Part shown: positions 1-64,000 of the stretch, piece by piece | Layout of the letters: the number at the start of each line of letters is the position of its first letter | How positions within the stretch are numbered: position 1 is the stretch's first letter | Source: Macrostomum hystrix | Taxonomy: Eukaryota > Animalia > Platyhelminthes | DNA length: 64,000 bases | NCBI GenBank assembly: GCA_950097015.1 | Contig: CATNEN010000002.1 | Location: 7,316,001-7,380,000 of the forward strand | Direction: 5' to 3' | Program-made: the position numbers and the translations under genes | The notes under the pieces: generated by a model | The model's input: the letters and a program-made list of their open reading frames with translations, nothing else | The model's database searches: none | What the model was told of the DNA's origin: nothing

Positions 1-265
1 GAATCGAACAGCAAGCTGGGCTCGCAGCGCAGTCCGCAGTGGAAGCAGATTAGCGATGACGAAGTCGCCGCCGCCGCTGCTGCTGCAGTTGCTTCTGTTT
101 TAACGAAAAACCCGGCGTCCGCCCATCTCTCCGCGCTGCCATTGTCTTTGTCGCGGGACTCTTTGTTATTTTCGCTTTCATTGGGTGACTTCGGGCTGAT
201 TCTGCGTCCCTCTGGGAAAGTTTCAAGACGACGTTTCAGTGTCAGGAGGTCCGGGTGGTGAGCAG
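1..265 (-). CDS. Partial exon of a BIR (IAP-repeat)-like protein, running off the window start
   Basis: The minus frame after a candidate acceptor (ccacag, CAG at 268-266) reads AHHPDLLTLKRRLETFPEG...SAERWADAGFFVKTEATAAAAAAATSSSLICFHCGLRCEPSLLFD. The BIR hallmarks RLxTF, AxAGF and CxxC occur in the right order. The terminal His/Cys zinc ligands would lie outside the window. Confidence 0.55.
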
Positions 266-413
266 CTGTGGCCACGAATATAAGCGAGCCTTCACCATGC
301 AGGATTCGGAGTTACATATTTATGACTTTAATTCTGTCTCTTCCGACAAAGCGAACTCATATTTAAATACATGTATTACTAGCTGCAGTGCTCATAAACT
401 AATGAAATCACTT

Positions 414-750
414 AATAATAATAATAATAATTGCAGGAGGGCTGTGGGCAATTGCACATCATTTAGTGACACTAGACCCGCAACCAGCGAGGAGGCAATT
501 CTACCCATTTCGCTGACTCCTGAGCACACACGCTCACACAGGTGTGTACATCTGCCCTGACTTTCTCATCGTCAGGCAGTGTACACTTCACTGTGCCTTG
601 GAGGTTGTACCTCAAGGGCGTAAATTGCACGACAAGCCCCCAAGCCTTCTCTCCGCGGCTGCGCCCCAAATAAATGTGGCCTCGCCATGGAATCGAACGT
701 AGGGACCTTGGTGCGAGAGGCAAACGCGTTAACCGCTCTGCCACCGACCC
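414..750 (-). mobile_element. Full-length tRNA-derived SINE (family A)
   Basis: Head GGGTCGGTGGCAGAGCGG (A box) ... GTTCGATTCC (B box), with an (ATT)n tail. A 13-bp direct repeat AATGAAATCACTT at 401-413 and 751-763 is the TSD. Confidence 0.9.
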
Positions 751-1925
751 AATGAAATCACTTGAACCCTTGAACCAGTTACTTGAAGTCCACTGGTTAG
801 TTTCTATTATGCTTGTGAGTACCTGCCTACTTTTAAGTAGTAAGGATAATCCGAGCGCGCAAAGTTCTCAATGCATGTGTGATAACTGCCAAGAAGAGTA
901 TTGTGAAAGTAATTTCTAAGTCTCAAACAATGGCGGAATCTGTTTTCGACAACTTTCATGCTAAGACAAGCTCCTGGATAATGCCGTTTATTTTTTACTT
1001 CAATCTTACATAAATGCATCTTAATGCTTTAGGGCATTTCTTTTGCAAGTTGAAGTAAATGCAATATAACACGACATTTTACGAGCAGAATAAAATAATG
1101 GCATCTTAAGTCGGCTCAAACAGCGCTCCTAACTGTGTACATATGTTCAGTCCATGGACTGAATCTAAAATCACCCTATAGTTTCTATCCTAGATAAATG
1201 ATACTCATTTTACAACTGTGTGAACTGAAGGAACCCTAGGAAAATTATCTTGGACTCAGGCTGTATTCACTGAAGTTCTTATTGTAAACTTACATGTTAT
1301 GTAAACAAAGACTTCCTGGCGATGAATCCGATTCATTAAATGGCGCAGCTTGTTTGCGGTCTGGTTGCTAAACATGACGGATAAGACCTGTGTTGCGAAA
1401 TCACTGTACTCTACATTGGCCATATTTCAATGCTTTCAAATAGGCAAGTTTCAAATGCTTTTGTAATTCTGCTTCGCGCAAATTATCTTTCGATTTCACA
1501 CATGAGAATCAGTCACATACGAGAAATTAACTTGTATTTATACTGCACAAACGCACTTGTCAAAACTTATACGAGTAGAACATTCCACTTGGATATTCAT
1601 GGCAGTTATTTGAAGAATTCCACTTCCTTTGTGACTCATGGAATTCACAGACTATTAATAGATTATTTTCTGGTGTACATTTCTATCTGGAAAAGAAGAC
1701 TGCTGTACGCTTGTACGAGTACATGCATTGTAGAGTAAATAGAAAAAAGTAGAGAAGGATCATCTAGCAAAAAAATTCATGACTAAATACCTGGTTAAAT
1801 TAAAAACATAACATTTCCGTCACGAGTCCAAAGCTAATTATAATTATTACAATAGCCGTCTGTTTAGTCGCCGTATTCCTTCTTGAGAACTGATGTCACC
1901 AAATGCGAAGCTAATAATAATTATA

Positions 1926-2470
1926 ACTCTCCTCTTGTGCGATTCTTATGAGAGTGACTCTCCTCTTGTGCGATTCTTATGAGAGTGACTCTCCTCTTGT
2001 ACGATTCTTATGAGAGTGACTCTCCTCTTGTGCGATTCTTATGAGAGTGACTCTCCTCTTGTGTGATTCTTATGAGAGTGACTCTCCTCTTGTGCGATTC
2101 TTATGAGAGTGACTCTCCTCTTGTGGGATTCTTATGAGAGTGACTCTCCTCTTGTGCGATTCTTATGAGAGTGACTCTCCTCTTGTGCGATTCTTATGAG
2201 AGTGACTCTCCTCTTGTGCGATTCTTATGAGAGTGACTCTCCTCTTGTGCGATTCTTATGAGAGTGACTCTCCTCTTGTGCGATTCTTATGAGAGTGACT
2301 CTCCTCTTGTGCGATTCTTATGATAGTGACTCTCCTCTTGTGTGATTCTTATGAGAGTGACTCTCCTCTTGTGCGATTCTTATGAGAGTGACTCTCCTCT
2401 TGTGTGATTCTTATGAGAGTGACTCTCCTCTTGTGCGATTCTTATGAGAGTGACTCTCCTCTTGTGGGAT
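1926..2470. repeat. 31-bp minisatellite, about 17 copies
   Basis: Unit ACTCTCCTCTTGTGCGATTCTTATGAGAGTG; decayed copies continue to about 2640. Confidence 0.95.
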
Positions 2471-3508
2471 TTTTAGGAGATTCTTCTCCTAAAAAATCCT
2501 TAGAGAGTCTCCTTAGGAGATTCTAATCTCCAATCTCTAATCTTTAATATCTCCTTGGAAATTCCTAAGAGAGGCATTCTTAGGAGAGTGATTCTCATCG
2601 TTGGTTTCTGAGGACACAGATTCTCCTCCTGTGCGATTCTAAACCATCCATTTTTAATTTAAGCCAGATTTGCCTCTTAGCAGATGAGGAATCCATGCCT
2701 CTGATTTTGAGATGTCGCGACATGCTTAGTCTACGGAAGTCCAACTATTTTTAATCAACTACCTTCGTCTCAAATATCCTAGAGAATCGCTATAGAGTAC
2801 TCGTATCACGCTGTAAGTGCGTGGCTTGTTCTAATTATAACCAGAAATGTTAAAATAGCTGGAGTGTAGCACACTTTGTACACAAATTAAGGTACGGAGC
2901 CTCTCCGCTGTACACTCAGACTGCCGTCAACCCCACCTCAACCATAATCAAGGAAATTTCTGGAAAGTTCTGACTGTTTTAGTTAATGCTCGTTTAGTTC
3001 CATGTTCTTTACTTGTTGGACGTGGAAGCCATGACAGTGTTATGACAATATGGTTAATTGAAAATATTGCGGAAAACTAAACTTAACACTAAAAGCTTAA
3101 TTACTTAAATAACAAGAATTTTTTTTCGTTTACGTGTTTACTTTAATAATAAATTTTGAACAAGCTATAACTAGCCGTATAGAGACAATACAGGACCAGA
3201 TTGCATAGTTTATAGGTGTTACGCATCTGTGATATTTTTTAGAATTTGTATAAATAACAGTTTTAAATTAATTCCAAGGTCAAATTCGTTCCGAAGCAAG
3301 AAATATTATGTTTTTAACGGTATGGCGAAAAAATGATGTGTGACATAAATTATAATGTCTATAAAAACTACTTAGTGGCAGCGCTTAATAGTAGATATAG
3401 AGCTTAGAAATCAGATTAAAACTTTGGTTAGCACCGTTTGAATAGAATCAGATTGTAACGTATACGTGAAGTTGTATATTGCATACATTTTAGTATAGAG
3501 ACCATATA

Positions 3509-3825
3509 GGCCGCGTTGGTTAGAGCCTAGGGCTCCCGACTTGAAGCTGGTCGTGGGTTCGATATTTCGTGACGGAACCACTGACACAATTTATGTCCTG
3601 TAGCAAGACACATAACTCTGTGGTGCTTCAGTTCACCCAGATGTTAAATGGATATATAGAATAAATATATATTTAATTTAGATGTATTTATATATAAAGC
3701 TATAATTGTATAATTGGGTATAATTGAGGGTTGCACTGGCGTCCCCCAATGCAGTCCATATATGGACTGATGAACAGCTAGCTATAACGAGCTATTAAAC
3801 CTTCAATTCAGATGCGTGCGGTCGC
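3509..3825 (+). mobile_element. tRNA-derived SINE, family B, with a CORE/MIR-like central domain
   Basis: A box TGGTTAGAGC and B box GGTTCGAT, then GTCCTGTAGCAAGACACATAACTCTGTGGTGCTTCAGTTCACCCAGATGTTAAATGG. This resembles the MIR CORE block as I recall it (GACCTTGGGCAAGTTACTTAACCTCTCTGTGCCTCAGTTTCCTCATCTGTAAAATGG). The 3' part is shared with 24212-24420. Confidence 0.65.
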
Positions 3826-4546
3826 CTAGCTGTCCGCAGCGATTCTGACGCAATTGGGTAGAAATGTGTGGTAGATGTGTGGTAGAAAATTTGATACCAA
3901 TTTGCATCCTACTTTGTGTTTCTTGCAAGCTATTTGGGTAGCGTAGTAGACGGTGGGTGAGCGAGACATGAGCAGGCTCTCAATTACCGGGTGAACGGAA
4001 ATCAGACAATTAATCAGGTAAGAAGTCAAAATGTTGACGTGATGAATTATTTTTCGCCTATTTTAATTGAGCTTACAGTCATTATTGGCATATAAGCCAG
4101 GCCACATTTTACGTTTAAGGAAACTCGTTTAATGTATATCTCTAATATAAAGCATTCTTTAAAGGACTTCTTGATCCCACACAAAAGAAGTATTGAATTT
4201 TTCGTGTTTTTAAGTCAATATATCATATTTTTGTCGCTTTGTCATCTCTGAATGCATTCGTGAAACACACACTCTTTATCTGAAGGGTTAATTTTGATAA
4301 ATGTTCAAAGTGACTAAAATGTTTAAAAACATTTGTTAACAAACGACCTTCAGAACTTACGGATTTAATAATTTTTGTGTTTGATGATTCTGCAGTATAA
4401 TATTTCAAACGTTCAAATTCCATTCTTACGCGCGGTAGTTTGTTGACTTCTATTACTCGCAGTATATATAGGTTTTTGAAGACTTAATATTTTTTTAATA
4501 CTATATTTTTGTATTTTAAAGCGAAAAAAGTTTTCTAGTATAAAAA

Positions 4547-7500
4547 ATGGCCCATCAGGACAGGGAAGATCAGGTATACTTCGCTAAGCTCGCCGAGCAA
4601 GCCGAACGCTATGATGGTATGTTTAAAAGTTTATATTGCTTGTTTCATTTTATAGGCATATCTATCGCATAGGCAGCTAGCTAGCCTGTCGTCATAGTCA
4701 TCGATAGTATGTCCTTAGTCTTATACTATAAAATGTTTGCATCACCTTTTATCCATATTTGTACTTTTACTAACTGTTCACTTCACTTGAATTTACTAAA
4801 AATGAAAACACTGCTGTGTAATATTCTAATGCTTATGCTAAATTATGCCTTTGTGAAAGTTTTTAGAAGTTCGACTTCTAGTAACACTACTAATTATTAA
4901 ACATATATATTCTTCTTAAACCTAAATTTTTTGGAAAAGCCATGATTTAATATTTGGCATTAGTTGACTATGGTTCTTGTTCTTTTTAAAACATGTTTTA
5001 ATTTGTGCAATAATTTTTTTGCTTTTCAAGAAGAGATCATAAAAGATCTTATACTATTTTAAGCATATAATATCTAAAATAGACTAATTTTGGATTAAGA
5101 TCTAGATTTTAGATGAATCCAGGTAGCTAAACTTTTAATCTGTAGTCTGTCAACAGTGCATTAATTAGCACACAAAATAAGATTTTTATTAGTATTTTTC
5201 CAGTTTGGTTTGGCATTGTTATTTTTGTGCAATTTTTAATAGATAAATAGAGTTTACAGAAAATATTCAGAGTTCTGTGAGGATTCATGCAATTTATTGG
5301 AATATACTCTGTCCTAACATTGTTAATCCATCATAGCTACTAACCTAAGGGCTCCAATGAGAAATTAAAAGTAAATATTCCATATTTTTGGTTTTCTTGT
5401 GTTTTCAGATCTTGCTTTTCTGAGTTAAAAGAGACCTCACTCATCAAAATTGGTCAAGTAAAAATAGTTATAACATTTTTTATTAACATTTTAAATGTTT
5501 TCATAAGGAAGTGCTTATTCCCACGGTCCCATGCCGATAATTTCAATTTTATCCACACAGATCCGTGCCAATAATTTTCTGCTTATCCACACGGCAGCTT
5601 GTATGAATAGGTCTACTTTCAAGTCCCTACCTATTCTTCTCTGAGCATAAGGCTTTTGCTTCAGAGTATAGTGTATAGTGTACACTATCAATGCATAGTG
5701 TAAAATAATAACAGTGATGTGTGATAATATGTGTGACAAGTTTGGTGCTGACTAGAATTCTGCTGGTTGACTCGTATGATTTTCTTTGATAGACTTCTTA
5801 CTTTTTAAGTCAATACAATTCGAATGAAAACAGGTAATGATGACAAAAGATGTAGTAAGTTGTTATTACATAATTACAATAATTAAAAAGGATGACATTA
5901 ATGTCGGTTAATGAATGTGTAGGTCGAAATGTAGAACACATTCGTAACACACTGGCAACTTTGTCAATCTATTGGCTCGAGGGTTCAACAAAACATTCAA
6001 ACCCGAAAGGGCCTCATTTCAAAAAGACAGAACCATGTGGATAAAATTGAAATTAATGGCACAGCTTATTTATATAAAGAGTTTTAGACCTATTCATACA
6101 AGCTACAGTGGGGATAAAGTTGAAATTATTGGCACGGGACCGTGGGAATAAGCTCTGCCTTTTCATAATGTATTTTTCAACTCTTTTGGCTTTAAGTGGC
6201 AAAGCCATACCTATTTCATAGCTTAACAAAGAGATGTCACATAGACATCAATTTACTATTTACAGTCAATTGCAAAAGCCATCTGAAATGTGTAACATTA
6301 GAGAAACATGTTTCTGGGAGATTCCACTTAAGGAAAATAAAAAGGATTGAGTGTATCATATTTTACATGAAATTTTATTAGGATACACTTAGAAAACACT
6401 ATTTATAAACAATGATTGAAAAAATAAAAATAAAATTTAAACCAAAAAATTTGCAAAGTAAAAAAACAGTCTTTTACTAAAAATATTTGTTAATATAGAT
6501 GTTTGTATCCTCTTTCTTAATTTTTAATTTGTTTATTTCAGTATCAATGCACTAGTAAAATTTTTAAGTTTTACATAAGGTAGTATTTTCTAAATTTTGA
6601 TCACACAGCAAATACTTTAAAAAAATATAATAATGTCAATTATTTGACATAGACTGTCCATAGTTCAGTAACTTGCAGTTAAATTAAACATTTTGGACTA
6701 GTAAATTCAAAATCTTAGTCATAATTCTGTTGAAATAACATAAGATATGTCATTGTAAAGCAGGGGTCAGCAAACTTTTTAGCAAGCGGGCCACGGAGAG
6801 AACCTATAGGACGACAGCGGGCCGTACTAACTGTAGGAATATGAGAAAGGGGAGAGATGAGACACAGGATAGATGAGAAATGGGAGAGATGAGACACCGG
6901 ATAGACAAGACAGGGGAGGGATGAGCCAGAGATGAGAATAGATAAGACTGGAGAGAGACGGGAGACACTGGAGAGATGAGACAGGATACTATAGGTGGTG
7001 GAAGGGGCAATGGGCCAGATTTAGGGGCTTCGAGGGCTGCATCTGGCCCGTGGGCTGGAGTTTGCCGACCCCTGTTGTAAAGTCTTTGCAGTCAAGCAAC
7101 ACTAAAAGGTTTGCCCAGCATGAAGTGATTCACAAGTTCTGAGCCAAGAAATCCACAGTTACAAAAATGGCCACCTTCAAATAAAAAATTATAAATATAA
7201 GTTGTTTATCTTCAAACTTGTAGACCTTGTAGAACTATCCCAGTTTTGAAAAAAAACATTGTCCTCAAAATTTGACAAAATTCCAGTCATTCAAGTTTAA
7301 TTTTAAGATCATGACTAGTGCTTTTATCTATCCAAGCTCAGAATTTTTTAAACATAATTTTTCTCTATTAGCATAAAAATGTACTTTACAAATCATCAAA
7401 CAGAGATGGTCGACTCCATGAAGGCCGTAGCCGTCATGGACGTCGAGCTGACTGTAGAGGAGCGGAACCTGCTGTCCGTGGCCTTCAAGAATGTCATTGG

Positions 7501-8282
7501 AGCCAGGCGGGCCAGCTGGCGCATCATGAGCAGCATCGAGCAGAAGGAGGAGGGCAAGCCCGGCTCGGACAAAGTTGAGCTAGTTCGCAAATTTCGTAGC
7601 CAAGTTGAGAAGGAACTTAAACAGATCTGTGAGGACATCCTGGACGTGCTGGATAGTCATCTCATCCCCAGCGCTACCGTGGACGAGTCGCGCGTCTTCT
7701 TCTACAAGATGAAGGGCGACTACCTGCGCTACATGGCCGAATTCGCCACTGGCGCCGAGCGCAAGGAGGCCGCCGAGAACAGCCTGTCGGCTTACAAGAA
7801 TGCCACGGACATTGCCAACGCCCACCTGCCGCCAACTCACCCGATTCGCCTCGGCCTAGCCCTGAACTTCTCCGTGTTCTACTACGAGATTCTCAACTCG
7901 GCCGACCGGGCCTGTCAGCTGGCCAAGACTGCCTTCGATGAGGCCATCGCCGAGCTGGACACCCTGTCCGAGGATTCCTACAAGGACAGCACCCTGATCA
8001 TGCAACTGCTCAGGGACAACCTCACCCTGTGGACCTCGGACATGCAGACTGGTGACGGTGAGTTGGAGACTAGTGGCCGCCAGTTCAGAGTTAGACAGTC
8101 AGGTGGTATTGTTACTTATTATTGTGTTTTTTATGCCTCAGCCCTGTTTTACGCGTATAACGGCATTGTTGAAATGATTAGAATTTATGTATTATCCGCA
8201 CGGCATCTTGAGCCCGGCACAATACAAACTTATGCCTCGCATTGCAGAAGAGAAAGAGGGCGACAAAGACTCCGGCAACTAA
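4547..8282 (+). CDS. YWHAE: 14-3-3 protein, epsilon type; exons 4547-4616, 7404-8057, 8248-8282; 252 aa
   Basis: Exon 1 reads [24 protein letters not shown]|gtatgt. Exon 2 carries [40 protein letters not shown] and [22 protein letters not shown]. Both introns are phase 1 GT-AG, and the spliced length is 759 nt ending [11 protein letters not shown]. Confidence 0.95.
5507..6159. mobile_element. Mutator (MULE)-type MITE in 14-3-3 intron 1
   Basis: Imperfect TIRs of about 50 bp (GGAAGTGCTTATTCCCACGGTCCC... / ...GGGACCGTGGGAATAAGCTCTGCC) with repeated subterminal motifs. 9-bp TSD TTTTCATAA at 5498-5506 and 6160-6168. No transposase ORF. Confidence 0.85.
6761..7074. mobile_element. hAT (Charlie/Buster-like) MITE in 14-3-3 intron 1
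   Basis: TIRs CAGGGGTCAGCAAACT / AGTTTGCCGACCCCTG and an 8-bp TSD TTGTAAAG at 6753-6760 and 7075-7082. The interior is a purine-rich simple repeat. Confidence 0.9.
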
Positions 8283-9489
8283 GAGGCTGCTCGATGGCCA
8301 ATTTAGAACTAGAAAACCTTGGAGTCCGTGTCGAATGAGAATGAGAAAGATGAACGTTTTTCTGACACAAATTTTCTGCTATACTACTAAGCTAGTAGAA
8401 CACTTGCGTAAGTTATTTATAAAATTCTTAAAATTGTTTTTTCTTCTATGCATTCTTCGATATAGTTTCCTTTCGAATGTCTCTTTAACTCTCAGAACAA
8501 CACTTGGACTTTTTTGTCCTTTCCCCCGTTTCTTCGAAATGCGTCTCATTGTAGCCGCTAATTTAATATTCTGAGGAATAGCTGTTGTGCGTGAAATAAT
8601 TTTTTGTTTATTATAAAACCAAATCGTTTTTGTTCGCAACAATACATCGTTACAATACAATTATTTTAGAAGCTTTTGTTAAGCTTGGAAGAGAGCACAT
8701 CTGAAACAGTTGATGAGCCAGAGAGTGTCCATTGTCCGTGTCTCAACCTAATCCCAGTGCATCATCATGCGTATTCCCTTCTATCCTGTCTCTTCAATTT
8801 TCTTATATTTTTTAGTTTACCAAAATTATTACTTTAAGAATGTTTTCTTTTTCTTTGAAGTTACACCATTTCTACACCAAATGTTGAGACTGCAGTTGGT
8901 GATCTCTCAGGCTGTGTGCCTATAGTAACTAAAATTTAATCGCAAACATACTTTGTTCTCTCTCTATGGACTCTATTAATAGAAATAGTTGTTATTATTA
9001 AGACATAGCTAGCTCTGTTTCTCTGTCCATGGCTGCCTGTAGAGCAGACTTAATTAGCTTCTTTTGCTGTTTCCTGGAAAAGGCCTTTTTAAACCCTGTT
9101 CTACAATAGCTAATAAATCCGGAAAATCGTGTTTTTATTTACAACAATCAAATAATAGACGCTATTCGTATACACTCGCGCAACAGAAATCGATAGTACA
9201 GGACATTTTTGACGCGCTGAACATCCAACTCACAGTTGCTTGCTGCCTGTTCTCTTTTAGCTCCGAGTGAGCAGTAGCTTAATGTAATAGAACAATAAAT
9301 AAAATACTGAACATCCACGTGGAAGTACGTCGCGCTGTTACTATTAAAACAAAAGTTGTAGTTCTTAATCCAGCTTTTTTGTCTCAAATTGATTTGTTGT
9401 TGCTATTAGAAAAGCCAATCTATAGTCGCTCCATTCCACCTAAGGGATGGACTTCAGACATCCTTTCGACACGAAGAAATAAATATTAA

Positions 9490-9781
9490 ATAATGTTTGC
9501 AGAAGGGGCACATCATTTGGTGACACTAGACACGCAGCCATCTAGGAGGCAATTCTGCCAGTTTCGCTGACTTCTGAGCACTCACACAGCGGTATCTACC
9601 CTGACTTCCTCATCGTTAAAAAGTGTACTTTTTCACTGTGCCTTGGAGATTGCCTCAAGAGCGTAAATTGCACAAGCCCCCAAGCCTTCACTCCGCGGCT
9701 GCGCCCCAAATGAATGAGGCCTCGAATCGATCTCAGTGACCTTGGTGCGAGAGGCGAACGCGATAAACGCTCAGCCACTCA
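9490..9781 (-). mobile_element. SINE family A, diverged copy
   Basis: Colinear with 414-750 (CCCCCAAGCCTT...CCGCGGCTGCGCCCCAAAT...GGTGCGAGAGGC), with indels. Confidence 0.85.
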
Positions 9782-10554
9782 TTCTCCTAGACATGCAGGG
9801 GTAAGTATTTTACTGCAACTGGAGGACTAAGCCAAGTCATTTAAACTAAGATAACTTATTTACCGCATCAAAAGGATGCGGTTCCTGGCTTCTAATTGTC
9901 ATGCACTCACATTTTGCTGTCAGTAGCAAGATGCGCTTGTTTGATGTTATAGTGATGCCAGACACATTTTGTTTTCCCAGGACTTCAGCCTAATATGGCT
10001 GAAGGTATTCCAGCGCCCATGCAGCGGGACTTTTACCTGGAATCCCCACATTCAGCATTTGCTAAATTCTGAAATGAAAGAGGGAAAATATGAGGGTAGG
10101 TAAGTCTGCCGCAATGTTTTCACAGACTATTTTGTCCAGAAATATTTAAGTGTCCATGTGGCTTAGCCGAGGGCATGACTGAGTTTCAAACGGCAGCGAT
10201 TCGGAAACTTTTAGAAATTATTGCCTTAAAAAGAAAAAAGTTGTTTACCACGGGTTTACCAGAGGATGCGACTTTTAAAAGCAGAAAAAATTCCAGATTT
10301 TAGAGCAATGGCAAGGGTAGCAACAGTTGAATTTACAGGCTTTAGTTGCTGGGCCAGGAAAATCTGAAAACCTGTCCGAGACAACGAGTCGACATAAAAA
10401 CTTTTATTTGAGCGACAAATAATCATAAGAAATGAGTTCACTGAACTGGCTGTTCTCAATCTAAACACCAATTATCAGCCCCTGACTTCCTGTTATGAAT
10501 GGTCGTAAATTGCAGAATTAGACCAATTTCAATCATGCGGACTAAGGGATACAA

Positions 10555-10620
10555 ATTGTTCCAGTGGAGTCAGCAATCGAACCCCTGACCTCTAGGTCGT
10601 GACTCCGACTGCGCAATTTG
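10555..10620 (-). mobile_element. Isolated tRNA-like SINE head fragment
   Basis: The minus strand reads GCAGTCGGAGTCACGACCTAGAGGTCAGGGGTTCGATT, which contains a B box. No full cloverleaf can be drawn. Confidence 0.35.
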
Positions 10621-11810
10621 CAGCATCCCAGACTATTGGACAAGAAGTCGGTAGTATCCGAATTCAAACTTTTTTTTCTCGTCATGGCAGCCATAACCGT
10701 AGCAGATGGGTCCCAATCAAATTTGGGTGCCGCTGCACTTGGAAGGCCTTGGTACAGTCATCCATCATTGCATGCAGTCTAATATTCTGAAATCCATCTG
10801 CTTCTTTAGTAGGCTAGGCTTATGATTGTGCGCGAGCATCTGTGCTAAAGTTGGAATGCGCCCCATCACCTGGCCAATATGCCTAAAATGGGTCAGTCGC
10901 CGAGAAAGCAGTGATGGGGCGGAGACTGCATGCAATAATCTGGTGTGCAGCAGGATTGGGTTCCAGAATGGGCAGAATGGGCCTCCGTAGATCACGTTTT
11001 TATAATTTGCGTCACAGTTCCAAGGTACACTATGTAGCAGCGCTGTTTGTAGATTCTGTGTTTGGCCTTTTATGACACAACAGCCGCCGGATCCCAGTGC
11101 GACCTGGGTACATTGTGCGAGTCAACGTGTATTGCTTTGTCAAATCTTGTCAGTTATTTTAGAAATTCAAATCAGTAATACTTAAATACGTAATCAATCA
11201 ATAACTCAAGCATGTACTTCTCTAGCTCTGCGCCCAGTCGGCAACATTTACGTGCAGAAGAAATCAATTTCGCTCGTAAATACATTTGTTTAGAAAATGA
11301 AAAAATGTGGGGTAAAAGTTCGACCTTTAGCCGCGACGCTATCGCTGTGCAGGAGCCGAAATCTGCAAATACGAGCTCGTACCATACAAGGCTATGCACC
11401 AGGCAAATCATTCAGCATATGCCCACACATCGAATTATTTGCTATTTTAAAGTGACTCTTTTAACTAAATATTACAGATGTGGATGGCTTCAGCTCTGAA
11501 TTGCGTTTCATGCCTAGCCTCGCAAATATCCCAGAACTAGTGTAGTGAAACTCCTGCGCAATTTCCCCTTGCCCACAACCCCATCCCATCTGTCCCTCCT
11601 CTAGCTGATCCACCAATGTTTCAAGTTGGCCTTCCGTCTGCAGTGGCAGATCAACAATCTAGTCCGTATGGTTATTATTCTGTGCAATGGGCTGCTGCTA
11701 ACACTTCTGGCGTAGTTCATTGATGAAATTTAAGCCACCTCTGTTTCTAAGCAAAATTCGGAATTCGGAATTTCAATTTGAATCTAGAATTGTCTAAATT
11801 CGCCATAGGA

Positions 11811-12262
11811 ACAGGTGAATCCCTATTGCTTCAGTGGTAATCACAGGTGAATCCCTATTACTTCAGTGGTAATCACAGGTGAATCCCTATTGCTTCAGTT
11901 GTAATCACAGGTGAATCCCTGATGCTTCAGTGGTAATCACAGCTGAATCCCTATTGCTTCAGTGGTAATCACAGGTGAATCCCTATTGCTTCAGTGGTAA
12001 TCACAGGTGAATCCCTATTGCTTCAGTGGTAATCACAGGTGAATCCCTATTGCTTCAGTGGTAATCACAGGTGAATCCCTATTGCTTCAGTGGTAATCAC
12101 AGGTGAATCCCTATTGCTTCAGTGGTAATCACAGGTGAATCCCTATTGCTTCAGTGGTAATCACAGGTGAATCCCTATTGCTTCAGTGGTAATCACAGGC
12201 GAATCCCTGATACTTCATTGGGGTCTCAGGTGAATCCCAGATTGCTTTAGTGGGGTCACAGG
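11811..12262. repeat. 32-bp minisatellite, about 14 copies
   Basis: Unit ACAGGTGAATCCCTATTGCTTCAGTGGTAATC. Confidence 0.95.
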
Positions 12263-13073
12263 TATGTTTTTCGACCTTTAAATGATCATATCGCTTCAGG
12301 CCATGCAAAATTGTTTCTACTCGTATATTCAATATAAAAATGACTTCTTAAGGTACATATAAAAAACATCCCATCTAAGCACTGCGCCCAGTCTGCAACA
12401 TCTTTCTGCTGCAGACGAAACAGGGCAAGGTGAAAGTTTAGCACTGAACAGCGGCTGCAGGGCCGTGGCTGACTGACTGGCTGATCCACAACTGGCTCTG
12501 CTTTGGACATCGGTGAAACTGGGACACAGAAGAGAGGCAGATTATGCATCTGCAAATCCTTCAGGCGCCTCTGCTGCCTTCCTTCCGGGAAGAGGGGGGC
12601 ATTTTTAACTGCGTTGCCGACTTTCTCTCCCCTCTGTTTCGTTTCGCGGGTTGGGGTGTTGTGGCCGCGGTGTACGCGCTGAAGCTCCCCCAGGTGCGGA
12701 GGCTGCGGAAAGATCAGCCAGGTAAAGAGAATTCGGAGGGCCATAGAATCTCTAGAGTGGAAGCAAATTGTTTGGGAAAGTCTCGGACACAGCCAGTTGG
12801 GATTGCGAAGATAGAAATTGCCCGCATCAGAATTCGACTTCCCCTCTGCCGCTCCGCCACCCACCCCTTCCTCCGAGCCCCCAGAAATCTTCCCAAATCC
12901 CGAGGACGTTGGTTGCAAAGTCTTCTTGCGCACATATTCCATAGGACAGATTTTCTGCTGCAATGTGCCGCTAATCTTAGATGCGAAAGCACTGAAAGCC
13001 CTTGCTATCTTGTGGATCCCATCTAGCGGGAAGCCTTCATCATCGGTTGTTGAAGGAGATCAAGCTCTAAATA

Positions 13074-16000
13074 ATGTTACTCAGGTGAGTTTGTAGCTTC
13101 TTTCATTTTGCTGCTTTATTAAAGTTTCATTTTGAAATCAACTTCTGGCTCTGCAGGTCCCAGTTGAGTTCATTCCTCTGCCTGGCAGTGCTTGTTGGCT
13201 GCTCATATGGCCAGGTAATTGTTCTGCATGATCTCTATTAGCTTCTGCCATGATTGGTCATTCTGGAAATTGTCCTCCGTGCTGTTCGCGTCATTTCAGG
13301 CCAAGAACTGCAGCTCCGTGTGCCTCAACGTCAACTGCCGGTGTGACAAGGGCGAGCGGGTGAGACCTTTTCAATAATTATAACCCAAGCTGAACCAATT
13401 GTGACCCAAGCTGAACCAATTATAACCCAAGCTGAACCAATTGTGACCCAAGCTGAACCAATTATGACCCAAGCTGAACCAATTGTGACCCAAGCTGAAC
13501 CAATTATGACCCAAACTGAACCAATTGTGACCCAAGCTGAACCAATTATGACCCAAGCTGAACCAATTGTGACCCAAGCTGAACCAATTGTGATCCAAGC
13601 TGAACCATAATGACCCAATCTGACCCCCAATGACTCAACCTGACTCATAATGACTCAACCTGACCCATAGTGACTCAACCTGACCCATAGTGATTCAACC
13701 AGACCCATAGTGACTCAACCTGACCCATTATGACTTAAACTGACCCATAATGATCCATACTGACTAACTATGACCTAAACTGGTCCATAATAGCTAAAAA
13801 TAATTGACAAAGACGTTGACTGACCCCGAATGGTCTTCGCCGACCCACAATTACCAAAAATGATCGGCGTGGGCCCAAAAGTTTTTGACCCAACCAACCG
13901 GATGAGGATCTACTTAATTTTTTGCGGACATATGCAGCCGATATCTTGGCTAGGATATTTCCATTCGCTATTCAACCGCAAAATCACAATTTCTTCGAAA
14001 TCAGGGTCCCCGAGGTCAACCCGGCTTCGCCGGAGTTCCCGGCAGCGTCGGACCGAGGGGTTCCTCCGGTGCCATCGGCTACACTGGAGAGTCCGGACCT
14101 CAGGGCGCCAAGGGCTCCTTCGGAGAGAAGGGAATCAAGGTGAGCACATTTGAAACTCCCGTCTCACAATGCTATTTCCTCATTCACGATGCCATTTCCT
14201 CATTCACGGTGCCATTCCGTGATCCACGATGCCATTTCCTCTTTCACGATGCCATTTCCTTATCACGATGCCATCTCCTCATTCACGATGCCATCTCCTC
14301 ATTCTCGATGCCATCTCCTCATTCACGATGCCATTTCGTGATCCATGATGCCATTTCCTTATAAGGAAATCCTTACATTTCTGAATGGTCATCGTAAAGT
14401 GTCGCTATAAGACTTAGCCCTAGTAAAGGGCTTGATAGGGGGTCAGTGGCAGAGCGGTTAACGCGTTTGCCTCTCGCACCTCGGTCCCTGAGCTCGATTC
14501 CACGGCGAGGCCACATTTATTTGGGGCGCAGCCGCGGAGAGAAGGCTTGGGGGCTTGCCGTGCAATTTACGCCCTTGAGGGCCAACCTCCATGTCACAGT
14601 GAGAGTGCACACTGCCTGACGATGAGAAAGTCAGGGCAGATGTACACACCTGTGTGAGCGTGTGCCTGCGTACAGTATCTGTGTGCGTGTGTGCTCAGGA
14701 GTCAGCGAAATGGGCAGAATCGCCTCCACGCTGGCTGTGGTTGTAGTGTCACTAAATGATAAGCTATTGTCTGCAGCCCTCCTGCAATTATTATTATGAT
14801 TAATCAGCTTGATTAAAACAAAACTTGTTTCTAAAATGATTTTCAGGGCGACCCTGGTCAGTCCGGCTATCCAGGCACTGCAGGCGAGGATGTGAGTCGG
14901 TGTGAATATTAAAGTCTTAAAGTACTTTTCGTACTTTTGCATTTCAGGAAAAATAAATTCTCTTGCCATTATATTTCTGACCAGGGTCTGCCGGGACTTC
15001 CCGGTGCCAAGGGTGACAAGGGCGATCGCGGCTGCGACGGCGAGCAGGTGAGCTTCGGGAGCACTTTCCCAGGATTATATTTGATTTCACCTGGTCCAAA
15101 TAAAGGTGCGAATTGACTTCGGTTTTCCTTCAGGGTCGAACTGGCGATGTCGGCGACAAAGGCGAGCGCGGATTCGACGGCGACCCGGGCCCAGACGGTC
15201 CGCCAGGCGACAAGGGCGACTCCAGCAGCGCTGCAGTCGGCACGAAGGGCGAGAAGGCGAGTCCTGATGAAAGATTTTTTCCTTAGGATTTCAAAAATTA
15301 GTCTGCTTTTTTTCATTTTTGACCAAAACTTCAGGGCTTCAGGGGCGCCGATGGTAGAAACGGCATCGACGGACCGCCTGGAGCTCAGGGTCCGCGCGGT
15401 GACACGGGCTTCAAAGGCTACCCCGGTCAGCAGGTGAGTAAGCTCTAAACAGTAAACTGTAAACAATAAACTGTAAACTGTAAACAGTAAACTGTAAACT
15501 GTAAACTGTAAACTGTAAACTGTAAACTGTAAACTGTAAACTGTGAATCATTGACTGTTAACTTGAGGGCGAACTCGGCAAACCAGGCGAAAAAGGCAAC
15601 ACCGGTCAACGTGGCGAGAAAGGCGATACTATTCCCGGCTACAAAGGTCAGCAGGGCGACAGCGGCCCGCTCGGAATTCAGTGCTCTACGGTGCAGCTCA
15701 AAGTGCCTAAGGGCTCATTTATGAACATTAACAGGACAATGCAGGGACCAAAGGGTGCCCAAGGCGAGAAGGTGAATTTGTAATTGCTTTGTTCGAAGAG
15801 ATTGAGTCCATCCCTACCTGTCCATCCCTACCTGTCCATCCCTACCTGTCCATCCCTTCCTGTCCATCACTACCTGTCCATCCCTACCTGTCCATCCCTA
15901 CCTGTCCATCCCTACCTTTCCATCCCTTCCTGTCCATCACTACCTGTCCATCCCTTCCTGTCCATCACTACCTGTCCATCCCTTCCTGTCCATCCCTACC

Positions 16001-19000
16001 TGTCCATCCCTACCTGTCCATCCCTTCCTGTCCATCACTACCTGTCCATCCCTACCTGTCCATCCCTACCTGTCCATCCCTACCTTTCCATCCCTTCCTG
16101 TCCATCACTACCTGTCCATCCCTTCCTGTCCATCACTACCTGTCCATCCCTTCCTGTCCATCCCTACCTGTCCATCCCTACCTGTCCATCCCTTCCTGTC
16201 CATCACTACCTGTCCATCCCTACCTGTCCATCCCTACCTGTCCATCCCTACCTTTCCATCCCTTCCTGTCCATCACTACCTGTCCATCCCTTCCTGTCCA
16301 TCACTACCTGTCCATCCCTACCTGTCCATCCCTACCTGTCCATCACTACCTGTCCATCCCTTCCTGTCCATCACTACCTGTCCATCCCTACCTGTCCATC
16401 ACTACCTGTCCATCCCTTCCTGTCCATCCCTTCCTGTCCATCACTACCTGTCCATCCCTTCCTGTCCATCACTACCTGTCCATCCCTACCTGTCCATCCC
16501 TACCTGTCCATCCCTACCTGTCCATCCCTTCCTGTCCATCACTACCTGTCCATCCCTTCCTGTCCATCACTACCTGTCCATCCCTACCTGTCCATCCCTA
16601 CCTGTCCATCACTACCTGTCCATCCCTTCCTGTCCATCCTTTCCTGTCCATCACTACCTGTCCATCCCTTCCTGTCCATCCTTTCCTGTCCATCACTATC
16701 TTCCATCCCTACCTGTCCATCCCAACCTGTCCATCCCTTCCTGTCCATCACTACCTGTCCATCCCTTTCTGTCCATCACTACCGGTCCATCAATACCCAT
16801 CCCTTCCTGTCCATCACTACCTGTCCATCCCTACCTGTCCATCACTACCCGTCCATCTCTACCTATCCATCTCTACCTATCCATCTCTGCCTGTCTATCT
16901 CTACCTGTCCATCTCTACCTGTCAATCTCTACCTATCCATCTCTACCTGTCTATCTCTATCTGTTATTCTTTACCTGTCCATCTTTACCTGTCCATCTCT
17001 ACCTGTCCATCCCTAACGGTCCATCTCTACCTGTCCATCACTACCCGTCCATGAATACTTGTCCATCACTACCTGTCCATATCTACCTATCTATTTCTAC
17101 CTGTCCTTTTCTACCTCTCAATCAATACACTACCTGTCCATCTCTTCTTGTCTATCTGTTTATCTACCTGGATGCAAAATTATCAATTTATCAACGCCAC
17201 CTTGCAGGGAGATAGCGGCGAGCCCGGTGAAAAGGGACCTCCTGGCGAGAAGGGCCAAACCGTAAGAAACCTGAAATCGGTTTATTAAAAAACGCTATTC
17301 TCTCTACTGCTAGTAGATCTGTCAGCATTCTAACTGAAACGTCAAGTGCAAAATAGTCAATTTTTGTCAATCTTCTTTTACTCAAGGGCAAGGACGGAAC
17401 TTCGGGTTCGGACGGACCGCCGGGACCTCCGGGAACTTCCGGTCCGAAGGGACTGGCCGGAGTGAAGGGCGATAAGGGCGACAAAGGAGAAACAGTGAGG
17501 ATTCGATTTGGCAGTTCTCGAATGTTTATGACCTAATTATTTCAATATTTGGCTAACTATTTTCCCAAGCCCGCTTATATACTCGCCACCTATTTCCCAA
17601 CCCTTCCCAAGTCGCAACTTCCCTGACTCGCATTTAGATTAATCAAGCGAGATCCCTATTAATCCCTATTCACAGAGCATAACTTATCCCAAGTGAATCC
17701 CAGCTTAAACTTATATCGAAACTTATCCCCTCCAGATCCAAATTTATTATATCTAAATGACAACTTATTACATTGACATCATGCATTATTGGAATTAGAT
17801 CCCAAATTATCCCATCCGAATCCCAAATTATCCCATCCGAATCTCAAATTATCCCATCCAAATCCCAACTTATCCCATCCAGATCCCAACTTATCCCATC
17901 CAGATCCCAACTTATCCCATCCAGGTCCCAACTTATCCCATTCAGATCCCAACTTATCCCATCCAGATCCCAACTTATCCTATCCAGATCCAAATTGATC
18001 CCACCCAGCTTCAATATCCTAAATTTAGCCCAGCCTATCGCCGTACAAATCCTAAGGGAACAGACGGTCGTCCGGGTCCTGAAGGCGCCAAAGGCCAGCA
18101 GGGCCCGAAGGGCATCAAGGGCGTCCACGGCAAGGACGGCAGCTCCGGCCAGACGGGTCCAAAAGGCTTCTCCGGTCCAGACGGTGTCTGCGCCAACATC
18201 TCCGGCTCAGCCGGCGACAAGGGCAACGACGGCCGGGCTGGCGAGAGCGGCGAGAAGGGCATCGCCGGGCCAGGGGGGCCGCAGGGTCCGAAGGGCCGAC
18301 CTGGACAAACCGGACTGAAGGGCGATCCGGGCAGCGACTGTCGGGACGGTGTCAAAGGCCTGGAAGGCGACAAAGGCGACCCGGGACCGAAGGGCTACAG
18401 GGGCGGGCCGGGCCGGCAGGGCGACCAGGGCGAGAAGGGCGTTCGCGGCGACAAGGGCGATCGCGGCGTTGGACAGAGAGGCGACCCCGGCCCGAAAGGC
18501 ATCTTTGGAGAATTCGGGCGGCAGGTGAGGCTTTTCAGCGGATGCAGAGGATGTACTTTTATGGGAGTGTGGGGTGCGAGGCGGCCGTGCCATGATTGGG
18601 TCTTTGATTTTAAAGGGGTCTGAGCCACCATTGAAGTGTAAATTTGTAGGGGGCTGAGCCACCATTGTGGTGTGATTTTGTAGGGGGCTGAGCCACCATT
18701 GAAGTGTAATTTTGTAGGGGGCTGAGCCACCATTGAAGTGTAATTTTGTAGGGGCTGAGCCACCATTGTGGTGTGATTTTGTAGGGGGCTGAGCCACCAT
18801 TGCGGTGTGATTTTGTAAGGGGCTGAGCCACCATTGCGGTGTGATTTTGTAAGGGGCTGAGCCACTGTTGGGGTGTGATTTTGTAAGGGGCTGAGCCACT
18901 GTTGGTGTGTGATTTTTTAAAGGGCTGAGCCACTGTTGGGGTGTGATTTTGTAAGGGGCTGAGCCACTGTTGGGGTGTGATTTTGTAAGGGGCTGAGCCA

Positions 19001-22000
19001 CTGTTGGTGTGTGATTTTGTAAGGGGCTGAGCCACTGTTGGTGTGTGATTTTTTAAAGGGCTGAGCCACTGTTGGGGTGTGATTTTGTAAGGGGCTGAGC
19101 CACTGTTGGGGTGTGATTTTGTAAGGGGCTGAGCCACTGTTGGTGTGTGATTTTGTAAAGGGCTGAGCCACTGTTGGGGTGTGATTTTGTAGGGGGCTGA
19201 GCCACCATTGAAGTCGCCAAAATCGCCCAAACTGATTGCAGGGCGATCGCGGACCGACTGGTGAGAAGGGCGACAACGGCGACAGTTTGCAGGGCTACGC
19301 TGGGCCGCCCGGCCAGATGGGACCCCTTGGTGATCGGGGGCCGCAGGGCAAGCAAGGACGCGACGGCGACAAAGGCAGCAACGGCAGCCTGGGTTGGTGC
19401 AGCCGCATCACCTGCAGCCAGGGCGAACGTGGCGACCTGGGACCAAAGGGAGACAATGGCGAGAAAGGCGACTTGGGGCCCAGAGGAATAATCGGAGACA
19501 AGGGCGAGAATGGCAGCCGCGGCGTAAAGGGAGAGAAAGGCGACGTCGGACCGCGTGGCTTCCCTGTAAGCATCGGGAAATTTTTCGGCGAATCGGCGAG
19601 AGTCTAAAATTATGCACTTTAATAGTACAATGAAAGATCGAATCTCATATTTTTCAGGGCGAAACCGGCGTTTTTGGCGACAAAGGTAGAAAGGGCTTCC
19701 CGGGTCCGGACACAGTTCTGCAGCTCGATCTATTGAAAGGTGCGAAATCTCATGTGCCAGCGGGATCGGCGTCACAGATTTTTGCAACTGACGACTCATT
19801 ACCCACTCAATTTGCAGGTCAGAAAGGTGAGACTGGCCTGAAGGGCCAGAACGGCACCCTCGGCGACAAGGGCAACAAAGGTATTGATGGCCCTCGTGGG
19901 CGAAAAGGCTACACCGGATTCAAGGGCGAGAAGGCGAGTTTTAAACGGCTTTATCGCCCTACCATGCAGCCTCACCATAAGATCTCATCCTCACAATCAG
20001 ATCCCACCTCATCCTCATAATCAGATCCCATCTCAATCAGATCCCACCTCATCCTCATAATCAGATCCCATCTCAATCAGATCCCATCTCATTCTCATAA
20101 TCAGATCCCATCTCAATCAGATCCCATCTCATCCTCATAATCAGATCCCATCTCATCCTCATAATCAGATCCCATCTCATCCTCACAATCAGATCCCACC
20201 TCATCCTCATAATCAGATCCCATCTCAATCAGATCCCATCTCATCCTCATAATCAGATCCCATCTCAATCAGATCCCATCTCATCCTCATAATCAGATCC
20301 CATCTCAATCAGATCCCATCTCATCCTCATAATCAGATCCCATCTCATCCTCATAATCAGATCCCATCTCATCCTCACAATCAGATCCCACCTCATCCTC
20401 ATAATCAGATCCCATCTCAATCAGATCCCATCTCATCCTCATAATCAGATCCCATCTCAATCAGATCCCATCTTATCCTCATAATCAGATCCCATCTCAT
20501 CCTCATAATCAGATCCTATCTCATCTCATGCCATTGCTTCTCATCTCCCAGGGCATCGATGGAATCCCTGGTCGTGACGGAATCGATGGCGCCAAAGGCG
20601 ACAACGGATCCAAGGGTAGCCAGGGCGAGAAAGGCGAGCCCGGCTTCGCCATGTCCGGAGCCATCGGACGGGCCGGTCCTTCGGGCCGCCCCGGCGACAA
20701 AGGCGAGCCGGGCCTCAAGGGCGCCGACGGACAGAGGGGCGACCGCGGCGACACGGGCGATCTGGGCGAGAAAGGCGAACGAGGCACCGACGGCGTTCGC
20801 GGCGACAAGGGCGAGTCGGGCCTGATGGGTCGGCGAGGCAAAAAGGGCGAGACTGGACCGATTGGTCCCCAGGGTGACAAGGGCGATCTCGGCGATAAAG
20901 GCATTCGCGGCGACAAGGGCAGCCTGGGCGAGGCTGGCTTTGACGGCGAAAAAGGCGCCAACGGCACCAAAGGCGACACTGGTGACAACGGCGAAAAGGG
21001 AAACGCTGGTGTGTACTGAAATGTACAATGTAACGAACAAAAGCCAATGAATGAGTGTGCGTCTGATCAGGTTAAAAATCTCTTATTTATAACTAGCTCG
21101 GCCATAGACTAAACGTTTCTTTAAACTCAGAGTAGAAAAGTCGGCCACAGCCTACGCAAGAGGTAAAGAAATTTGTTCTCATGATCACTGTACGCGTGAG
21201 TGTGTACTCGGACTCAGACTACTAAATTACTGAGCCTAAATAAAAATAGGCTCAGTAAAGTCTTTTGTTGAGGCCAGATCCACGGTCTACTGAACATAAG
21301 GCAATGTGCAGTGCACAATCTACACTTATAAGTTCGATTCTCCCTTCAAGTCACGATTAATTTCGGGACTTGTTGGAGGGTTTGGACAGTAGCGACCGGC
21401 GGAGGTGCACCATATTTCGTGCAATCAAAGCTTGAAATAATAGCTTCGCTCCTGCCTTCTGTGTGCCTGTTCTGCGTTGTGTGAGTTGTGTGCGTTGGCG
21501 CTGGGGCGTGAGGCCTTGCGGGGTGGTTGGGGGCGGGTGTACACCGCCGCGCGCTTTCTGGACTTCCGTCAGCGCGATTGGATAAGTGTACACCCATCAC
21601 CCGCCCCCCCTGAGGACTGATTTCTTATCAGCCTTCCGCCCCCGGCTTGGTCTGCTCTGTGCGTGTGGGGCTGGGGTGGGGGGGCACTGCTGCCTATTCT
21701 GGGTGCCTTTTGCCCTCCCCGGCTGGTCTGTGCTGCTGTGTGTGGTGCCTGCTCAGGGGAGGCGGCGCGATGGGCACTAAGCGCCTAGTTCGCCGGTCTG
21801 GGGGCGTGCCGCTCCGTCGCTTGTGCGACAAGTGCCCCGGGCCCCCCTGCAAATAGATAGATAGATAGATGGGAGAAAAATTGTGCTCAACAGCAAGACA
21901 CTTAAGTTGTTAGTAGCTAGGGCAGAAAGTCCATGGACTGATCGTCAGAGAAACACATACAAGATAAATGAGTTCTTTTTTAGGCTTACTTGGCGAGGTC

Positions 22001-25000
22001 GATCAGATAGTCCACCTGATCTCCGTAGCCTTCTTCGCCTTAAAATTAGGAAATTTTTCAAGATTCAGATAAAAAAGACGCGTTGTTATTTCTAGGAAAC
22101 GCATGGATGCTTTTAAGAATATTTTTAGCTTTCTATAAAAGACCGTGTAGATTTTTAGATATGTTTACAGGACTTATGATGGCAATTAGGTTTCTTAGAA
22201 TGATCAGGATTTTTTAAGAAAGACTATTTTAACAAAAACACCATAAAGTTTCTAAGAAACACAATAACGTGTGTTATCCTGCCGGGCCCCCCTGCAAATA
22301 GATAGAGAAAGGCGAGCCCGTAAAAGTGAAAAGGCCACACTATTTTCCCCACTGGGCTATTTCAAATGCCCACTGCCTGCTTCTCGACAGCTCCCAAACC
22401 GAATGACCGATTTTCGTGAAAGTCCACCATATAGATCTCATAGGCAAATTCATATTGAATAAAAAAATACCAATATAATAAATACAAAATGATCAGCATC
22501 AGCAACAATAGCCGACATGGTTACACGATGAAACTTTGAGAGCAGAAAAGGCATGCCTATATTGGTGGTTTAGCCACCAGACAACCCAACAAGAATCATC
22601 GAATATCTCAAAGATTCAATGTTCTGTGATTCTGGAAGCAGTTTCATCGGGTAGAGTGGAAAATTTTGCCTATGCCGTGGATTTTCATGGTGATAGGTTG
22701 AAAACTTTAGGATATACAGGAAAAAGAAAAATGTGTGCATTCGAAAATGTCTTGGGACATTTGCATATTGGGACAAGAACTATTTGCATACATACATTGC
22801 ATAAGTACGTTGATCCCACCGCTGCCGCCAAGGTCCCCGAGGTCGAGCTGGCGATGCAACCACCGGCGTCAAGGGTGAGAAAGGCGTGCAGGGCTTCCAG
22901 GGTCTGAAGGGCACCACCGGCGATAAAGGCTTTAAAGGTGACAGCGGCGTTCCCGGCGTGAACGGCTCAAAGGGCGACAAGGGAGACAAGGGCGAGCGCG
23001 GAGTCAAGGGCGACACTGGCGCCACTGGCGACAAGGGCATCAAAGGCGAGCTGGCCGAGAAGGGCGAGAAAGGCGTGGCCGGACCGCGCGGACCAACTGG
23101 CGAGGTTGGCGAGAAGGGCATTCAAGGAATGCCGGGCAAGCCGGCGCACTGCAAGAGCCTCGGCCCGGAAGGCCGGCAGGGCGTGAGGGGCCCGATGGGA
23201 CCAAAAGGCTCCAACGGCGCCAAGGTATTTGAAATCTTCTTTCAATTCTTGTCTCTATTTAACGAGCAGTTTTCTTTGCATAAATCAGTTTACCGAACCG
23301 TCTGACAGGGCGATGTTGGTCCGAAAGGCTCCAAAAGCGACAAAGGTTCAACTGGTCCGCAAGGCCGAGTTGGCGACACTGGCGACAAGGGCGACATCGG
23401 ACCGAAGGGCTTCCAGGGTGAAATGGGTCCGACTGGCGAGAAGGGCGTTCAGGGCGAGACTGGCGATCAGGGACCGCAAGGCCTGATCGGACCGAAGGGA
23501 CCAGTTGGCGACCTGGGACCCAAGGGCGAGCAGGGACCGATCGGCGAGAAGGGCATGCAGGTGCGCAGGGGTGATTGGGTGGTTTCTAGGGTGGTTTCTA
23601 CGACTCTGAACTTGATTACGTGGCGAGGCCACATTCGTTTGGGCCGCAGCCGCGGAGAGAAGGCTTGGGGGCTGGTCGTGCTATTTAGGCCATTGAGGGC
23701 CAACCCACAAGGCACAGTGAGTGTACACTGCCTGACGATTAGATGTTCACACCTGTGTGGTGTGTGCTAAGCTCTCAGCGGAATGGGCAGAATCGGCTCC
23801 TCGATGTCAATTTTAAATTCGAATTCTCTAACATTGTGCTTCCCTCTTCAAATCGTTCAGGGCCTCCCAGGCCGCGGTCTGAGAGGACCAAAAGGAGACC
23901 AGGGTCCAGTCGGTCCCGAAGGCTCGGTTGGTCCTCGCGGGCCGCTGGGCGAGCCGGGCAACCAGGGACCGCGCGGTCTGAACGGCGCTGGTCAGAAGGG
24001 CGTGAAAGGCGAGGTCGGGCCTCCGGGGCCGCTCGGACCCGACGGCAACGTCGGCCCGATGGGACCCAAGGGCGAGAAGGGCATCGCCGGAGCGGATGGA
24101 AAGCTTGGCCGGAAGGTGAGCAGAGCTCATCATTGCTCGTTACTTTATTATTTTGTATTTGGCTCTGAGTTTCAATGACTCGTTGTTTTGCTTCAGTATT
24201 TCAAGTGGAGTTGTTGCCTGGAAGTGGCGGACTCATGGCCTGATGGTTGGGGGTTCGATTCTTGACTCTCATCGAACAACTTTTGTTCTTTAGATAGAAA
24301 ATTAACTCTGTAAAGTGAAGCAGCTATGGTGATTGAGGGCGGGTGTGGTGTCCCTTCAGTCCATGGACTGGGCAGCCGTACGCAGCCTTCAGATGCGCTG
24401 CGCTTTCGCTGCCGCTGTGCTGTCGGCTGCGCGTCTGGCGCAACTGGGGCTGGTGTAATCAATTGATATTATTGTGTCTTTTCTTTTTCCTCAGGGCGAC
24501 CGCGGTCCCCAGGGCGACAAGGGCGTCAACGGCACTCTGGGCGAACGCGGTGACATTGGACCGAAGGGCGACAAAGGCAAAGTTGGCGAGATTGGCCGCG
24601 TCGGTGACCTGGGCGACAAGGGCGACACCGGGCAGAAGGGCGACTTCGAGAAGGGCAACCGGGGTGTCCCCGGCTCGAAGGGCGTCAAAGGTGAATTGGG
24701 AGTCAAGGGCGACGACGGTCCGAAGGGCGAGAAGGGCATCCAGGGCGGCGCCGGAAAGCTTGGCCGGAAGGGCGACAGAGGCGACACAGGGCCGAATGGA
24801 ACCGTCGGCGAGAGCGGCGAGAAGGGCCAGAAGGGCGAGACTGGCCTGTTTGGGCGCAGAGGCGACAAGGGCGACAAGGGCGACCGCGGCGAGAAAGGCG
24901 GCAAAGGACTCGACGGAGTGAAAGGCGATACCGGCGAGAAGGGCAACCACACGACGTGCGTGTCGGTGACGGGCTTGATGGGAGAGAAGGGCTTTCAGGG

Positions 25001-28000
25001 CGAGACTGGCAAGCAGGGAGACAAGGGCAGCCTCGGCAGGGTCGGTAAGTCAATGGGAATCTTTACGGTGTATTTCTGCGAGGAAAGGTGTCTTTATGGC
25101 AGTCAGGGTGTCTTTATGGCAGTCAGGGTGTCTTTATGGCAGTCAGGGTGTCTTTATGGCAGTCAGGGTGTCTTTATGGCAGTCAGGGTGTCTTTATGGC
25201 AGTCAGGGTGTCTTTATGGCAGTCAGGGTGTCTTGATGACATTATGACAGTCGGGTGTCTCTATGTTAAACATGGTGTCTTTCTGACAGCCAGGGTGTCT
25301 TTCATATCGGATGGGGTGTCTTAATGACAGTCAGGGTGTCTATCCACCGCAGGTGACACGGGTCCGAAGGGCTACAAAGGCGACACTGGAGACACTGGGG
25401 CGAACGGCACAACCGGCGACTCGGGTCCAACGGGTGCGCAGGGCGACAAAGGCGACAAAGGCGTCGCCGGCCGCGACGGAGTCGACGGCGCCGTCGGAGA
25501 GAAGGGAGTCAAGGGCGAGTCCGGCACGAAGGGAGACCGCGGCGACATTGGAGCCATGGGGGAGAAAGGCATCAAGGGAATGCCTGGTTAGTTTTTGTGT
25601 CAGAAGTATTGCAGATACGCAGTTCAGTTGATTCCCAATCAATTCTAAAAACGAATTTTCGCCACTTCAGGCGCTCTCGGCGCGAAGGGTAACAACGGCA
25701 CCACTGGACCCGTCGGGCAGAAAGGCGAGAAGGGCATGGACGGTGTTCTTGGAGTGAAGGGCGAGAAAGGCGACAATGGAACTGTTGGCAACATCGGAGA
25801 GAAGGGTGAGACAGGGAGTATTTTATCGGGGTAGAAAGTCAGTCGGGTAGAAAGTCAGTGGATAGAAAGTCAGTGGGTAGAAAGTGAGTAAGGGTAGAAA
25901 GTCAGTGGTAGTAGAGAGTCAGTAGGGGATAGAAATTCAGCAGGGGTAAAAAGCCACTAGGGGTAGAAAGCCAGTAGGCGTAGAAAGCCAGTAGGCGTAG
26001 AAAGTCAGTAGGGGTAGAAAGCCAGTAGGCGTAGAAAGCCAGTAGGCGTAGAAAGTCAGTAGGGGTAGAAAGCCAGTAGGCGTAGAAAGTCAGTAGGGGT
26101 AGAAAGCCAGTAGGGGTAGAAAGTCAGTAGGGGAAGAAAGTCAGTAGGGGTAGAAAGTCAGTAGGGGAAGAAAGTCAGTAGGGGTAGAAAGCCAGTAGGG
26201 GTAGAAAGTCAGTAGGGGAAGAAAGCCAGTAGGGGTTGAAAATCAGTAGGGGTAGAAAGTCAGTAGGGGTAGAAAGTCAGTAGAGGAAGAAAGTCAGTAG
26301 GGGTAGAAAGTCAGTAGGGGTAGAAAGTCAGTAGGGGTAGATAGCCAGTAGGGGTAGAAAGTCAGTAGGGGTAGAAAGTCAGTAGGGGTAGAAAGTCAGT
26401 AGGGGTAGAAAGTCAGCAGGTTGAAATTGCCGCAATTCGCAGGTTCCGGAGGCGAGATTGGCGAGAAGGGCCAGCCTGGTCGGAAGGGCATCGCTTTGAA
26501 GGGCGACTCCGGCCAAGTCGGCGAGAAGGGCGAGCCGGGCGCGGTCGGCGAGAAAGGCATCGTCGGCCTGCCGGGCAAGCAGGGCCGTCTCGGCTCGAAG
26601 GGCCCCATAGGCCCCCGCGGCGACCCCGGAGTCAGAGGACCGAAGGGCGAGAAGGGGCCTCAGGGAGAGCAGGGAGAGAACGGTGGCCAAGGCCCTCAGG
26701 GCGAGAAGGTGAGCTGACCCTGTGTCATAAACCAATGACCCATTGTCATGAACCAATGACCCACTGTCCTGAACCAATGAGCCACTGTCCTGAACCAATG
26801 ACCCACTGTCATAAACCAATGACCCACTGTCCTGAACCAATGACCCACTGTCCTGAACCAATGAGCCACTGTCCTGAACCAATGCCCACTGTCATTAACC
26901 AATGACCACTGTCATAAACCAATGACCCACTGTCCTGAACCAATGAGCCACTGTCCTGAACCAATGCCCACTGTCATTAACCAATGACCACTGTCATAAA
27001 CCAATGACCACTGTCATAAACCAATGACCCATTGTCATAAACCAATGACCCACTGTCCTGAACCAATGAGCCACTGTCCTGAACCAATGACCACTGTCAT
27101 AAACCAATGACCACTGTCATAAACCAATGACCACTGTCCTGAACCAATGAGCCACTGTCCTGAACCAATGCCCACTGTCATTAACCAATGACCACTGTCA
27201 TAAACCAATGACCACTGTCATAAACCAATGACCACTGTCCTGAACCAATGACCCACTGTCCTGAACTAATGCCCACTGTCATGAACCAATGACCCATTGT
27301 CCTGAACCAATGACCCACTGTCCTGAACCAATGAGCCACTGTCATGAACCAATGACCCACTGTCATGAACCAATGACCCACTGTCATGAACCAATGACCC
27401 ACTGTCCTGAACCAATGAGCCACTGTCCTGAACCAATGACCACTGTCATAAACCAATGACCACTGTCATAAACCAATGACCACTGTCCTGAACCAATGAC
27501 CCACTGTCCTGAACCAATGCCCACTGTCATTAACCAATGACCACTGTCATAAACCAATGACCACTGTCCTGAACCAATGACCCACTGTCCTGAACCAATG
27601 CCCACTGTCATTAACCAATGACCACTGTCATAAACCAATGACCCACTGTCCTGAACCAATGCCCACTGTCATAAACCAATGACCACTGTCATAAACCAAT
27701 GACCAATTGGTCCTGAACCAATGACCCACTGTCCTGAACCTATGACCTACTGTCCTGACCCAATCAGTGACCCAGTATCTTGATCCAATGACTCACTATC
27801 TTGACCCAATGACCCACTGTCCTGAACCTATCACCCACTATCTTGACCCAATGACCCACTATCTCGGCGACCCACTATCCTGACCTTATCACCTGCTATC
27901 TTGATCAAAGCATGGCACTATATGAACCCAATATTTCACTAATTATTTAACGACCCAATATTTATAAAAATAGCAGCAGTTTTATTCCGAACATTCCCAT

Positions 28001-30161
28001 AGACAGTGAGTTCCATAAATTTTCTTCTCTGAATGAATTCGCCGCTCCTTCCAGGGCAAGAAGGGCGAAACAGGTGACCAAGGTTACCAAGGACCCACCG
28101 GGCCGCTCAGCCCTGGCGGCACCATTTTCTCCTTCCACTCCATGAACACCACCCCGCCGGCCTGCCCGCCCGGCACGCGCGTGGTGCGTCAGGGCTACAG
28201 CTTCGTGGGGGCGGCTTCCGGCGGGCGCACCTGGGCGCAGGACATGGGTGAGTGAATTGTTGTGATTTGCGCTATTCCACAGCTCTTAAGAAGTTTCGCA
28301 CATCCTTTGACATAAGATATGGAAACAAGGAAAATATTGTAATTAGAAATACAAGGTGTGGAACGTAAAGATCAGGATTGGGATTATGATCGGGATCAGG
28401 ATTGGGATCAGGATTGGGATTATGATCGGGATCAGGATTGGGATCAGGATTGGAATTATGATCGGGATCAGGATTAGGATCAGAATTAGGATTATGATCG
28501 GGATCAGGATTGGGATCAGAATTAGGATTAGGATTGGGATTATGATTGGGATCTGAATTAGGATTAGGATCGGGATTGGGATTGGGATCAGAATTAGGAT
28601 TAGGATCGGGATTAGGATTGGGATCTGAATTAGGATTAGGATCGGGATCAGAATGAGATTAGGATCGGGATTAGGATCGGGATCAGAATTGTGATTATGA
28701 TTGGGATCAGAATAAGGATTAGGATCGGGATCAGAATGAGATTAGGATCGGGATCAGAATAAGGATTAGGATCGGGATCAGAATAAGGATTAGGATCGGG
28801 ATCGAATTAGGATTATAAGCACATAAGCACTCCGCCAACCCCTGTCGCAGGGTCCATGGGCTCATGCAAGGACAAATTCACCAGCATGCCGTTCATCCAG
28901 TGCGACGCCGAGCGCAGCTGTCACTATTCCAGCCGCAGCGAGCGCTCCTATTGGCTGGCAACCCGGGGTAAAACCCTGGCCAATCCGCTGCCGGTGGACG
29001 ATCCGCGGATCCGAGAGCAGGTGTCCCGCTGCTCCGTCTGCGACTGCCATTCGGCAGTGATCGCTGTGCACTCGCAGTCAGCCCTGCAGCCCGAATGCCC
29101 GCCAACCTGGGAGGAGATGTGGATTGGCTACAGCTTCCTCATGGTATGATTGGGAGATGTGGATTGGCTACAGCTTCCTCATGGTATGATTGGGAGATGT
29201 GGATTGGCTACAGCTTCCTCATGGTATGATTGGGAGATGTGGATTGGCTACAGATTCCTCATGGTATGATTGGGGGCTGTGGATTGGCTACAGCTTCCTC
29301 ATGGTATGATTGGGAGATGTGGATTGGCTACAGCTTCCTCATGGTATGATTGGGAGATGTGGATGTGGCTACAGCTTCCTCATGGTATGATTGGGAGATG
29401 TGGATTGGCTACAGATTCCTCATGGTATGATTGGGAGATGTGGATTGGCTACAGCTTCCTCATGGTATGATTGGGGGCTGTGATTTAAGTAGAGGATTTG
29501 GGATCTAAGATGAGCATTTGTGATCTACGCAGAGGATTTGGGATCTAAGTAGAGGATTTAGAATCTAAGCAGAGGATTTGGGATCTAAGTAGAGGATTTG
29601 GGATCTAAGTGGAGGATTTGGGATCTACGCAGAGGATTCGGGATCTAAGAATCTAATAATCTAAGGATCTAAGAAGAGGATTTGGGATCTAAGTGGAGGA
29701 TTTGGGATCTACGCAGAGGATTTGGGATCTACGCAGAGGATTTGGGATCTAAGTAGAGGATTTGGGATCTAAGTAGAGGATTTTGGATCGAAGTAGAAGA
29801 TTCGGGATCTAAGAATCTAATGATCTAAGGATCTAAGAAGAGGATAAGAATCGCATGAGCTCATCAACAGGATCCCTGATCCCCAAAAAATCGCCAGTTC
29901 ACAACGGGCGGCACGGGAAGCGGCCAGGACCTGGTGTCTCCGGGCAGCTGCCTTCCATACTTCAGCTTTAACCCGATGCTGGAGTGCAACAACCAGGGCG
30001 GTCGCTGCCACCACTGGCAGGACTCCATCACCTACTGGCTGTCCGTCATCCCGGAGGAAGCGATGTTCCAGAAGCCCCTGCCAACGTCGACGAGTTCTTA
30101 CTCGCTGGAGTCGAGTGTGTACAATCGGATCAGCCGCTGCAAAGTGTGCCGCAGGACTTAG
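13074..30161 (+). CDS. Type IV collagen alpha chain, 26 exons, 1746 aa (signal peptide, 7S, interrupted Gly-X-Y helix, NC1)
   Basis: Exons: 13074-13084, 13157-13214, 13300-13359, 14005-14139, 14847-14891, 14985-15047, 15134-15256, 15335-15433, 15568-15771, 17208-17261, 17387-17494, 18057-18524, 19242-19565, 19658-19739, 19818-19933, 20552-21008, 22833-23224, 23309-23560, 23861-24115, 24495-25044, 25353-25586, 25671-25805, 26443-26708, 28055-28247, 28851-29143, 29898-30161. All phases are compatible and the total is 5241 nt. The N-terminus is [44 protein letters not shown]. The two C4 repeats of NC1 carry all 12 canonical Cys (CPPGT...GYSF...QDMGSMGSC...WIGYSFLM...[10 protein letters not shown]...ISRCKVC). 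Alpha1 versus alpha2 type was not resolved. Confidence 0.93.
13375..13790. repeat. 21-bp minisatellite, collagen intron 3
   Basis: Unit GACCCAAGCTGAACCAATTGT, decaying toward the 3' side. Confidence 0.95.
14161..14361. repeat. Degenerate repeat of about 20 bp, collagen intron 4
   Basis: CACGATGCCATTTCCTCATT-like units. Confidence 0.85.
14438..14800 (+). mobile_element. SINE family A, full length, collagen intron 4
   Basis: Head GGGGGTCAGTGGCAGAGCGG, body matching 414-750, and tail CCTGCAATTATTATTAT. A possible short TSD GCTTGAT lies at 14430-14436 and 14807-14813. Confidence 0.9.
15447..15543. repeat. (TAAACTG)n, collagen intron 8
   Basis: 7-bp unit. Confidence 0.95.
15806..17150. repeat. 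14-bp minisatellite, collagen intron 9
   Basis: Units CTGTCCATCCCTAC / CTGTCCATCACTAC / CTGTCCATCCCTTC. This is the source of the spurious 410 and 421 aa ORFs. Confidence 0.95.
17806..18000. repeat. 21-bp minisatellite, collagen intron 11
   Basis: Unit CCCAACTTATCCCATCCAGAT. Confidence 0.9.
18618..19210. repeat. 34-bp minisatellite, collagen intron 12
   Basis: Unit GGGGCTGAGCCACTGTTGGGGTGTGATTTTGTAA, with a CACCATTG variant in the 5' block. Confidence 0.95.
19979..20525. repeat. Mixed 24/15-bp minisatellite, collagen intron 15
   Basis: ATCAGATCCCATCTCATCCTCATA and ATCAGATCCCATCTCA units, running into the acceptor tract. Confidence 0.95.
21350..21872 (+). mobile_element. Putative 3' fragment of a non-LTR retroelement or SINE with an (AGAT)n tail, collagen intron 16
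   Basis: GC-rich island in an AT-rich intron, ending CCGGGCCCCCCTGCAAATAGATAGATAGATAGA. The same terminus recurs at 22282-22306. The 5' boundary is uncertain. Confidence 0.4.
23610..23810 (+). mobile_element. SINE family A, partial, collagen intron 18
   Basis: GGCGAGGCCACATT...GCAGCCGCGGAGAGAAGGCTTGGGGG...GGGCAGAAT body; the head is missing. Confidence 0.85.
24212..24420 (+). mobile_element. SINE family B, diverged copy, collagen intron 19
   Basis: B box GGTTCGATTC, followed by ATTGAGGG...GTCCC...CAGTCCATGGACTG...TTCAGATGCG, shared with 3720-3820. Confidence 0.55.
25086..25340. repeat. 20-bp minisatellite, collagen intron 20
   Basis: Unit CAGTCAGGGTGTCTTTATGG. Confidence 0.9.
25826..26418. 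repeat. 17-bp minisatellite, collagen intron 22
   Basis: Unit GGGGTAGAAAGTCAGTA; decayed at the 5' end and homogeneous at the 3' end. Confidence 0.95.
26721..27900. repeat. 20/21-bp minisatellite, collagen intron 23
   Basis: Unit AACCAATGACCCACTGTCCTG / AACCAATGACCACTGTCATA. Confidence 0.95.
28370..28815. repeat. 6-bp-based repeat (GGGATC/AGGATT), collagen intron 24
   Basis: GATCAGGATTGG-like hexamer mosaics. Confidence 0.9.
29113..29483 (+). repeat. 40-bp tandem array made of the last 31 nt of collagen exon 25 plus its 5' splice site; 9 copies
   Basis: Unit GGAGATGTGGATTGGCTACAGCTTCCTCATG|GTATGATTG; copies start at 29113, 29153 and so on to 29433. Confidence 0.95.
29484..29846. repeat. 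20-bp minisatellite, collagen intron 25
   Basis: Unit GATTTGGGATCTAAGTAGAG. Confidence 0.9.
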
Positions 30162-30352
30162 TGGCGGCCTTCTAAAAATTGAGTCTTCCTGATCCTCACA
30201 GCTCGAGCTCGCGACCGCCTCCAGTCAAGTTTTCTTTGACTGAAAGCAAAGTATTTATGAATTTGTTTGCGCATATATATTCATTTATGTGAAAGCCCAT
30301 AGTTGCAATTGAATTATTGGGAAATTATTTGCACCAGACCTTAACTCCTTAA

Positions 30353-31445
30353 ATTCGTCGATTTTCTTGAATTTGTCGATTTTCTTGAATTCGTAGATTT
30401 TCTTGAATTCGTCGATTTTCTTGAATTCGTCGATTTTCTTGAATTCGTCGACTTTCTTAAATTCGTAGATTTTCTTGAATTCGTAGATTTTCTTGAATTC
30501 GTCGATTTTCTTGAATTCGTCGACTTTCTTAAATTCGTAGATTTTCTTGAATTCGTCGATTTTCTTGAATTCGTAGATTTTCTTGAATTCGTCGATTTTC
30601 TTGAATTCGTCGATTTTCTTGAATTCGTAGATTTTCTTGAATTCGTCGATTTTCTTGAATTCGTCGACTTTCTTAAATTCGTAGATTTTCTTGAATTCGT
30701 CGATTTTCTTGAATTCGTCGATTTTCTTGAATTCGTAGATTTTCTTGAATTCGTCGATTTTCTTGAATTCGTCGACTTTCTTAAATTCGTAGATTTTCTT
30801 GAATTCGTCGACTTTCTTAAATTCGTAGATTTTCTTGAATTCGTCGATTTTCTTGAATTCGTCGATTTTCTTGAATTCGTAGATTTTCTTGAATTCGTAG
30901 ATTTTCTTGAATTCGTCGACTTTCTTAAATTCGTAGATTTTCTTGAATTCGTCGATTTTCTTGAATTCGTAGATTTTCTTGAATTCGTCGATTTTCTTGA
31001 ATTCGTTGACTTTCTTAAATTCGTAGATTTTCTTGAATTCGTCGACTTTCTTAAATTCGTAGATTTTCTTGAATTCGTCGATTTTCTTGAATTCGTCGAT
31101 TTTCTTGAATTCGTCGATTTTCTTGAATTCGTAGATTTTCTTGAATTCGTCGATTTTCTTGAATTCGTCGACTTTCTTAAATTCGTAGATTTTCTTGAAT
31201 TCGTCGATTTTCTTGAATTCGTCGATTTTCTTGAATTCGTCGATTTTCTTGAATTCGTCGATTTCCTTAAATTCGTTGGTTTTCTTGAATTCGTCGATTT
31301 TCTTGAATTCGTCGATTTCCTTAAATTCGTTGATTTTCTTAAATTCGTCGATTTCCTTAAATTCGTCGACTTTCTTGAATTCGTCGATTTTCTTGAATTC
31401 GTCGATTTTCTTTAATTCGTCGATTTTCTTAAATTCGATTTTCTT
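30353..31445. repeat. 18-bp minisatellite of about 60 copies, downstream of the collagen stop
   Basis: Unit GATTTTCTTGAATTCGTC, with an EcoRI site in most units. Confidence 0.95.
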
Positions 31446-31953
31446 AAAAAAAATTTCTAAAGTAAGTAGAATTTCTAAATTTTCATTTTCCCGATTCGCC
31501 GAATCAGAAGAAGGTGCAACTGCTAGGCAAAGTTACTCAGCTTTGTTTAATTGCTGCAGTGATTGTTACTGATATACTTTAATAGGTCAGTAACAAGGAA
31601 ATATTACACAAGTACTGTACTTTACATAGCACTAAAAATATTTTTAACATTTTCATTTTTGTTCCGCAACTTAATTTCGTGCAACTCCAATCTGTGCAAC
31701 TTCTTCTGCTACTGTCTGCGTCTCTTCGCCCGCAGTTCCCTTCGGAAATGTCTTCCTGCTTCGTCCTCATAATTAGTTTTTTGTTATTCTTCTACGAGTA
31801 TATGCAGAAACTAAATACACAGCGCTTAGCTCTATATATTATCGATTCTAGTTTAAGTACCTTTGGCTGCTGTTAATCTTTTGGAACGACCTCTTTCTCT
31901 TTGCGCAAGTGTATTGTGTAAATTTCACGTATAAACAAAGGTTTTTTTATCTG

Positions 31954-32255
31954 GGAGGTGAGTGGCGGAGCGGTTAACGCGTTTGTCTCTCGCACCAAGA
32001 TACGCGTTTGAGCTCGATTGCGCGGCGAGGCCACATTTGGGGCGCAGCCGCGGAGAGAAGGCGTGCATGAGGGCTTGTCGTGCAACTTACGCCCTTGAGG
32101 GCCAACCTCCAAGGCGCAGTGCGAGTGTGTGAGCTTGTGCCTGCGTACTATATCTGTGTGTGTGACTGTGTGTGTGTGCGCGCGTCTGTGCTCAGGAGTC
32201 AGTTGAATGGGCAGAATTGCCACCTCGTCGCTGCTCAAATTGCCAGTGAATGACC
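31954..32255 (+). mobile_element. SINE family A, rearranged and 3'-truncated copy
   Basis: Head GAGTGGCGGAGCGGTTAACGCG and family A body. Confidence 0.85.
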
Positions 32256-32605
32256 TTTAACCTCATGCTCTTCTTCCATCCAAGTGGGAAGAGCGATTCC
32301 CTTGGTAACTAGGGATTGGCATTTCCGTGTACTTTTATTCAGAAAGGCCCGCTTTGCATCAAACTCAACAATTCAGCAAATACATGCTGCTACATATGCA
32401 TGTGCAGAGCACGGCACTGGCTGCAGTGCGAATCCGGATCACAAGATTGGGCTACAAATACAGTTGCCACGCTCTGTCACTCTGATCCTCATTTCTTAGA
32501 AACCTCTACGGTTCAAAAGCATTGTAAGACGAAGGCGGTTCAAAATTTAAAAAAACGGGAACAGACAGATACGAGTAGAAACTCGTAGGGACATTGTGAG
32601 ACCAT

Positions 32606-34489
32606 CTATTTGCTCACAACTTCAATATTGAAATTCTCACAGCCCCTATTGATGGAAAATTCAATCTGCGGTATGGATTGGCCTTCACTCGTATTATCTT
32701 GGAGTCGCTTTTGCACCAGCTCCGCCAGCTGACTGATGTCGTACGTGCATTTGCTGACTTTCATGCCTTTCAGGACTTCTAAAAGCGCATTTAGCATCCG
32801 GCCGCCGTTCCTCTTCGTCCGTGTGCATGTATAGCCCGCCATGGAGGCATAGATGGCAGCTATGTTTGGCGTGTCCTGTGGAATGCAGCAGTTTCTGTAG
32901 GCTGGATTCTCGAAGCCGAGAGAGCATGCAAACCATTCTGGATGCTTGAGTTCACCTCGACACGCTTGATACAGCAGCAGGACTTTCATGTTTGGGTTAA
33001 ATTCGACAAGTAGCTTCACAATCTCCGGTATCGGCAAATCCTTCCCATCCGATGTGCGAATTCCATACTGCGAGCCGTGAGCTGCGATGGCCAGAAGCAT
33101 GCGCACATTGTCGTTCTTGTACTTCTTCGCGATGCATTCGATGCCTTTTGTGATATAACTGTACGACACTTTTCCATCTCGGGAGAACATTTCCAATTCG
33201 CAGCCGAGATTTTGTTTAATTTCTTCTAAGTTACTAATATCTTTCTTATAGCCATTTCGGATTTCTCCTCCACGATAATGGCCAATCACAATCGCCACAA
33301 GGACTTGAGTCGGGTCCCGCTGGCTCTCATCGATACTTCTCGGTAGTCTGCTCGTTAGTAACTCAAGTTCTTTCAGGTTTTCGTCTTGACTGGGAATAGC
33401 AGCCTGCTTAGGGCTCGGTATTCCAATGTGCTGAACTAATTGCCCACATCGGTTGTCAATGAACATGGCCAATTTGCCAGCCCAGTCAATTCCAGTTGCT
33501 CCATCTTCGATAGCTTTTTCCAAGTCACTGAAGGCATCGCGCAGTTTTTTCCAATCGATGTTGGAGCCAGACTTGAACCTGTAGAAGTCTGTGCCGCACG
33601 GAAAGGGACGATTCGGCTTACATTTATCGGTGATATCTGCTCGATTGCGTGTGCTCTGTACACCCATCGGGTAGGGAAAACAAAACACCCTTGTTCGCTG
33701 ACCATCTTGCTCGCTGTGAAGCGGCTTCAAAAGTTTCTCTTCGTACACAGAATCAACATTCGCTGGCATTCCAGTTGAAGTTGTTGGAATCGCGAAAATA
33801 ACCCAAACTTCAGGGGCTCGCGATGACTTCGCAACTTCAGTCTTGAATTGGCTCACGGATTCGATAAATTCTTTCCCAGAAGTCACGTGTCGACAGGTGA
33901 TGTTGAAGTTGTGGCTGCTAAACGGAATACTTTGATTGTCCCCCGAACTGATCAGCAGAACGGGAACTCTTTGATCCTTCTCTGGAATGTGAGGGCAGGA
34001 GCTGGTTAAGTCACTATTCTGAATTAGTTGTTGCAAATGATTTAACTTTTTCCTCATGGATTCTGGAAGCTCCTTGCTAGTCTCACCGCGAGTAACCTCT
34101 GCTGCGCTGAGGAAGCTGGAGAAATTGCATCTTCAGTAGCTCGCATTTCTATCCTTTTTTTTCATTCCAATTCAAACTCATTAGGTAAGTCTACATGCAA
34201 TGCACCTGATCAGTGAACCACCACCTTGAAGGGACACGAACCTGATTCTGGTGGTGTAACAGACGACGGAGATGTTCTTCCATCCAGCTCATATACAGGT
34301 GACTGACCTCTGTGGGATCCGAAAATTGGAATGTCGAAATGCTGAATAAAGTTTAAATTAAGACATTTCAAAATGTATCTTGTTTGAAATACAGACTAAA
34401 GGTACTCACTGAATTAACTCATCATTCACAGTTTCGAGTGCCGGCAACGACTTCCCGCCCGTCCTGTTGACGCCATCTTCACGATCCAT
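32606..34489 (-). CDS. Caspase (peptidase C14) with an N-terminal caspase-like pseudo-domain; proposed exons 34489-34410, 34309-34242, 34101-32606 (547 aa)
   Basis: The C-terminal domain has AIAAHG (His codon 33079-33077), LYQACRG (Cys codon 32962-32960), the L1 Arg in IRNGYKKD and the L3 Arg in GYTCTR. Upstream exons join in frame (ca|gtgagt phase 2; g|gttcgt phase 1). The start may lie further upstream; an acceptor exists at 34505. Confidence 0.85.
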
Positions 34490-34526
34490 AGCCCCCGTCT
34501 CTCCACTGGCTCCGAAAAGCGAAGAG

Positions 34527-34738
34527 TTGAGAGGTAGGAGTTGAGAGGTAGGAGTTGAGAGGTAGGAGTTGAGAGCTAGGTAGGAGTTGAGAGGTAGGAG
34601 TTGAGAGGTAGGAGTTGAGAGGTAGGAGTTGAGAGCTAGGAGTTGAGAGCTAGGAGTTGAGAGGTAGGAGTTGAGAGGTAGGAGTTAAGAGGTAGGGGTT
34701 GAGAGGTAGGAGTTGAGAGGTAGGAGCTGTAAGAGGTA
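34527..34738. repeat. 14-bp minisatellite
   Basis: Unit GTTGAGAGGTAGGA, abutting the caspase exon A acceptor region. Confidence 0.95.
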
Positions 34739-35871
34739 AGGCAATTGCAGGCCTTATATGCTGGCGTATTGGCATTTGCTGCCCAACTACAAAGTCCCGG
34801 TCGAGCTGAGATTAAAAAGAGACCTTTGAACCCGTGGCGGTTGCACCGGGGCTTGACGTCGGCCTCTGCGATAAGGGCGAGAAGAATAGCTTATACTGAC
34901 AACGACGGTACAAATAGGCACGGCGATCTTGAGGCCAAAGTATAACTATTAACTTTCCGTTGCATGGCGCCCTGCTGGACTCGCCTTTATGTGACCATTT
35001 GATAGTTGGAGCATGCTATAGTGTACAATCTATTTTCAAACTCTTATTCGAAAAGTCAACACCAACGCCTCAGCTGTGTTGACCGCCCTTGGCTTGACGC
35101 ACCAACAGGTCAAATTGGAACCGAAATGTTTTCTTATTTACCTGCAATAGACTTCTAACACGCACTGCTTTAATTACTCCTCATAGAAAAAAATCTGTAA
35201 GTCATTAATGGTACAGTACTTATTTCAGCAAGTTTACCAAGTACTTCTTGTGTTTCTAAAACTGCGCGGTTTCCCGCGAAGTTCTCTTCCAGTGCTCTTT
35301 CCAACAAATGTTTTCCAATTATTATTCTAAAATTTTTCTATTTAAAATTCCTGCCGTTGTGAAATAGCGTCCTGAACCTGGTGATGCTAAATTTGTGAGC
35401 ATTACCTTCTAAATGTAACGTTATTTCTCTGCTACTCAACCTACGCTATACCTTTTTTAGCCTTCATTGGAGGCCTCGGTTGCCCTCTCTTGGGCTCTTT
35501 GTCTCCAAGATAAGCATATAAGCACCAAATTACAGTGGACATTCGGAGTGACTATCTTCACAACGGAGGACAAGGATACCGACGATCATCATGGAGACAG
35601 GTGGCCTTCCATTCGTGTGACCTTGTGATGACGCGCAGGAGAGTGGTCGGCACGATGAATGTGACGTCCTGTTGCTGAGTGCAACAGTGACGCGGACAGG
35701 ACCATCGGCTGGATGATGGCTGCCACCAGCGGCGATTGACTTTAATGCCATTGATTCAGTCGAAGTTAACACAATGTTTTAATTTAATTTATATTAAGAT
35801 GTTGAAATTTAAATATATATAGAAGTTTCAAGTCTGCTAGCTGCTCCCAACTTCTCCCAGCTAGTAAAAAC

Positions 35872-36161
35872 TTAGGGAAACTGCATTCAAATTCGGACAA
35901 CCTCTATGGCTTAGGGAAACTGCATTCAAATTCGGACAACCTCTATGGCTTAGGGAAACTGCATTCAAATTCGGACAACCTCTATGGCTTAGGGAAACTG
36001 CATTCAAATTCGGACAACCTCTATGGCTTAGGGAAACTGCATTCAAATTCGGACAACCTCTATGGCTTAGGGAAACTGCATTCAAATTCGGACAACCTCT
36101 ATGGCTTAGGGAAACTGCATTCAAATTCGGACAACCTCTATGGCTTAGGGAAACTGCATTC
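35872..36161. repeat. 39-bp minisatellite, about 7 near-identical copies
   Basis: Unit TTAGGGAAACTGCATTCAAATTCGGACAACCTCTATGGC. Confidence 0.95.
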
Positions 36162-36579
36162 CAACTGCAATTTGGCGAATTTGAATGCAGTTGGATCAAT
36201 ATGATGGGCTTGTGCCATAGATATTTTTGTATCTGGTTGAGCTGGTGCCGAACTTGAATGCAGTTTTATTGAACTTGTTTTAAAAAATGGCGAATTCGAG
36301 TGCAGAAAGGGTGTATTGTTCTTTTGTTATTCTTTACGCAGACGCTGAATACGCGTACATGCATCTATAAATCTTCGATTTGAATTCGAGCTCCTTTGAC
36401 TGCTTTAATCGTTTTTTTGCTACTATTTTTACTGTAAGTAGTGCAGCTAATACACTTTAGTTCTAATCCGAATGAAAATGAGATCGGATGCGGCTGCCGG
36501 CACTCGCAGGTCCCAGGCGTGGCGATGGGCAGCCCGAGTGTCTAGCACCACTGCCAGCGATCTGTTGGCGCAGCAGCTG

Positions 36580-36983
36580 CTTGAGGGCTCGGTGGGTGCC
36601 AAAAGGCGCCGCTTGGCCCAGGTGAGGAGTTGGATCCAGGAGTCGGTGGAGGATGGGTTGTCGCAAACGGCCCGCAGGGCTTGTGCCAGGCTGTCAGCTG
36701 CACAAGGGATGAGGGCCGCTGGGATGCTGTGGACAATGGTACCTGGCCAGAATACATCAGAAGGCTACTGGCTTGGTCTGATTTGGTTGCCAGATGGATC
36801 AGCAGTCTGCGGTTGGGCTGGACTGGCTGGCGCAGCATTTGGGGCCGGCACAACTGGGGCCTGGCTGGAGCCTTGGCATTGAGCATTGTGTGCACTGTGC
36901 CGAGAGATTCGAGCCACTCCTTCGTTGATGCAACTAGCGCAGTTGCGCCGGTAGGCTGGGCAGATTCCACGAGGCCGTCTCAT
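36580..36983 (-). pseudogene. Decayed N-terminal fragment of a CRE-like non-LTR retrotransposon ORF
   Basis: MRRPRGICPAYRRNCASC...RHSAHNAQCQGS (zinc-finger-like), a Pro-rich linker, one in-frame TAG (36767-36765), then TIVHSIPAALIPCAADSLAQALRAVCDNPSSTDSWIQLLTWAKRRLLAP. This last block recalls the 'RIP...A..L......W..LL.F....L..P' block that precedes the RT in CRE-clade elements (from memory). No RT follows. Confidence 0.5.
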
Positions 36984-37114
36984 GCAATGCCATGAAACAA
37001 ATTGAGTCTTCGCAGTAAGAGAGAGGGTTAAAGCACCCTAGAATGTTATTACGCGACTTCGAATCGATTTTCGCTCTTGAATTGCAAGTGTGCATTCTAC
37101 TGGATGCCTTGACG

Positions 37115-37660
37115 TCTCCCTCTCCCTCTCCCTCTCCCTCTCCCTCTCCCTCTCCCACTCCCTCTCCCAATCACTCTCCCTCTCCCTTTCAATTTCCCTC
37201 TCCCTCTCCCTTTACCTCTCCCAATCACTCTCCCTCTCCCTCTCCCTTTCAATTTCCCTCTGGAGAAATCTGGAGCAAGGACCACTAGTAGATGCATTTT
37301 CTACTTGAGTAGTCCGTGATCTGGAGTTGGAGTTGCCTTGGTTCGAATCCTGATTTCAATTTTTTCTATACATATCGGAATCGATTCCAACATTAGATTT
37401 TTGAAATTCAATGGGCAGTGTCCTCTCTCCTCTCTCCCGCTCTCTCTCTCCCTCTCTCCCTCTCTCCCAATCACTCTCCCTCTCCCTCTCCCTTTCAATT
37501 TCCCTCTCCCTCTCCCTTTACCTCTCCCAATCACTCTCCCTCTCCCTCTCGCTCTCCCTCTCCCTTTCAATCTCCCTCTCCCTTTCAATCTCCCTCCCCC
37601 TCTCCCTCTCCCTCGCCCTTTACCTATCCCAATCACTCTCCTTTTCTCCAATCACTCTCT
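37115..37660. repeat. (TCCCTC)n-based simple repeat, two blocks
   Basis: Blocks at 37115-37260 and 37425-37660 share CCCAATCACTCTCCCTC and CCCTTTCAATTTCCCTC landmarks. Confidence 0.9.
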
Positions 37661-38304
37661 CTTCTACCACTCTTTCCTTTTTTGCCAACGTTTCAAAGGC
37701 ATGCAGTCAGTAAAATCCAAATCGATGCGTGAGCTCGCCCAAGGCCTCACTTTAAAGGCACTTTCAAACTGGCAGTGTTTACTAAGCTGCAACAGCGGCC
37801 GCCAGCAATTGCTTTCACAAATCATTGCCATTCGAGTTTTTCTTCCGCCTACTTTGGCGGTTTCTCGGGACGTCCCAATATCCCAGAAGACATTGCATGG
37901 GAATTGCACCCTGCGCAGCCAAGATACGCCTGCTTCGAGCCGAAAGGCAAATTGCTGCTATAGGCAGAAGGACGCTCTGACAAACGACCCACAATGTCCA
38001 TGCAGCCATAGTCTGTCTTCGCTTTCCTCTAGCCCGGATGTTCAGTGGCAGCTCTGCTAGTATTAGTATACAATACTCGTATTAGTAATAGTATTAGCAC
38101 TAGTACTAGTATTGTGCCACTGTTTGTGACGAACAAATTCGAGTGGCTTACTAGTTTGAATTCGCCATATTCTGCAATGAATTGTAATTTATTAGTTTAT
38201 TAAAATCTAACAAAGTTTGGTGGGTTAAAAAGCAGAGTTGTATTCCTGGGGGTAACCATATCCCAGCGAATTACTCACTGCCTTCCCTTAAACACCCACC
38301 ACAC

Positions 38305-38620
38305 GCCCTGCACTGCCCCAGTCCCCCACCTCCCTCTCTGCCCTGCCCCAGTCTCCCACCTCCCTCTCTGCCCTGCCTTAGTACCCCACTTCACTCTCTG
38401 CCCTGCCCCAGTCCCCCACCTCACTCTATGCCCTGCCCCAGTCCCTCACCTCACTCTCTACCCTTGCCCCAGTCCCCCACCTCACTCTCTGCCCTGCGCC
38501 AGTCCCCCACCTCACTCTCTACCCTTGCCCCAGTCCCCCACCTCACTCTATGCCCTGCCCCAGTCCCGCACCTCACTCTCTGCCCTGCGCCAGTCCCCCA
38601 CCTCACTCTATGCCCCCCTG
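38305..38620. repeat. Minisatellite of about 30 bp
   Basis: Unit GCCCTGCCCCAGTCCCCCACCTCACTCTCT. Confidence 0.9.
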
Positions 38621-39611
38621 CCATAGACACACGCCTCACACCATGTCTTATCAACCAACCTCACTATCTGCTCAACCCTAAACACCCACCTCACTCTCTT
38701 ACCTGCCTCAAACATCCACCTTCCACCCTAACTTCCGAAAACACCCACCTCCCTCCCTGCCGTGCTTGCGACACACCCACCTCATCCAATTTCCCTAATC
38801 GTCAATCGCTTTGTCTAGTTTCCTACGCCAGATCTCAGATGTATGCAACGTCGACTATGAGCACTCAATCTAAATGACGATTAGTTTCAGTTTACAGGCA
38901 GCGCATGTACCAATTCCGCTGTGTAATTTCCTGCAGCTTCTCTCAATCGCCCTCTCGGTTAACGTTTGATTTCCGATCCGATCTCAGGCTTCCACTTTTT
39001 TCGCCACCGTCGATCCATCGTTGGTGCCCCCGCCCCGTCTGATCGGATTATTAGCCAACAGAGGCCGGCCGGGCTAAATCCCATCTGCTCGTTGGCAGCT
39101 GGCGAAATGAGAAATGCAAATGCGGCCTCTCCGCCCAAAGCAGTTTTGTTTCAATGCGAAAACACCATTTCGCCATTTTGCTCGTAAAACTGCAGGGAGA
39201 CGCCAGGAGGGCCAGAATCCCAGGACGGGACGCAAAAGGCTGCAGATTATCGCTGCCCCCAACGGTCAGTTGCTGAGCTTAAATCGCTTCGCAAATCTCG
39301 CTTTACCGATTGGTCAACGAGGTTTTGCATTTTCCAATTAAAACGAAACGTTGTCAAAGCTGATTTCAATCATGCAAATGGCTGCAGCCTGATTATCCTG
39401 ATACATCTTGGATTTTTGCGAGAATTTGTTGTTGTGCCCCATTTTGTTAAAATTCTTTGGAGGCTTAACTTTTGATTTCATGAAATATTAAACATTGTCA
39501 AAACTAATTCAGTCTCGATAGAGCTGTTTTAGATAGCAAAAAATGTTTCTATTTGTGAATGAGCTCACCTCCTTCTGGGTTGATCCTTCCCGTTCATGCT
39601 AGAGTGCATAA

Positions 39612-39700
39612 CATTCACCTCACATCCACCTGACATCCACCTGACATCCACCTGACATCTACCTGACATCCACCTGACATCCACCTGACATCCATCCACC
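39612..39700. repeat. (CCACCTGACAT)n
   Basis: 11-bp unit. Confidence 0.9.
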
Positions 39701-39739
39701 TCTATTGCAGGGCACCCGCATAAGCGCATAAGTTTCTTT

Positions 39740-40190
39740 GCCGGCGCACGGCACCCACCTCAAACCGGCCTCTAGTGCAGCGCACCCGCCTAATTTTCCT
39801 TCTCGGCGCACGGCACCCACCTCACGCCCTGCCTCTAGTGCAGCGCACCCGCCTCAGTTTCCTTCTCGGCGCACGGCACCCACCTCACGCCCTGCCTCTA
39901 GTGCAGCGCACCCGCCTCAGTTTCCTTCTCGGCGCACGGCACCCATCTCACGCCGGCCTCGAGTGCAGCGCACCCGCCTCAGTTTCCTTCTCGGCGCACG
40001 GCACCCACCTCACACCGGCATCGAGTGCAGCGCAACCGCCTCAGTTTCCTTCTCGGCGAATGGCACCCATCTCACGCCGGCCTCTAGTGCAGCGCACCCG
40101 CCTCAGTTTCCTTCTCGGCGAATGGCACCCACCTCAAGCTCTGCCTCTAGTGCAGTTTCCTTCTCGGCGCACGGCACCCACCTCACCCCC
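39740..40190. repeat. 63-bp GC-rich minisatellite, about 7 copies
   Basis: Unit CCTCTAGTGCAGCGCACCCGCCTCAGTTTCCTTCTCGGCGCACGGCACCCACCTCACGCCCTG. Confidence 0.9.
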
Positions 40191-40302
40191 TAACTTAAGC
40201 CACGTAAACCTTAAAGATTAAATGACCCAGATTAACAATATTATGCTTTAAGAGGATAATAAATTTTGCACTGGAAGCATTAACCAAACCGGGAGTGATT
40301 AG

Positions 40303-40305
40303 CAT

Positions 40306-40353
<48 letters not shown>
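40303..40353. repeat. (CAG)n microsatellite
   Basis: About 16 uninterrupted CAG units. Confidence 0.95.
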
Positions 40354-40356
<3 letters not shown>

Positions 40357-40434
40357 TTTAGAGGAGACAAGCTGCAAATAGCAGATGTCACAGTTGTTTC
40401 AATGCTTTCTCTTTAACAATTCTCCTGGCCGCAT

Positions 40435-40483
40435 CCAATCTATGGACCAATGAAAGCAGGAGCCAATCAGCTCAGAAGCCAAT
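40435..40483 (+). promoter_or_regulatory. Cluster of four CCAAT boxes (candidate NF-Y promoter)
   Basis: CCAAT at 40435, 40447, 40463 and 40479. Three have RRCCAATSR-like flanks. The cluster lies 85-135 nt upstream of the ATG at 40569. Confidence 0.5.
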
Positions 40484-40568
40484 GGACATTGTGCATTGCA
40501 CATAGCTATTTAGTTGCTTTAAAATTAGCGACAAGAACTCTAGTCCGAGCACCGCAGACCTCGAAGCC

Positions 40569-40647
40569 ATGACCCTGCTGGACTCAGCTCTACTCGAAGC
40601 CTGTCGCGGCAGCCAGTTCTGCTCAGCCACGGCCAGAGAGTTCTCCG
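40569..40647 (+). CDS. Candidate first coding exon, possibly of the downstream GPCR gene
   Basis: gaagccATG ACC CTG CTG GAC ... TTC TCC G|gtgagt reads MTLLDSALLEACRGSQFCSATAREFS with GC3-rich codons and a consensus donor. The phase does not directly match the 50259 acceptor. Confidence 0.4.
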
Positions 40648-41109
40648 GTGAGTTCAGCAGATAATTTACTCACTTCTTTAATTGCAAATCTGCATATTAA
40701 TTGACAGTGTCAGTTGGGCCGGTGGGTCGCCAGACTCGTTTGGCACGCTGAGCTGGGCAAATTGAATCGGCGCGGGAGATGATTCTAGGAAAGCCGCAGT
40801 AAATTCCGAGTGCTTCAGCTGCAGCCGAATTCAGTGATGAGCATGTGCCAGGCCAGGGCTTGGCATGATTGACATGCTTAGAATTGGCACTGCCATTGTG
40901 AGAGACTGGGATTAAACAAGATTGAAGACTCCGATCCAGGGGTTACCAGGTGCAGTTAATTGTAGCAGAAGCATACAATCGATAAAAACTTCTTTAAAAT
41001 GTAAAACTCCTTGACTTTCTTAAATCGTTGATTCAACATGCGAGAGCAGCATTAGATTGAGATTAGTACTGAGATTTGCTGAGGTAAAACTATTTGAGAT
41101 TAATTGAGT

Positions 41110-42880
41110 ATGTGTGAGATTAGATGAGACAGGGAGATTAGATGAGACTATTTGAGATTAGATGAGACTATGTAAGATTAGATGAGACTGTGTGAGATTA
41201 GATGAGACTGTGTGAGATTAGATGAGACTGTGTGAGATTAGATGAGACTATTTGAGATTAGATGAGACTATGTAAGATTAGATGAGACTGTGTGAGATTA
41301 GATGAGACTGTGTGAGATTAGATAAGACTGTGTGAGATTAGATGAGACTGTGTGAGATTAGATGAGACTATCTGAGATTAGATGAGACTATGTGAGATTA
41401 GATGAGACTATGTGAGACTAGATGAGACTGTGTGAGATTAGATGAGACAGTGTGAGATTAGATGAGACAGTGTGAGATTAGATGAGACTCTGTGAGATTA
41501 GTTGAGACTGGGAAATTAGATGAGACTGTGTGAGATTAGATGAGACTGTGTGAGATTAGATGAGACTGTGTGAGATTAGATGAGACTATCTGAGATTAGA
41601 TGAGACTATGTGAGATTAGATGAGACTATGTGAGACTAGATGAGACTGTGGGAGATTAGATGAGACAGTGTGAGATTAGATGAGACAGTGTGAGATTAGA
41701 TGAGACTATGTGAGATTAGATGAGACTGTGTGAGATTAGATGAGACTGTGTGAGATTAGATGAGACTATGTGAGATTAGATGAGACTATGTGAGATTAGA
41801 TGAGACTATCTGAGATTAGATGAGACTTTTGAGATTAGATGAGGCAGTGTGAGATTAGATGAGACTGTGTGAGATTAGATGAGACTATCTGAGATTAGAT
41901 GAGACTATGTGAGATTAGATGAGACCATGTGAGACTAGATGAGACTGTGTGAGATTAGATGAGACAGTGTGAGATTAGATGAGACAGTGTGAGATTAGAT
42001 GAGACTCTGTGAGATTAGTTGAGACTGGGAAATTAGATGAGACTGTGTGAGATTAGATGAGACTGTGTGAGATTAGATGAGACTGTGTGAGATTAGATGA
42101 GACTATCTGAGATTAGATGAGACTATGTGAGATTAGATGAGACTATGTGAGACTAGATGAGACTGTGGGAGATTAGATGAGACAGTGTGAGATTAGATGA
42201 GACAGTGTGAGATTAGATGAGACTATGTGAGATTAGATGAGACTGTGTGAGATTAGATGAGACTGTGTGAGATTAGATGAGACTATGTGAGATTAGATGA
42301 GACTATGTGAGATTAGATGAGACTATCTGAGATTAGATGAGACTTTTGAGATTAGATGAGGCAGTGTGAGATTAGATGAGACTCTGGGAGATTAGATAAG
42401 ACTATCTGAGATTGGATGAGACTATCTGAGATTGGATGATACTATCTGAGATTGGATGATACTATCTGAGATTAGATGAGACTATGTGAGATTAGATGAG
42501 ACTGGGAGAGATTAGATGAGACTTTGTGAGATTAGATGAGACTGTGTGAGATTAGATGAGACTGTGTGAGATTAGATGAGACTATGTGAGATTAGATGAG
42601 ACTATCTGAGATTAGATGACACTATGAGATTAGATGAGACTGTGTGAGATTAGATGAGACTATGTGAGATTAGATGAGACTATCTGAGATTAGATGACAC
42701 TATGAGATTAGATGAAACTGTGTGAGATTAGATGAGACTATGTGAGATTAGATGAGACTGTGTGAGATTAGATGAGACTATGTGAGATTAGATGAGACTG
42801 TGTGAGATTTGATCAGAATTTGTGAGATTAGATCAGGGTTTGTGAGATTAGATGAGACTGTGAGATTAGTTCAGAGATAA
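41110..42880. repeat. 20-bp minisatellite of about 85 copies
   Basis: Unit GAGATTAGATGAGACTGTGT, with recurring variant strings. Confidence 0.95.
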
Positions 42881-43309
42881 GATGAGAATTTCAAGCAAAA
42901 CAATTTGCTATTTTTTAATTCTTCTCTCAATGAAGAATTTATTTTTCTTTCTAATAATCAACTGAGAGCTCAAATTGTCTCGATATCGGTCAGCAGGATG
43001 AATTTTTAGAATTTTCAAACCAGGAAGCCAGAGAGAATTGAGCTGACTCGCTAGCTTCAAAGCTGAAATTTGACCGTGCGCCATCAAACCCCGCCCTGCT
43101 CAAAGGTTAATCAGATCTCATTTGGCTGCTAAGGGAGCCCCCGATATAGCCTTACGAATTGTAGGACGAGATTGCAAATGATTGGCTCTGAATGCGGTCA
43201 GAGGATCCCGAATTAGGGCAGACTCAAAATTCACGAGGGTCTTTGAGTTGGAGAATCAGGTTGTAGGGAGTAGGGGGCAAGATTGAAGAGTGTATTTTAG
43301 GGTCTCTTG

Positions 43310-43640
43310 GAATGGATTGTAGGGTCTATAGGGATGGATTGTAGTGTCTCTGGGAATGGGTTGTAGGGTCTATGGGAATGGGTTGTAGGGTAAATGGGAA
43401 TGGGTTGTAGGGTAAATGGGAATGGGTTGTAGGGTCTATGGGAAAGGGCTTGTAGGGTCTATGGGAATGGGTTGTAGGGTCAATGTGAATGGGTTGTAGG
43501 GTCTATGGGAATGGGTTGTAGGGTCTATGGGAATGGGTTGTAGTGTCTATGGGAATGGGTTGTAGGGTCTATGGGAATGGGTTGTAGTGTCTGTAGGAAT
43601 GGGTTGTAGGGTCTATGGGAATGGGTTGTAGGGTTGTAGG
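43310..43640. repeat. 22-bp minisatellite
   Basis: Unit GGGAATGGGTTGTAGGGTCTAT. Confidence 0.95.
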
Positions 43641-43959
43641 GGAATTTGTCTCTTATCCTATTCCACATAGTAAGGGAAGAGGGATTTAAGATATTGCATA
43701 AGAAGAGTTAAATCCTCTGGGATAGGTATGTTCTCCTTAAATCGAACCTTTTAACCAATGGCCTCCCATCTGTTTTAAAACTTCTAGCGCCCAGCTCTGC
43801 TAGGAATCTGACCGGCAGCCACCTGTACGTGATGATGGCCCACTGCCTCTGGTGCAAGGAGGTGGACCGCAAGTTTCTCATACCGCATCTGTGAGTTCCG
43901 AGGAGGCCAAAAGTGGTGGGAGCCGATTGGGAGATTGGACAGTTGAGAGTCGATTGTTT

Positions 43960-44450
43960 AGAATGGGGATGGGGGAGTGGAGATTGGAGAGAGGAGATGG
44001 GATTTGGGAGATGGGATATGGGAGATGGGATATGGGAGATGGGATATGGGAGATGGGATATGGGAGATGGGATATGGGAGATGGGATATGGGAGATGGGA
44101 TATGGGAGATGGGAGAGAGGAGATGGGAGAAAAGAGATGGGAGAGAGGAGATGGGAGAAAAGAGATGGGAGAGAGGAGATGGGATATGGGAGATGGGATT
44201 TGGGAGATGGGATATGGGAGATGGGAGAAAGGAGATGGGAGAGAGGAGATGGGAGAGAGGAGATGGGAGAAAAGAGATGGGAGAGAGGAGATGGGAGAAA
44301 AGAGATGGGAGAGAGGAGATGGGAGAAAAGAGATGGGAGAGAGGAGATGGGATATGGGAGATGAGATGGGATTTGGGAGATGGGATATGGGAGATGGGAG
44401 AAAGGAGATGGGAGAGAGGAGATGGGAGAGAGGAGACTGGAGAGAGGCGA
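43960..44450. repeat. 14-bp purine-rich minisatellite
   Basis: Units GGGAGATGGGATAT / GGGAGAGAGGAGAT. Confidence 0.95.
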
Positions 44451-44861
44451 GAGGAGAGAATAAAGGATAATGAAATAGGAATTTCTTAGAGTTTGAGTTA
44501 AATGTTTGAGACAGCTAGAGAAAATTAACTGACGGATACTCGTGAGTTGCAAAAGCGCACTCCAGTAGAGTGCGAGTGTGGTAGTGTGATGGAGAATATT
44601 TATTCATAATTACCGCAAGCCTTTGAAAGCAGAATAATCATCGAGCAGAAAATTAGCTCGTAGCTCGCTCAGGTGAATTCAGATTGAGAATTTAGTTTCT
44701 GTGAGAAAGTGAAATTAGCTAGGCGGAAGGAAAATTTAATTCCTATTGGATTAGTTTTAAGCCATGGGTTCAAATGGGGACAACATTTCCTCATCGAGTT
44801 TTTTTTCTCGGTCATAGTTTTGGGAAAAGTTGAGACTACACCTGAACTAGGTTACTGACTA

Positions 44862-47800
44862 CTTACTTACTTACTACTGGCGGGGGGCGAGACGCCGCGA
44901 ATAGGCCGCGAGGCCCCTATCGCAACCCCAAGGTAAAAGGAAGGTGGCCTCAGCCTTGGGGGTGCGCCCACCCCACGCCAGCAGTCGGCAGGTTCGCCGG
45001 GGAGGCGTCGGCGACCTTCATCCGGCCGGTGTCACGGACGAAGGCGCGAAGGTCTCGGATGTTGTCCGGAGTGGTCAGTTCGTCCATCCCTTGCGGGTGG
45101 CCGAGGTGCCAGTTGCGCGCCTTATCGAAGTAGGGGCAGAATGTCACGTGATGCGCAGCGGTTTCTTTACCTATGCCACAGAAGGGACAGGTGGGGGAGC
45201 AGCCAGTTTGTAGCGAAATGTGTCTCTGGAAGAAGCCATGGCCCGTGATGACCATGCACATCTCCCTGAGGTCAGTTCTATTAAGTGAAATCAAAAAGTC
45301 AGAGACTTTTCGGTTAATGATCGGCATGGCCATACGGGTCTGCCTATAGTCGGTGCAGCTACTCCAGTGGAGCTGGTGTTGCTGATTTAGCCACCTGTCA
45401 ACAGTGCGGTTGATGAGGGATTTAGGTACCGGTACCCTGATCGGGCGGTGGTTGTTGTCCGGGTTGCTGCCATCCTTGGCGAGTTTGTCCGCGAGTTCGT
45501 TGCCAAGGATGTTGCTGTGGCCTGGGATCCAGATTAGGCTGATCCTGTTAAGGACCGCGAGTGACTGCAGGTCTCGGTGGCAGTCAGAGACCGTCCGAGT
45601 GGAGAGTTTGACGGCAGACAGAGCCTTGAGGGCGGCTTGACTGTCAGAATAGATGCAGATGTTGAATCTGCTGACGTTGGCATTGAGGAGGTGTTTGGCG
45701 CATTGGTTAATGGCGTAGATTTCGGCTTGGAAGACCGACGTGTTCTCACCAAGGTGAAGGCTCTCCTGAAGGAGCGCCTTACCCTCATGGAAGATGGCAA
45801 TGCCTGCTCCGGCTAGGCCGTTGCTCAGCGAGCCATCGGTAAAGCAGTGGATACCCTGGCTGCGCTGGTTTACGCCGACGTCCAGCTGAGTGCTACCACG
45901 GTCAGGGATGACGGCGCTAAAACCCCTCCTGAGGATGAGGGAGGGAGGCTGGCTATCCACATCGTTGGGGTCGATGTGGATGTGTGCAAGGTCACGGCGG
46001 ACATAGTCCAGATGCGGAATGAGAGATTTGTCAGGAATAAATCCGGTTGGCGTATTCTTAATGGATTTATCGCAGATAAGCCGGTAGGCGCACTTCATAG
46101 CCTCCGCCCTAATAAACAAATAGAGCGGAGGCATGTTTAAGATAGTATTAAGGCCCTCGTATGGGGTGGAGGGGTACGCACCTGCAATGGCACGGCAGAT
46201 GCTGCCCTGCAGCTGGTAGAGTCGGTCGCGGGCGGTTTTCTGTTCCAGTACGCTGGACCAGATGAGGCTCGCATACGTAATACTCGGTCTAATGATACCG
46301 GTGTAGATCCAGCGGACCGTTCTCGGGGTGAGGCCCCAGGTCGGTCCAATGGCCCTACGAACTTGGGCGAAGCAGCGTTTTGCTCGTCCGATGATGTTTC
46401 CAAGGTGTTTTGTCCAGCGCAGATCGTGCGTGAGCGTTACACCTAGGTACTTGGTTTCCTTTTCGAAAGGGATGTTCCTACCATACATGGTGAGGTTTTG
46501 CATGTCCCACTTACGTTTTCGAGTGAAGACAATTGCTACCGTCTTGGTGACGCTGATTTTGAGGCCATGCTGGGTGGCCCAGTTTCCTGCCTTGTTGGCG
46601 AATTGCTGTAGCAGGTTACGCAGGGTGCTGGTGTCTGGCCCGCTGACCACCGCGGCGACGTCATCGGCATAGCCGGCCCTGGTGACACTGCTAGGTACAT
46701 CAGCCGTCAGGAGCTCGTCCATGACGAGGTTCCAGAGCAGCGGGGTAAGCACACCGCCCTGGGCGCCACCTTTCATCACTGCGCGGGTGCAGGTGATGTT
46801 CATGAGCGTGGAGGTAACGGATCTGTTGCGGATCATGAAGTCGATCCAGCGAGTTATGCTGGGTCTGACGCCTCTGTCTGAAAGGGTATCTCTGAAGGAG
46901 CCAAAGTTGACGTTGTCAAAGGCCCCTTCGATATCAACAAACAGCCCGAGAGCGAGTTGCTTGCTAAGGATGGCTTTCTCAATAGCAGAAGTAATAACAT
47001 GGAGCGCGTGCTCGGTAGTTTTACCAGGTTGGAAAGCGAACTGGTACTTACTAATGGGGGCTGACCGCAGGTCGCAGTCTCGGAGCCTCCATAGAATGAG
47101 CCTTTCCATCAGCTTGACGCAGAAGGAGGTGAGGCTAATGGGGCGGAAAGATTTCACGTTGGTATAGTCGCCCTTCGCAGGTTTGGGGATGAAGACAACC
47201 CTGGAGGTTCTCCAGGTGGTAGGTATGTAGCCTGTAACAAAACAGTCAATGATCAAATTTGAGAGAGCTTCAGAGAAACTCTGAAGTTTAAGCGCCTCCT
47301 GTAGGATACAGGGGCTGATCTTGTCCGGGCCTGGGGCCTTAAAAGGCTTGAAGGAGTCAGCCGCTAGCCTCAGCAGGCTCGGCGAGGCGCATTGCTGAAA
47401 GAGGTCGCGATCCTGTGGTCTGTGGTCGTTCACCACATTTTCGGGGTTTTCAACCTGTGGAAAACAGGTAGAGAATAACAGATTTAAGGATTCTTCTGCG
47501 GTGCTGGTGTAGTTACCGTCCAGATGCAGGAGAGAGTTGCACTGAGCGAGGTTGTCGTGCCTGAGTGACCTGATCAGCCGTGCCGTAGGGTGCTGACCCT
47601 CCAGGCTGGCACAGTAGGCCTTCCAGGTGTTCTTCTTCGCCCGTTGGATGCTGCTTTTGTAGATCCTTAGGGCAGAGTGGTAGTTCTCCCAGTCCACCGG
47701 GGTGTTGCTGCTGTGCGCAAGGCGTTGCAGCCGGCGCGAGGTCTTTTTCAAGCGGGTGAGCTCGGGGTTCCACCAGGGCGAATATTTCTTCCTGTGCTTT

Positions 47801-48589
47801 ACCTTGGGGGCGTTTTCACGAATGGCGGTATGTAACAGGTTAGTGAGAGTATTGCAGCGGTTTTCGATGCTGGGCAGATCAGTTCCCTGCAGGGCCTCGG
47901 TTGCCTCGGCCAGGAGGTTGCTTAGGTCTCTGCGGAACCCGGGCCAATCAGCCTTCTTCAGGTTGGGGCGGTCGGCGCAGGGCAGGCGGGATCCTTCGGC
48001 GGAGATTCGGTACTGAATGTACGAGTGATCCGAGAGCGAGGGTATGTCGTCCCTGACCATCCAGTTCTGGACATGGTTCAGGGCGTTACTAGAGGCCAAG
48101 GTTAGGTCTATAACATCACGTCTGTTAGAAATAACAAAGGTGGGCTTTCTGCCTCTGTTGCAGATATGCATGGTAGAGGCGTTAATGAAATCAATGAGCA
48201 GGTCACCTCTCCTGTTTGTGTCACTGCTGGACCATGCAGTGTTGTGGGCATTGGCATCACAGCTAATGATGAGCTTCCTGTTCTCCAGGTTGCAGAAGTC
48301 AGCCAGCTCTTGCAAGCGTGGTGGCGGGACCTCCTCCTGGATGTCTAGGTAGGCAGACGCCAGAATTACGTCGAAAGCAGCGAAGGTACATATGTCCTTA
48401 GAGCAGTACATGGGCATCATGGTGACTGGTATGTCACTTTTCACGAGGGCAATAGCCCTAGGAGTTTCATCGGTACAATAATAAAGGGTTTGGTACCCGT
48501 TTGGCAAACAGGCCGGCTTGCCTCTGCGGGTATATGGTTCCTGAATGAGGTAGATATCAACGTCTTTTTGATATCTGGTTAAGGTATCA
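44862..48589 (-). mobile_element. Non-LTR retrotransposon (LOA/Lian-like), 5'-truncated, with intact ORF2
   Basis: 13-bp TSD AGGTTACTGACTA at 44849-44861 and 48590-48602, and a 3' tail (AGTA/TAAG)n. The clade call rests on the EN-RT-RNaseH-CCHC architecture and recalled similarity. Confidence 0.9.
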
Positions 48590-48615
48590 AGGTTACTGAC
48601 TAACACCCACACCAT
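44950..48615 (-). CDS. LINE polyprotein: APE endonuclease, reverse transcriptase, RNase H and CCHC finger; 1221 aa, uninterrupted
   Basis: APE motifs IQEPY, CDANAH, IDLTL, SDH. RT motifs FRPISL, DIEGAFD, QGGVLTP, YADD, YLGV. RNase H motifs FTDGS, QAEIYAI, SDSQ, GNELAD. C-terminal CPFC...HHVTFC. Confidence 0.95.
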   Translation of the reverse strand: MVWVLVSNLDTLTRYQKDVDIYLIQEPYTRRGKPACLPNGYQTLYYCTDETPRAIALVKSDIPVTMMPMYCSKDICTFAAFDVILASAYLDIQEEVPPPRLQELADFCNLENRKLIISCDANAHNTAWSSSDTNRRGDLLIDFINASTMHICNRGRKPTFVISNRRDVIDLTLASSNALNHVQNWMVRDDIPSLSDHSYIQYRISAEGSRLPCADRPNLKKADWPGFRRDLSNLLAEATEALQGTDLPSIENRCNTLTNLLHTAIRENAPKVKHRKKYSPWWNPELTRLKKTSRRLQRLAHSSNTPVDWENYHSALRIYKSSIQRAKKNTWKAYCASLEGQHPTARLIRSLRHDNLAQCNSLLHLDGNYTSTAEESLNLLFSTCFPQVENPENVVNDHRPQDRDLFQQCASPSLLRLAADSFKPFKAPGPDKISPCILQEALKLQSFSEALSNLIIDCFVTGYIPTTWRTSRVVFIPKPAKGDYTNVKSFRPISLTSFCVKLMERLILWRLRDCDLRSAPISKYQFAFQPGKTTEHALHVITSAIEKAILSKQLALGLFVDIEGAFDNVNFGSFRDTLSDRGVRPSITRWIDFMIRNRSVTSTLMNITCTRAVMKGGAQGGVLTPLLWNLVMDELLTADVPSSVTRAGYADDVAAVVSGPDTSTLRNLLQQFANKAGNWATQHGLKISVTKTVAIVFTRKRKWDMQNLTMYGRNIPFEKETKYLGVTLTHDLRWTKHLGNIIGRAKRCFAQVRRAIGPTWGLTPRTVRWIYTGIIRPSITYASLIWSSVLEQKTARDRLYQLQGSICRAIAGAYPSTPYEGLNTILNMPPLYLFIRAEAMKCAYRLICDKSIKNTPTGFIPDKSLIPHLDYVRRDLAHIHIDPNDVDSQPPSLILRRGFSAVIPDRGSTQLDVGVNQRSQGIHCFTDGSLSNGLAGAGIAIFHEGKALLQESLHLGENTSVFQAEIYAINQCAKHLLNANVSRFNICIYSDSQAALKALSAVKLSTRTVSDCHRDLQSLAVLNRISLIWIPGHSNILGNELADKLAKDGSNPDNNHRPIRVPVPKSLINRTVDRWLNQQHQLHWSSCTDYRQTRMAMPIINRKVSDFLISLNRTDLREMCMVITGHGFFQRHISLQTGCSPTCPFCGIGKETAAHHVTFCPYFDKARNWHLGHPQGMDELTTPDNIRDLRAFVRDTGRMKVADASPANLPTAGVGWAHPQG

Positions 48616-48619
48616 TCCT

Positions 48620-48850
48620 TGCCTCTCGCACCAAGTCTGGTGTGCAGCCGCCGAGAGATGACTTAGTGGATTTCCAAGGAACTATGAGAGTGTACACCGC
48701 GTGACGATGAGAAAGTCAGGGCAGATGTACACACCCCCTGTGTGAGTGTGTGCTCAGAATTGCCTCCTCGCTGGCTGCGGGTCCAGTGTCACCAAATGAT
48801 GTGCCATTGACCACAGCCCTCCAACAAATATACAATATTATTATCATACT
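48620..48850 (+). mobile_element. SINE family A, decayed copy
   Basis: GCCTCTCGCACC...GACGATGAGAAAGTCAGGGCAGATGTACACACC...GTGTCACCAAATGATG. Confidence 0.75.
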
Positions 48851-48870
48851 AGTACGAGCTACAATAGGAT

Positions 48871-49130
48871 GGGGGTTTGGTGGCAGAGCGGTTATCGCGT
48901 TTGCCTCTCGCACCTCGGTCCCGAAGTTCGATTCCACGGCGAGGCCACATTTATTTGGGGCGCAGCCGCGGAGAGAAGGCTTGGGGGCTTGTCGTGCAAT
49001 TTACGCCCTTGAGGTTCAACCTCCAAGGCACAGTGAAGTGTACCCTGCCTGACGATGAGAAAGTCAGGGCAGATGTACACACCTGTGTGAGCGTGTGTGC
49101 TCAGGAGTCAGCGAAATGGGCAGAATTGAG
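48871..49130 (+). mobile_element. SINE family A, well-preserved 5' part, 3'-truncated
   Basis: A box TGGCAGAGCGG and B box GTTCGATTCC; the body is nearly identical to 414-750. Confidence 0.9.
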
Positions 49131-49679
49131 TAATTGCTAAGCCAAACCTCTATTTATAATGCAGTGTTACGCCCGAGTTTTCTGTTTTCTGCTTTCTGCA
49201 TGCGTGTTTTTCTCCTCTATAGGAGACAAGACTGCTAATCGAAGCAATCACGCAAACTTGTGCGCTCAGCGTTGGAGTTTGTGGGACAGCTCAACCTGAG
49301 CACAACCCAGACAGTCGGAGGAATGAGAACTGAACTTCTCAAACGAAAGACAGAAATGCACTTTAGTATTAGTTGATTACTAGTGCTAGTTGTTGAGTTT
49401 AGGTGGAGTGGGGGTGAAACTGTTAGTCTCAACCTTCAGTTGGAGTGGCAGAGCTGGAATCAGCAGGCCCTTGTAACCATGCCCTTGAACAATTTAGTGA
49501 GATCCGACTAGCCTGGCAACATGCACAATTTTTAATAAAAATCTTTTTATTGAGTCAATTTGATTATTCATCAAGATGGGGTTCTCAAATTTATTTACAT
49601 TTCCCAATAAAATTTAGCACTTAAGATTTTTAATTCCCGTGATAAGAGATTCAGTAGAAGATTTTAACTAAAGTTTGGA

Positions 49680-50110
49680 ATAGAATTCTGTACAGAATTC
49701 GGAATATAATTCGGAATATAATTCGGAATATAATTCGGAAGAGAAATCGGAATAGAAATCGGAAGAGAATTCGGAAGTAATTCGGAAGAGAATTCGGAAG
49801 TAATTCGGAAGAGAATTCGGAATATAATTCGGAATATAATTCGGAAGATATTTCGGAAGAGAAATCGGAATAGAAATCGGAAGTAATTCGGAAGAGAACT
49901 TGGAATAGAATTCGGAATAGAATTCGGAAGAGAATTCGGAAGAGAATTCGGAAGAGAATTCGGAAGAGAATTCGGAAGAGAATTCGGAAGTAATTCGGAA
50001 GAGAACTTGGAATAGAATTCGGAATAGAATTCGGAAGAGAATTCGGAAGAGAATTCGGAAGAGAATTCGGAATAGAATTCGGAAGACACACCGTCGAAGA
50101 TAATTCGAAA
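49680..50110. repeat. 12-bp minisatellite
   Basis: Unit AATTCGGAAGAG. Confidence 0.95.
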
Positions 50111-50258
50111 GATAATTCAGAAAAAATCGGAAGAGAACGCGGAAGATAAACAATTCAAAGAGAAACAAGACTATTCGAGTAGAATTTCGAGGAGAAATTG
50201 ATAAAAAAATTAGCTGTGAAATTCCGTACAAATCGCTGGACTGGCAGTCAAACCTCAG

Positions 50259-53200
50259 GTCCACCCAACCGCCTCACCACAGGAGCCATTGCCTGGATCA
50301 CTACAGCAGCTTCATCAACTCAAGCGAGCCGCTGCCGCCGCTGCCGCCCTTCCTAGCCGACCGGGCCGACAACGTCAGCGACGAATCTTCAACTCAGCAG
50401 CCGCCGGCGCAGAGTCCTCGGACTTCAACAGCCCTGCTAGTCGTCCTGGGACTGTACGTCCTGTTGATTGCTGTCGGCCTGCTCAGCAACTTGTTCGTGT
50501 CTGTCATCCTGCTCAGAAGCAGAGCCGTCAACAACATCACGAACCTGTTCGTTCTCGGCCTGTCACTCAGCGACATCCTCATCTGCGGGGCGCTGATGCC
50601 GGCCCTGCTCGTCTACGACCTCAGCGCCAAGGCCTACATCAGCGTTGAACTGCCCCGGTCCGTGTTCTGCCGCTTCGTGCTGATGTCGTTGAATTTGCCA
50701 ATCTACGCCAGCTGCCTCATCATCCTGTGGATCGCGCTGGATCGCTACAGAATCATCTGCCATCCCCACAGGCGCAGAATCTCACCGAGACAGGCCCGCT
50801 GGCTGCTGGCAGTCACCCTGCTGATTGGTCTAGCAATCCACTCACCCGTCATCGCCTTCAACACCGTCGATGCCAATCGGGAGCGATTCTGCGCCGAGAA
50901 GTGGCCGAACCGCGGCCTCCGGCTGGCCTACTCAGTTGGCGCCTTCTGCCTGCAGTTCTGCACCCCCCTGCTGGCCACCTGCGCCCTGTACTTCCTTATC
51001 TACCGCCGGCTGCGCGAGCGGGTGCATCGGCGACGCGACTCCGAGCGCAAACGGCGCACCAACCGCATCCTGGTGGTCATTGTGTGCAGCTTCGCATTCT
51101 TCTGGAGCCCCTGGTCCATATTCAACGTCATCTCGGAGGTGGAGCACTTCAGGGCCAGGCGGGACCCGGACGGCTCTGCCGGCTATCTCGGATGCCGCGG
51201 AGACTACAGGAGCTTCGATGAAATCAACGCCCGAATCGGCGACATATTCGCTGCTGACAGTGAGTGACTGGGGCTCCCACTGCAGCCTGATCGATGGCTG
51301 TAGCAGGCTGTGTAACAGGGTGTGTAACATTTTGTGTAACAGGGCGTGTAGCAGGGTGTGTAACAGGCTGTGTAACAGGCTGTGTAACAGGGTGTGTAAT
51401 AGGGTGTGTAACAGGCTGTGTAACAGGGTGTGTAACATTTTGTGTAACAGGGCGTGTAGCAGGGTGTGTAACAGGCTGTGTAACAGGCTGTGTAACAGGG
51501 TGTGTAATAGGGTGTGTAACAGGCTGTGTAACAGGGTGTGTAACATTTTGTGTACCAGGGTGTGTAACAGGCTGTGTAACATTTTGTGTAACATTTTGTG
51601 TAAGAGGCGTGTAGCAGGGTGTGTAACAGGCTGTGTAACAGGCTGTGTAACAGGGTGTGTAACATTTTGTGTAACAGGGTGTGTAACATTTTGTGTACCA
51701 GGGTGTGTAACAGGCTGTGTAACAGGCTGTGTAACAGGGTGTGTAACAGGCTGTGTAACAGGCTGTGTAACAGGGTGTGTAACAGGCTGTGTAACAGGGT
51801 GTGTAACATTTTGTGTAAGAGGCGTGTAGCAGGGTGTGTAACATTGTGTGTACCAGGGTGTGTAACAGGCTGTGTAACAGGCTGTGTAACAGGGTGTGTA
51901 ATAGGGTATGTAATTGGTTGTGTAACAGTAAGCATAACAGGAAACATAACAGGTAGCATAACAGCTTGTGTAATAAGAAGTATAACCGATTAGGTAACAG
52001 GAAGCCTAACAGAAAGCATAACCACTTTTGGAACAGAAAGCAAAACAGGAAGCATTGCAGCTTGAATAGCAGGGTGTACAATAGCATTTTATGATAGCCA
52101 TAGCCAGTTCTCCTATGTCAACAATCCAGCAAGTTAAATTGGGATTCTCAGCAAGCAAGTTGGACAGGATCCACGGAAAATTATTCAGCTTCGAGTGCAG
52201 TATTTCGGTTGTCATTCAAAACTGGCAAAGCGAAATCTTTCTTCAGCGGAGTAGAGGAGAAAAAGTCGGAGGGAGACAGCTGGAGAACTCAAAAACTCGG
52301 AGACAAACATGCTCATAAATATGCTCAGAAAGCCCGGAGCAGGAAGATAAGCAAGAAAGCGTAACTTGTGCCAAGAGCAGAACAAGTGCCATAAATATTT
52401 CCCCGCCTCTGCAGGAAGGAAAGATGCAGTGGCTGAGGATTGAGCACACTGTTAGACTGACTCAGCCTTGATGGCATTTCGCTGTCTATGACCCGCTTCT
52501 GCTGTGGCAATCGGCACTGCTCAAACCTACTAAACCTACTAAAGTCATATTTCAGTGGGCTCTCAGTTTGAACTTAGATTATCTAGGAAAATTCTGGCTA
52601 GTAAATTCCCATTTTAATTATTTTCTCACTGCATGACTCAATTTATGTCCTCTCCAATCCTTCCTCTGATCTCTCTGATCCTTGATCCCATCTCTCTGAT
52701 CCTTGATCCCATCTCTCCAATCCTTCCTCTGATCTCTCTGATCCTTGATCCCATCTCTCTGATCCTTGATCCCATCTCTCCAATCCTTCCTCTGATCTCT
52801 CTGATCCTTGATCTCATCTCTCTGATCCTTGATCCCATCTCTCTGATCCTTGATCCCATCTCTCCAATCCTTCCTCTGATCTCTCTAATCCTTGATCACA
52901 TCTCTCTGATCCTTGATCCGATCTCTCCAATCCTTCCTCTGATCTCTCTAATCCTTGATCACATCTCTCTAATCCTTGATCACATCTCTCTAATCCTTGA
53001 TTTCACCTCTCTAATCCTTGATTTCATCTCTCTAATCCTTGATCTCATCTCTCTAATCCTTGATTTCACCTCTCTAATCCTTGATTTCATCTCTCTAATC
53101 CTTGATCTCATCTCTCTAATCCTTGATCTCATCTCTCTAATCCTTGATTTCACCTCTCTAATCCTTGATTTCATCTCTCTAATCCTTGATCTCATATCTT

Positions 53201-56200
53201 TTGCCATTCCTATGCTCTCTTTGCCATCAACTTTTGTCAAACTCTTTCGCGATCTTCTTTGACCCTCAACCGCTTGGCTATTTTTGAGTCCTGTTGAGCT
53301 AGCGGGCGGTAAAGTTTGAGCAGAAGATGAAACAGGATCTGCAGCAGCTGGGGCTGCGTGTCTGCCGACTCAGATGGCCAGGAGAACTCGTTGAGTCGTG
53401 TGAGAGGCTGCTATGCCGACAGCACGGATGAAAACTGAATTTCATGTCCAGCGGGCAAGCTAAAGGATATTAATCCCTAACGGGCTATCAACCCAGACTT
53501 TTGTCTTTGAAAGATATTTCCGAATTGGGAGAGTCGACCCGCTACGGATTGATCTTTCGGTGCTGTCTGATTCCTCCTTTGGGGAATAATGAGTTGGGAT
53601 TCAGGAGCAAAAGAATGTGCAATGGGAATTTGAAAACTGCAGGGTATCCCCAGTTGCTGCACAAGTCATAAAATACTAGTCAGATAGAGCAGTGCGCGGA
53701 CTTTGGGATTCAAATGCTTGTTGGGAAGATAAGGATAAGGAAAATAGTGTGATAGATAAAAGGATACACATCGAGATAGAGATAGAGTTAGAGGTAGAGA
53801 GAAAGAGAAAGAGATAGAAATAGGGATAGAAATAGAGATAGAGATAGAGATAGAGATAGAGATAGAGATAGAGATAGAGATAGAGATAGAGATAGAGATA
53901 GAGATAGAGATAGAGATAGAGATAGAGATAGAGCCAAGGACGAATACTTGAAGCGTTCATTTCCCCAGAATTTTCTTCCACGAGGCAAACTCAAAAGGGG
54001 TCAGAGGGTGTTTGAGTCGTTAATCTTTTCGGCACAGAATTAAAAAAAATTATCAATTTGCCAGCGGAGATGGACAACCTTTTCCATTGATCCTTCAATC
54101 AAGGCGCCTTCTCTCGAGTGAACTCATTAGAATCCTATTTGAACTCACTGACAACCTGTTTGTCTCGTCTGCTTTCCTCTGCAATATTGAGATTTCGGTT
54201 AGGGAATCTTTTGTGCCAGCTGGAATCCCCTTGAGAGGATCGGAGCTTTAAGCCAACAAGATTTCCGCTTCGTTTACCGGCGAGAACTTTTTAGGGAACA
54301 ATTTCTTAGAAAAATACTTGTTATTCGTATGCGCTCTCTTATGTAATTCACATCTGATTTCTCCCGTCTCTCTTATCTCATTTCTCCCATCTCTCTTATC
54401 TCGTTTCTCCCACCTCTCTTATCTCGTTTCTCCCATCTCTCTTATCTCATTTCTCCCATCTCTCTTATCTCATTTCTCCCATCTCTCTTATCTCATTTCT
54501 CCCATCTCTCTTATCTCATTTCTCCCACCTCTCTTATCTCGTTTCTCCCATCTCTCTTATCTCGTTTCTCCCGTCTCTCTCATCTCATTTCTCACGTCTC
54601 TCTCATCTCATTTCTCACGTCTCTCTCTCTCTCATTTCTCACGTCTCCCTCAGCATATCATTTCTTACGTCTCTTTCATCTCATTTCTCCCATCTCTCTT
54701 ATCTCATTTCTCCCATCTCTCTTATCTCATTTCTCCCACCTCTCTTATCTCGTTTCTCCCATCTCTCTTATCTCGTTTCTCCCATCTCTCTCATCTCATT
54801 TCTCACGTCTCTCTCATCTCATTTCTCACGTCTCCCTCAGCATATCATTTCTTACGTCTCTTTCATCTCATTTCTCACGTCTCTTTCATCTGATTTCTCA
54901 CGTATCTCTCATCTGATTTCTCACGTATCTCTCATCTCGATTGTCACGTATTTTTCGTCTCATTTCTGACGTCCTATCCAATGTCTCACGTCTCTCCCAT
55001 ACATTTCCTCACAGCAGCAGCAGCAGTGGCAGCTGCAACAATTGTTTCAATTCCCACACAAACCTTTGCACTTCCCAACGCATGCCCAATCTAATTGTTT
55101 TTCGCGCATTTCCCCAAAAATATTTGCAAAACATTATTTTCACCGCCTCAGCAATGCTGCCAAGTCATGTCTAGCTGCTCGGATACAATGTGACAGGGAA
55201 ATCCCATTCAGTTGGGGATCAGACACGCCACTGTCCTCGCTGTTCTGTTTTTTAGTTTCCTGTTTGGAATTCTTAAAATAAGCAAGTCGCTGAAATATAT
55301 TAACAACAATCTAAAGGACATATTCATGTTAGAGGGCGGGAAAGCACATTGCCGCAGAGAAAATTGCCTAACTTCTGGATTCTAGGAAATCCTAGTTGTT
55401 TCAGAAATAAAGAGGATAAGGGAAGAGAAGGATCGCTACGGAACACATGAGGGGAGTCTGTAGAACACCTGAAGTCTATAGAACACCTGAAGTCTATAGA
55501 ACACCTGAAGTCTATATAACACCTGAAGGGATTATAAAACACCTGAAGGAATTCTAAAACACCTGAAGGGGTTCTAAAACACCTGAAGGGGTTCTAAAAC
55601 ACCTGAAGGGGTTCTAAAACGCCTGAAGGGATTATAAAACACCTGAAGGGATTCTAAAACACCTGAGGGGAATAAAACATCCGAAGTGGTAAAGAAACAG
55701 CTGAACAGACTGATGAACGAATCATCCTGAGCTAAACAAATCTCCAACATCGATCAGGTGTGTCCATTGTGCAGCCGGAGTGGAAACTGTACGAGATGCT
55801 GGTCCGCCTGTTCGCTCTGTGCTCGGCCTGCATCAACCCCTACCTGTACGGCTGGCTCAACGAGCAGGTGCGGGCCAGCCTGAAAAGCTGCCTGCGCGGC
55901 GGGGGTGCCAGAGGCGCCGGCGGCTGCGCCCTGACTTCTGCGGCAGCCGCTGAGGCGACCACGGCGGCCGGGGCGTCGACAATCCGCGGCGGCGGTCGGC
56001 GAAATTCTTCACTGAGGCCGCTGAATCGCAGGGGCAGCGGAAGACGGTAGGCATCCCCTGCTGTCACTGGCCCTCTCTTCTCCCCTCTCTCCTCACCTCT
56101 CTTCTCCCCTTTTCTCCTCACCTCTCTTCTCCCCTCTCTCCTCACCTCTCTTCTCCCCTCTCTTCTCCCCTCTCTCCTCACCTCTCTTCTCCCCTCTCTT

Positions 56201-57859
56201 CTCCCCTCTCTCCTCACCTCTCTTCTCCCCTCTCTTCTCCCCTCTCTCCTAACCTCTCTTCTCCCCTCTCTCCTCACCTCTCTCCTAACCTCTCTTCTCC
56301 CCTCTCTTCTCCCCTCTCTCCTCACCTCTCTTCTCCCCTCTCTTCTCCCCTCTCTCCTCACCTCTCTTCTCCCCTCTCTTCTCCCCTCTCTCCTAACCTC
56401 TCTTCTCCCCTCTCTTCTCCCCTCTCTCCTAACCTCTCTTCTCCCCTCTCTTCTCCCCTCTCTCCTCACCTCTCTTCTCCCCTCTCTTCTCCCCTCTCTC
56501 CTAACCTCTCTTCTCCCCTCTCTCCTCACCTCTCTCCTCACCTCTCTTCTCCCCTCTCTCCTCACCTCTCTTCTCCCCTCTCTTCTCCCCTCTCTTCTCC
56601 CCTCTCACCTAACCTCTCTTCTCCCCTCTCTCCCGAACTCTCTTCTCCCCTCTCTTCTCCCCTCTCTTCTCCCCTCTCTTCTCCCCTCTCTCCTAACCTT
56701 TCTTCTCCCCTCTCTCCCGAACTCTCTTCTCCCCTCACTCCTCACCTCTCTTTTCCCCTCTCTCCTCACCTCTCTTCTCCCCTCTCTCCTCACCTCTCTT
56801 TTCCCCTCTCTCCTCACCTCTCTTCTCCCCTTTTCTCCTCACCTCTCTTCTCCCCTCTCTCCTCACCTCTCTTTTCCCCTCTCTCCTCACCTCTCTTTTC
56901 CCCTCTCTCCTCACCTCTCTTCTCCCCTCTCTCCTCACCTCTCTTTTCACCTCTCTCCTCACCTCTCTTCTCCCCTCTCTCCTAACCTGTCTTCTCCCCT
57001 CTCTCCTCACCTCTCTTCTCCCCTCTCTCCTAACCTGTCTTCTCCCCTCTCTCCTCACCTCTCTTCTCCCCTCTCTTCCCCCCTCTCTCCTCACCTCTCT
57101 TCTCCCCTCTCTTCTCCCCTCTCTCCTCACCTCTCTTCTCCCCTCTCTTCTCCCCTCTCTCCTCACCTCTCTTCTCCCCTCTCTTCTCCCCTCTCTCCTC
57201 ACCTCTCTTCTCCCCTTTCTTCTCCCCACTCTTCTCCCCTCTCTCCTCACCTCTCTTCTCCCCTCTCTCCTCACCTCTCTTTTCACCTCTCTCCTAACCT
57301 GTCTTCTCCCCTCTCTTCTCCCCTCTCTTCTCCCCTCTCTCCTCACCTCTCTTCTCCCCTCTCTTCTCCCCTCTCTTCTCCCCTCTCTCCTCACCTCTCT
57401 TCTCCCCTCTCTTCTCCCCTCTCTTCTCCCCTCTCTCCTCACCTCTCTTCTCCCCTCTCTCCTCACCTGTCTTCTCCCCTCTCTCCTCACCTCTCTTCTC
57501 CCCTCACTCCTCACCTCTCTTCTCCCCTCTCTCCTCACCTGTCTTCTCCCCTCTCTCCTCACCTCTCTTCTCCCCTCACTCCTGAACTCTCTTCTCCCCT
57601 CTCTCCTCACCTCTCTTCTCTCCTCTCTCCTCACCTCTCTTTTCCCCTCTCTTCTCACCTCTCTTCTCCCCTCTCTTCCCTTTTCTTCTCCCATTTTCTT
57701 CTCCCCTTCTCTTCTCCTCTTCTCTCCTCCTCTCTATTTTACGCGCTCTCTAATTATGTACAATATAAAATATTTTGTAGGCCATCCAATTTATCAGCTG
57801 CGAGCAGCTTCAGGGGAGACGGCACCGCCTGTGAGATGGTCTTCCTGCAGCAGAAGTCT

Positions 57860-57907
<48 letters not shown>

Positions 57908-57988
57908 GAACATCAACAGCCGTTGCGTCATCAAAGTCAGCTGTCAGAGGAATCAGCAGCCGATATCACTAGCGAAATATCCGTCTAG
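50259..57988 (+). CDS. Rhodopsin-class neuropeptide GPCR, NPY/NPF-receptor-like; exons 50259-51259, 55758-56046, 57781-57988; 5' exon(s) unresolved
   Basis: TM1 VGLLSNLFV, TM2 LSLSDILI, TM3 IALDRY, ECL2 CAEKWP, TM5 FCTPL, TM6 FAFFWSPW and TM7 SACINPYLYGWLN. Junctions A|GT (phase 1) and CG|G (phase 2) keep frame. The C-terminus ends in poly-Q ... EISV*. Confidence 0.88.
51295..51910. repeat. 12-bp-based minisatellite, GPCR intron
   Basis: GTGTAACAGGCT / GTGTAACAGGGT units. Confidence 0.95.
52648..53195. repeat. 21-bp minisatellite, GPCR intron
   Basis: Unit ATCTCTCTGATCCTTGATCCC. Confidence 0.95.
53765..53932. repeat. (GATAGA)n
   Basis: 6-bp unit. Confidence 0.95.
54350..54960. repeat. 23-bp pyrimidine-rich minisatellite
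   Basis: Unit TCTCTCTTATCTCATTTCTCCCA. Confidence 0.9.
55456..55670. repeat. 20-bp minisatellite
   Basis: Unit AACACCTGAAGGGGTTCTAA. Confidence 0.9.
56075..57735. repeat. 12-bp-based polypyrimidine array, last GPCR intron
   Basis: TCTCTTCTCCCC / TCTCTCCTCACC units; source of the spurious REGRREVR ORFs. Confidence 0.95.
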
Positions 57989-58145
57989 AATTCTCGTAAT
58001 TTACTGACCAATTCTGGCAAGCGAATTAAGCAGCAACACATTTCTTTAAAGACTGTTGTGCTGCTGCATAGATACAATACAGGCAATTCATTTTTGTGAA
58101 ACATTTTGTCAATTTTTTTGTTCCATAAATCTGGCTTATCTTTAA

Positions 58146-59660
58146 GATCGGTGGACAGACAGTCTGTCTTTGAGATTGGTGGACAGACAGCCTGTCTTTG
58201 AGATTGGTGGACAGACAGCCTGTCTTTGAGGTTGGTGGACAGACAGCCTGTCTTTGAGATTGGTGGACAGACAGCCTGTCTTTGAGGTTGGTGGACAGAC
58301 ATCCTGTCTTTGAGATTGGTGGACAGACAGCCTGTCTTTGAGATTGGTGGACAGACAGTCTGTCTTTGAGGTTGGTGGACAGACAGCCTGTCTTTGAGAT
58401 TGGTGGACAGACAGCCTGTCTTTGAGATTGGTGGACAGACAGCCTGTCTTTGAGATTGGTGGACAGACAGCCTGTCTTTGAGGTTGGTGGACAGACAGCC
58501 TGTCTTTGAGGTTAGTGGACAGACAGCCTGTCTTTGAGGTTGGTGGACAGACAGTCTGTCTTTGAGGTTGGTGGACAGACAGCCTGTCTTTGAGATTGGT
58601 GGACAGACAGCCTGTCTTTGAGATTGGTGGACAGACAGCCTGTCTTTGAGGTTGGTGGACAGACAGCCTGTCTTTGAGGTTGGTGGACAGACAGTCTGTC
58701 TTTGAGGTTGGTGGACAGACAGCCTGTCTTTGAGATTGGTGGACAGACAGCCTGTCTTTGAGATTGGTGGACAGACAGCCTGTCTTTGAGGTTGGTGGAC
58801 AGACAGTCTGTCTTTGAGGTTGGTGGACAGACAGCCTGTCTTTGAGATTGGTGGACAGACAGCCTGTCTTTGAGATTGGTGGACAGACAGCCTGTCTTTG
58901 AGGTTGGTGGACAGACAGCCTGTCTTTGAGGTTGGTGGACAGACAGTCTGTCTTTGAGGTTGGTGGACAGACAGCCTGTCTTTGAGATTGGTGGACAGAC
59001 AGCCTGTCTTTGAGATTGGTGGACAGACAGCCTGTCTTTGAGGTTGGTGGACAGACAGTCTGTCTTTGAGGTTGGTGGACAGACAGCCTGTCTTTGAGAT
59101 TGGTGGACAGACAGCCTGTCTTTGAGATTGGTGGACAGACAGCCTGTCTTTGAGGTTAGTGGACAGACAGCCTGTCTTTGAGGTTGGTGGACAGACAGCC
59201 TGTCTTTGAGATTGGTGGACAGACAGCCTGTCTTTGAGGTTAGTGGACAGACAGCCTGTCTTTGAGATTGGTGGACAGACAGCCTGTCTTTGAGGTTAGT
59301 GGACAGACAGCCTGTCTTTGAGGTTGGTGGACAGACAGCCTGTCTTTGAGGTTAGTGGACAGACAGCCTGTCTTTGAGGTTGGTGGACAGACAGCCTGTC
59401 TTTGAGGTTAGTGGACAGACAGCCTGTCTTTGAGGTTGGTGGACAGACAGCCTGTCTTTGAGATTGGTGGACAGACAGCCTGTCTTTGAGGTTAGTGGAC
59501 AGACAGCCTGTCTTTGAGATTGGTGGACAGACAGCCTGTCTTTGAGATTGGTGGACAGACAGCCTGTCTTTGAGGTTAGTGGACAGACAGCCTGTCTTTG
59601 AGATTGGTGGACAGACAGCCTGTCTTTGAGGTTGGTGGACAGACAGCCTGTCTTTGAGGT
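58146..59660. repeat. 29-bp minisatellite of about 52 copies
   Basis: Unit TGAGATTGGTGGACAGACAGCCTGTCTTT. Confidence 0.95.
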
Positions 59661-60187
59661 TTTGCAAAGTTTCCACAAATTCCCAATACTACGAAAAGTT
59701 AAGTTTTTTGTTGCAAGTATATATGACGTTTTTTAAATTCGTTAACAGTAATGACAAATATAAAGTATGATACATATATAACACGATGTCATTGTTAATG
59801 CGAATTAGTTTTTACTCATAAACTACATTCAATACTTTTGAAAGTGAATCAGATTAGAAATCGAAACGTTACCCTGCGTATTCTCAGGTAACTAACCTGT
59901 TGCTGAGTCGAGTAATTTATTTAATGAGTCAAGAAAATTTCTATTTTAAGCTCCACACATCAGGGCTGTACCGTGTGCGGCTCTGTGCTGTACAATGAGA
60001 ATGCTACTGGGGTGATAACAAGAGTGTACAATCGGCCTAAAATTTTAGGCCAAGCACAGACTCGAAGGTTAAAATAGCTATGTCGTGTTTAGTTCCATGT
60101 TAATCTAAAACGAGTTCACATTTAAATTTTTCCAACAATTTGAATTTGACTTCACGACCGACTCAGGACTGCTCAACTTGTTAAAGC

Positions 60188-61553
60188 ATGCGGCTAGGTG
60201 ACCATCTTCTTGCAGCCATCCTTCTCGGTGAGTGCAGATAACAGCTACTGTGCCGGCCGAGCTCTTGTACAGGTGGGTGTACACAAGATCAGGGATATGA
60301 GGTGAAAATAGAAGATAAATATATCACAGGGATACAGCTAAGATCCGGAGTTACTGGTCTGAGAGAAACAGATAACAGTCCTGTATAAGCGCCCTAAGTT
60401 TTACACTCCGCGGCTGCGCCCAACCCAAATGAGTTTGGCCTCGCTGCGGATTTCCACTCCGACTGTCTATGGGCAAACTCTCAACAAAAATCCACTCCAG
60501 TCAGCCTCTTGGCGGTGTTGCACGCAGCCGCAGCCGCAGCTGAGCGAGCCAATCAGCAACTGGCAGCCTGCAGGCGGGAGATGCTGCCGTCAGATGCGAG
60601 CCAGTGCAGCCTCAGGCCGTGCAGCCCGGGCCTGTATCTGGGTGCCGACTGCACCTGCCACGGCTGCCCGGAGCCCGGGGACAAGCCGAGACAGCCGGCT
60701 GTGCGGTGGAGGCACTTTTGCATTCGACTGCTTGGACTGTGCCCGGAAATCACCACCGCTGGTTAGTGACGGCTGATGGGATAATTCAGGGAATTGGATA
60801 ATTCAGGTAAGGATAATTCAGGTGGATAATTCAGGTGGATAATTCAGGGCATGGGATAATTCCGGTATGGATAATTCAGGTGTGGATAATTCAGGGCATG
60901 GGATAATTCCGGTATGGATAATTCAGGGCATGGATAATTCAGATATGGATAATTCAGGGTATGGGATAATTCCGGTATGGATAATTCAGATATGGATAAT
61001 TCAGGGCATGGGATAATTCAGGGCATAGGATAATTCAGGGCATGGGATAATTCAGATATGGATAATTCAGGGTATGGATAATTCAGGGTATGGGATAATT
61101 CAGGTACGGATAATTCAGGTAGATAATTCAGGGCATGGGATAATTCCGGTATGGATAATTCAGGGTATGGATAATTCAGGGTATGGATAATTCAGGGTAT
61201 GGATAATTCAGGGCATGGGATAATTCAGATATGGATAATTCAGGGTATGGATAATTCAGGGCATGGATAATTCAGGGATGGGATAATTCAGGGGATGAGA
61301 TAATTCAGGGTATGGGATAATTCAGGGGATGGGACAAGTCACGGGCAGGGGAAATTCGTGGGATGGTAAGACTCTGGTTATGGGATGAAAAAAGTAATGG
61401 GAAAATTCAGGGACGGGACGAGACACACAATGGGGTGAATCGAGTAATGTGACTTTGCCAGCTACTTCATACGGCCTTGATATGCTGATCACAAAGCAGG
61501 ACAAGAACTGATAGACGGACTGCTGCCGATGGCCTCGCCAGGTCTATCCCTTG
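60188..61553 (+). CDS. 5' part of a secreted or membrane Cys-rich protein; exons 60188-60227, 60501-60761, probably 61500-61553; 3' end unresolved
   Basis: Splicing G|TC joins MRLGDHLLAAILL to VSLLAVLHAAAAAAERANQQ, giving a signal peptide. It is followed by CSLRPCSPGLYLGADCTCHGCPEPG...FCIRLLGLC. Phase-1 donors are gtgagt, gttagt and gtaaat. Confidence 0.55.
60775..61330. repeat. 16/17-bp minisatellite
   Basis: Unit GGATAATTCAGGGTAT(G). Confidence 0.95.
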
Positions 61554-61989
61554 GTAAATTCTCTCATTAGCTGCTCAACATCTGCAGTGCTTTTCTGTAT
61601 TTTTTCTTTGATCTTGCCCAACAAAGAAAAATCGACAGACTTTGTCACGCGGCGCCTGGAAAGTCGATGCCGCTCGAGGGCAGGGCAAGGCGCGCCATTT
61701 CCTGGAAGTCCGCAAGAAGAAACTGACGGTCATGTGGGCCCAGGATTCCGTTACACCTGCGAATTAGCCTGAAACTGTTGAGACCAAATCAGAGCTCTAT
61801 TCGGTTGCGAAAAATGCCAAGGACTCAGCAGCGAGAATGGAAACAGGGGACGGGGATCAGGTGCTTCCCGGGGGCTGAAATGTCAGCCTGGGGAAATCTA
61901 AATTATAGGGATATTCCATTGGGAAGTAGCGAATTATGAGACGAGAAACCCCTGGACAGCTTGGAGAGAGGGGAAATTAGAGAGACTGG

Positions 61990-64000
61990 GAGAATCTAAA
62001 GTGGGGAGATAAGATTGAGGGGAGATTGTAGAGAGGGAGATATTGGGGAGAGTTGGGGCTTGGAGAGAGCGGAGATTGTAAAGAGGGAGAAATTGTGGAG
62101 AGGGGGATATTGGGGAGAGGGAGAGATTGTTGAGGGGGACATTGTGGAGAGGGGGAGATTACGGAGAGGGGAGATTGTGGAGAGGGGGAGATTGTGGAGA
62201 GGGGGAGATTGTAGAGAGTGGAGATTGTGGAGATGGGAAGATTGTAGAGAGGGAGAGATTGTGGAGACGGGGAGGTTATTGAGAGAGGGAGATTGAGGAG
62301 AGGGGGGATATTTTAGAGAGGGGAGATTGTGAAGAGGGGGGTTGTGGATGGGGAGATTGTGGAGAGGGGGAGATTCTGGAGAGGGGGAAATTGTGGAAAG
62401 GGGGAGATTGTGGAGAGGGAGATTCTGGAGAGGGGGAGATTGTGGAGAGGGGGAGATTCTGGAGAGGGGGAGATTCTGGAGAGGGGAGATTGTGGAGAGG
62501 GGGAGATTGTGGAGAGGGGGAGATTGTGGAGAGGGAGAGATTGTGGAGAGGGGGAGATTCTGGAGAGGGGGAAATTGTGGAGAGGGGGAGATTCTGGAGA
62601 GGGGAGATTGTGGAGAGGGGGAGATTGTGGAGAGGGGGAGATTGTGGAGAGGGAGAAATTGTGGAGAGGGAGAAATTGTGGAGAGGGGGAGATTGTGGAG
62701 AGAGGGAGATTCTGGAGAGGGGGAGATTGTGGAGAGGGGGAGATTCTGGAGAGGGGGAGATTCTGGAGAGGGGAGATTGTGGAGAGGGGGAGATTGTGGA
62801 GAGGGGGAGATTGTGGAGAGGGGGACATTGTGGAGAGGGGGAGATTATGGAGAGGGGGAGATTGTAGAGAGTGGAGATTGTGGAGATGGGAAGATTGTAG
62901 AGAGGGAGAGATTGTGGAGACGGGGAGGTTATTGAGAGAGGGAGATTGAGGAGAGGGGGGATATTTTAGAGAGGGGAGATTGTGAAGAGGGGGGTTGTGG
63001 ATGGGGAGATTGTGGAGAGGGGGAGATTCTGGAGAGGGGAAGATTGTGGAGAGGGGGAGATTGTGGAGAGGGGGAGATTGTGGAGAGGGGGAGATTCTGG
63101 AGAGGGGGAAATTGTGGAAAGGGGGAGATTGTGGAGAGGGAGATTCTGGAGAGGGGGAGATTGTGGAGAGGGGGAGATTCTGGAGAGGGGGAGATTCTGG
63201 AGAGGGGAGATTGTGGAGAGGGGGAGATTGTGGAGAGGGGGAGATTGTGGAGAGGGAGAGATTGTGGAGAGGGGGAGATTCTGGAGAGGGGGAAATTGTG
63301 GAGAGGGGGAGATTCTGGAGAGGGGAGATTGTGGAGAGGGGGAGATTGTGGAGAGGGGGAGATTGTGGAGAGGGAGAAATTGTGGAGAGGGAGAAATTGT
63401 GGAGAGGGGGAGATTGTGGAGAGAGGGAGATTCTGGAGAGGGGGAGATTGTGGAGAGGGGGAGATTCTGGAGAGGGGGAGATTCTGGAGAGGGGAGATTG
63501 TGGAGAGGGGGAGATTGTGGAGAGGGGGAGATTGTGGAGAGGGGGACATTGTGGAGAGGGGGAGATTATGGAGAGGGGGAGATTGTAGAGAGTGGAGATT
63601 GTGGAGATGGGAAGATTGTAGAGAGGGAGAGATTGTGGAGACGGGGAGGTTATTGAGAGAGGGAGATTGAGGAGAGGGGGGATATTTTAGAGAGGGGAGA
63701 TTGTGAAGAGGGGGGTTGTGGATGGGGAGATTGTGGAGAGGGGGAGATTGTGGAGAGTGAGCGATTGTGGAGAGGGCGAGATTCTGGAGAGGGGGAAATT
63801 GTGGAGAGGGGGAGATTGTGGAGAGAGGGAGATTCTGGAGAGGGGGAGATTGTGGAGAGGGGGAGATTCTGGAGAGGGGGAGATTCTGGAGAGGGGGAGA
63901 TTCTGGAGAGGGGAGATTGTGGAGAGGGGGAGATTATGGAGAGGGGGAGATTGTGGAGAGGGGGAGATTATGGAGAGGGGGAGATTGTGGAGAGGGGGAG
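61990..64000. repeat. 17-bp G-rich minisatellite with a higher-order repeat
   Basis: Unit GGAGAGGGGGAGATTGT. A unique landmark block recurs at about 62296, 62949 and 63670. Confidence 0.95.

Follow-up and report, generated by a model that had tools for sequence, protein, structure and literature searches.

The analysed window, a 64-kb stretch of Macrostomum hystrix DNA, contains a collagen IV gene of about 17 kb on the + strand, and the interval from 28851 to 30161 comprises its final two coding exons together with the intervening intron. A Gly-X-Y scan places the collagenous coding segments between positions 14005 and 28108, with many short breaks, and the NC1 domain is spread over three exons (28055-28247, 28851-29143 and 29898-30161) that have AG/GT borders and maintain an unbroken frame. 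The frame of the second NC1 exon starts at 28853 and encodes 97 aa, while the last NC1 exon encodes 87 aa followed by a TAG stop codon. The features of the gene are:

13074..13084, + strand: putative first coding exon (ATG TTA CTC AG, then a GT donor), proposed from reading the sequence
13157..13214, + strand: putative signal-peptide exon, with AG/GT borders and a hydrophobic stretch of 17 residues
13300..13359, + strand: putative 7S-domain start containing four clustered Cys, bounded by AG/GT and sharing the frame of the exon at 14005
14005..24115, + strand: about 17 collagenous (Gly-X-Y) exons with Cys in the interruptions, approximate, from the Gly-X-Y scan and splice-chain dynamic programming
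24495..25044, 25353..25586, 25671..25805 and 26443..26708, + strand: four collagenous exons with an open frame and GT..AG joints, matched letter for letter by the X2 and X3 transcript contigs
28055..28247, + strand: end of the helix and first NC1 exon (HSM; Cys20 equivalent), from joints 26708/28055 and 28247/28851 and a Pfam C4 match
28851..29143, + strand: second NC1 exon with the R-S-E motif, the Met-free loop, the extra Cys and the second HSQ, from a Pfam C4 match, alignment and transcripts
29113..29482, + strand: 40-bp minisatellite of 9.2 copies whose unit is the exon end plus the splice donor, from Tandem Repeats Finder (96% matches)
29898..30161, + strand: last NC1 exon with the E175 equivalent, the Lys-free loop and the stop codon TAG at 30159-30161, from a Pfam C4 match, alignments and transcripts

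The approximate gene model encodes 1692 residues in about 27 exons with an open frame throughout, and several of its junctions between 19658 and 23871 are uncertain. At the 5′ end, putative model exons within 13074-13359 join in frame to give a start codon, a signal peptide and a 7S-like cluster of four Cys; this cluster may be the counterpart of the canonical 7S Cys cluster. The modelled helix spans about 1400 residues, and its C-terminal 410 residues are verified by transcripts. The first-pass annotation had described a Cys-rich helix, a description that is not supported: the approximate model contains about 8 Cys across these residues, all within interruptions, a content that is presumably unremarkable beside other collagen IV chains. 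Neither a second NC1 nor a gene placed head-to-head as a partner was found in the window.

Spliced contigs from the public runs X2 and X3 join 26708 to 28055, 28247 to 28851 and 29143 to 29898. Transcript contigs of 5284 nt and 2177 nt show zero differing letters over the NC1 exons, a contig assigned to another organism code has the same sequence across the Met93 loop, and the transcript contigs extend past the last NC1 exon into the 3′ UTR. Further upstream, the X2 contig contains 3612 nt before position 24493; the corresponding coding length of the approximate model is about 3144 nt. Overall, 7 exons are transcript-verified with an intact open frame, and expression is observed in several runs. 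The contigs match the genome exactly and carry spliced joints; therefore, the collagen IV gene is transcribed and is spliced as modelled over its NC1 exons. Assembly error is rejected as the origin of the extra Cys and the absent Met, as contigs under two organism codes match the genome. The minisatellite at 29113-29482 repeats the splice donor, and the transcripts take the first donor alone (29143/29898).

Database and family searches were carried out per exon, and the three-exon NC1 was joined for BLAST, MAFFT and tree calculations. The second and last NC1 exons match the Pfam C4 family (PF01413) with E values of 1e-26 and 9e-19, and the first NC1 exon matches it with an E value of 2e-05 and a score of 25.3 bits, slightly under the 27-bit cutoff. 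Against the solved human, bovine and Drosophila NC1 chains, the second NC1 exon has E values from 1e-33 to 1e-40 and the last NC1 exon from 1e-20 to 1e-24; the human and bovine alignments reach E values of 1e-38 to 1e-40. The locus encodes a collagen IV alpha chain that is intact at its NC1 end, with two C4 repeats. All 12 canonical Cys, six per C4 repeat, had been claimed for the region 28851-30161; every one of them was found, with 11 of the 12 inside that interval and the Cys20 equivalent in exon 28055-28247, which has to be counted to complete the set. The NC1 total is 13 Cys, one above the canonical set. An HSQ motif opening each C4 repeat is a criterion for collagen IV (PMC5395295); here, the first HSQ motif reads HSM and the second repeat keeps HSQ. 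The protein ends in ...CKVCRRT, and the stop codon lies 3 residues past the last canonical Cys.

Two other identities were considered. Spongin short-chain collagens have a short helix, seven shared Cys plus three spongin-specific ones and no HSQ (PMC5395295), and this identity is ruled out by the length of the helix, the full collagen IV Cys set and the second HSQ. A ctenophore-like identity is ruled out by the Cys pattern, the HSQ and a C-terminus without the Cys-loop extension.

The residues that form the sulfilimine bond are both missing from this chain. Loop 1, from SYWL to SRC at 28958-29023, contains 22 residues and has the same length as that of human alpha1, to which it aligns without gaps. 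Within it, human PMPMSM(93)AP aligns over KTLANPLP, so that the column of Met93 is occupied by Pro (28985-28987), and the loop has zero Met. Loop 2, of 19 residues at 30075-30131, exceeds human PTPSTLKAGELRTHV by 4 residues and contains zero Lys. Alignments to human chains show Ser at the K211 column, or Leu when counting backward from the Cys; the 18 residues between KP and SRC are free of Lys, and a conserved Lys in FQKP is the only one nearby. The only Met of loop 2 is the equivalent of the universally conserved Met201. Both halves of the original claim, a first loop without Met and a second loop without Lys, therefore hold, and the human motifs quoted with it (PMPMSMAP and STLKAG) agree with the PDB sequences. 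These placements come from alignment to solved human NC1 chains. Because both residues are absent from loops that are otherwise well conserved, the chain cannot join the canonical Met93-Hyl211 sulfilimine bond.

The principal residues of the chloride switch are retained. The canonical R-N-D motif had been read as R-S-E, and it is located as such at 28934-28942 (SSRSE), where the R76 equivalent is kept and N77-D78 is replaced by S-E. The change from D78 to Glu is conservative, the E175 equivalent is kept within MLEC, and N187 is changed to Asp. R76 and E175 are the principal salt-bridge residues of the chloride switch, and N187 is confined to deuterostomes (PMC4878091).

The extra Cys that had been reported (VCDCH) is also present, encoded at 29045-29047 within SVCDCH, where it follows the CxxC and occupies the A113 column. 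None of 182 equivalent linkers from database relatives contains it. From the pseudo-symmetry between the two C4 repeats in the published structures, its expected place is near the helix-facing side of the trimer, away from the hexamer interface.

Overall, the hystrix chain resembles the canonical human and bovine NC1 domains (PDB 1LI1, 1M3D and 5NAY) in its two C4 repeats, its 12 Cys, the alpha1 length of loop 1, its R76 and E175 equivalents, its second HSQ, its interrupted Gly-X-Y helix and, putatively, its N-terminal Cys cluster. In contrast, it differs from them by the change from Met93 to Pro, a Lys-free loop 2 with 4 added residues, the change from N77-D78 to S-E, the change of the first HSQ to HSM and the extra Cys at the A113 column.

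A HMMER search of the second NC1 exon against 1.8 billion representative proteins identified 746 matches. The relatives analysed are the best 150 of these 746; the taxon was looked up for 30 of them, and most carry no taxon label. Among the best 150 of 746, the closest named relative is a protein of Macrostomum lignano (UniRef100_A0A1I8FP35, hereafter P0003; 'Collagen IV NC1 domain-containing protein'), which is 57% identical in the second NC1 exon and 53% across the portion of the NC1 common to both; the best full NC1 relatives are about 45% identical. P0003 shares the R-S-E motif, the HSM and the loop core LANPxPVxDP with the hystrix chain, but its positions 89, 94 and 102 are Met while 93 is not, and the extra Cys is missing. 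Its gene model ends ahead of the Lys211 loop and is partly out of frame. In the maximum-likelihood tree, the hystrix chain and P0003 are paired with an SH-aLRT support of 98 on a long stem, and a metagenome protein (P0062), which is also without the canonical Met93/Lys211 pair, is their sister. Word searches queried with the second NC1 exon or, in two length classes, the NC1 part of P0003 returned nothing above 53% identity, and an exact look-up of P0003 among the contigs found none. A literature search on Macrostomum collagen IV or basement membrane returned no relevant paper.

Flatworms offer a parallel. Schmidtea mediterranea has 7 col4 genes, and col4-3 alone is without the Met and the hydroxylysine, while the other six keep them (PMC8072372); col4-3 resembles the hystrix chain as a flatworm chain reported without both residues, a likeness drawn from its published description alone (PMC8072372). 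Since the planarian chain loses the residues while its six sister chains keep them (PMC8072372), the loss is best read as specific to the chain. In particular, this intact, transcribed collagen IV chain belongs to what is probably a fast-evolving flatworm lineage, and its loss of the sulfilimine residues is most likely its own, as in planarian col4-3. Two observations count against this reading: the single named Macrostomum protein in the best 150 of 746 is of the same divergent type, and a canonical partner gene in head-to-head orientation was not found within 13 kb upstream.

According to this chain-specific reading, the chain would retain what it needs for folding and for forming NC1 trimers and head-to-head hexamers, namely two C4 repeats, 12 Cys in six disulfides, the second HSQ, R76 and E175; by homology, both the trimer and the hexamer would be expected to assemble. 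The putative exons at the N-terminus suggest that a 7S-type Cys cluster is kept as well. With both partners of the peroxidasin bond lost, sulfilimine cannot weld the chain across the interface between trimers, and the chain would probably carry no replacement bond. Hexamers that include the hystrix chain may then be held by chloride and salt bridges, by cross-links of any partner chains that have both residues, or by both means, and network strength could come from the 7S end, which is probably still available for cross-linking, and from lateral contacts. Where partner chains retain the residues, the loss in a single chain would be uninformative on the network.

An alternative is that the loss extends to the whole organism, in which case no chain would have Met93/Lys211 and peroxidasin would be lost or repurposed, as in Hydra. 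It is unlikely, though it draws on the clade of the hystrix chain, P0003 and P0062, which has no member with the canonical pair, and on the best 150 of 746 relatives, among which no canonical NC1 is labelled Macrostomum. There is also a published precedent, a Hydra collagen IV without sulfilimine residues, described as the one exception in Cnidaria and Bilateria (PMC5395295). Hydra resembles the present case as a eumetazoan whose collagen IV is without these residues and differs from it as a cnidarian, species-level exception, where the hystrix case is one bilaterian chain (PMC5395295). However, taxon labels are scarce (30 looked up) among the best 150 of 746, and P0003 retains a Met at 94, adjoining the canonical site. 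Moreover, 6 of the 7 planarian chains have the residues (PMC8072372), and the flatworm ancestor therefore had the bond.

The same question determines the importance of the finding. The sulfilimine bond is described as conserved from cnidarians to humans and as critical for strengthening collagen IV scaffolds (PMC13098435), and the literature presents it as essential from cnidarians onward; a lineage-wide loss, if true, would contrast with this. Its broadest form, in which the macrostomids are a bilaterian lineage without peroxidasin-sulfilimine reinforcement, all of their chains being divergent and carrying the LANPxPVxDP loop, is doubtful; if true, it would provide a natural bilaterian knock-out of the bond in a tractable, regenerating model. 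Importance thus hinges on lineage-wide loss, and Macrostomum is a laboratory model where this is testable. Short of a loss of the bond throughout the animal, the find is a modest one that joins Hydra, the ctenophores and planarian col4-3.

It is also unlikely that a replacement covalent link has taken over, either through disulfides of the extra Cys or of helix Cys across protomers or through an alternative Met/Lys pair at the interface. Thirteen Cys is an odd count that would leave one unpaired if six canonical disulfides form, loop 1 has a Lys in column 88, and columns 47 and 50 are Met (by MAFFT column count). Ctenophores provide the model for such a substitution: in all of them collagen IV is without Met93/Lys211, a likeness to the hystrix chain, and a Cys loop at the C-terminus takes the place of the sulfilimine bond (PMC5395295). 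In contrast to the hystrix chain, however, ctenophore Group II has both an NC2 domain and this C-terminal loop, which is 11-13 residues long and contains 3-4 Cys (PMC5395295). The hystrix chain lacks this extension, and its extra Cys, seen in none of the 182 linkers and absent from its closest relative, is hence no conserved device and is expected to lie off the hexamer interface; in loop 2, the Met201 equivalent is the one Met on offer. For the same reasons (0/182 linkers and no C-terminal Cys loop), the earlier proposal of a network held by another chemistry finds no backing here.

Finally, there is only a slim chance that the chain is undergoing decay or has acquired a different role outside basement-membrane networks, for example as a soluble or tissue-specific matrix protein: its long branch and low identity to the best full NC1 relatives (about 45%), its HSM in place of the first HSQ and the lack of a nearby head-to-head partner gene would fit, but its frame is intact over the 7 transcript-verified exons and open throughout the approximate model (about 27 exons), several runs show its expression, and the fold-critical Cys, R76, E175 and a putative 7S-like Cys cluster are all kept.

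Loss in a single chain, as favoured for the hystrix gene, is already known, and the hystrix chain adds a transcribed flatworm example. Sulfilimine-free chains and animals show the share of basement-membrane strength that can be borne by non-covalent, chloride-dependent assembly and by 7S cross-links. Across the best 150 of 746 relatives, both loops were readable in 59 database proteins, or 60 sequences when the hystrix chain is included. Of these, 17 are without both residues, so that paired loss in individual chains is recurrent; the named chains in this state are paralogues from Branchiostoma, Oryzias latipes and the stingray Hypanus sabinus. A further 34 sequences keep both residues and 9 are mixed, and this excess of concordant states supports a functionally coupled pair that would be kept or lost together.

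Loss of the sulfilimine residues at the level of single chains is suggested, from sequence comparison of amphioxus and fish chains, to be recurrent in chordates as well. In particular, the loops of five collagen IV-like database chains retrieved with the second NC1 exon lack a Met near position 93 (P0034, P0075 and P0117 from Branchiostoma, P0007 from Oryzias and P0009 from Hypanus), and a Lys near position 211 is likewise absent from P0034, P0117, P0007 and P0009; in P0075, only loop 1 was readable by the motif scan.

The HSQ motif is emphasised as a hallmark of collagen IV (PMC5395295). The first NC1 HSQ is replaced by HSM in the window chain (28109-28130), as it is in P0003, the closest named relative, from Macrostomum lignano; the second NC1 repeat keeps HSQ.

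No head-to-head collagen IV partner gene was found upstream of the collagen gene in window positions 1-13000. Within the gene, almost all introns (window 13376-29845) are filled, each with its own minisatellite, as the following seven examples illustrate, listed here with a further array at the donor of the second NC1 exon.

13376-13754, intron minisatellite, period 21
15806-17106, intron minisatellite, period 14
18605-19205, intron minisatellite, period 34
25828-26420, intron minisatellite, period 17
26715-27860, intron minisatellite, period 21/81
28370-28815, intron minisatellite, period 6/12/36
29482-29813, intron minisatellite, period 20
29113-29482, 40-bp minisatellite, 9.2 copies, 96% matches

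The unit of the 29113-29482 array comprises the exon's final 30 bases and its GT donor, and their repetition therefore places about nine splice donors in tandem. In transcript contigs the joint from this array is 29143|29898, which uses its first donor and no later one.

Follow-up and report, generated by a model that had tools for sequence, protein, structure and literature searches.

In the complex of cFLIP-L with procaspase-8 (PDB 3H11), a catalytically dead caspase-like domain pairs with an active one through their beta6 strands. Comparable arrangements within one polypeptide have been published. Caspase-X of the coral Acropora millepora (Moya et al. 2016, PMC4715348), the cDNA of which has been cloned, carries an inactive and an active caspase domain in a single chain of 721 residues. 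A model of the protein, based on the cFLIP/procaspase-8 dimer, has a beta6-beta6 interface, and caspase-X without its N-terminal domain killed HeLa cells better, so that the dead domain appears to be inhibitory (PMC4715348). The prodomain of mammalian caspase-16 (Eckhart et al. 2025, PMC12198278) arose from duplicated caspase exons; it has lost the catalytic dyad, and a caspase-like fold is predicted for it. Four caspases of Mytilus coruscus carry two CASc domains (PMC10967218, 2024). In flatworms, a survey of lophotrochozoan caspases (Krasovec et al. 2024, PMC11463336) found ANK caspases together with one kinase-like caspase from Macrostomum lignano, and reported no pseudo-caspase or orphan alpha/beta prodomain in this group.

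We have analysed a caspase gene in a 64,000-nucleotide stretch of DNA (the window, to which all coordinates refer). A reading of the sequence alone, referred to below as the sequence-only reading, had proposed that the protein is a tandem of a pseudo-caspase and an active caspase, and that this architecture is unrecognised among described caspases. The second statement is wrong given caspase-X (PMC4715348), caspase-16 (PMC12198278) and the two-CASc caspases of mussels (PMC10967218); the single-chain combination of pseudo-caspase and caspase is already published, and a flatworm case would represent a new lineage.

A spliced three-exon gene and its surroundings

Contigs from four public runs of unstated library type were placed on window positions 32300-38200. 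One run (X5) provided a single 1,648-nt contig, with a depth of 465, made up of positions 32546-33981, 34242-34309 and 34410-34553. Both gaps have CT..AC ends on the plus strand, corresponding to GT..AG on the minus strand, and it is this splicing that indicates that the X5 run represents RNA. The three pieces join into a single open frame, the piece covering 32546-33981 showing 0 differences from the window, and define a three-exon gene on the minus strand with CDS join(34489..34410, 34309..34242, 33981..32606) and a product of 507 amino acids. The gene is real, expressed and of animal origin, the animal probably being a flatworm; the window itself is eukaryotic in character, with introns, minisatellites and a LINE.

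Exon 1 (34410..34553, minus strand, its extent being the reach of the X5 contig) contains the start codon at 34489..34487, the first in-frame ATG; an in-frame stop lies upstream at 34687, with no ATG in between. Its coding part, 34489..34410, amounts to 27 codons minus one base. Intron 1 (34310..34409, minus; 100 nt, GT..AG, joint 34309/34410) is followed by exon 2 (34242..34309, minus; 68 nt), which is rich in Ser and Pro codons and the product of which is probably disordered. Intron 2 (33982..34241, minus; 260 nt, joint 33981/34242) ends in the acceptor ...CATTCCAG, after which the sequence continues with AGAAGG. Exon 3 (32546..33981, minus) encodes residues 50-507 and includes the stop codon (32606-32608) and about 60 nt of 3' UTR. 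The open reading frame found mechanically, of 483 amino acids (32606..34057, minus strand) and used in the sequence-only reading, is thus genuine coding sequence with a false 5' end, given that in the spliced contig intron 2 takes in both its ATG (34057) and the codons of its residues 1-25.

Two properties of the transcript bear on the architecture of the protein. The N-terminal domain lies entirely within exon 3 and is kept in the mRNA, as judged from the assembled X5 contig; the prospect, raised at the outset, that transcripts splice out the N-terminal half is therefore not realised in this contig, and a single mature transcript, spanning 32546-33981 and both upstream exons, carries the two domains. 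Moreover, the two small upstream exons, in which Ser, Pro and Gly are frequent, contribute only 50 residues, which leaves no space for a CARD or DED. Pfam finds no match to CARD, DED, DD or PYD in the protein, and the earlier statement that CARD and DED are absent is borne out. No paralogue of the caspase gene is found elsewhere in the 64-kb window by tblastn, the ORF product has no exact record in a public gene index, and no broken toxin or viral gene is involved at the locus.

The 5' UTR enters a 14-bp tandem repeat at 34524-34726 (GAGTTGAGAGGTAG, about 14 copies), which makes up this UTR and the region upstream of it and within which the X5 contig ends; summed contig depth at the repeat is far above that of the gene, and its unit is therefore probably common in many transcripts or loci. 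Minisatellites flank the gene at 30348-31437 (18-bp unit, about 60 copies, 91% matches) and at 35871-36161 (a perfect 39-bp unit, 7.5 copies), and both of them generate long spurious ORFs. Just upstream of the caspase gene, a low-depth X5 contig at 34963-35606 omits 35197-35460, a gap with GT..AG ends on the plus strand, which suggests a small spliced transcript from that strand. Farther away in the window are an intact non-LTR retrotransposon ORF of 1,221 amino acids (44950-48615, minus) with endonuclease, reverse transcriptase and RNase H assigned by Pfam, and an intronless ORF of 319 amino acids (7379-8338, plus), in which residues 5-219 form a complete 14-3-3 domain (Pfam E 4e-100) followed by a C-terminal extension of about 100 residues, for which the public gene index holds no exact product record.

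The C-terminal caspase domain

The predicted protein consists of a short head, an alpha/beta domain of about 190 residues, a linker and the caspase domain. The last of these (32654..33298, minus), which comprises both the large and the small subunit regions, is identified by Pfam, ESM Atlas and Foldseek. The Pfam match is to PF00656 (Peptidase_C14), with E 5.5e-15 over ORF residues 254-468 and profile positions 3-227 of 233, as a single domain scoring 56.1 bits relative to a curated cutoff of 21.4. Alignment with solved caspases places the predicted catalytic residues His351 (AAHG; 33077..33079, minus) on their SHG motif and Cys390 (QACRG; 32960..32962, minus) on their QACRG motif. The S1-pocket residue Arg291 (RNG; 33257..33259, minus) aligns with the RNG of 6pdq_A, and we take it to be the equivalent of caspase-1 Arg179. 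Inspection of the motif GYTCTR indicates that Arg437 (32819..32821, minus) is most likely the second S1 arginine and presumably the counterpart of the SWR arginine, Arg341 in caspase-1. The majority of caspases have SWR here, with Trp where this protein has Thr, and because the small-subunit part gave no match when compared with the PDB by phmmer, there is no pairwise alignment at Arg437. Asp419 (CIPQD/T; 32873..32875, minus), situated between QACRG and the small-subunit strand, is a candidate site for inter-subunit processing.

This domain is highly divergent. The top match in the PDB has E 0.0028, and word-indexed searches of 5.8 billion proteins returned zero relatives for the whole ORF, for the caspase region of the exon-coded protein and for the caspase half alone, even with E up to 10 permitted in the latter two cases. 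Recognition by ESM Atlas is nevertheless clear: the C-terminal half on its own attains a recognition value of 3448, and caspases account for 28 of its 30 clusters (91 of 100 proteins of known families reach 2300). Foldseek gives the same answer for a poor model of the whole protein, the best 50 matches being caspases without exception (E 1.5e-4 to 1e-2), and the caspase domain of this model weakly matches 3h11_B and 3h13. Judged from its sequence, the C-terminal half is complete as a caspase despite its divergence, with the His-Cys dyad and the first of the S1 arginines placed by alignment. The sequence-only reading had described the caspase as complete with both pocket arginines; AHG, QACRG and the RNG arginine stand in alignments, and PF00656 is matched over its full length, but the second pocket arginine is placed by its motif only.

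Tests of the front domain

The N-terminal alpha/beta domain (residues 51-245; 33395..33979, minus) is an orphan, delimited with single-sequence AF2 models and assigned to no family. In the numbering of the domain piece, its predicted strands are E5-11, E18-21, E25-31, E57-67 and E94-104, and its predicted helices H35-52, H73-88, H113-118, H143-158 and H164-184, with about 25 residues of coil separating the short helix from the two long ones. Neither an xHG nor a QACxG-like motif occurs in residues 51-245, and the catalytic dyad is hence absent; the positions at which dead catalytic sites had been proposed carry Pro/Thr and Pro/Tyr. A linker of about 30 residues (33314..33394, minus) connects this domain to the caspase and contains three Asp residues, D249 (IPSQD/E), D267 (RSID/E) and D272 (SQRD/P), that are candidates for cleavage.

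Sequence comparisons lend no support to a pseudo-caspase in this half of the protein. Residues 51-245 have zero matches in Pfam at E up to 10 and nothing meaningful in NCBIfam (a sole row with E 0.16 and 11 bits), and a sequence search of the PDB with the N-terminal half yields no relative. The same is true of an exhaustive HMMER search of 1.84 billion representative proteins, the two matches from HMMER being spurious, in that a 40-residue stretch is aligned with internally repetitive proteins. The two halves of the protein are equally dissimilar to one another: the best BLASTP match has E 2.7, a profile comparison by hhalign gives a probability of <1%, and the Smith-Waterman score of 30 compares with 29.6 +/- 4.6 for shuffles (z 0.09). 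The residue pairings between the halves put forward by the sequence-only reading are no better than chance by these measures or by BLOSUM62, the sums for the four that could be checked being +7, -2, -2 and -16. At the DNA level, searching for an internal duplication between the halves yields only matches of chance size, 14-19 nt long.

An end-free global alignment of the halves (z about 2.2) was discounted because it does not follow the collinear map of the sequence-only reading; all that it brings together is the tail of the caspase (35 residues) and the beginning of the N-terminal half (45 residues), with QSIP and NFNI shared. The stretches concerned, 32609-32720 and 33890-33979 (minus), read ..QSIPQIEFSI..NFNIEVV and ..QSIPFSS.HNFNITC, a weak likeness that is not significant by hhalign (E 0.09-0.43) and is the sole self-similarity in the protein.

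When the N-terminal half was supplied to ESM Atlas as residues 1-215 of the exon-coded protein, 29 of its 30 nearest clusters were caspases. We rejected this result as leakage from context because the C-terminal half alone returns identical clusters and the N-terminal half alone (200 amino acids) returns no usable match, with a recognition value of 1960. As a point of method, a part of a protein presented in the context of the full protein returned the family of the adjoining domain, and the part presented alone gave nothing.

Structural modelling was handicapped because no alignment could be built, and both AlphaFold runs were single-sequence and poor. The model of the whole exon-coded protein has a mean pLDDT of 41.2 and a pTM of 0.28, and that of the N-terminal domain alone (195 amino acids) a mean pLDDT of 46.2 and a pTM of 0.47; in the latter, block means over the first 104 residues are 42-76, with a peak of 70-76 at residues 41-60. 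The two models point in different directions. In the N-only model, caspase large subunits top the list, in the register proposed by the sequence-only reading, but in the other model the N-terminal half is shaped like deaminases. Other comparisons of the N-only model were less specific, with Foldseek reaching no match at E 1e-3 or better and giving Arf/Arl and G-alpha GTPases (E 1e-3 to 1e-2) and nucleoside phosphorylases as its best rows (TM 0.2-0.3), the Atlas shape search giving only generic Rossmann-like rows, and the VIA lists mixing caspases with macro, vWA, leucine aminopeptidase N-domain and designed Rossmann proteins of equal Z. For the whole-protein model, a wide VIA scan misses caspases even for the true caspase domain, although Foldseek and re-ranking do recover them.

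The claim that both halves share the same order of elements is partly sustained. Strands and helices are roughly collinear, and with the strands as proposed the distances from beta2 to beta3 (32 residues) and from beta3 to beta4 (39 residues) are equal in the two halves; a DFYRF stretch followed by two helices also occupies the place where beta5, alpha4 and alpha5 would be. Helix alpha1, however, is missing from the N-terminal half, in which the gap from beta1 to beta2 is 13 residues as compared with about 30, and beta5 and beta6 are not predicted. On our own inspection, this order of elements suits a deaminase fold about as well as a caspase.

Contigs from three further runs (coded organisms A and B) depart from the window at 15 positions of exon 3 (32609-33979), 12 of the differences changing an amino acid and 3 being silent. 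They occur alike in both halves of the protein and give no indication of strong purifying selection on this exon, the counts being small and taken from low-depth contigs that are possibly paralogues. The excess of amino-acid-changing differences fits either a fast-evolving gene of immune type or a drifting duplicate under relaxed constraint, and fast evolution or drift would help to account for the absence of detectable relatives.

Competing readings and comparison with known systems

We prefer to read the front domain as a caspase-fold copy, at least in its large-subunit part, that is catalytically dead and heavily eroded, and rate the chance of this at slightly short of even, as against an even chance for an alpha/beta domain of another kind. 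The protein would then hold, in its own lineage, the place that caspase-X has in corals and caspase-16 in mammals. If caspase-X and cFLIP/caspase-8 are a guide, the dead and the active domain would associate in cis, and the dead one would chiefly restrain its partner or shape its specificity until cleavage of the linker at D249, D267 or D272 and separation of the subunits at D419. Points in favour of this reading are the retention of the N-terminal domain in a spliced contig of high depth, the complete caspase domain that follows it, the equal strand spacings and the published precedent. Against it stand the lack of sequence signal of any kind and of a duplication in the DNA, the deaminase-like shape in the whole-protein model, the preference of Foldseek for Arf/Arl with the N-only model, and the generic shapes returned by the Atlas. 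A dead caspase at the front is therefore plausible but unproven, with a probability that we put just below one half.

The domain could instead be an alpha/beta domain outside both the caspases and the deaminases, either unrelated to them or new; it might, for example, be a nucleotide-binding or GTPase-like domain that has degenerated, or one invented in this lineage. Such a domain would act as a prodomain for recruitment or sensing, like the ankyrin and kinase-like front ends of other caspases, and its binding of a partner or ligand would activate the caspase through induced proximity. Support for this idea, which we regard as somewhat unlikely, comes from the zero relatives among 1.84 billion representatives, the empty Pfam, NCBIfam and PDB sequence searches, the ESM recognition of 1960 (under 2300), the Arf/Arl and G-alpha GTPases at the top of the Foldseek list (E 1e-3 to 1e-2), the generic Atlas shapes, the unrelated folds that share the Z of caspases in the VIA lists, and the published flatworm caspases with unusual prodomains. 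A small GTPase of the Arf/Arl/Rho kind would be expected to show the P-loop GxxxxGK[ST], which is absent, beta1 being followed by SSGDNQS with no helix predicted there, and the N-terminal domain has no Pfam match to Ras or Arf. The deaminase-like model could alternatively signify a dead cytidine-deaminase-like fold (APOBEC/DddA-type) that has lost its zinc ligands and serves as a prodomain binding nucleic acid or protein. We consider this improbable, given that the HxE and PCxxC motifs and any Pfam deaminase match are absent, that the less confident of the two models (mean pLDDT 41) is its source, and that no deaminase occurs among the best 50 for the N-only model. The wide VIA scan of the source model also misplaced the true caspase domain, although Foldseek and re-ranking placed it, and we found no precedent for a fusion of deaminase and caspase.

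A more sweeping version of these proposals, to which we assign a minority chance, is that the front domain represents a sensor or adaptor of a kind not seen before, possibly with a dead deaminase-like fold, rather than a caspase copy. The gene would then belong to a radiation of fusions between sensors and caspases that is specific to flatworms (ankyrin and kinase-like fusions among them), the members of which would act as adaptor-free, fast-evolving triggers of innate immunity or cell death. The variation in exon 3 admits a different interpretation, namely that the gene is a young duplicate drifting under little or no constraint, which would leave the front domain, and possibly the entire protein, without a conserved function. 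The 12 nonsynonymous and 3 synonymous differences spread over both halves in contigs of the three other runs would be in keeping with such drift, as would the failure of every sequence search to find relatives of either half. This interpretation is nonetheless very unlikely because the frame of 507 codons and all the catalytic residues are intact and a contig of high depth represents the spliced transcript; moreover, the counts are small, the low-depth contigs may be paralogues, and diversifying selection on an immune-type gene fits them equally well.

The finding is incremental as things stand, and the protein is small, expressed and easily tested. If the front domain is something other than a caspase, it would add a further prodomain without a death fold to the unusually inventive caspase repertoire of flatworms. 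The protein resembles the ANK and kinase-like flatworm caspases in that a long N-terminal domain replaces a CARD or DED, but here this domain matches no Pfam family. If the front domain is instead a dead caspase, the single-chain combination of pseudo-caspase and caspase would have had a third independent origin, after those in corals and mammals, in a regenerating flatworm lineage; it would have been missed by the published caspase survey of this lineage and eroded to the point at which only structure reveals it, and it would argue that built-in regulation of the cFLIP type is a recurrent solution.

The preferred reading is best judged by setting the protein beside its closest described counterparts. 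cFLIP is the product of a separate gene, has DEDs and pairs with its partner between molecules on a platform, whereas both domains are here in one chain. Like caspase-16, the protein analysed here has a C-terminal caspase domain with its catalytic residues and a prodomain without the dyad, a caspase fold having been predicted for the prodomain of caspase-16. That prodomain, however, was traced to duplicated exons by similarity at the BLAST level, and in the present gene the halves share one exon and have no self-similarity in DNA or protein. Caspase-X is likewise a single chain with a known transcript, in which an N-terminal domain without the catalytic His and Cys precedes an intact caspase domain and neither CARD nor DED is present. 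Both domains of caspase-X are called as CASc by sequence, whereas the N-terminal half described here, lacking alpha1, resembles neither caspases nor its own C-terminal half.
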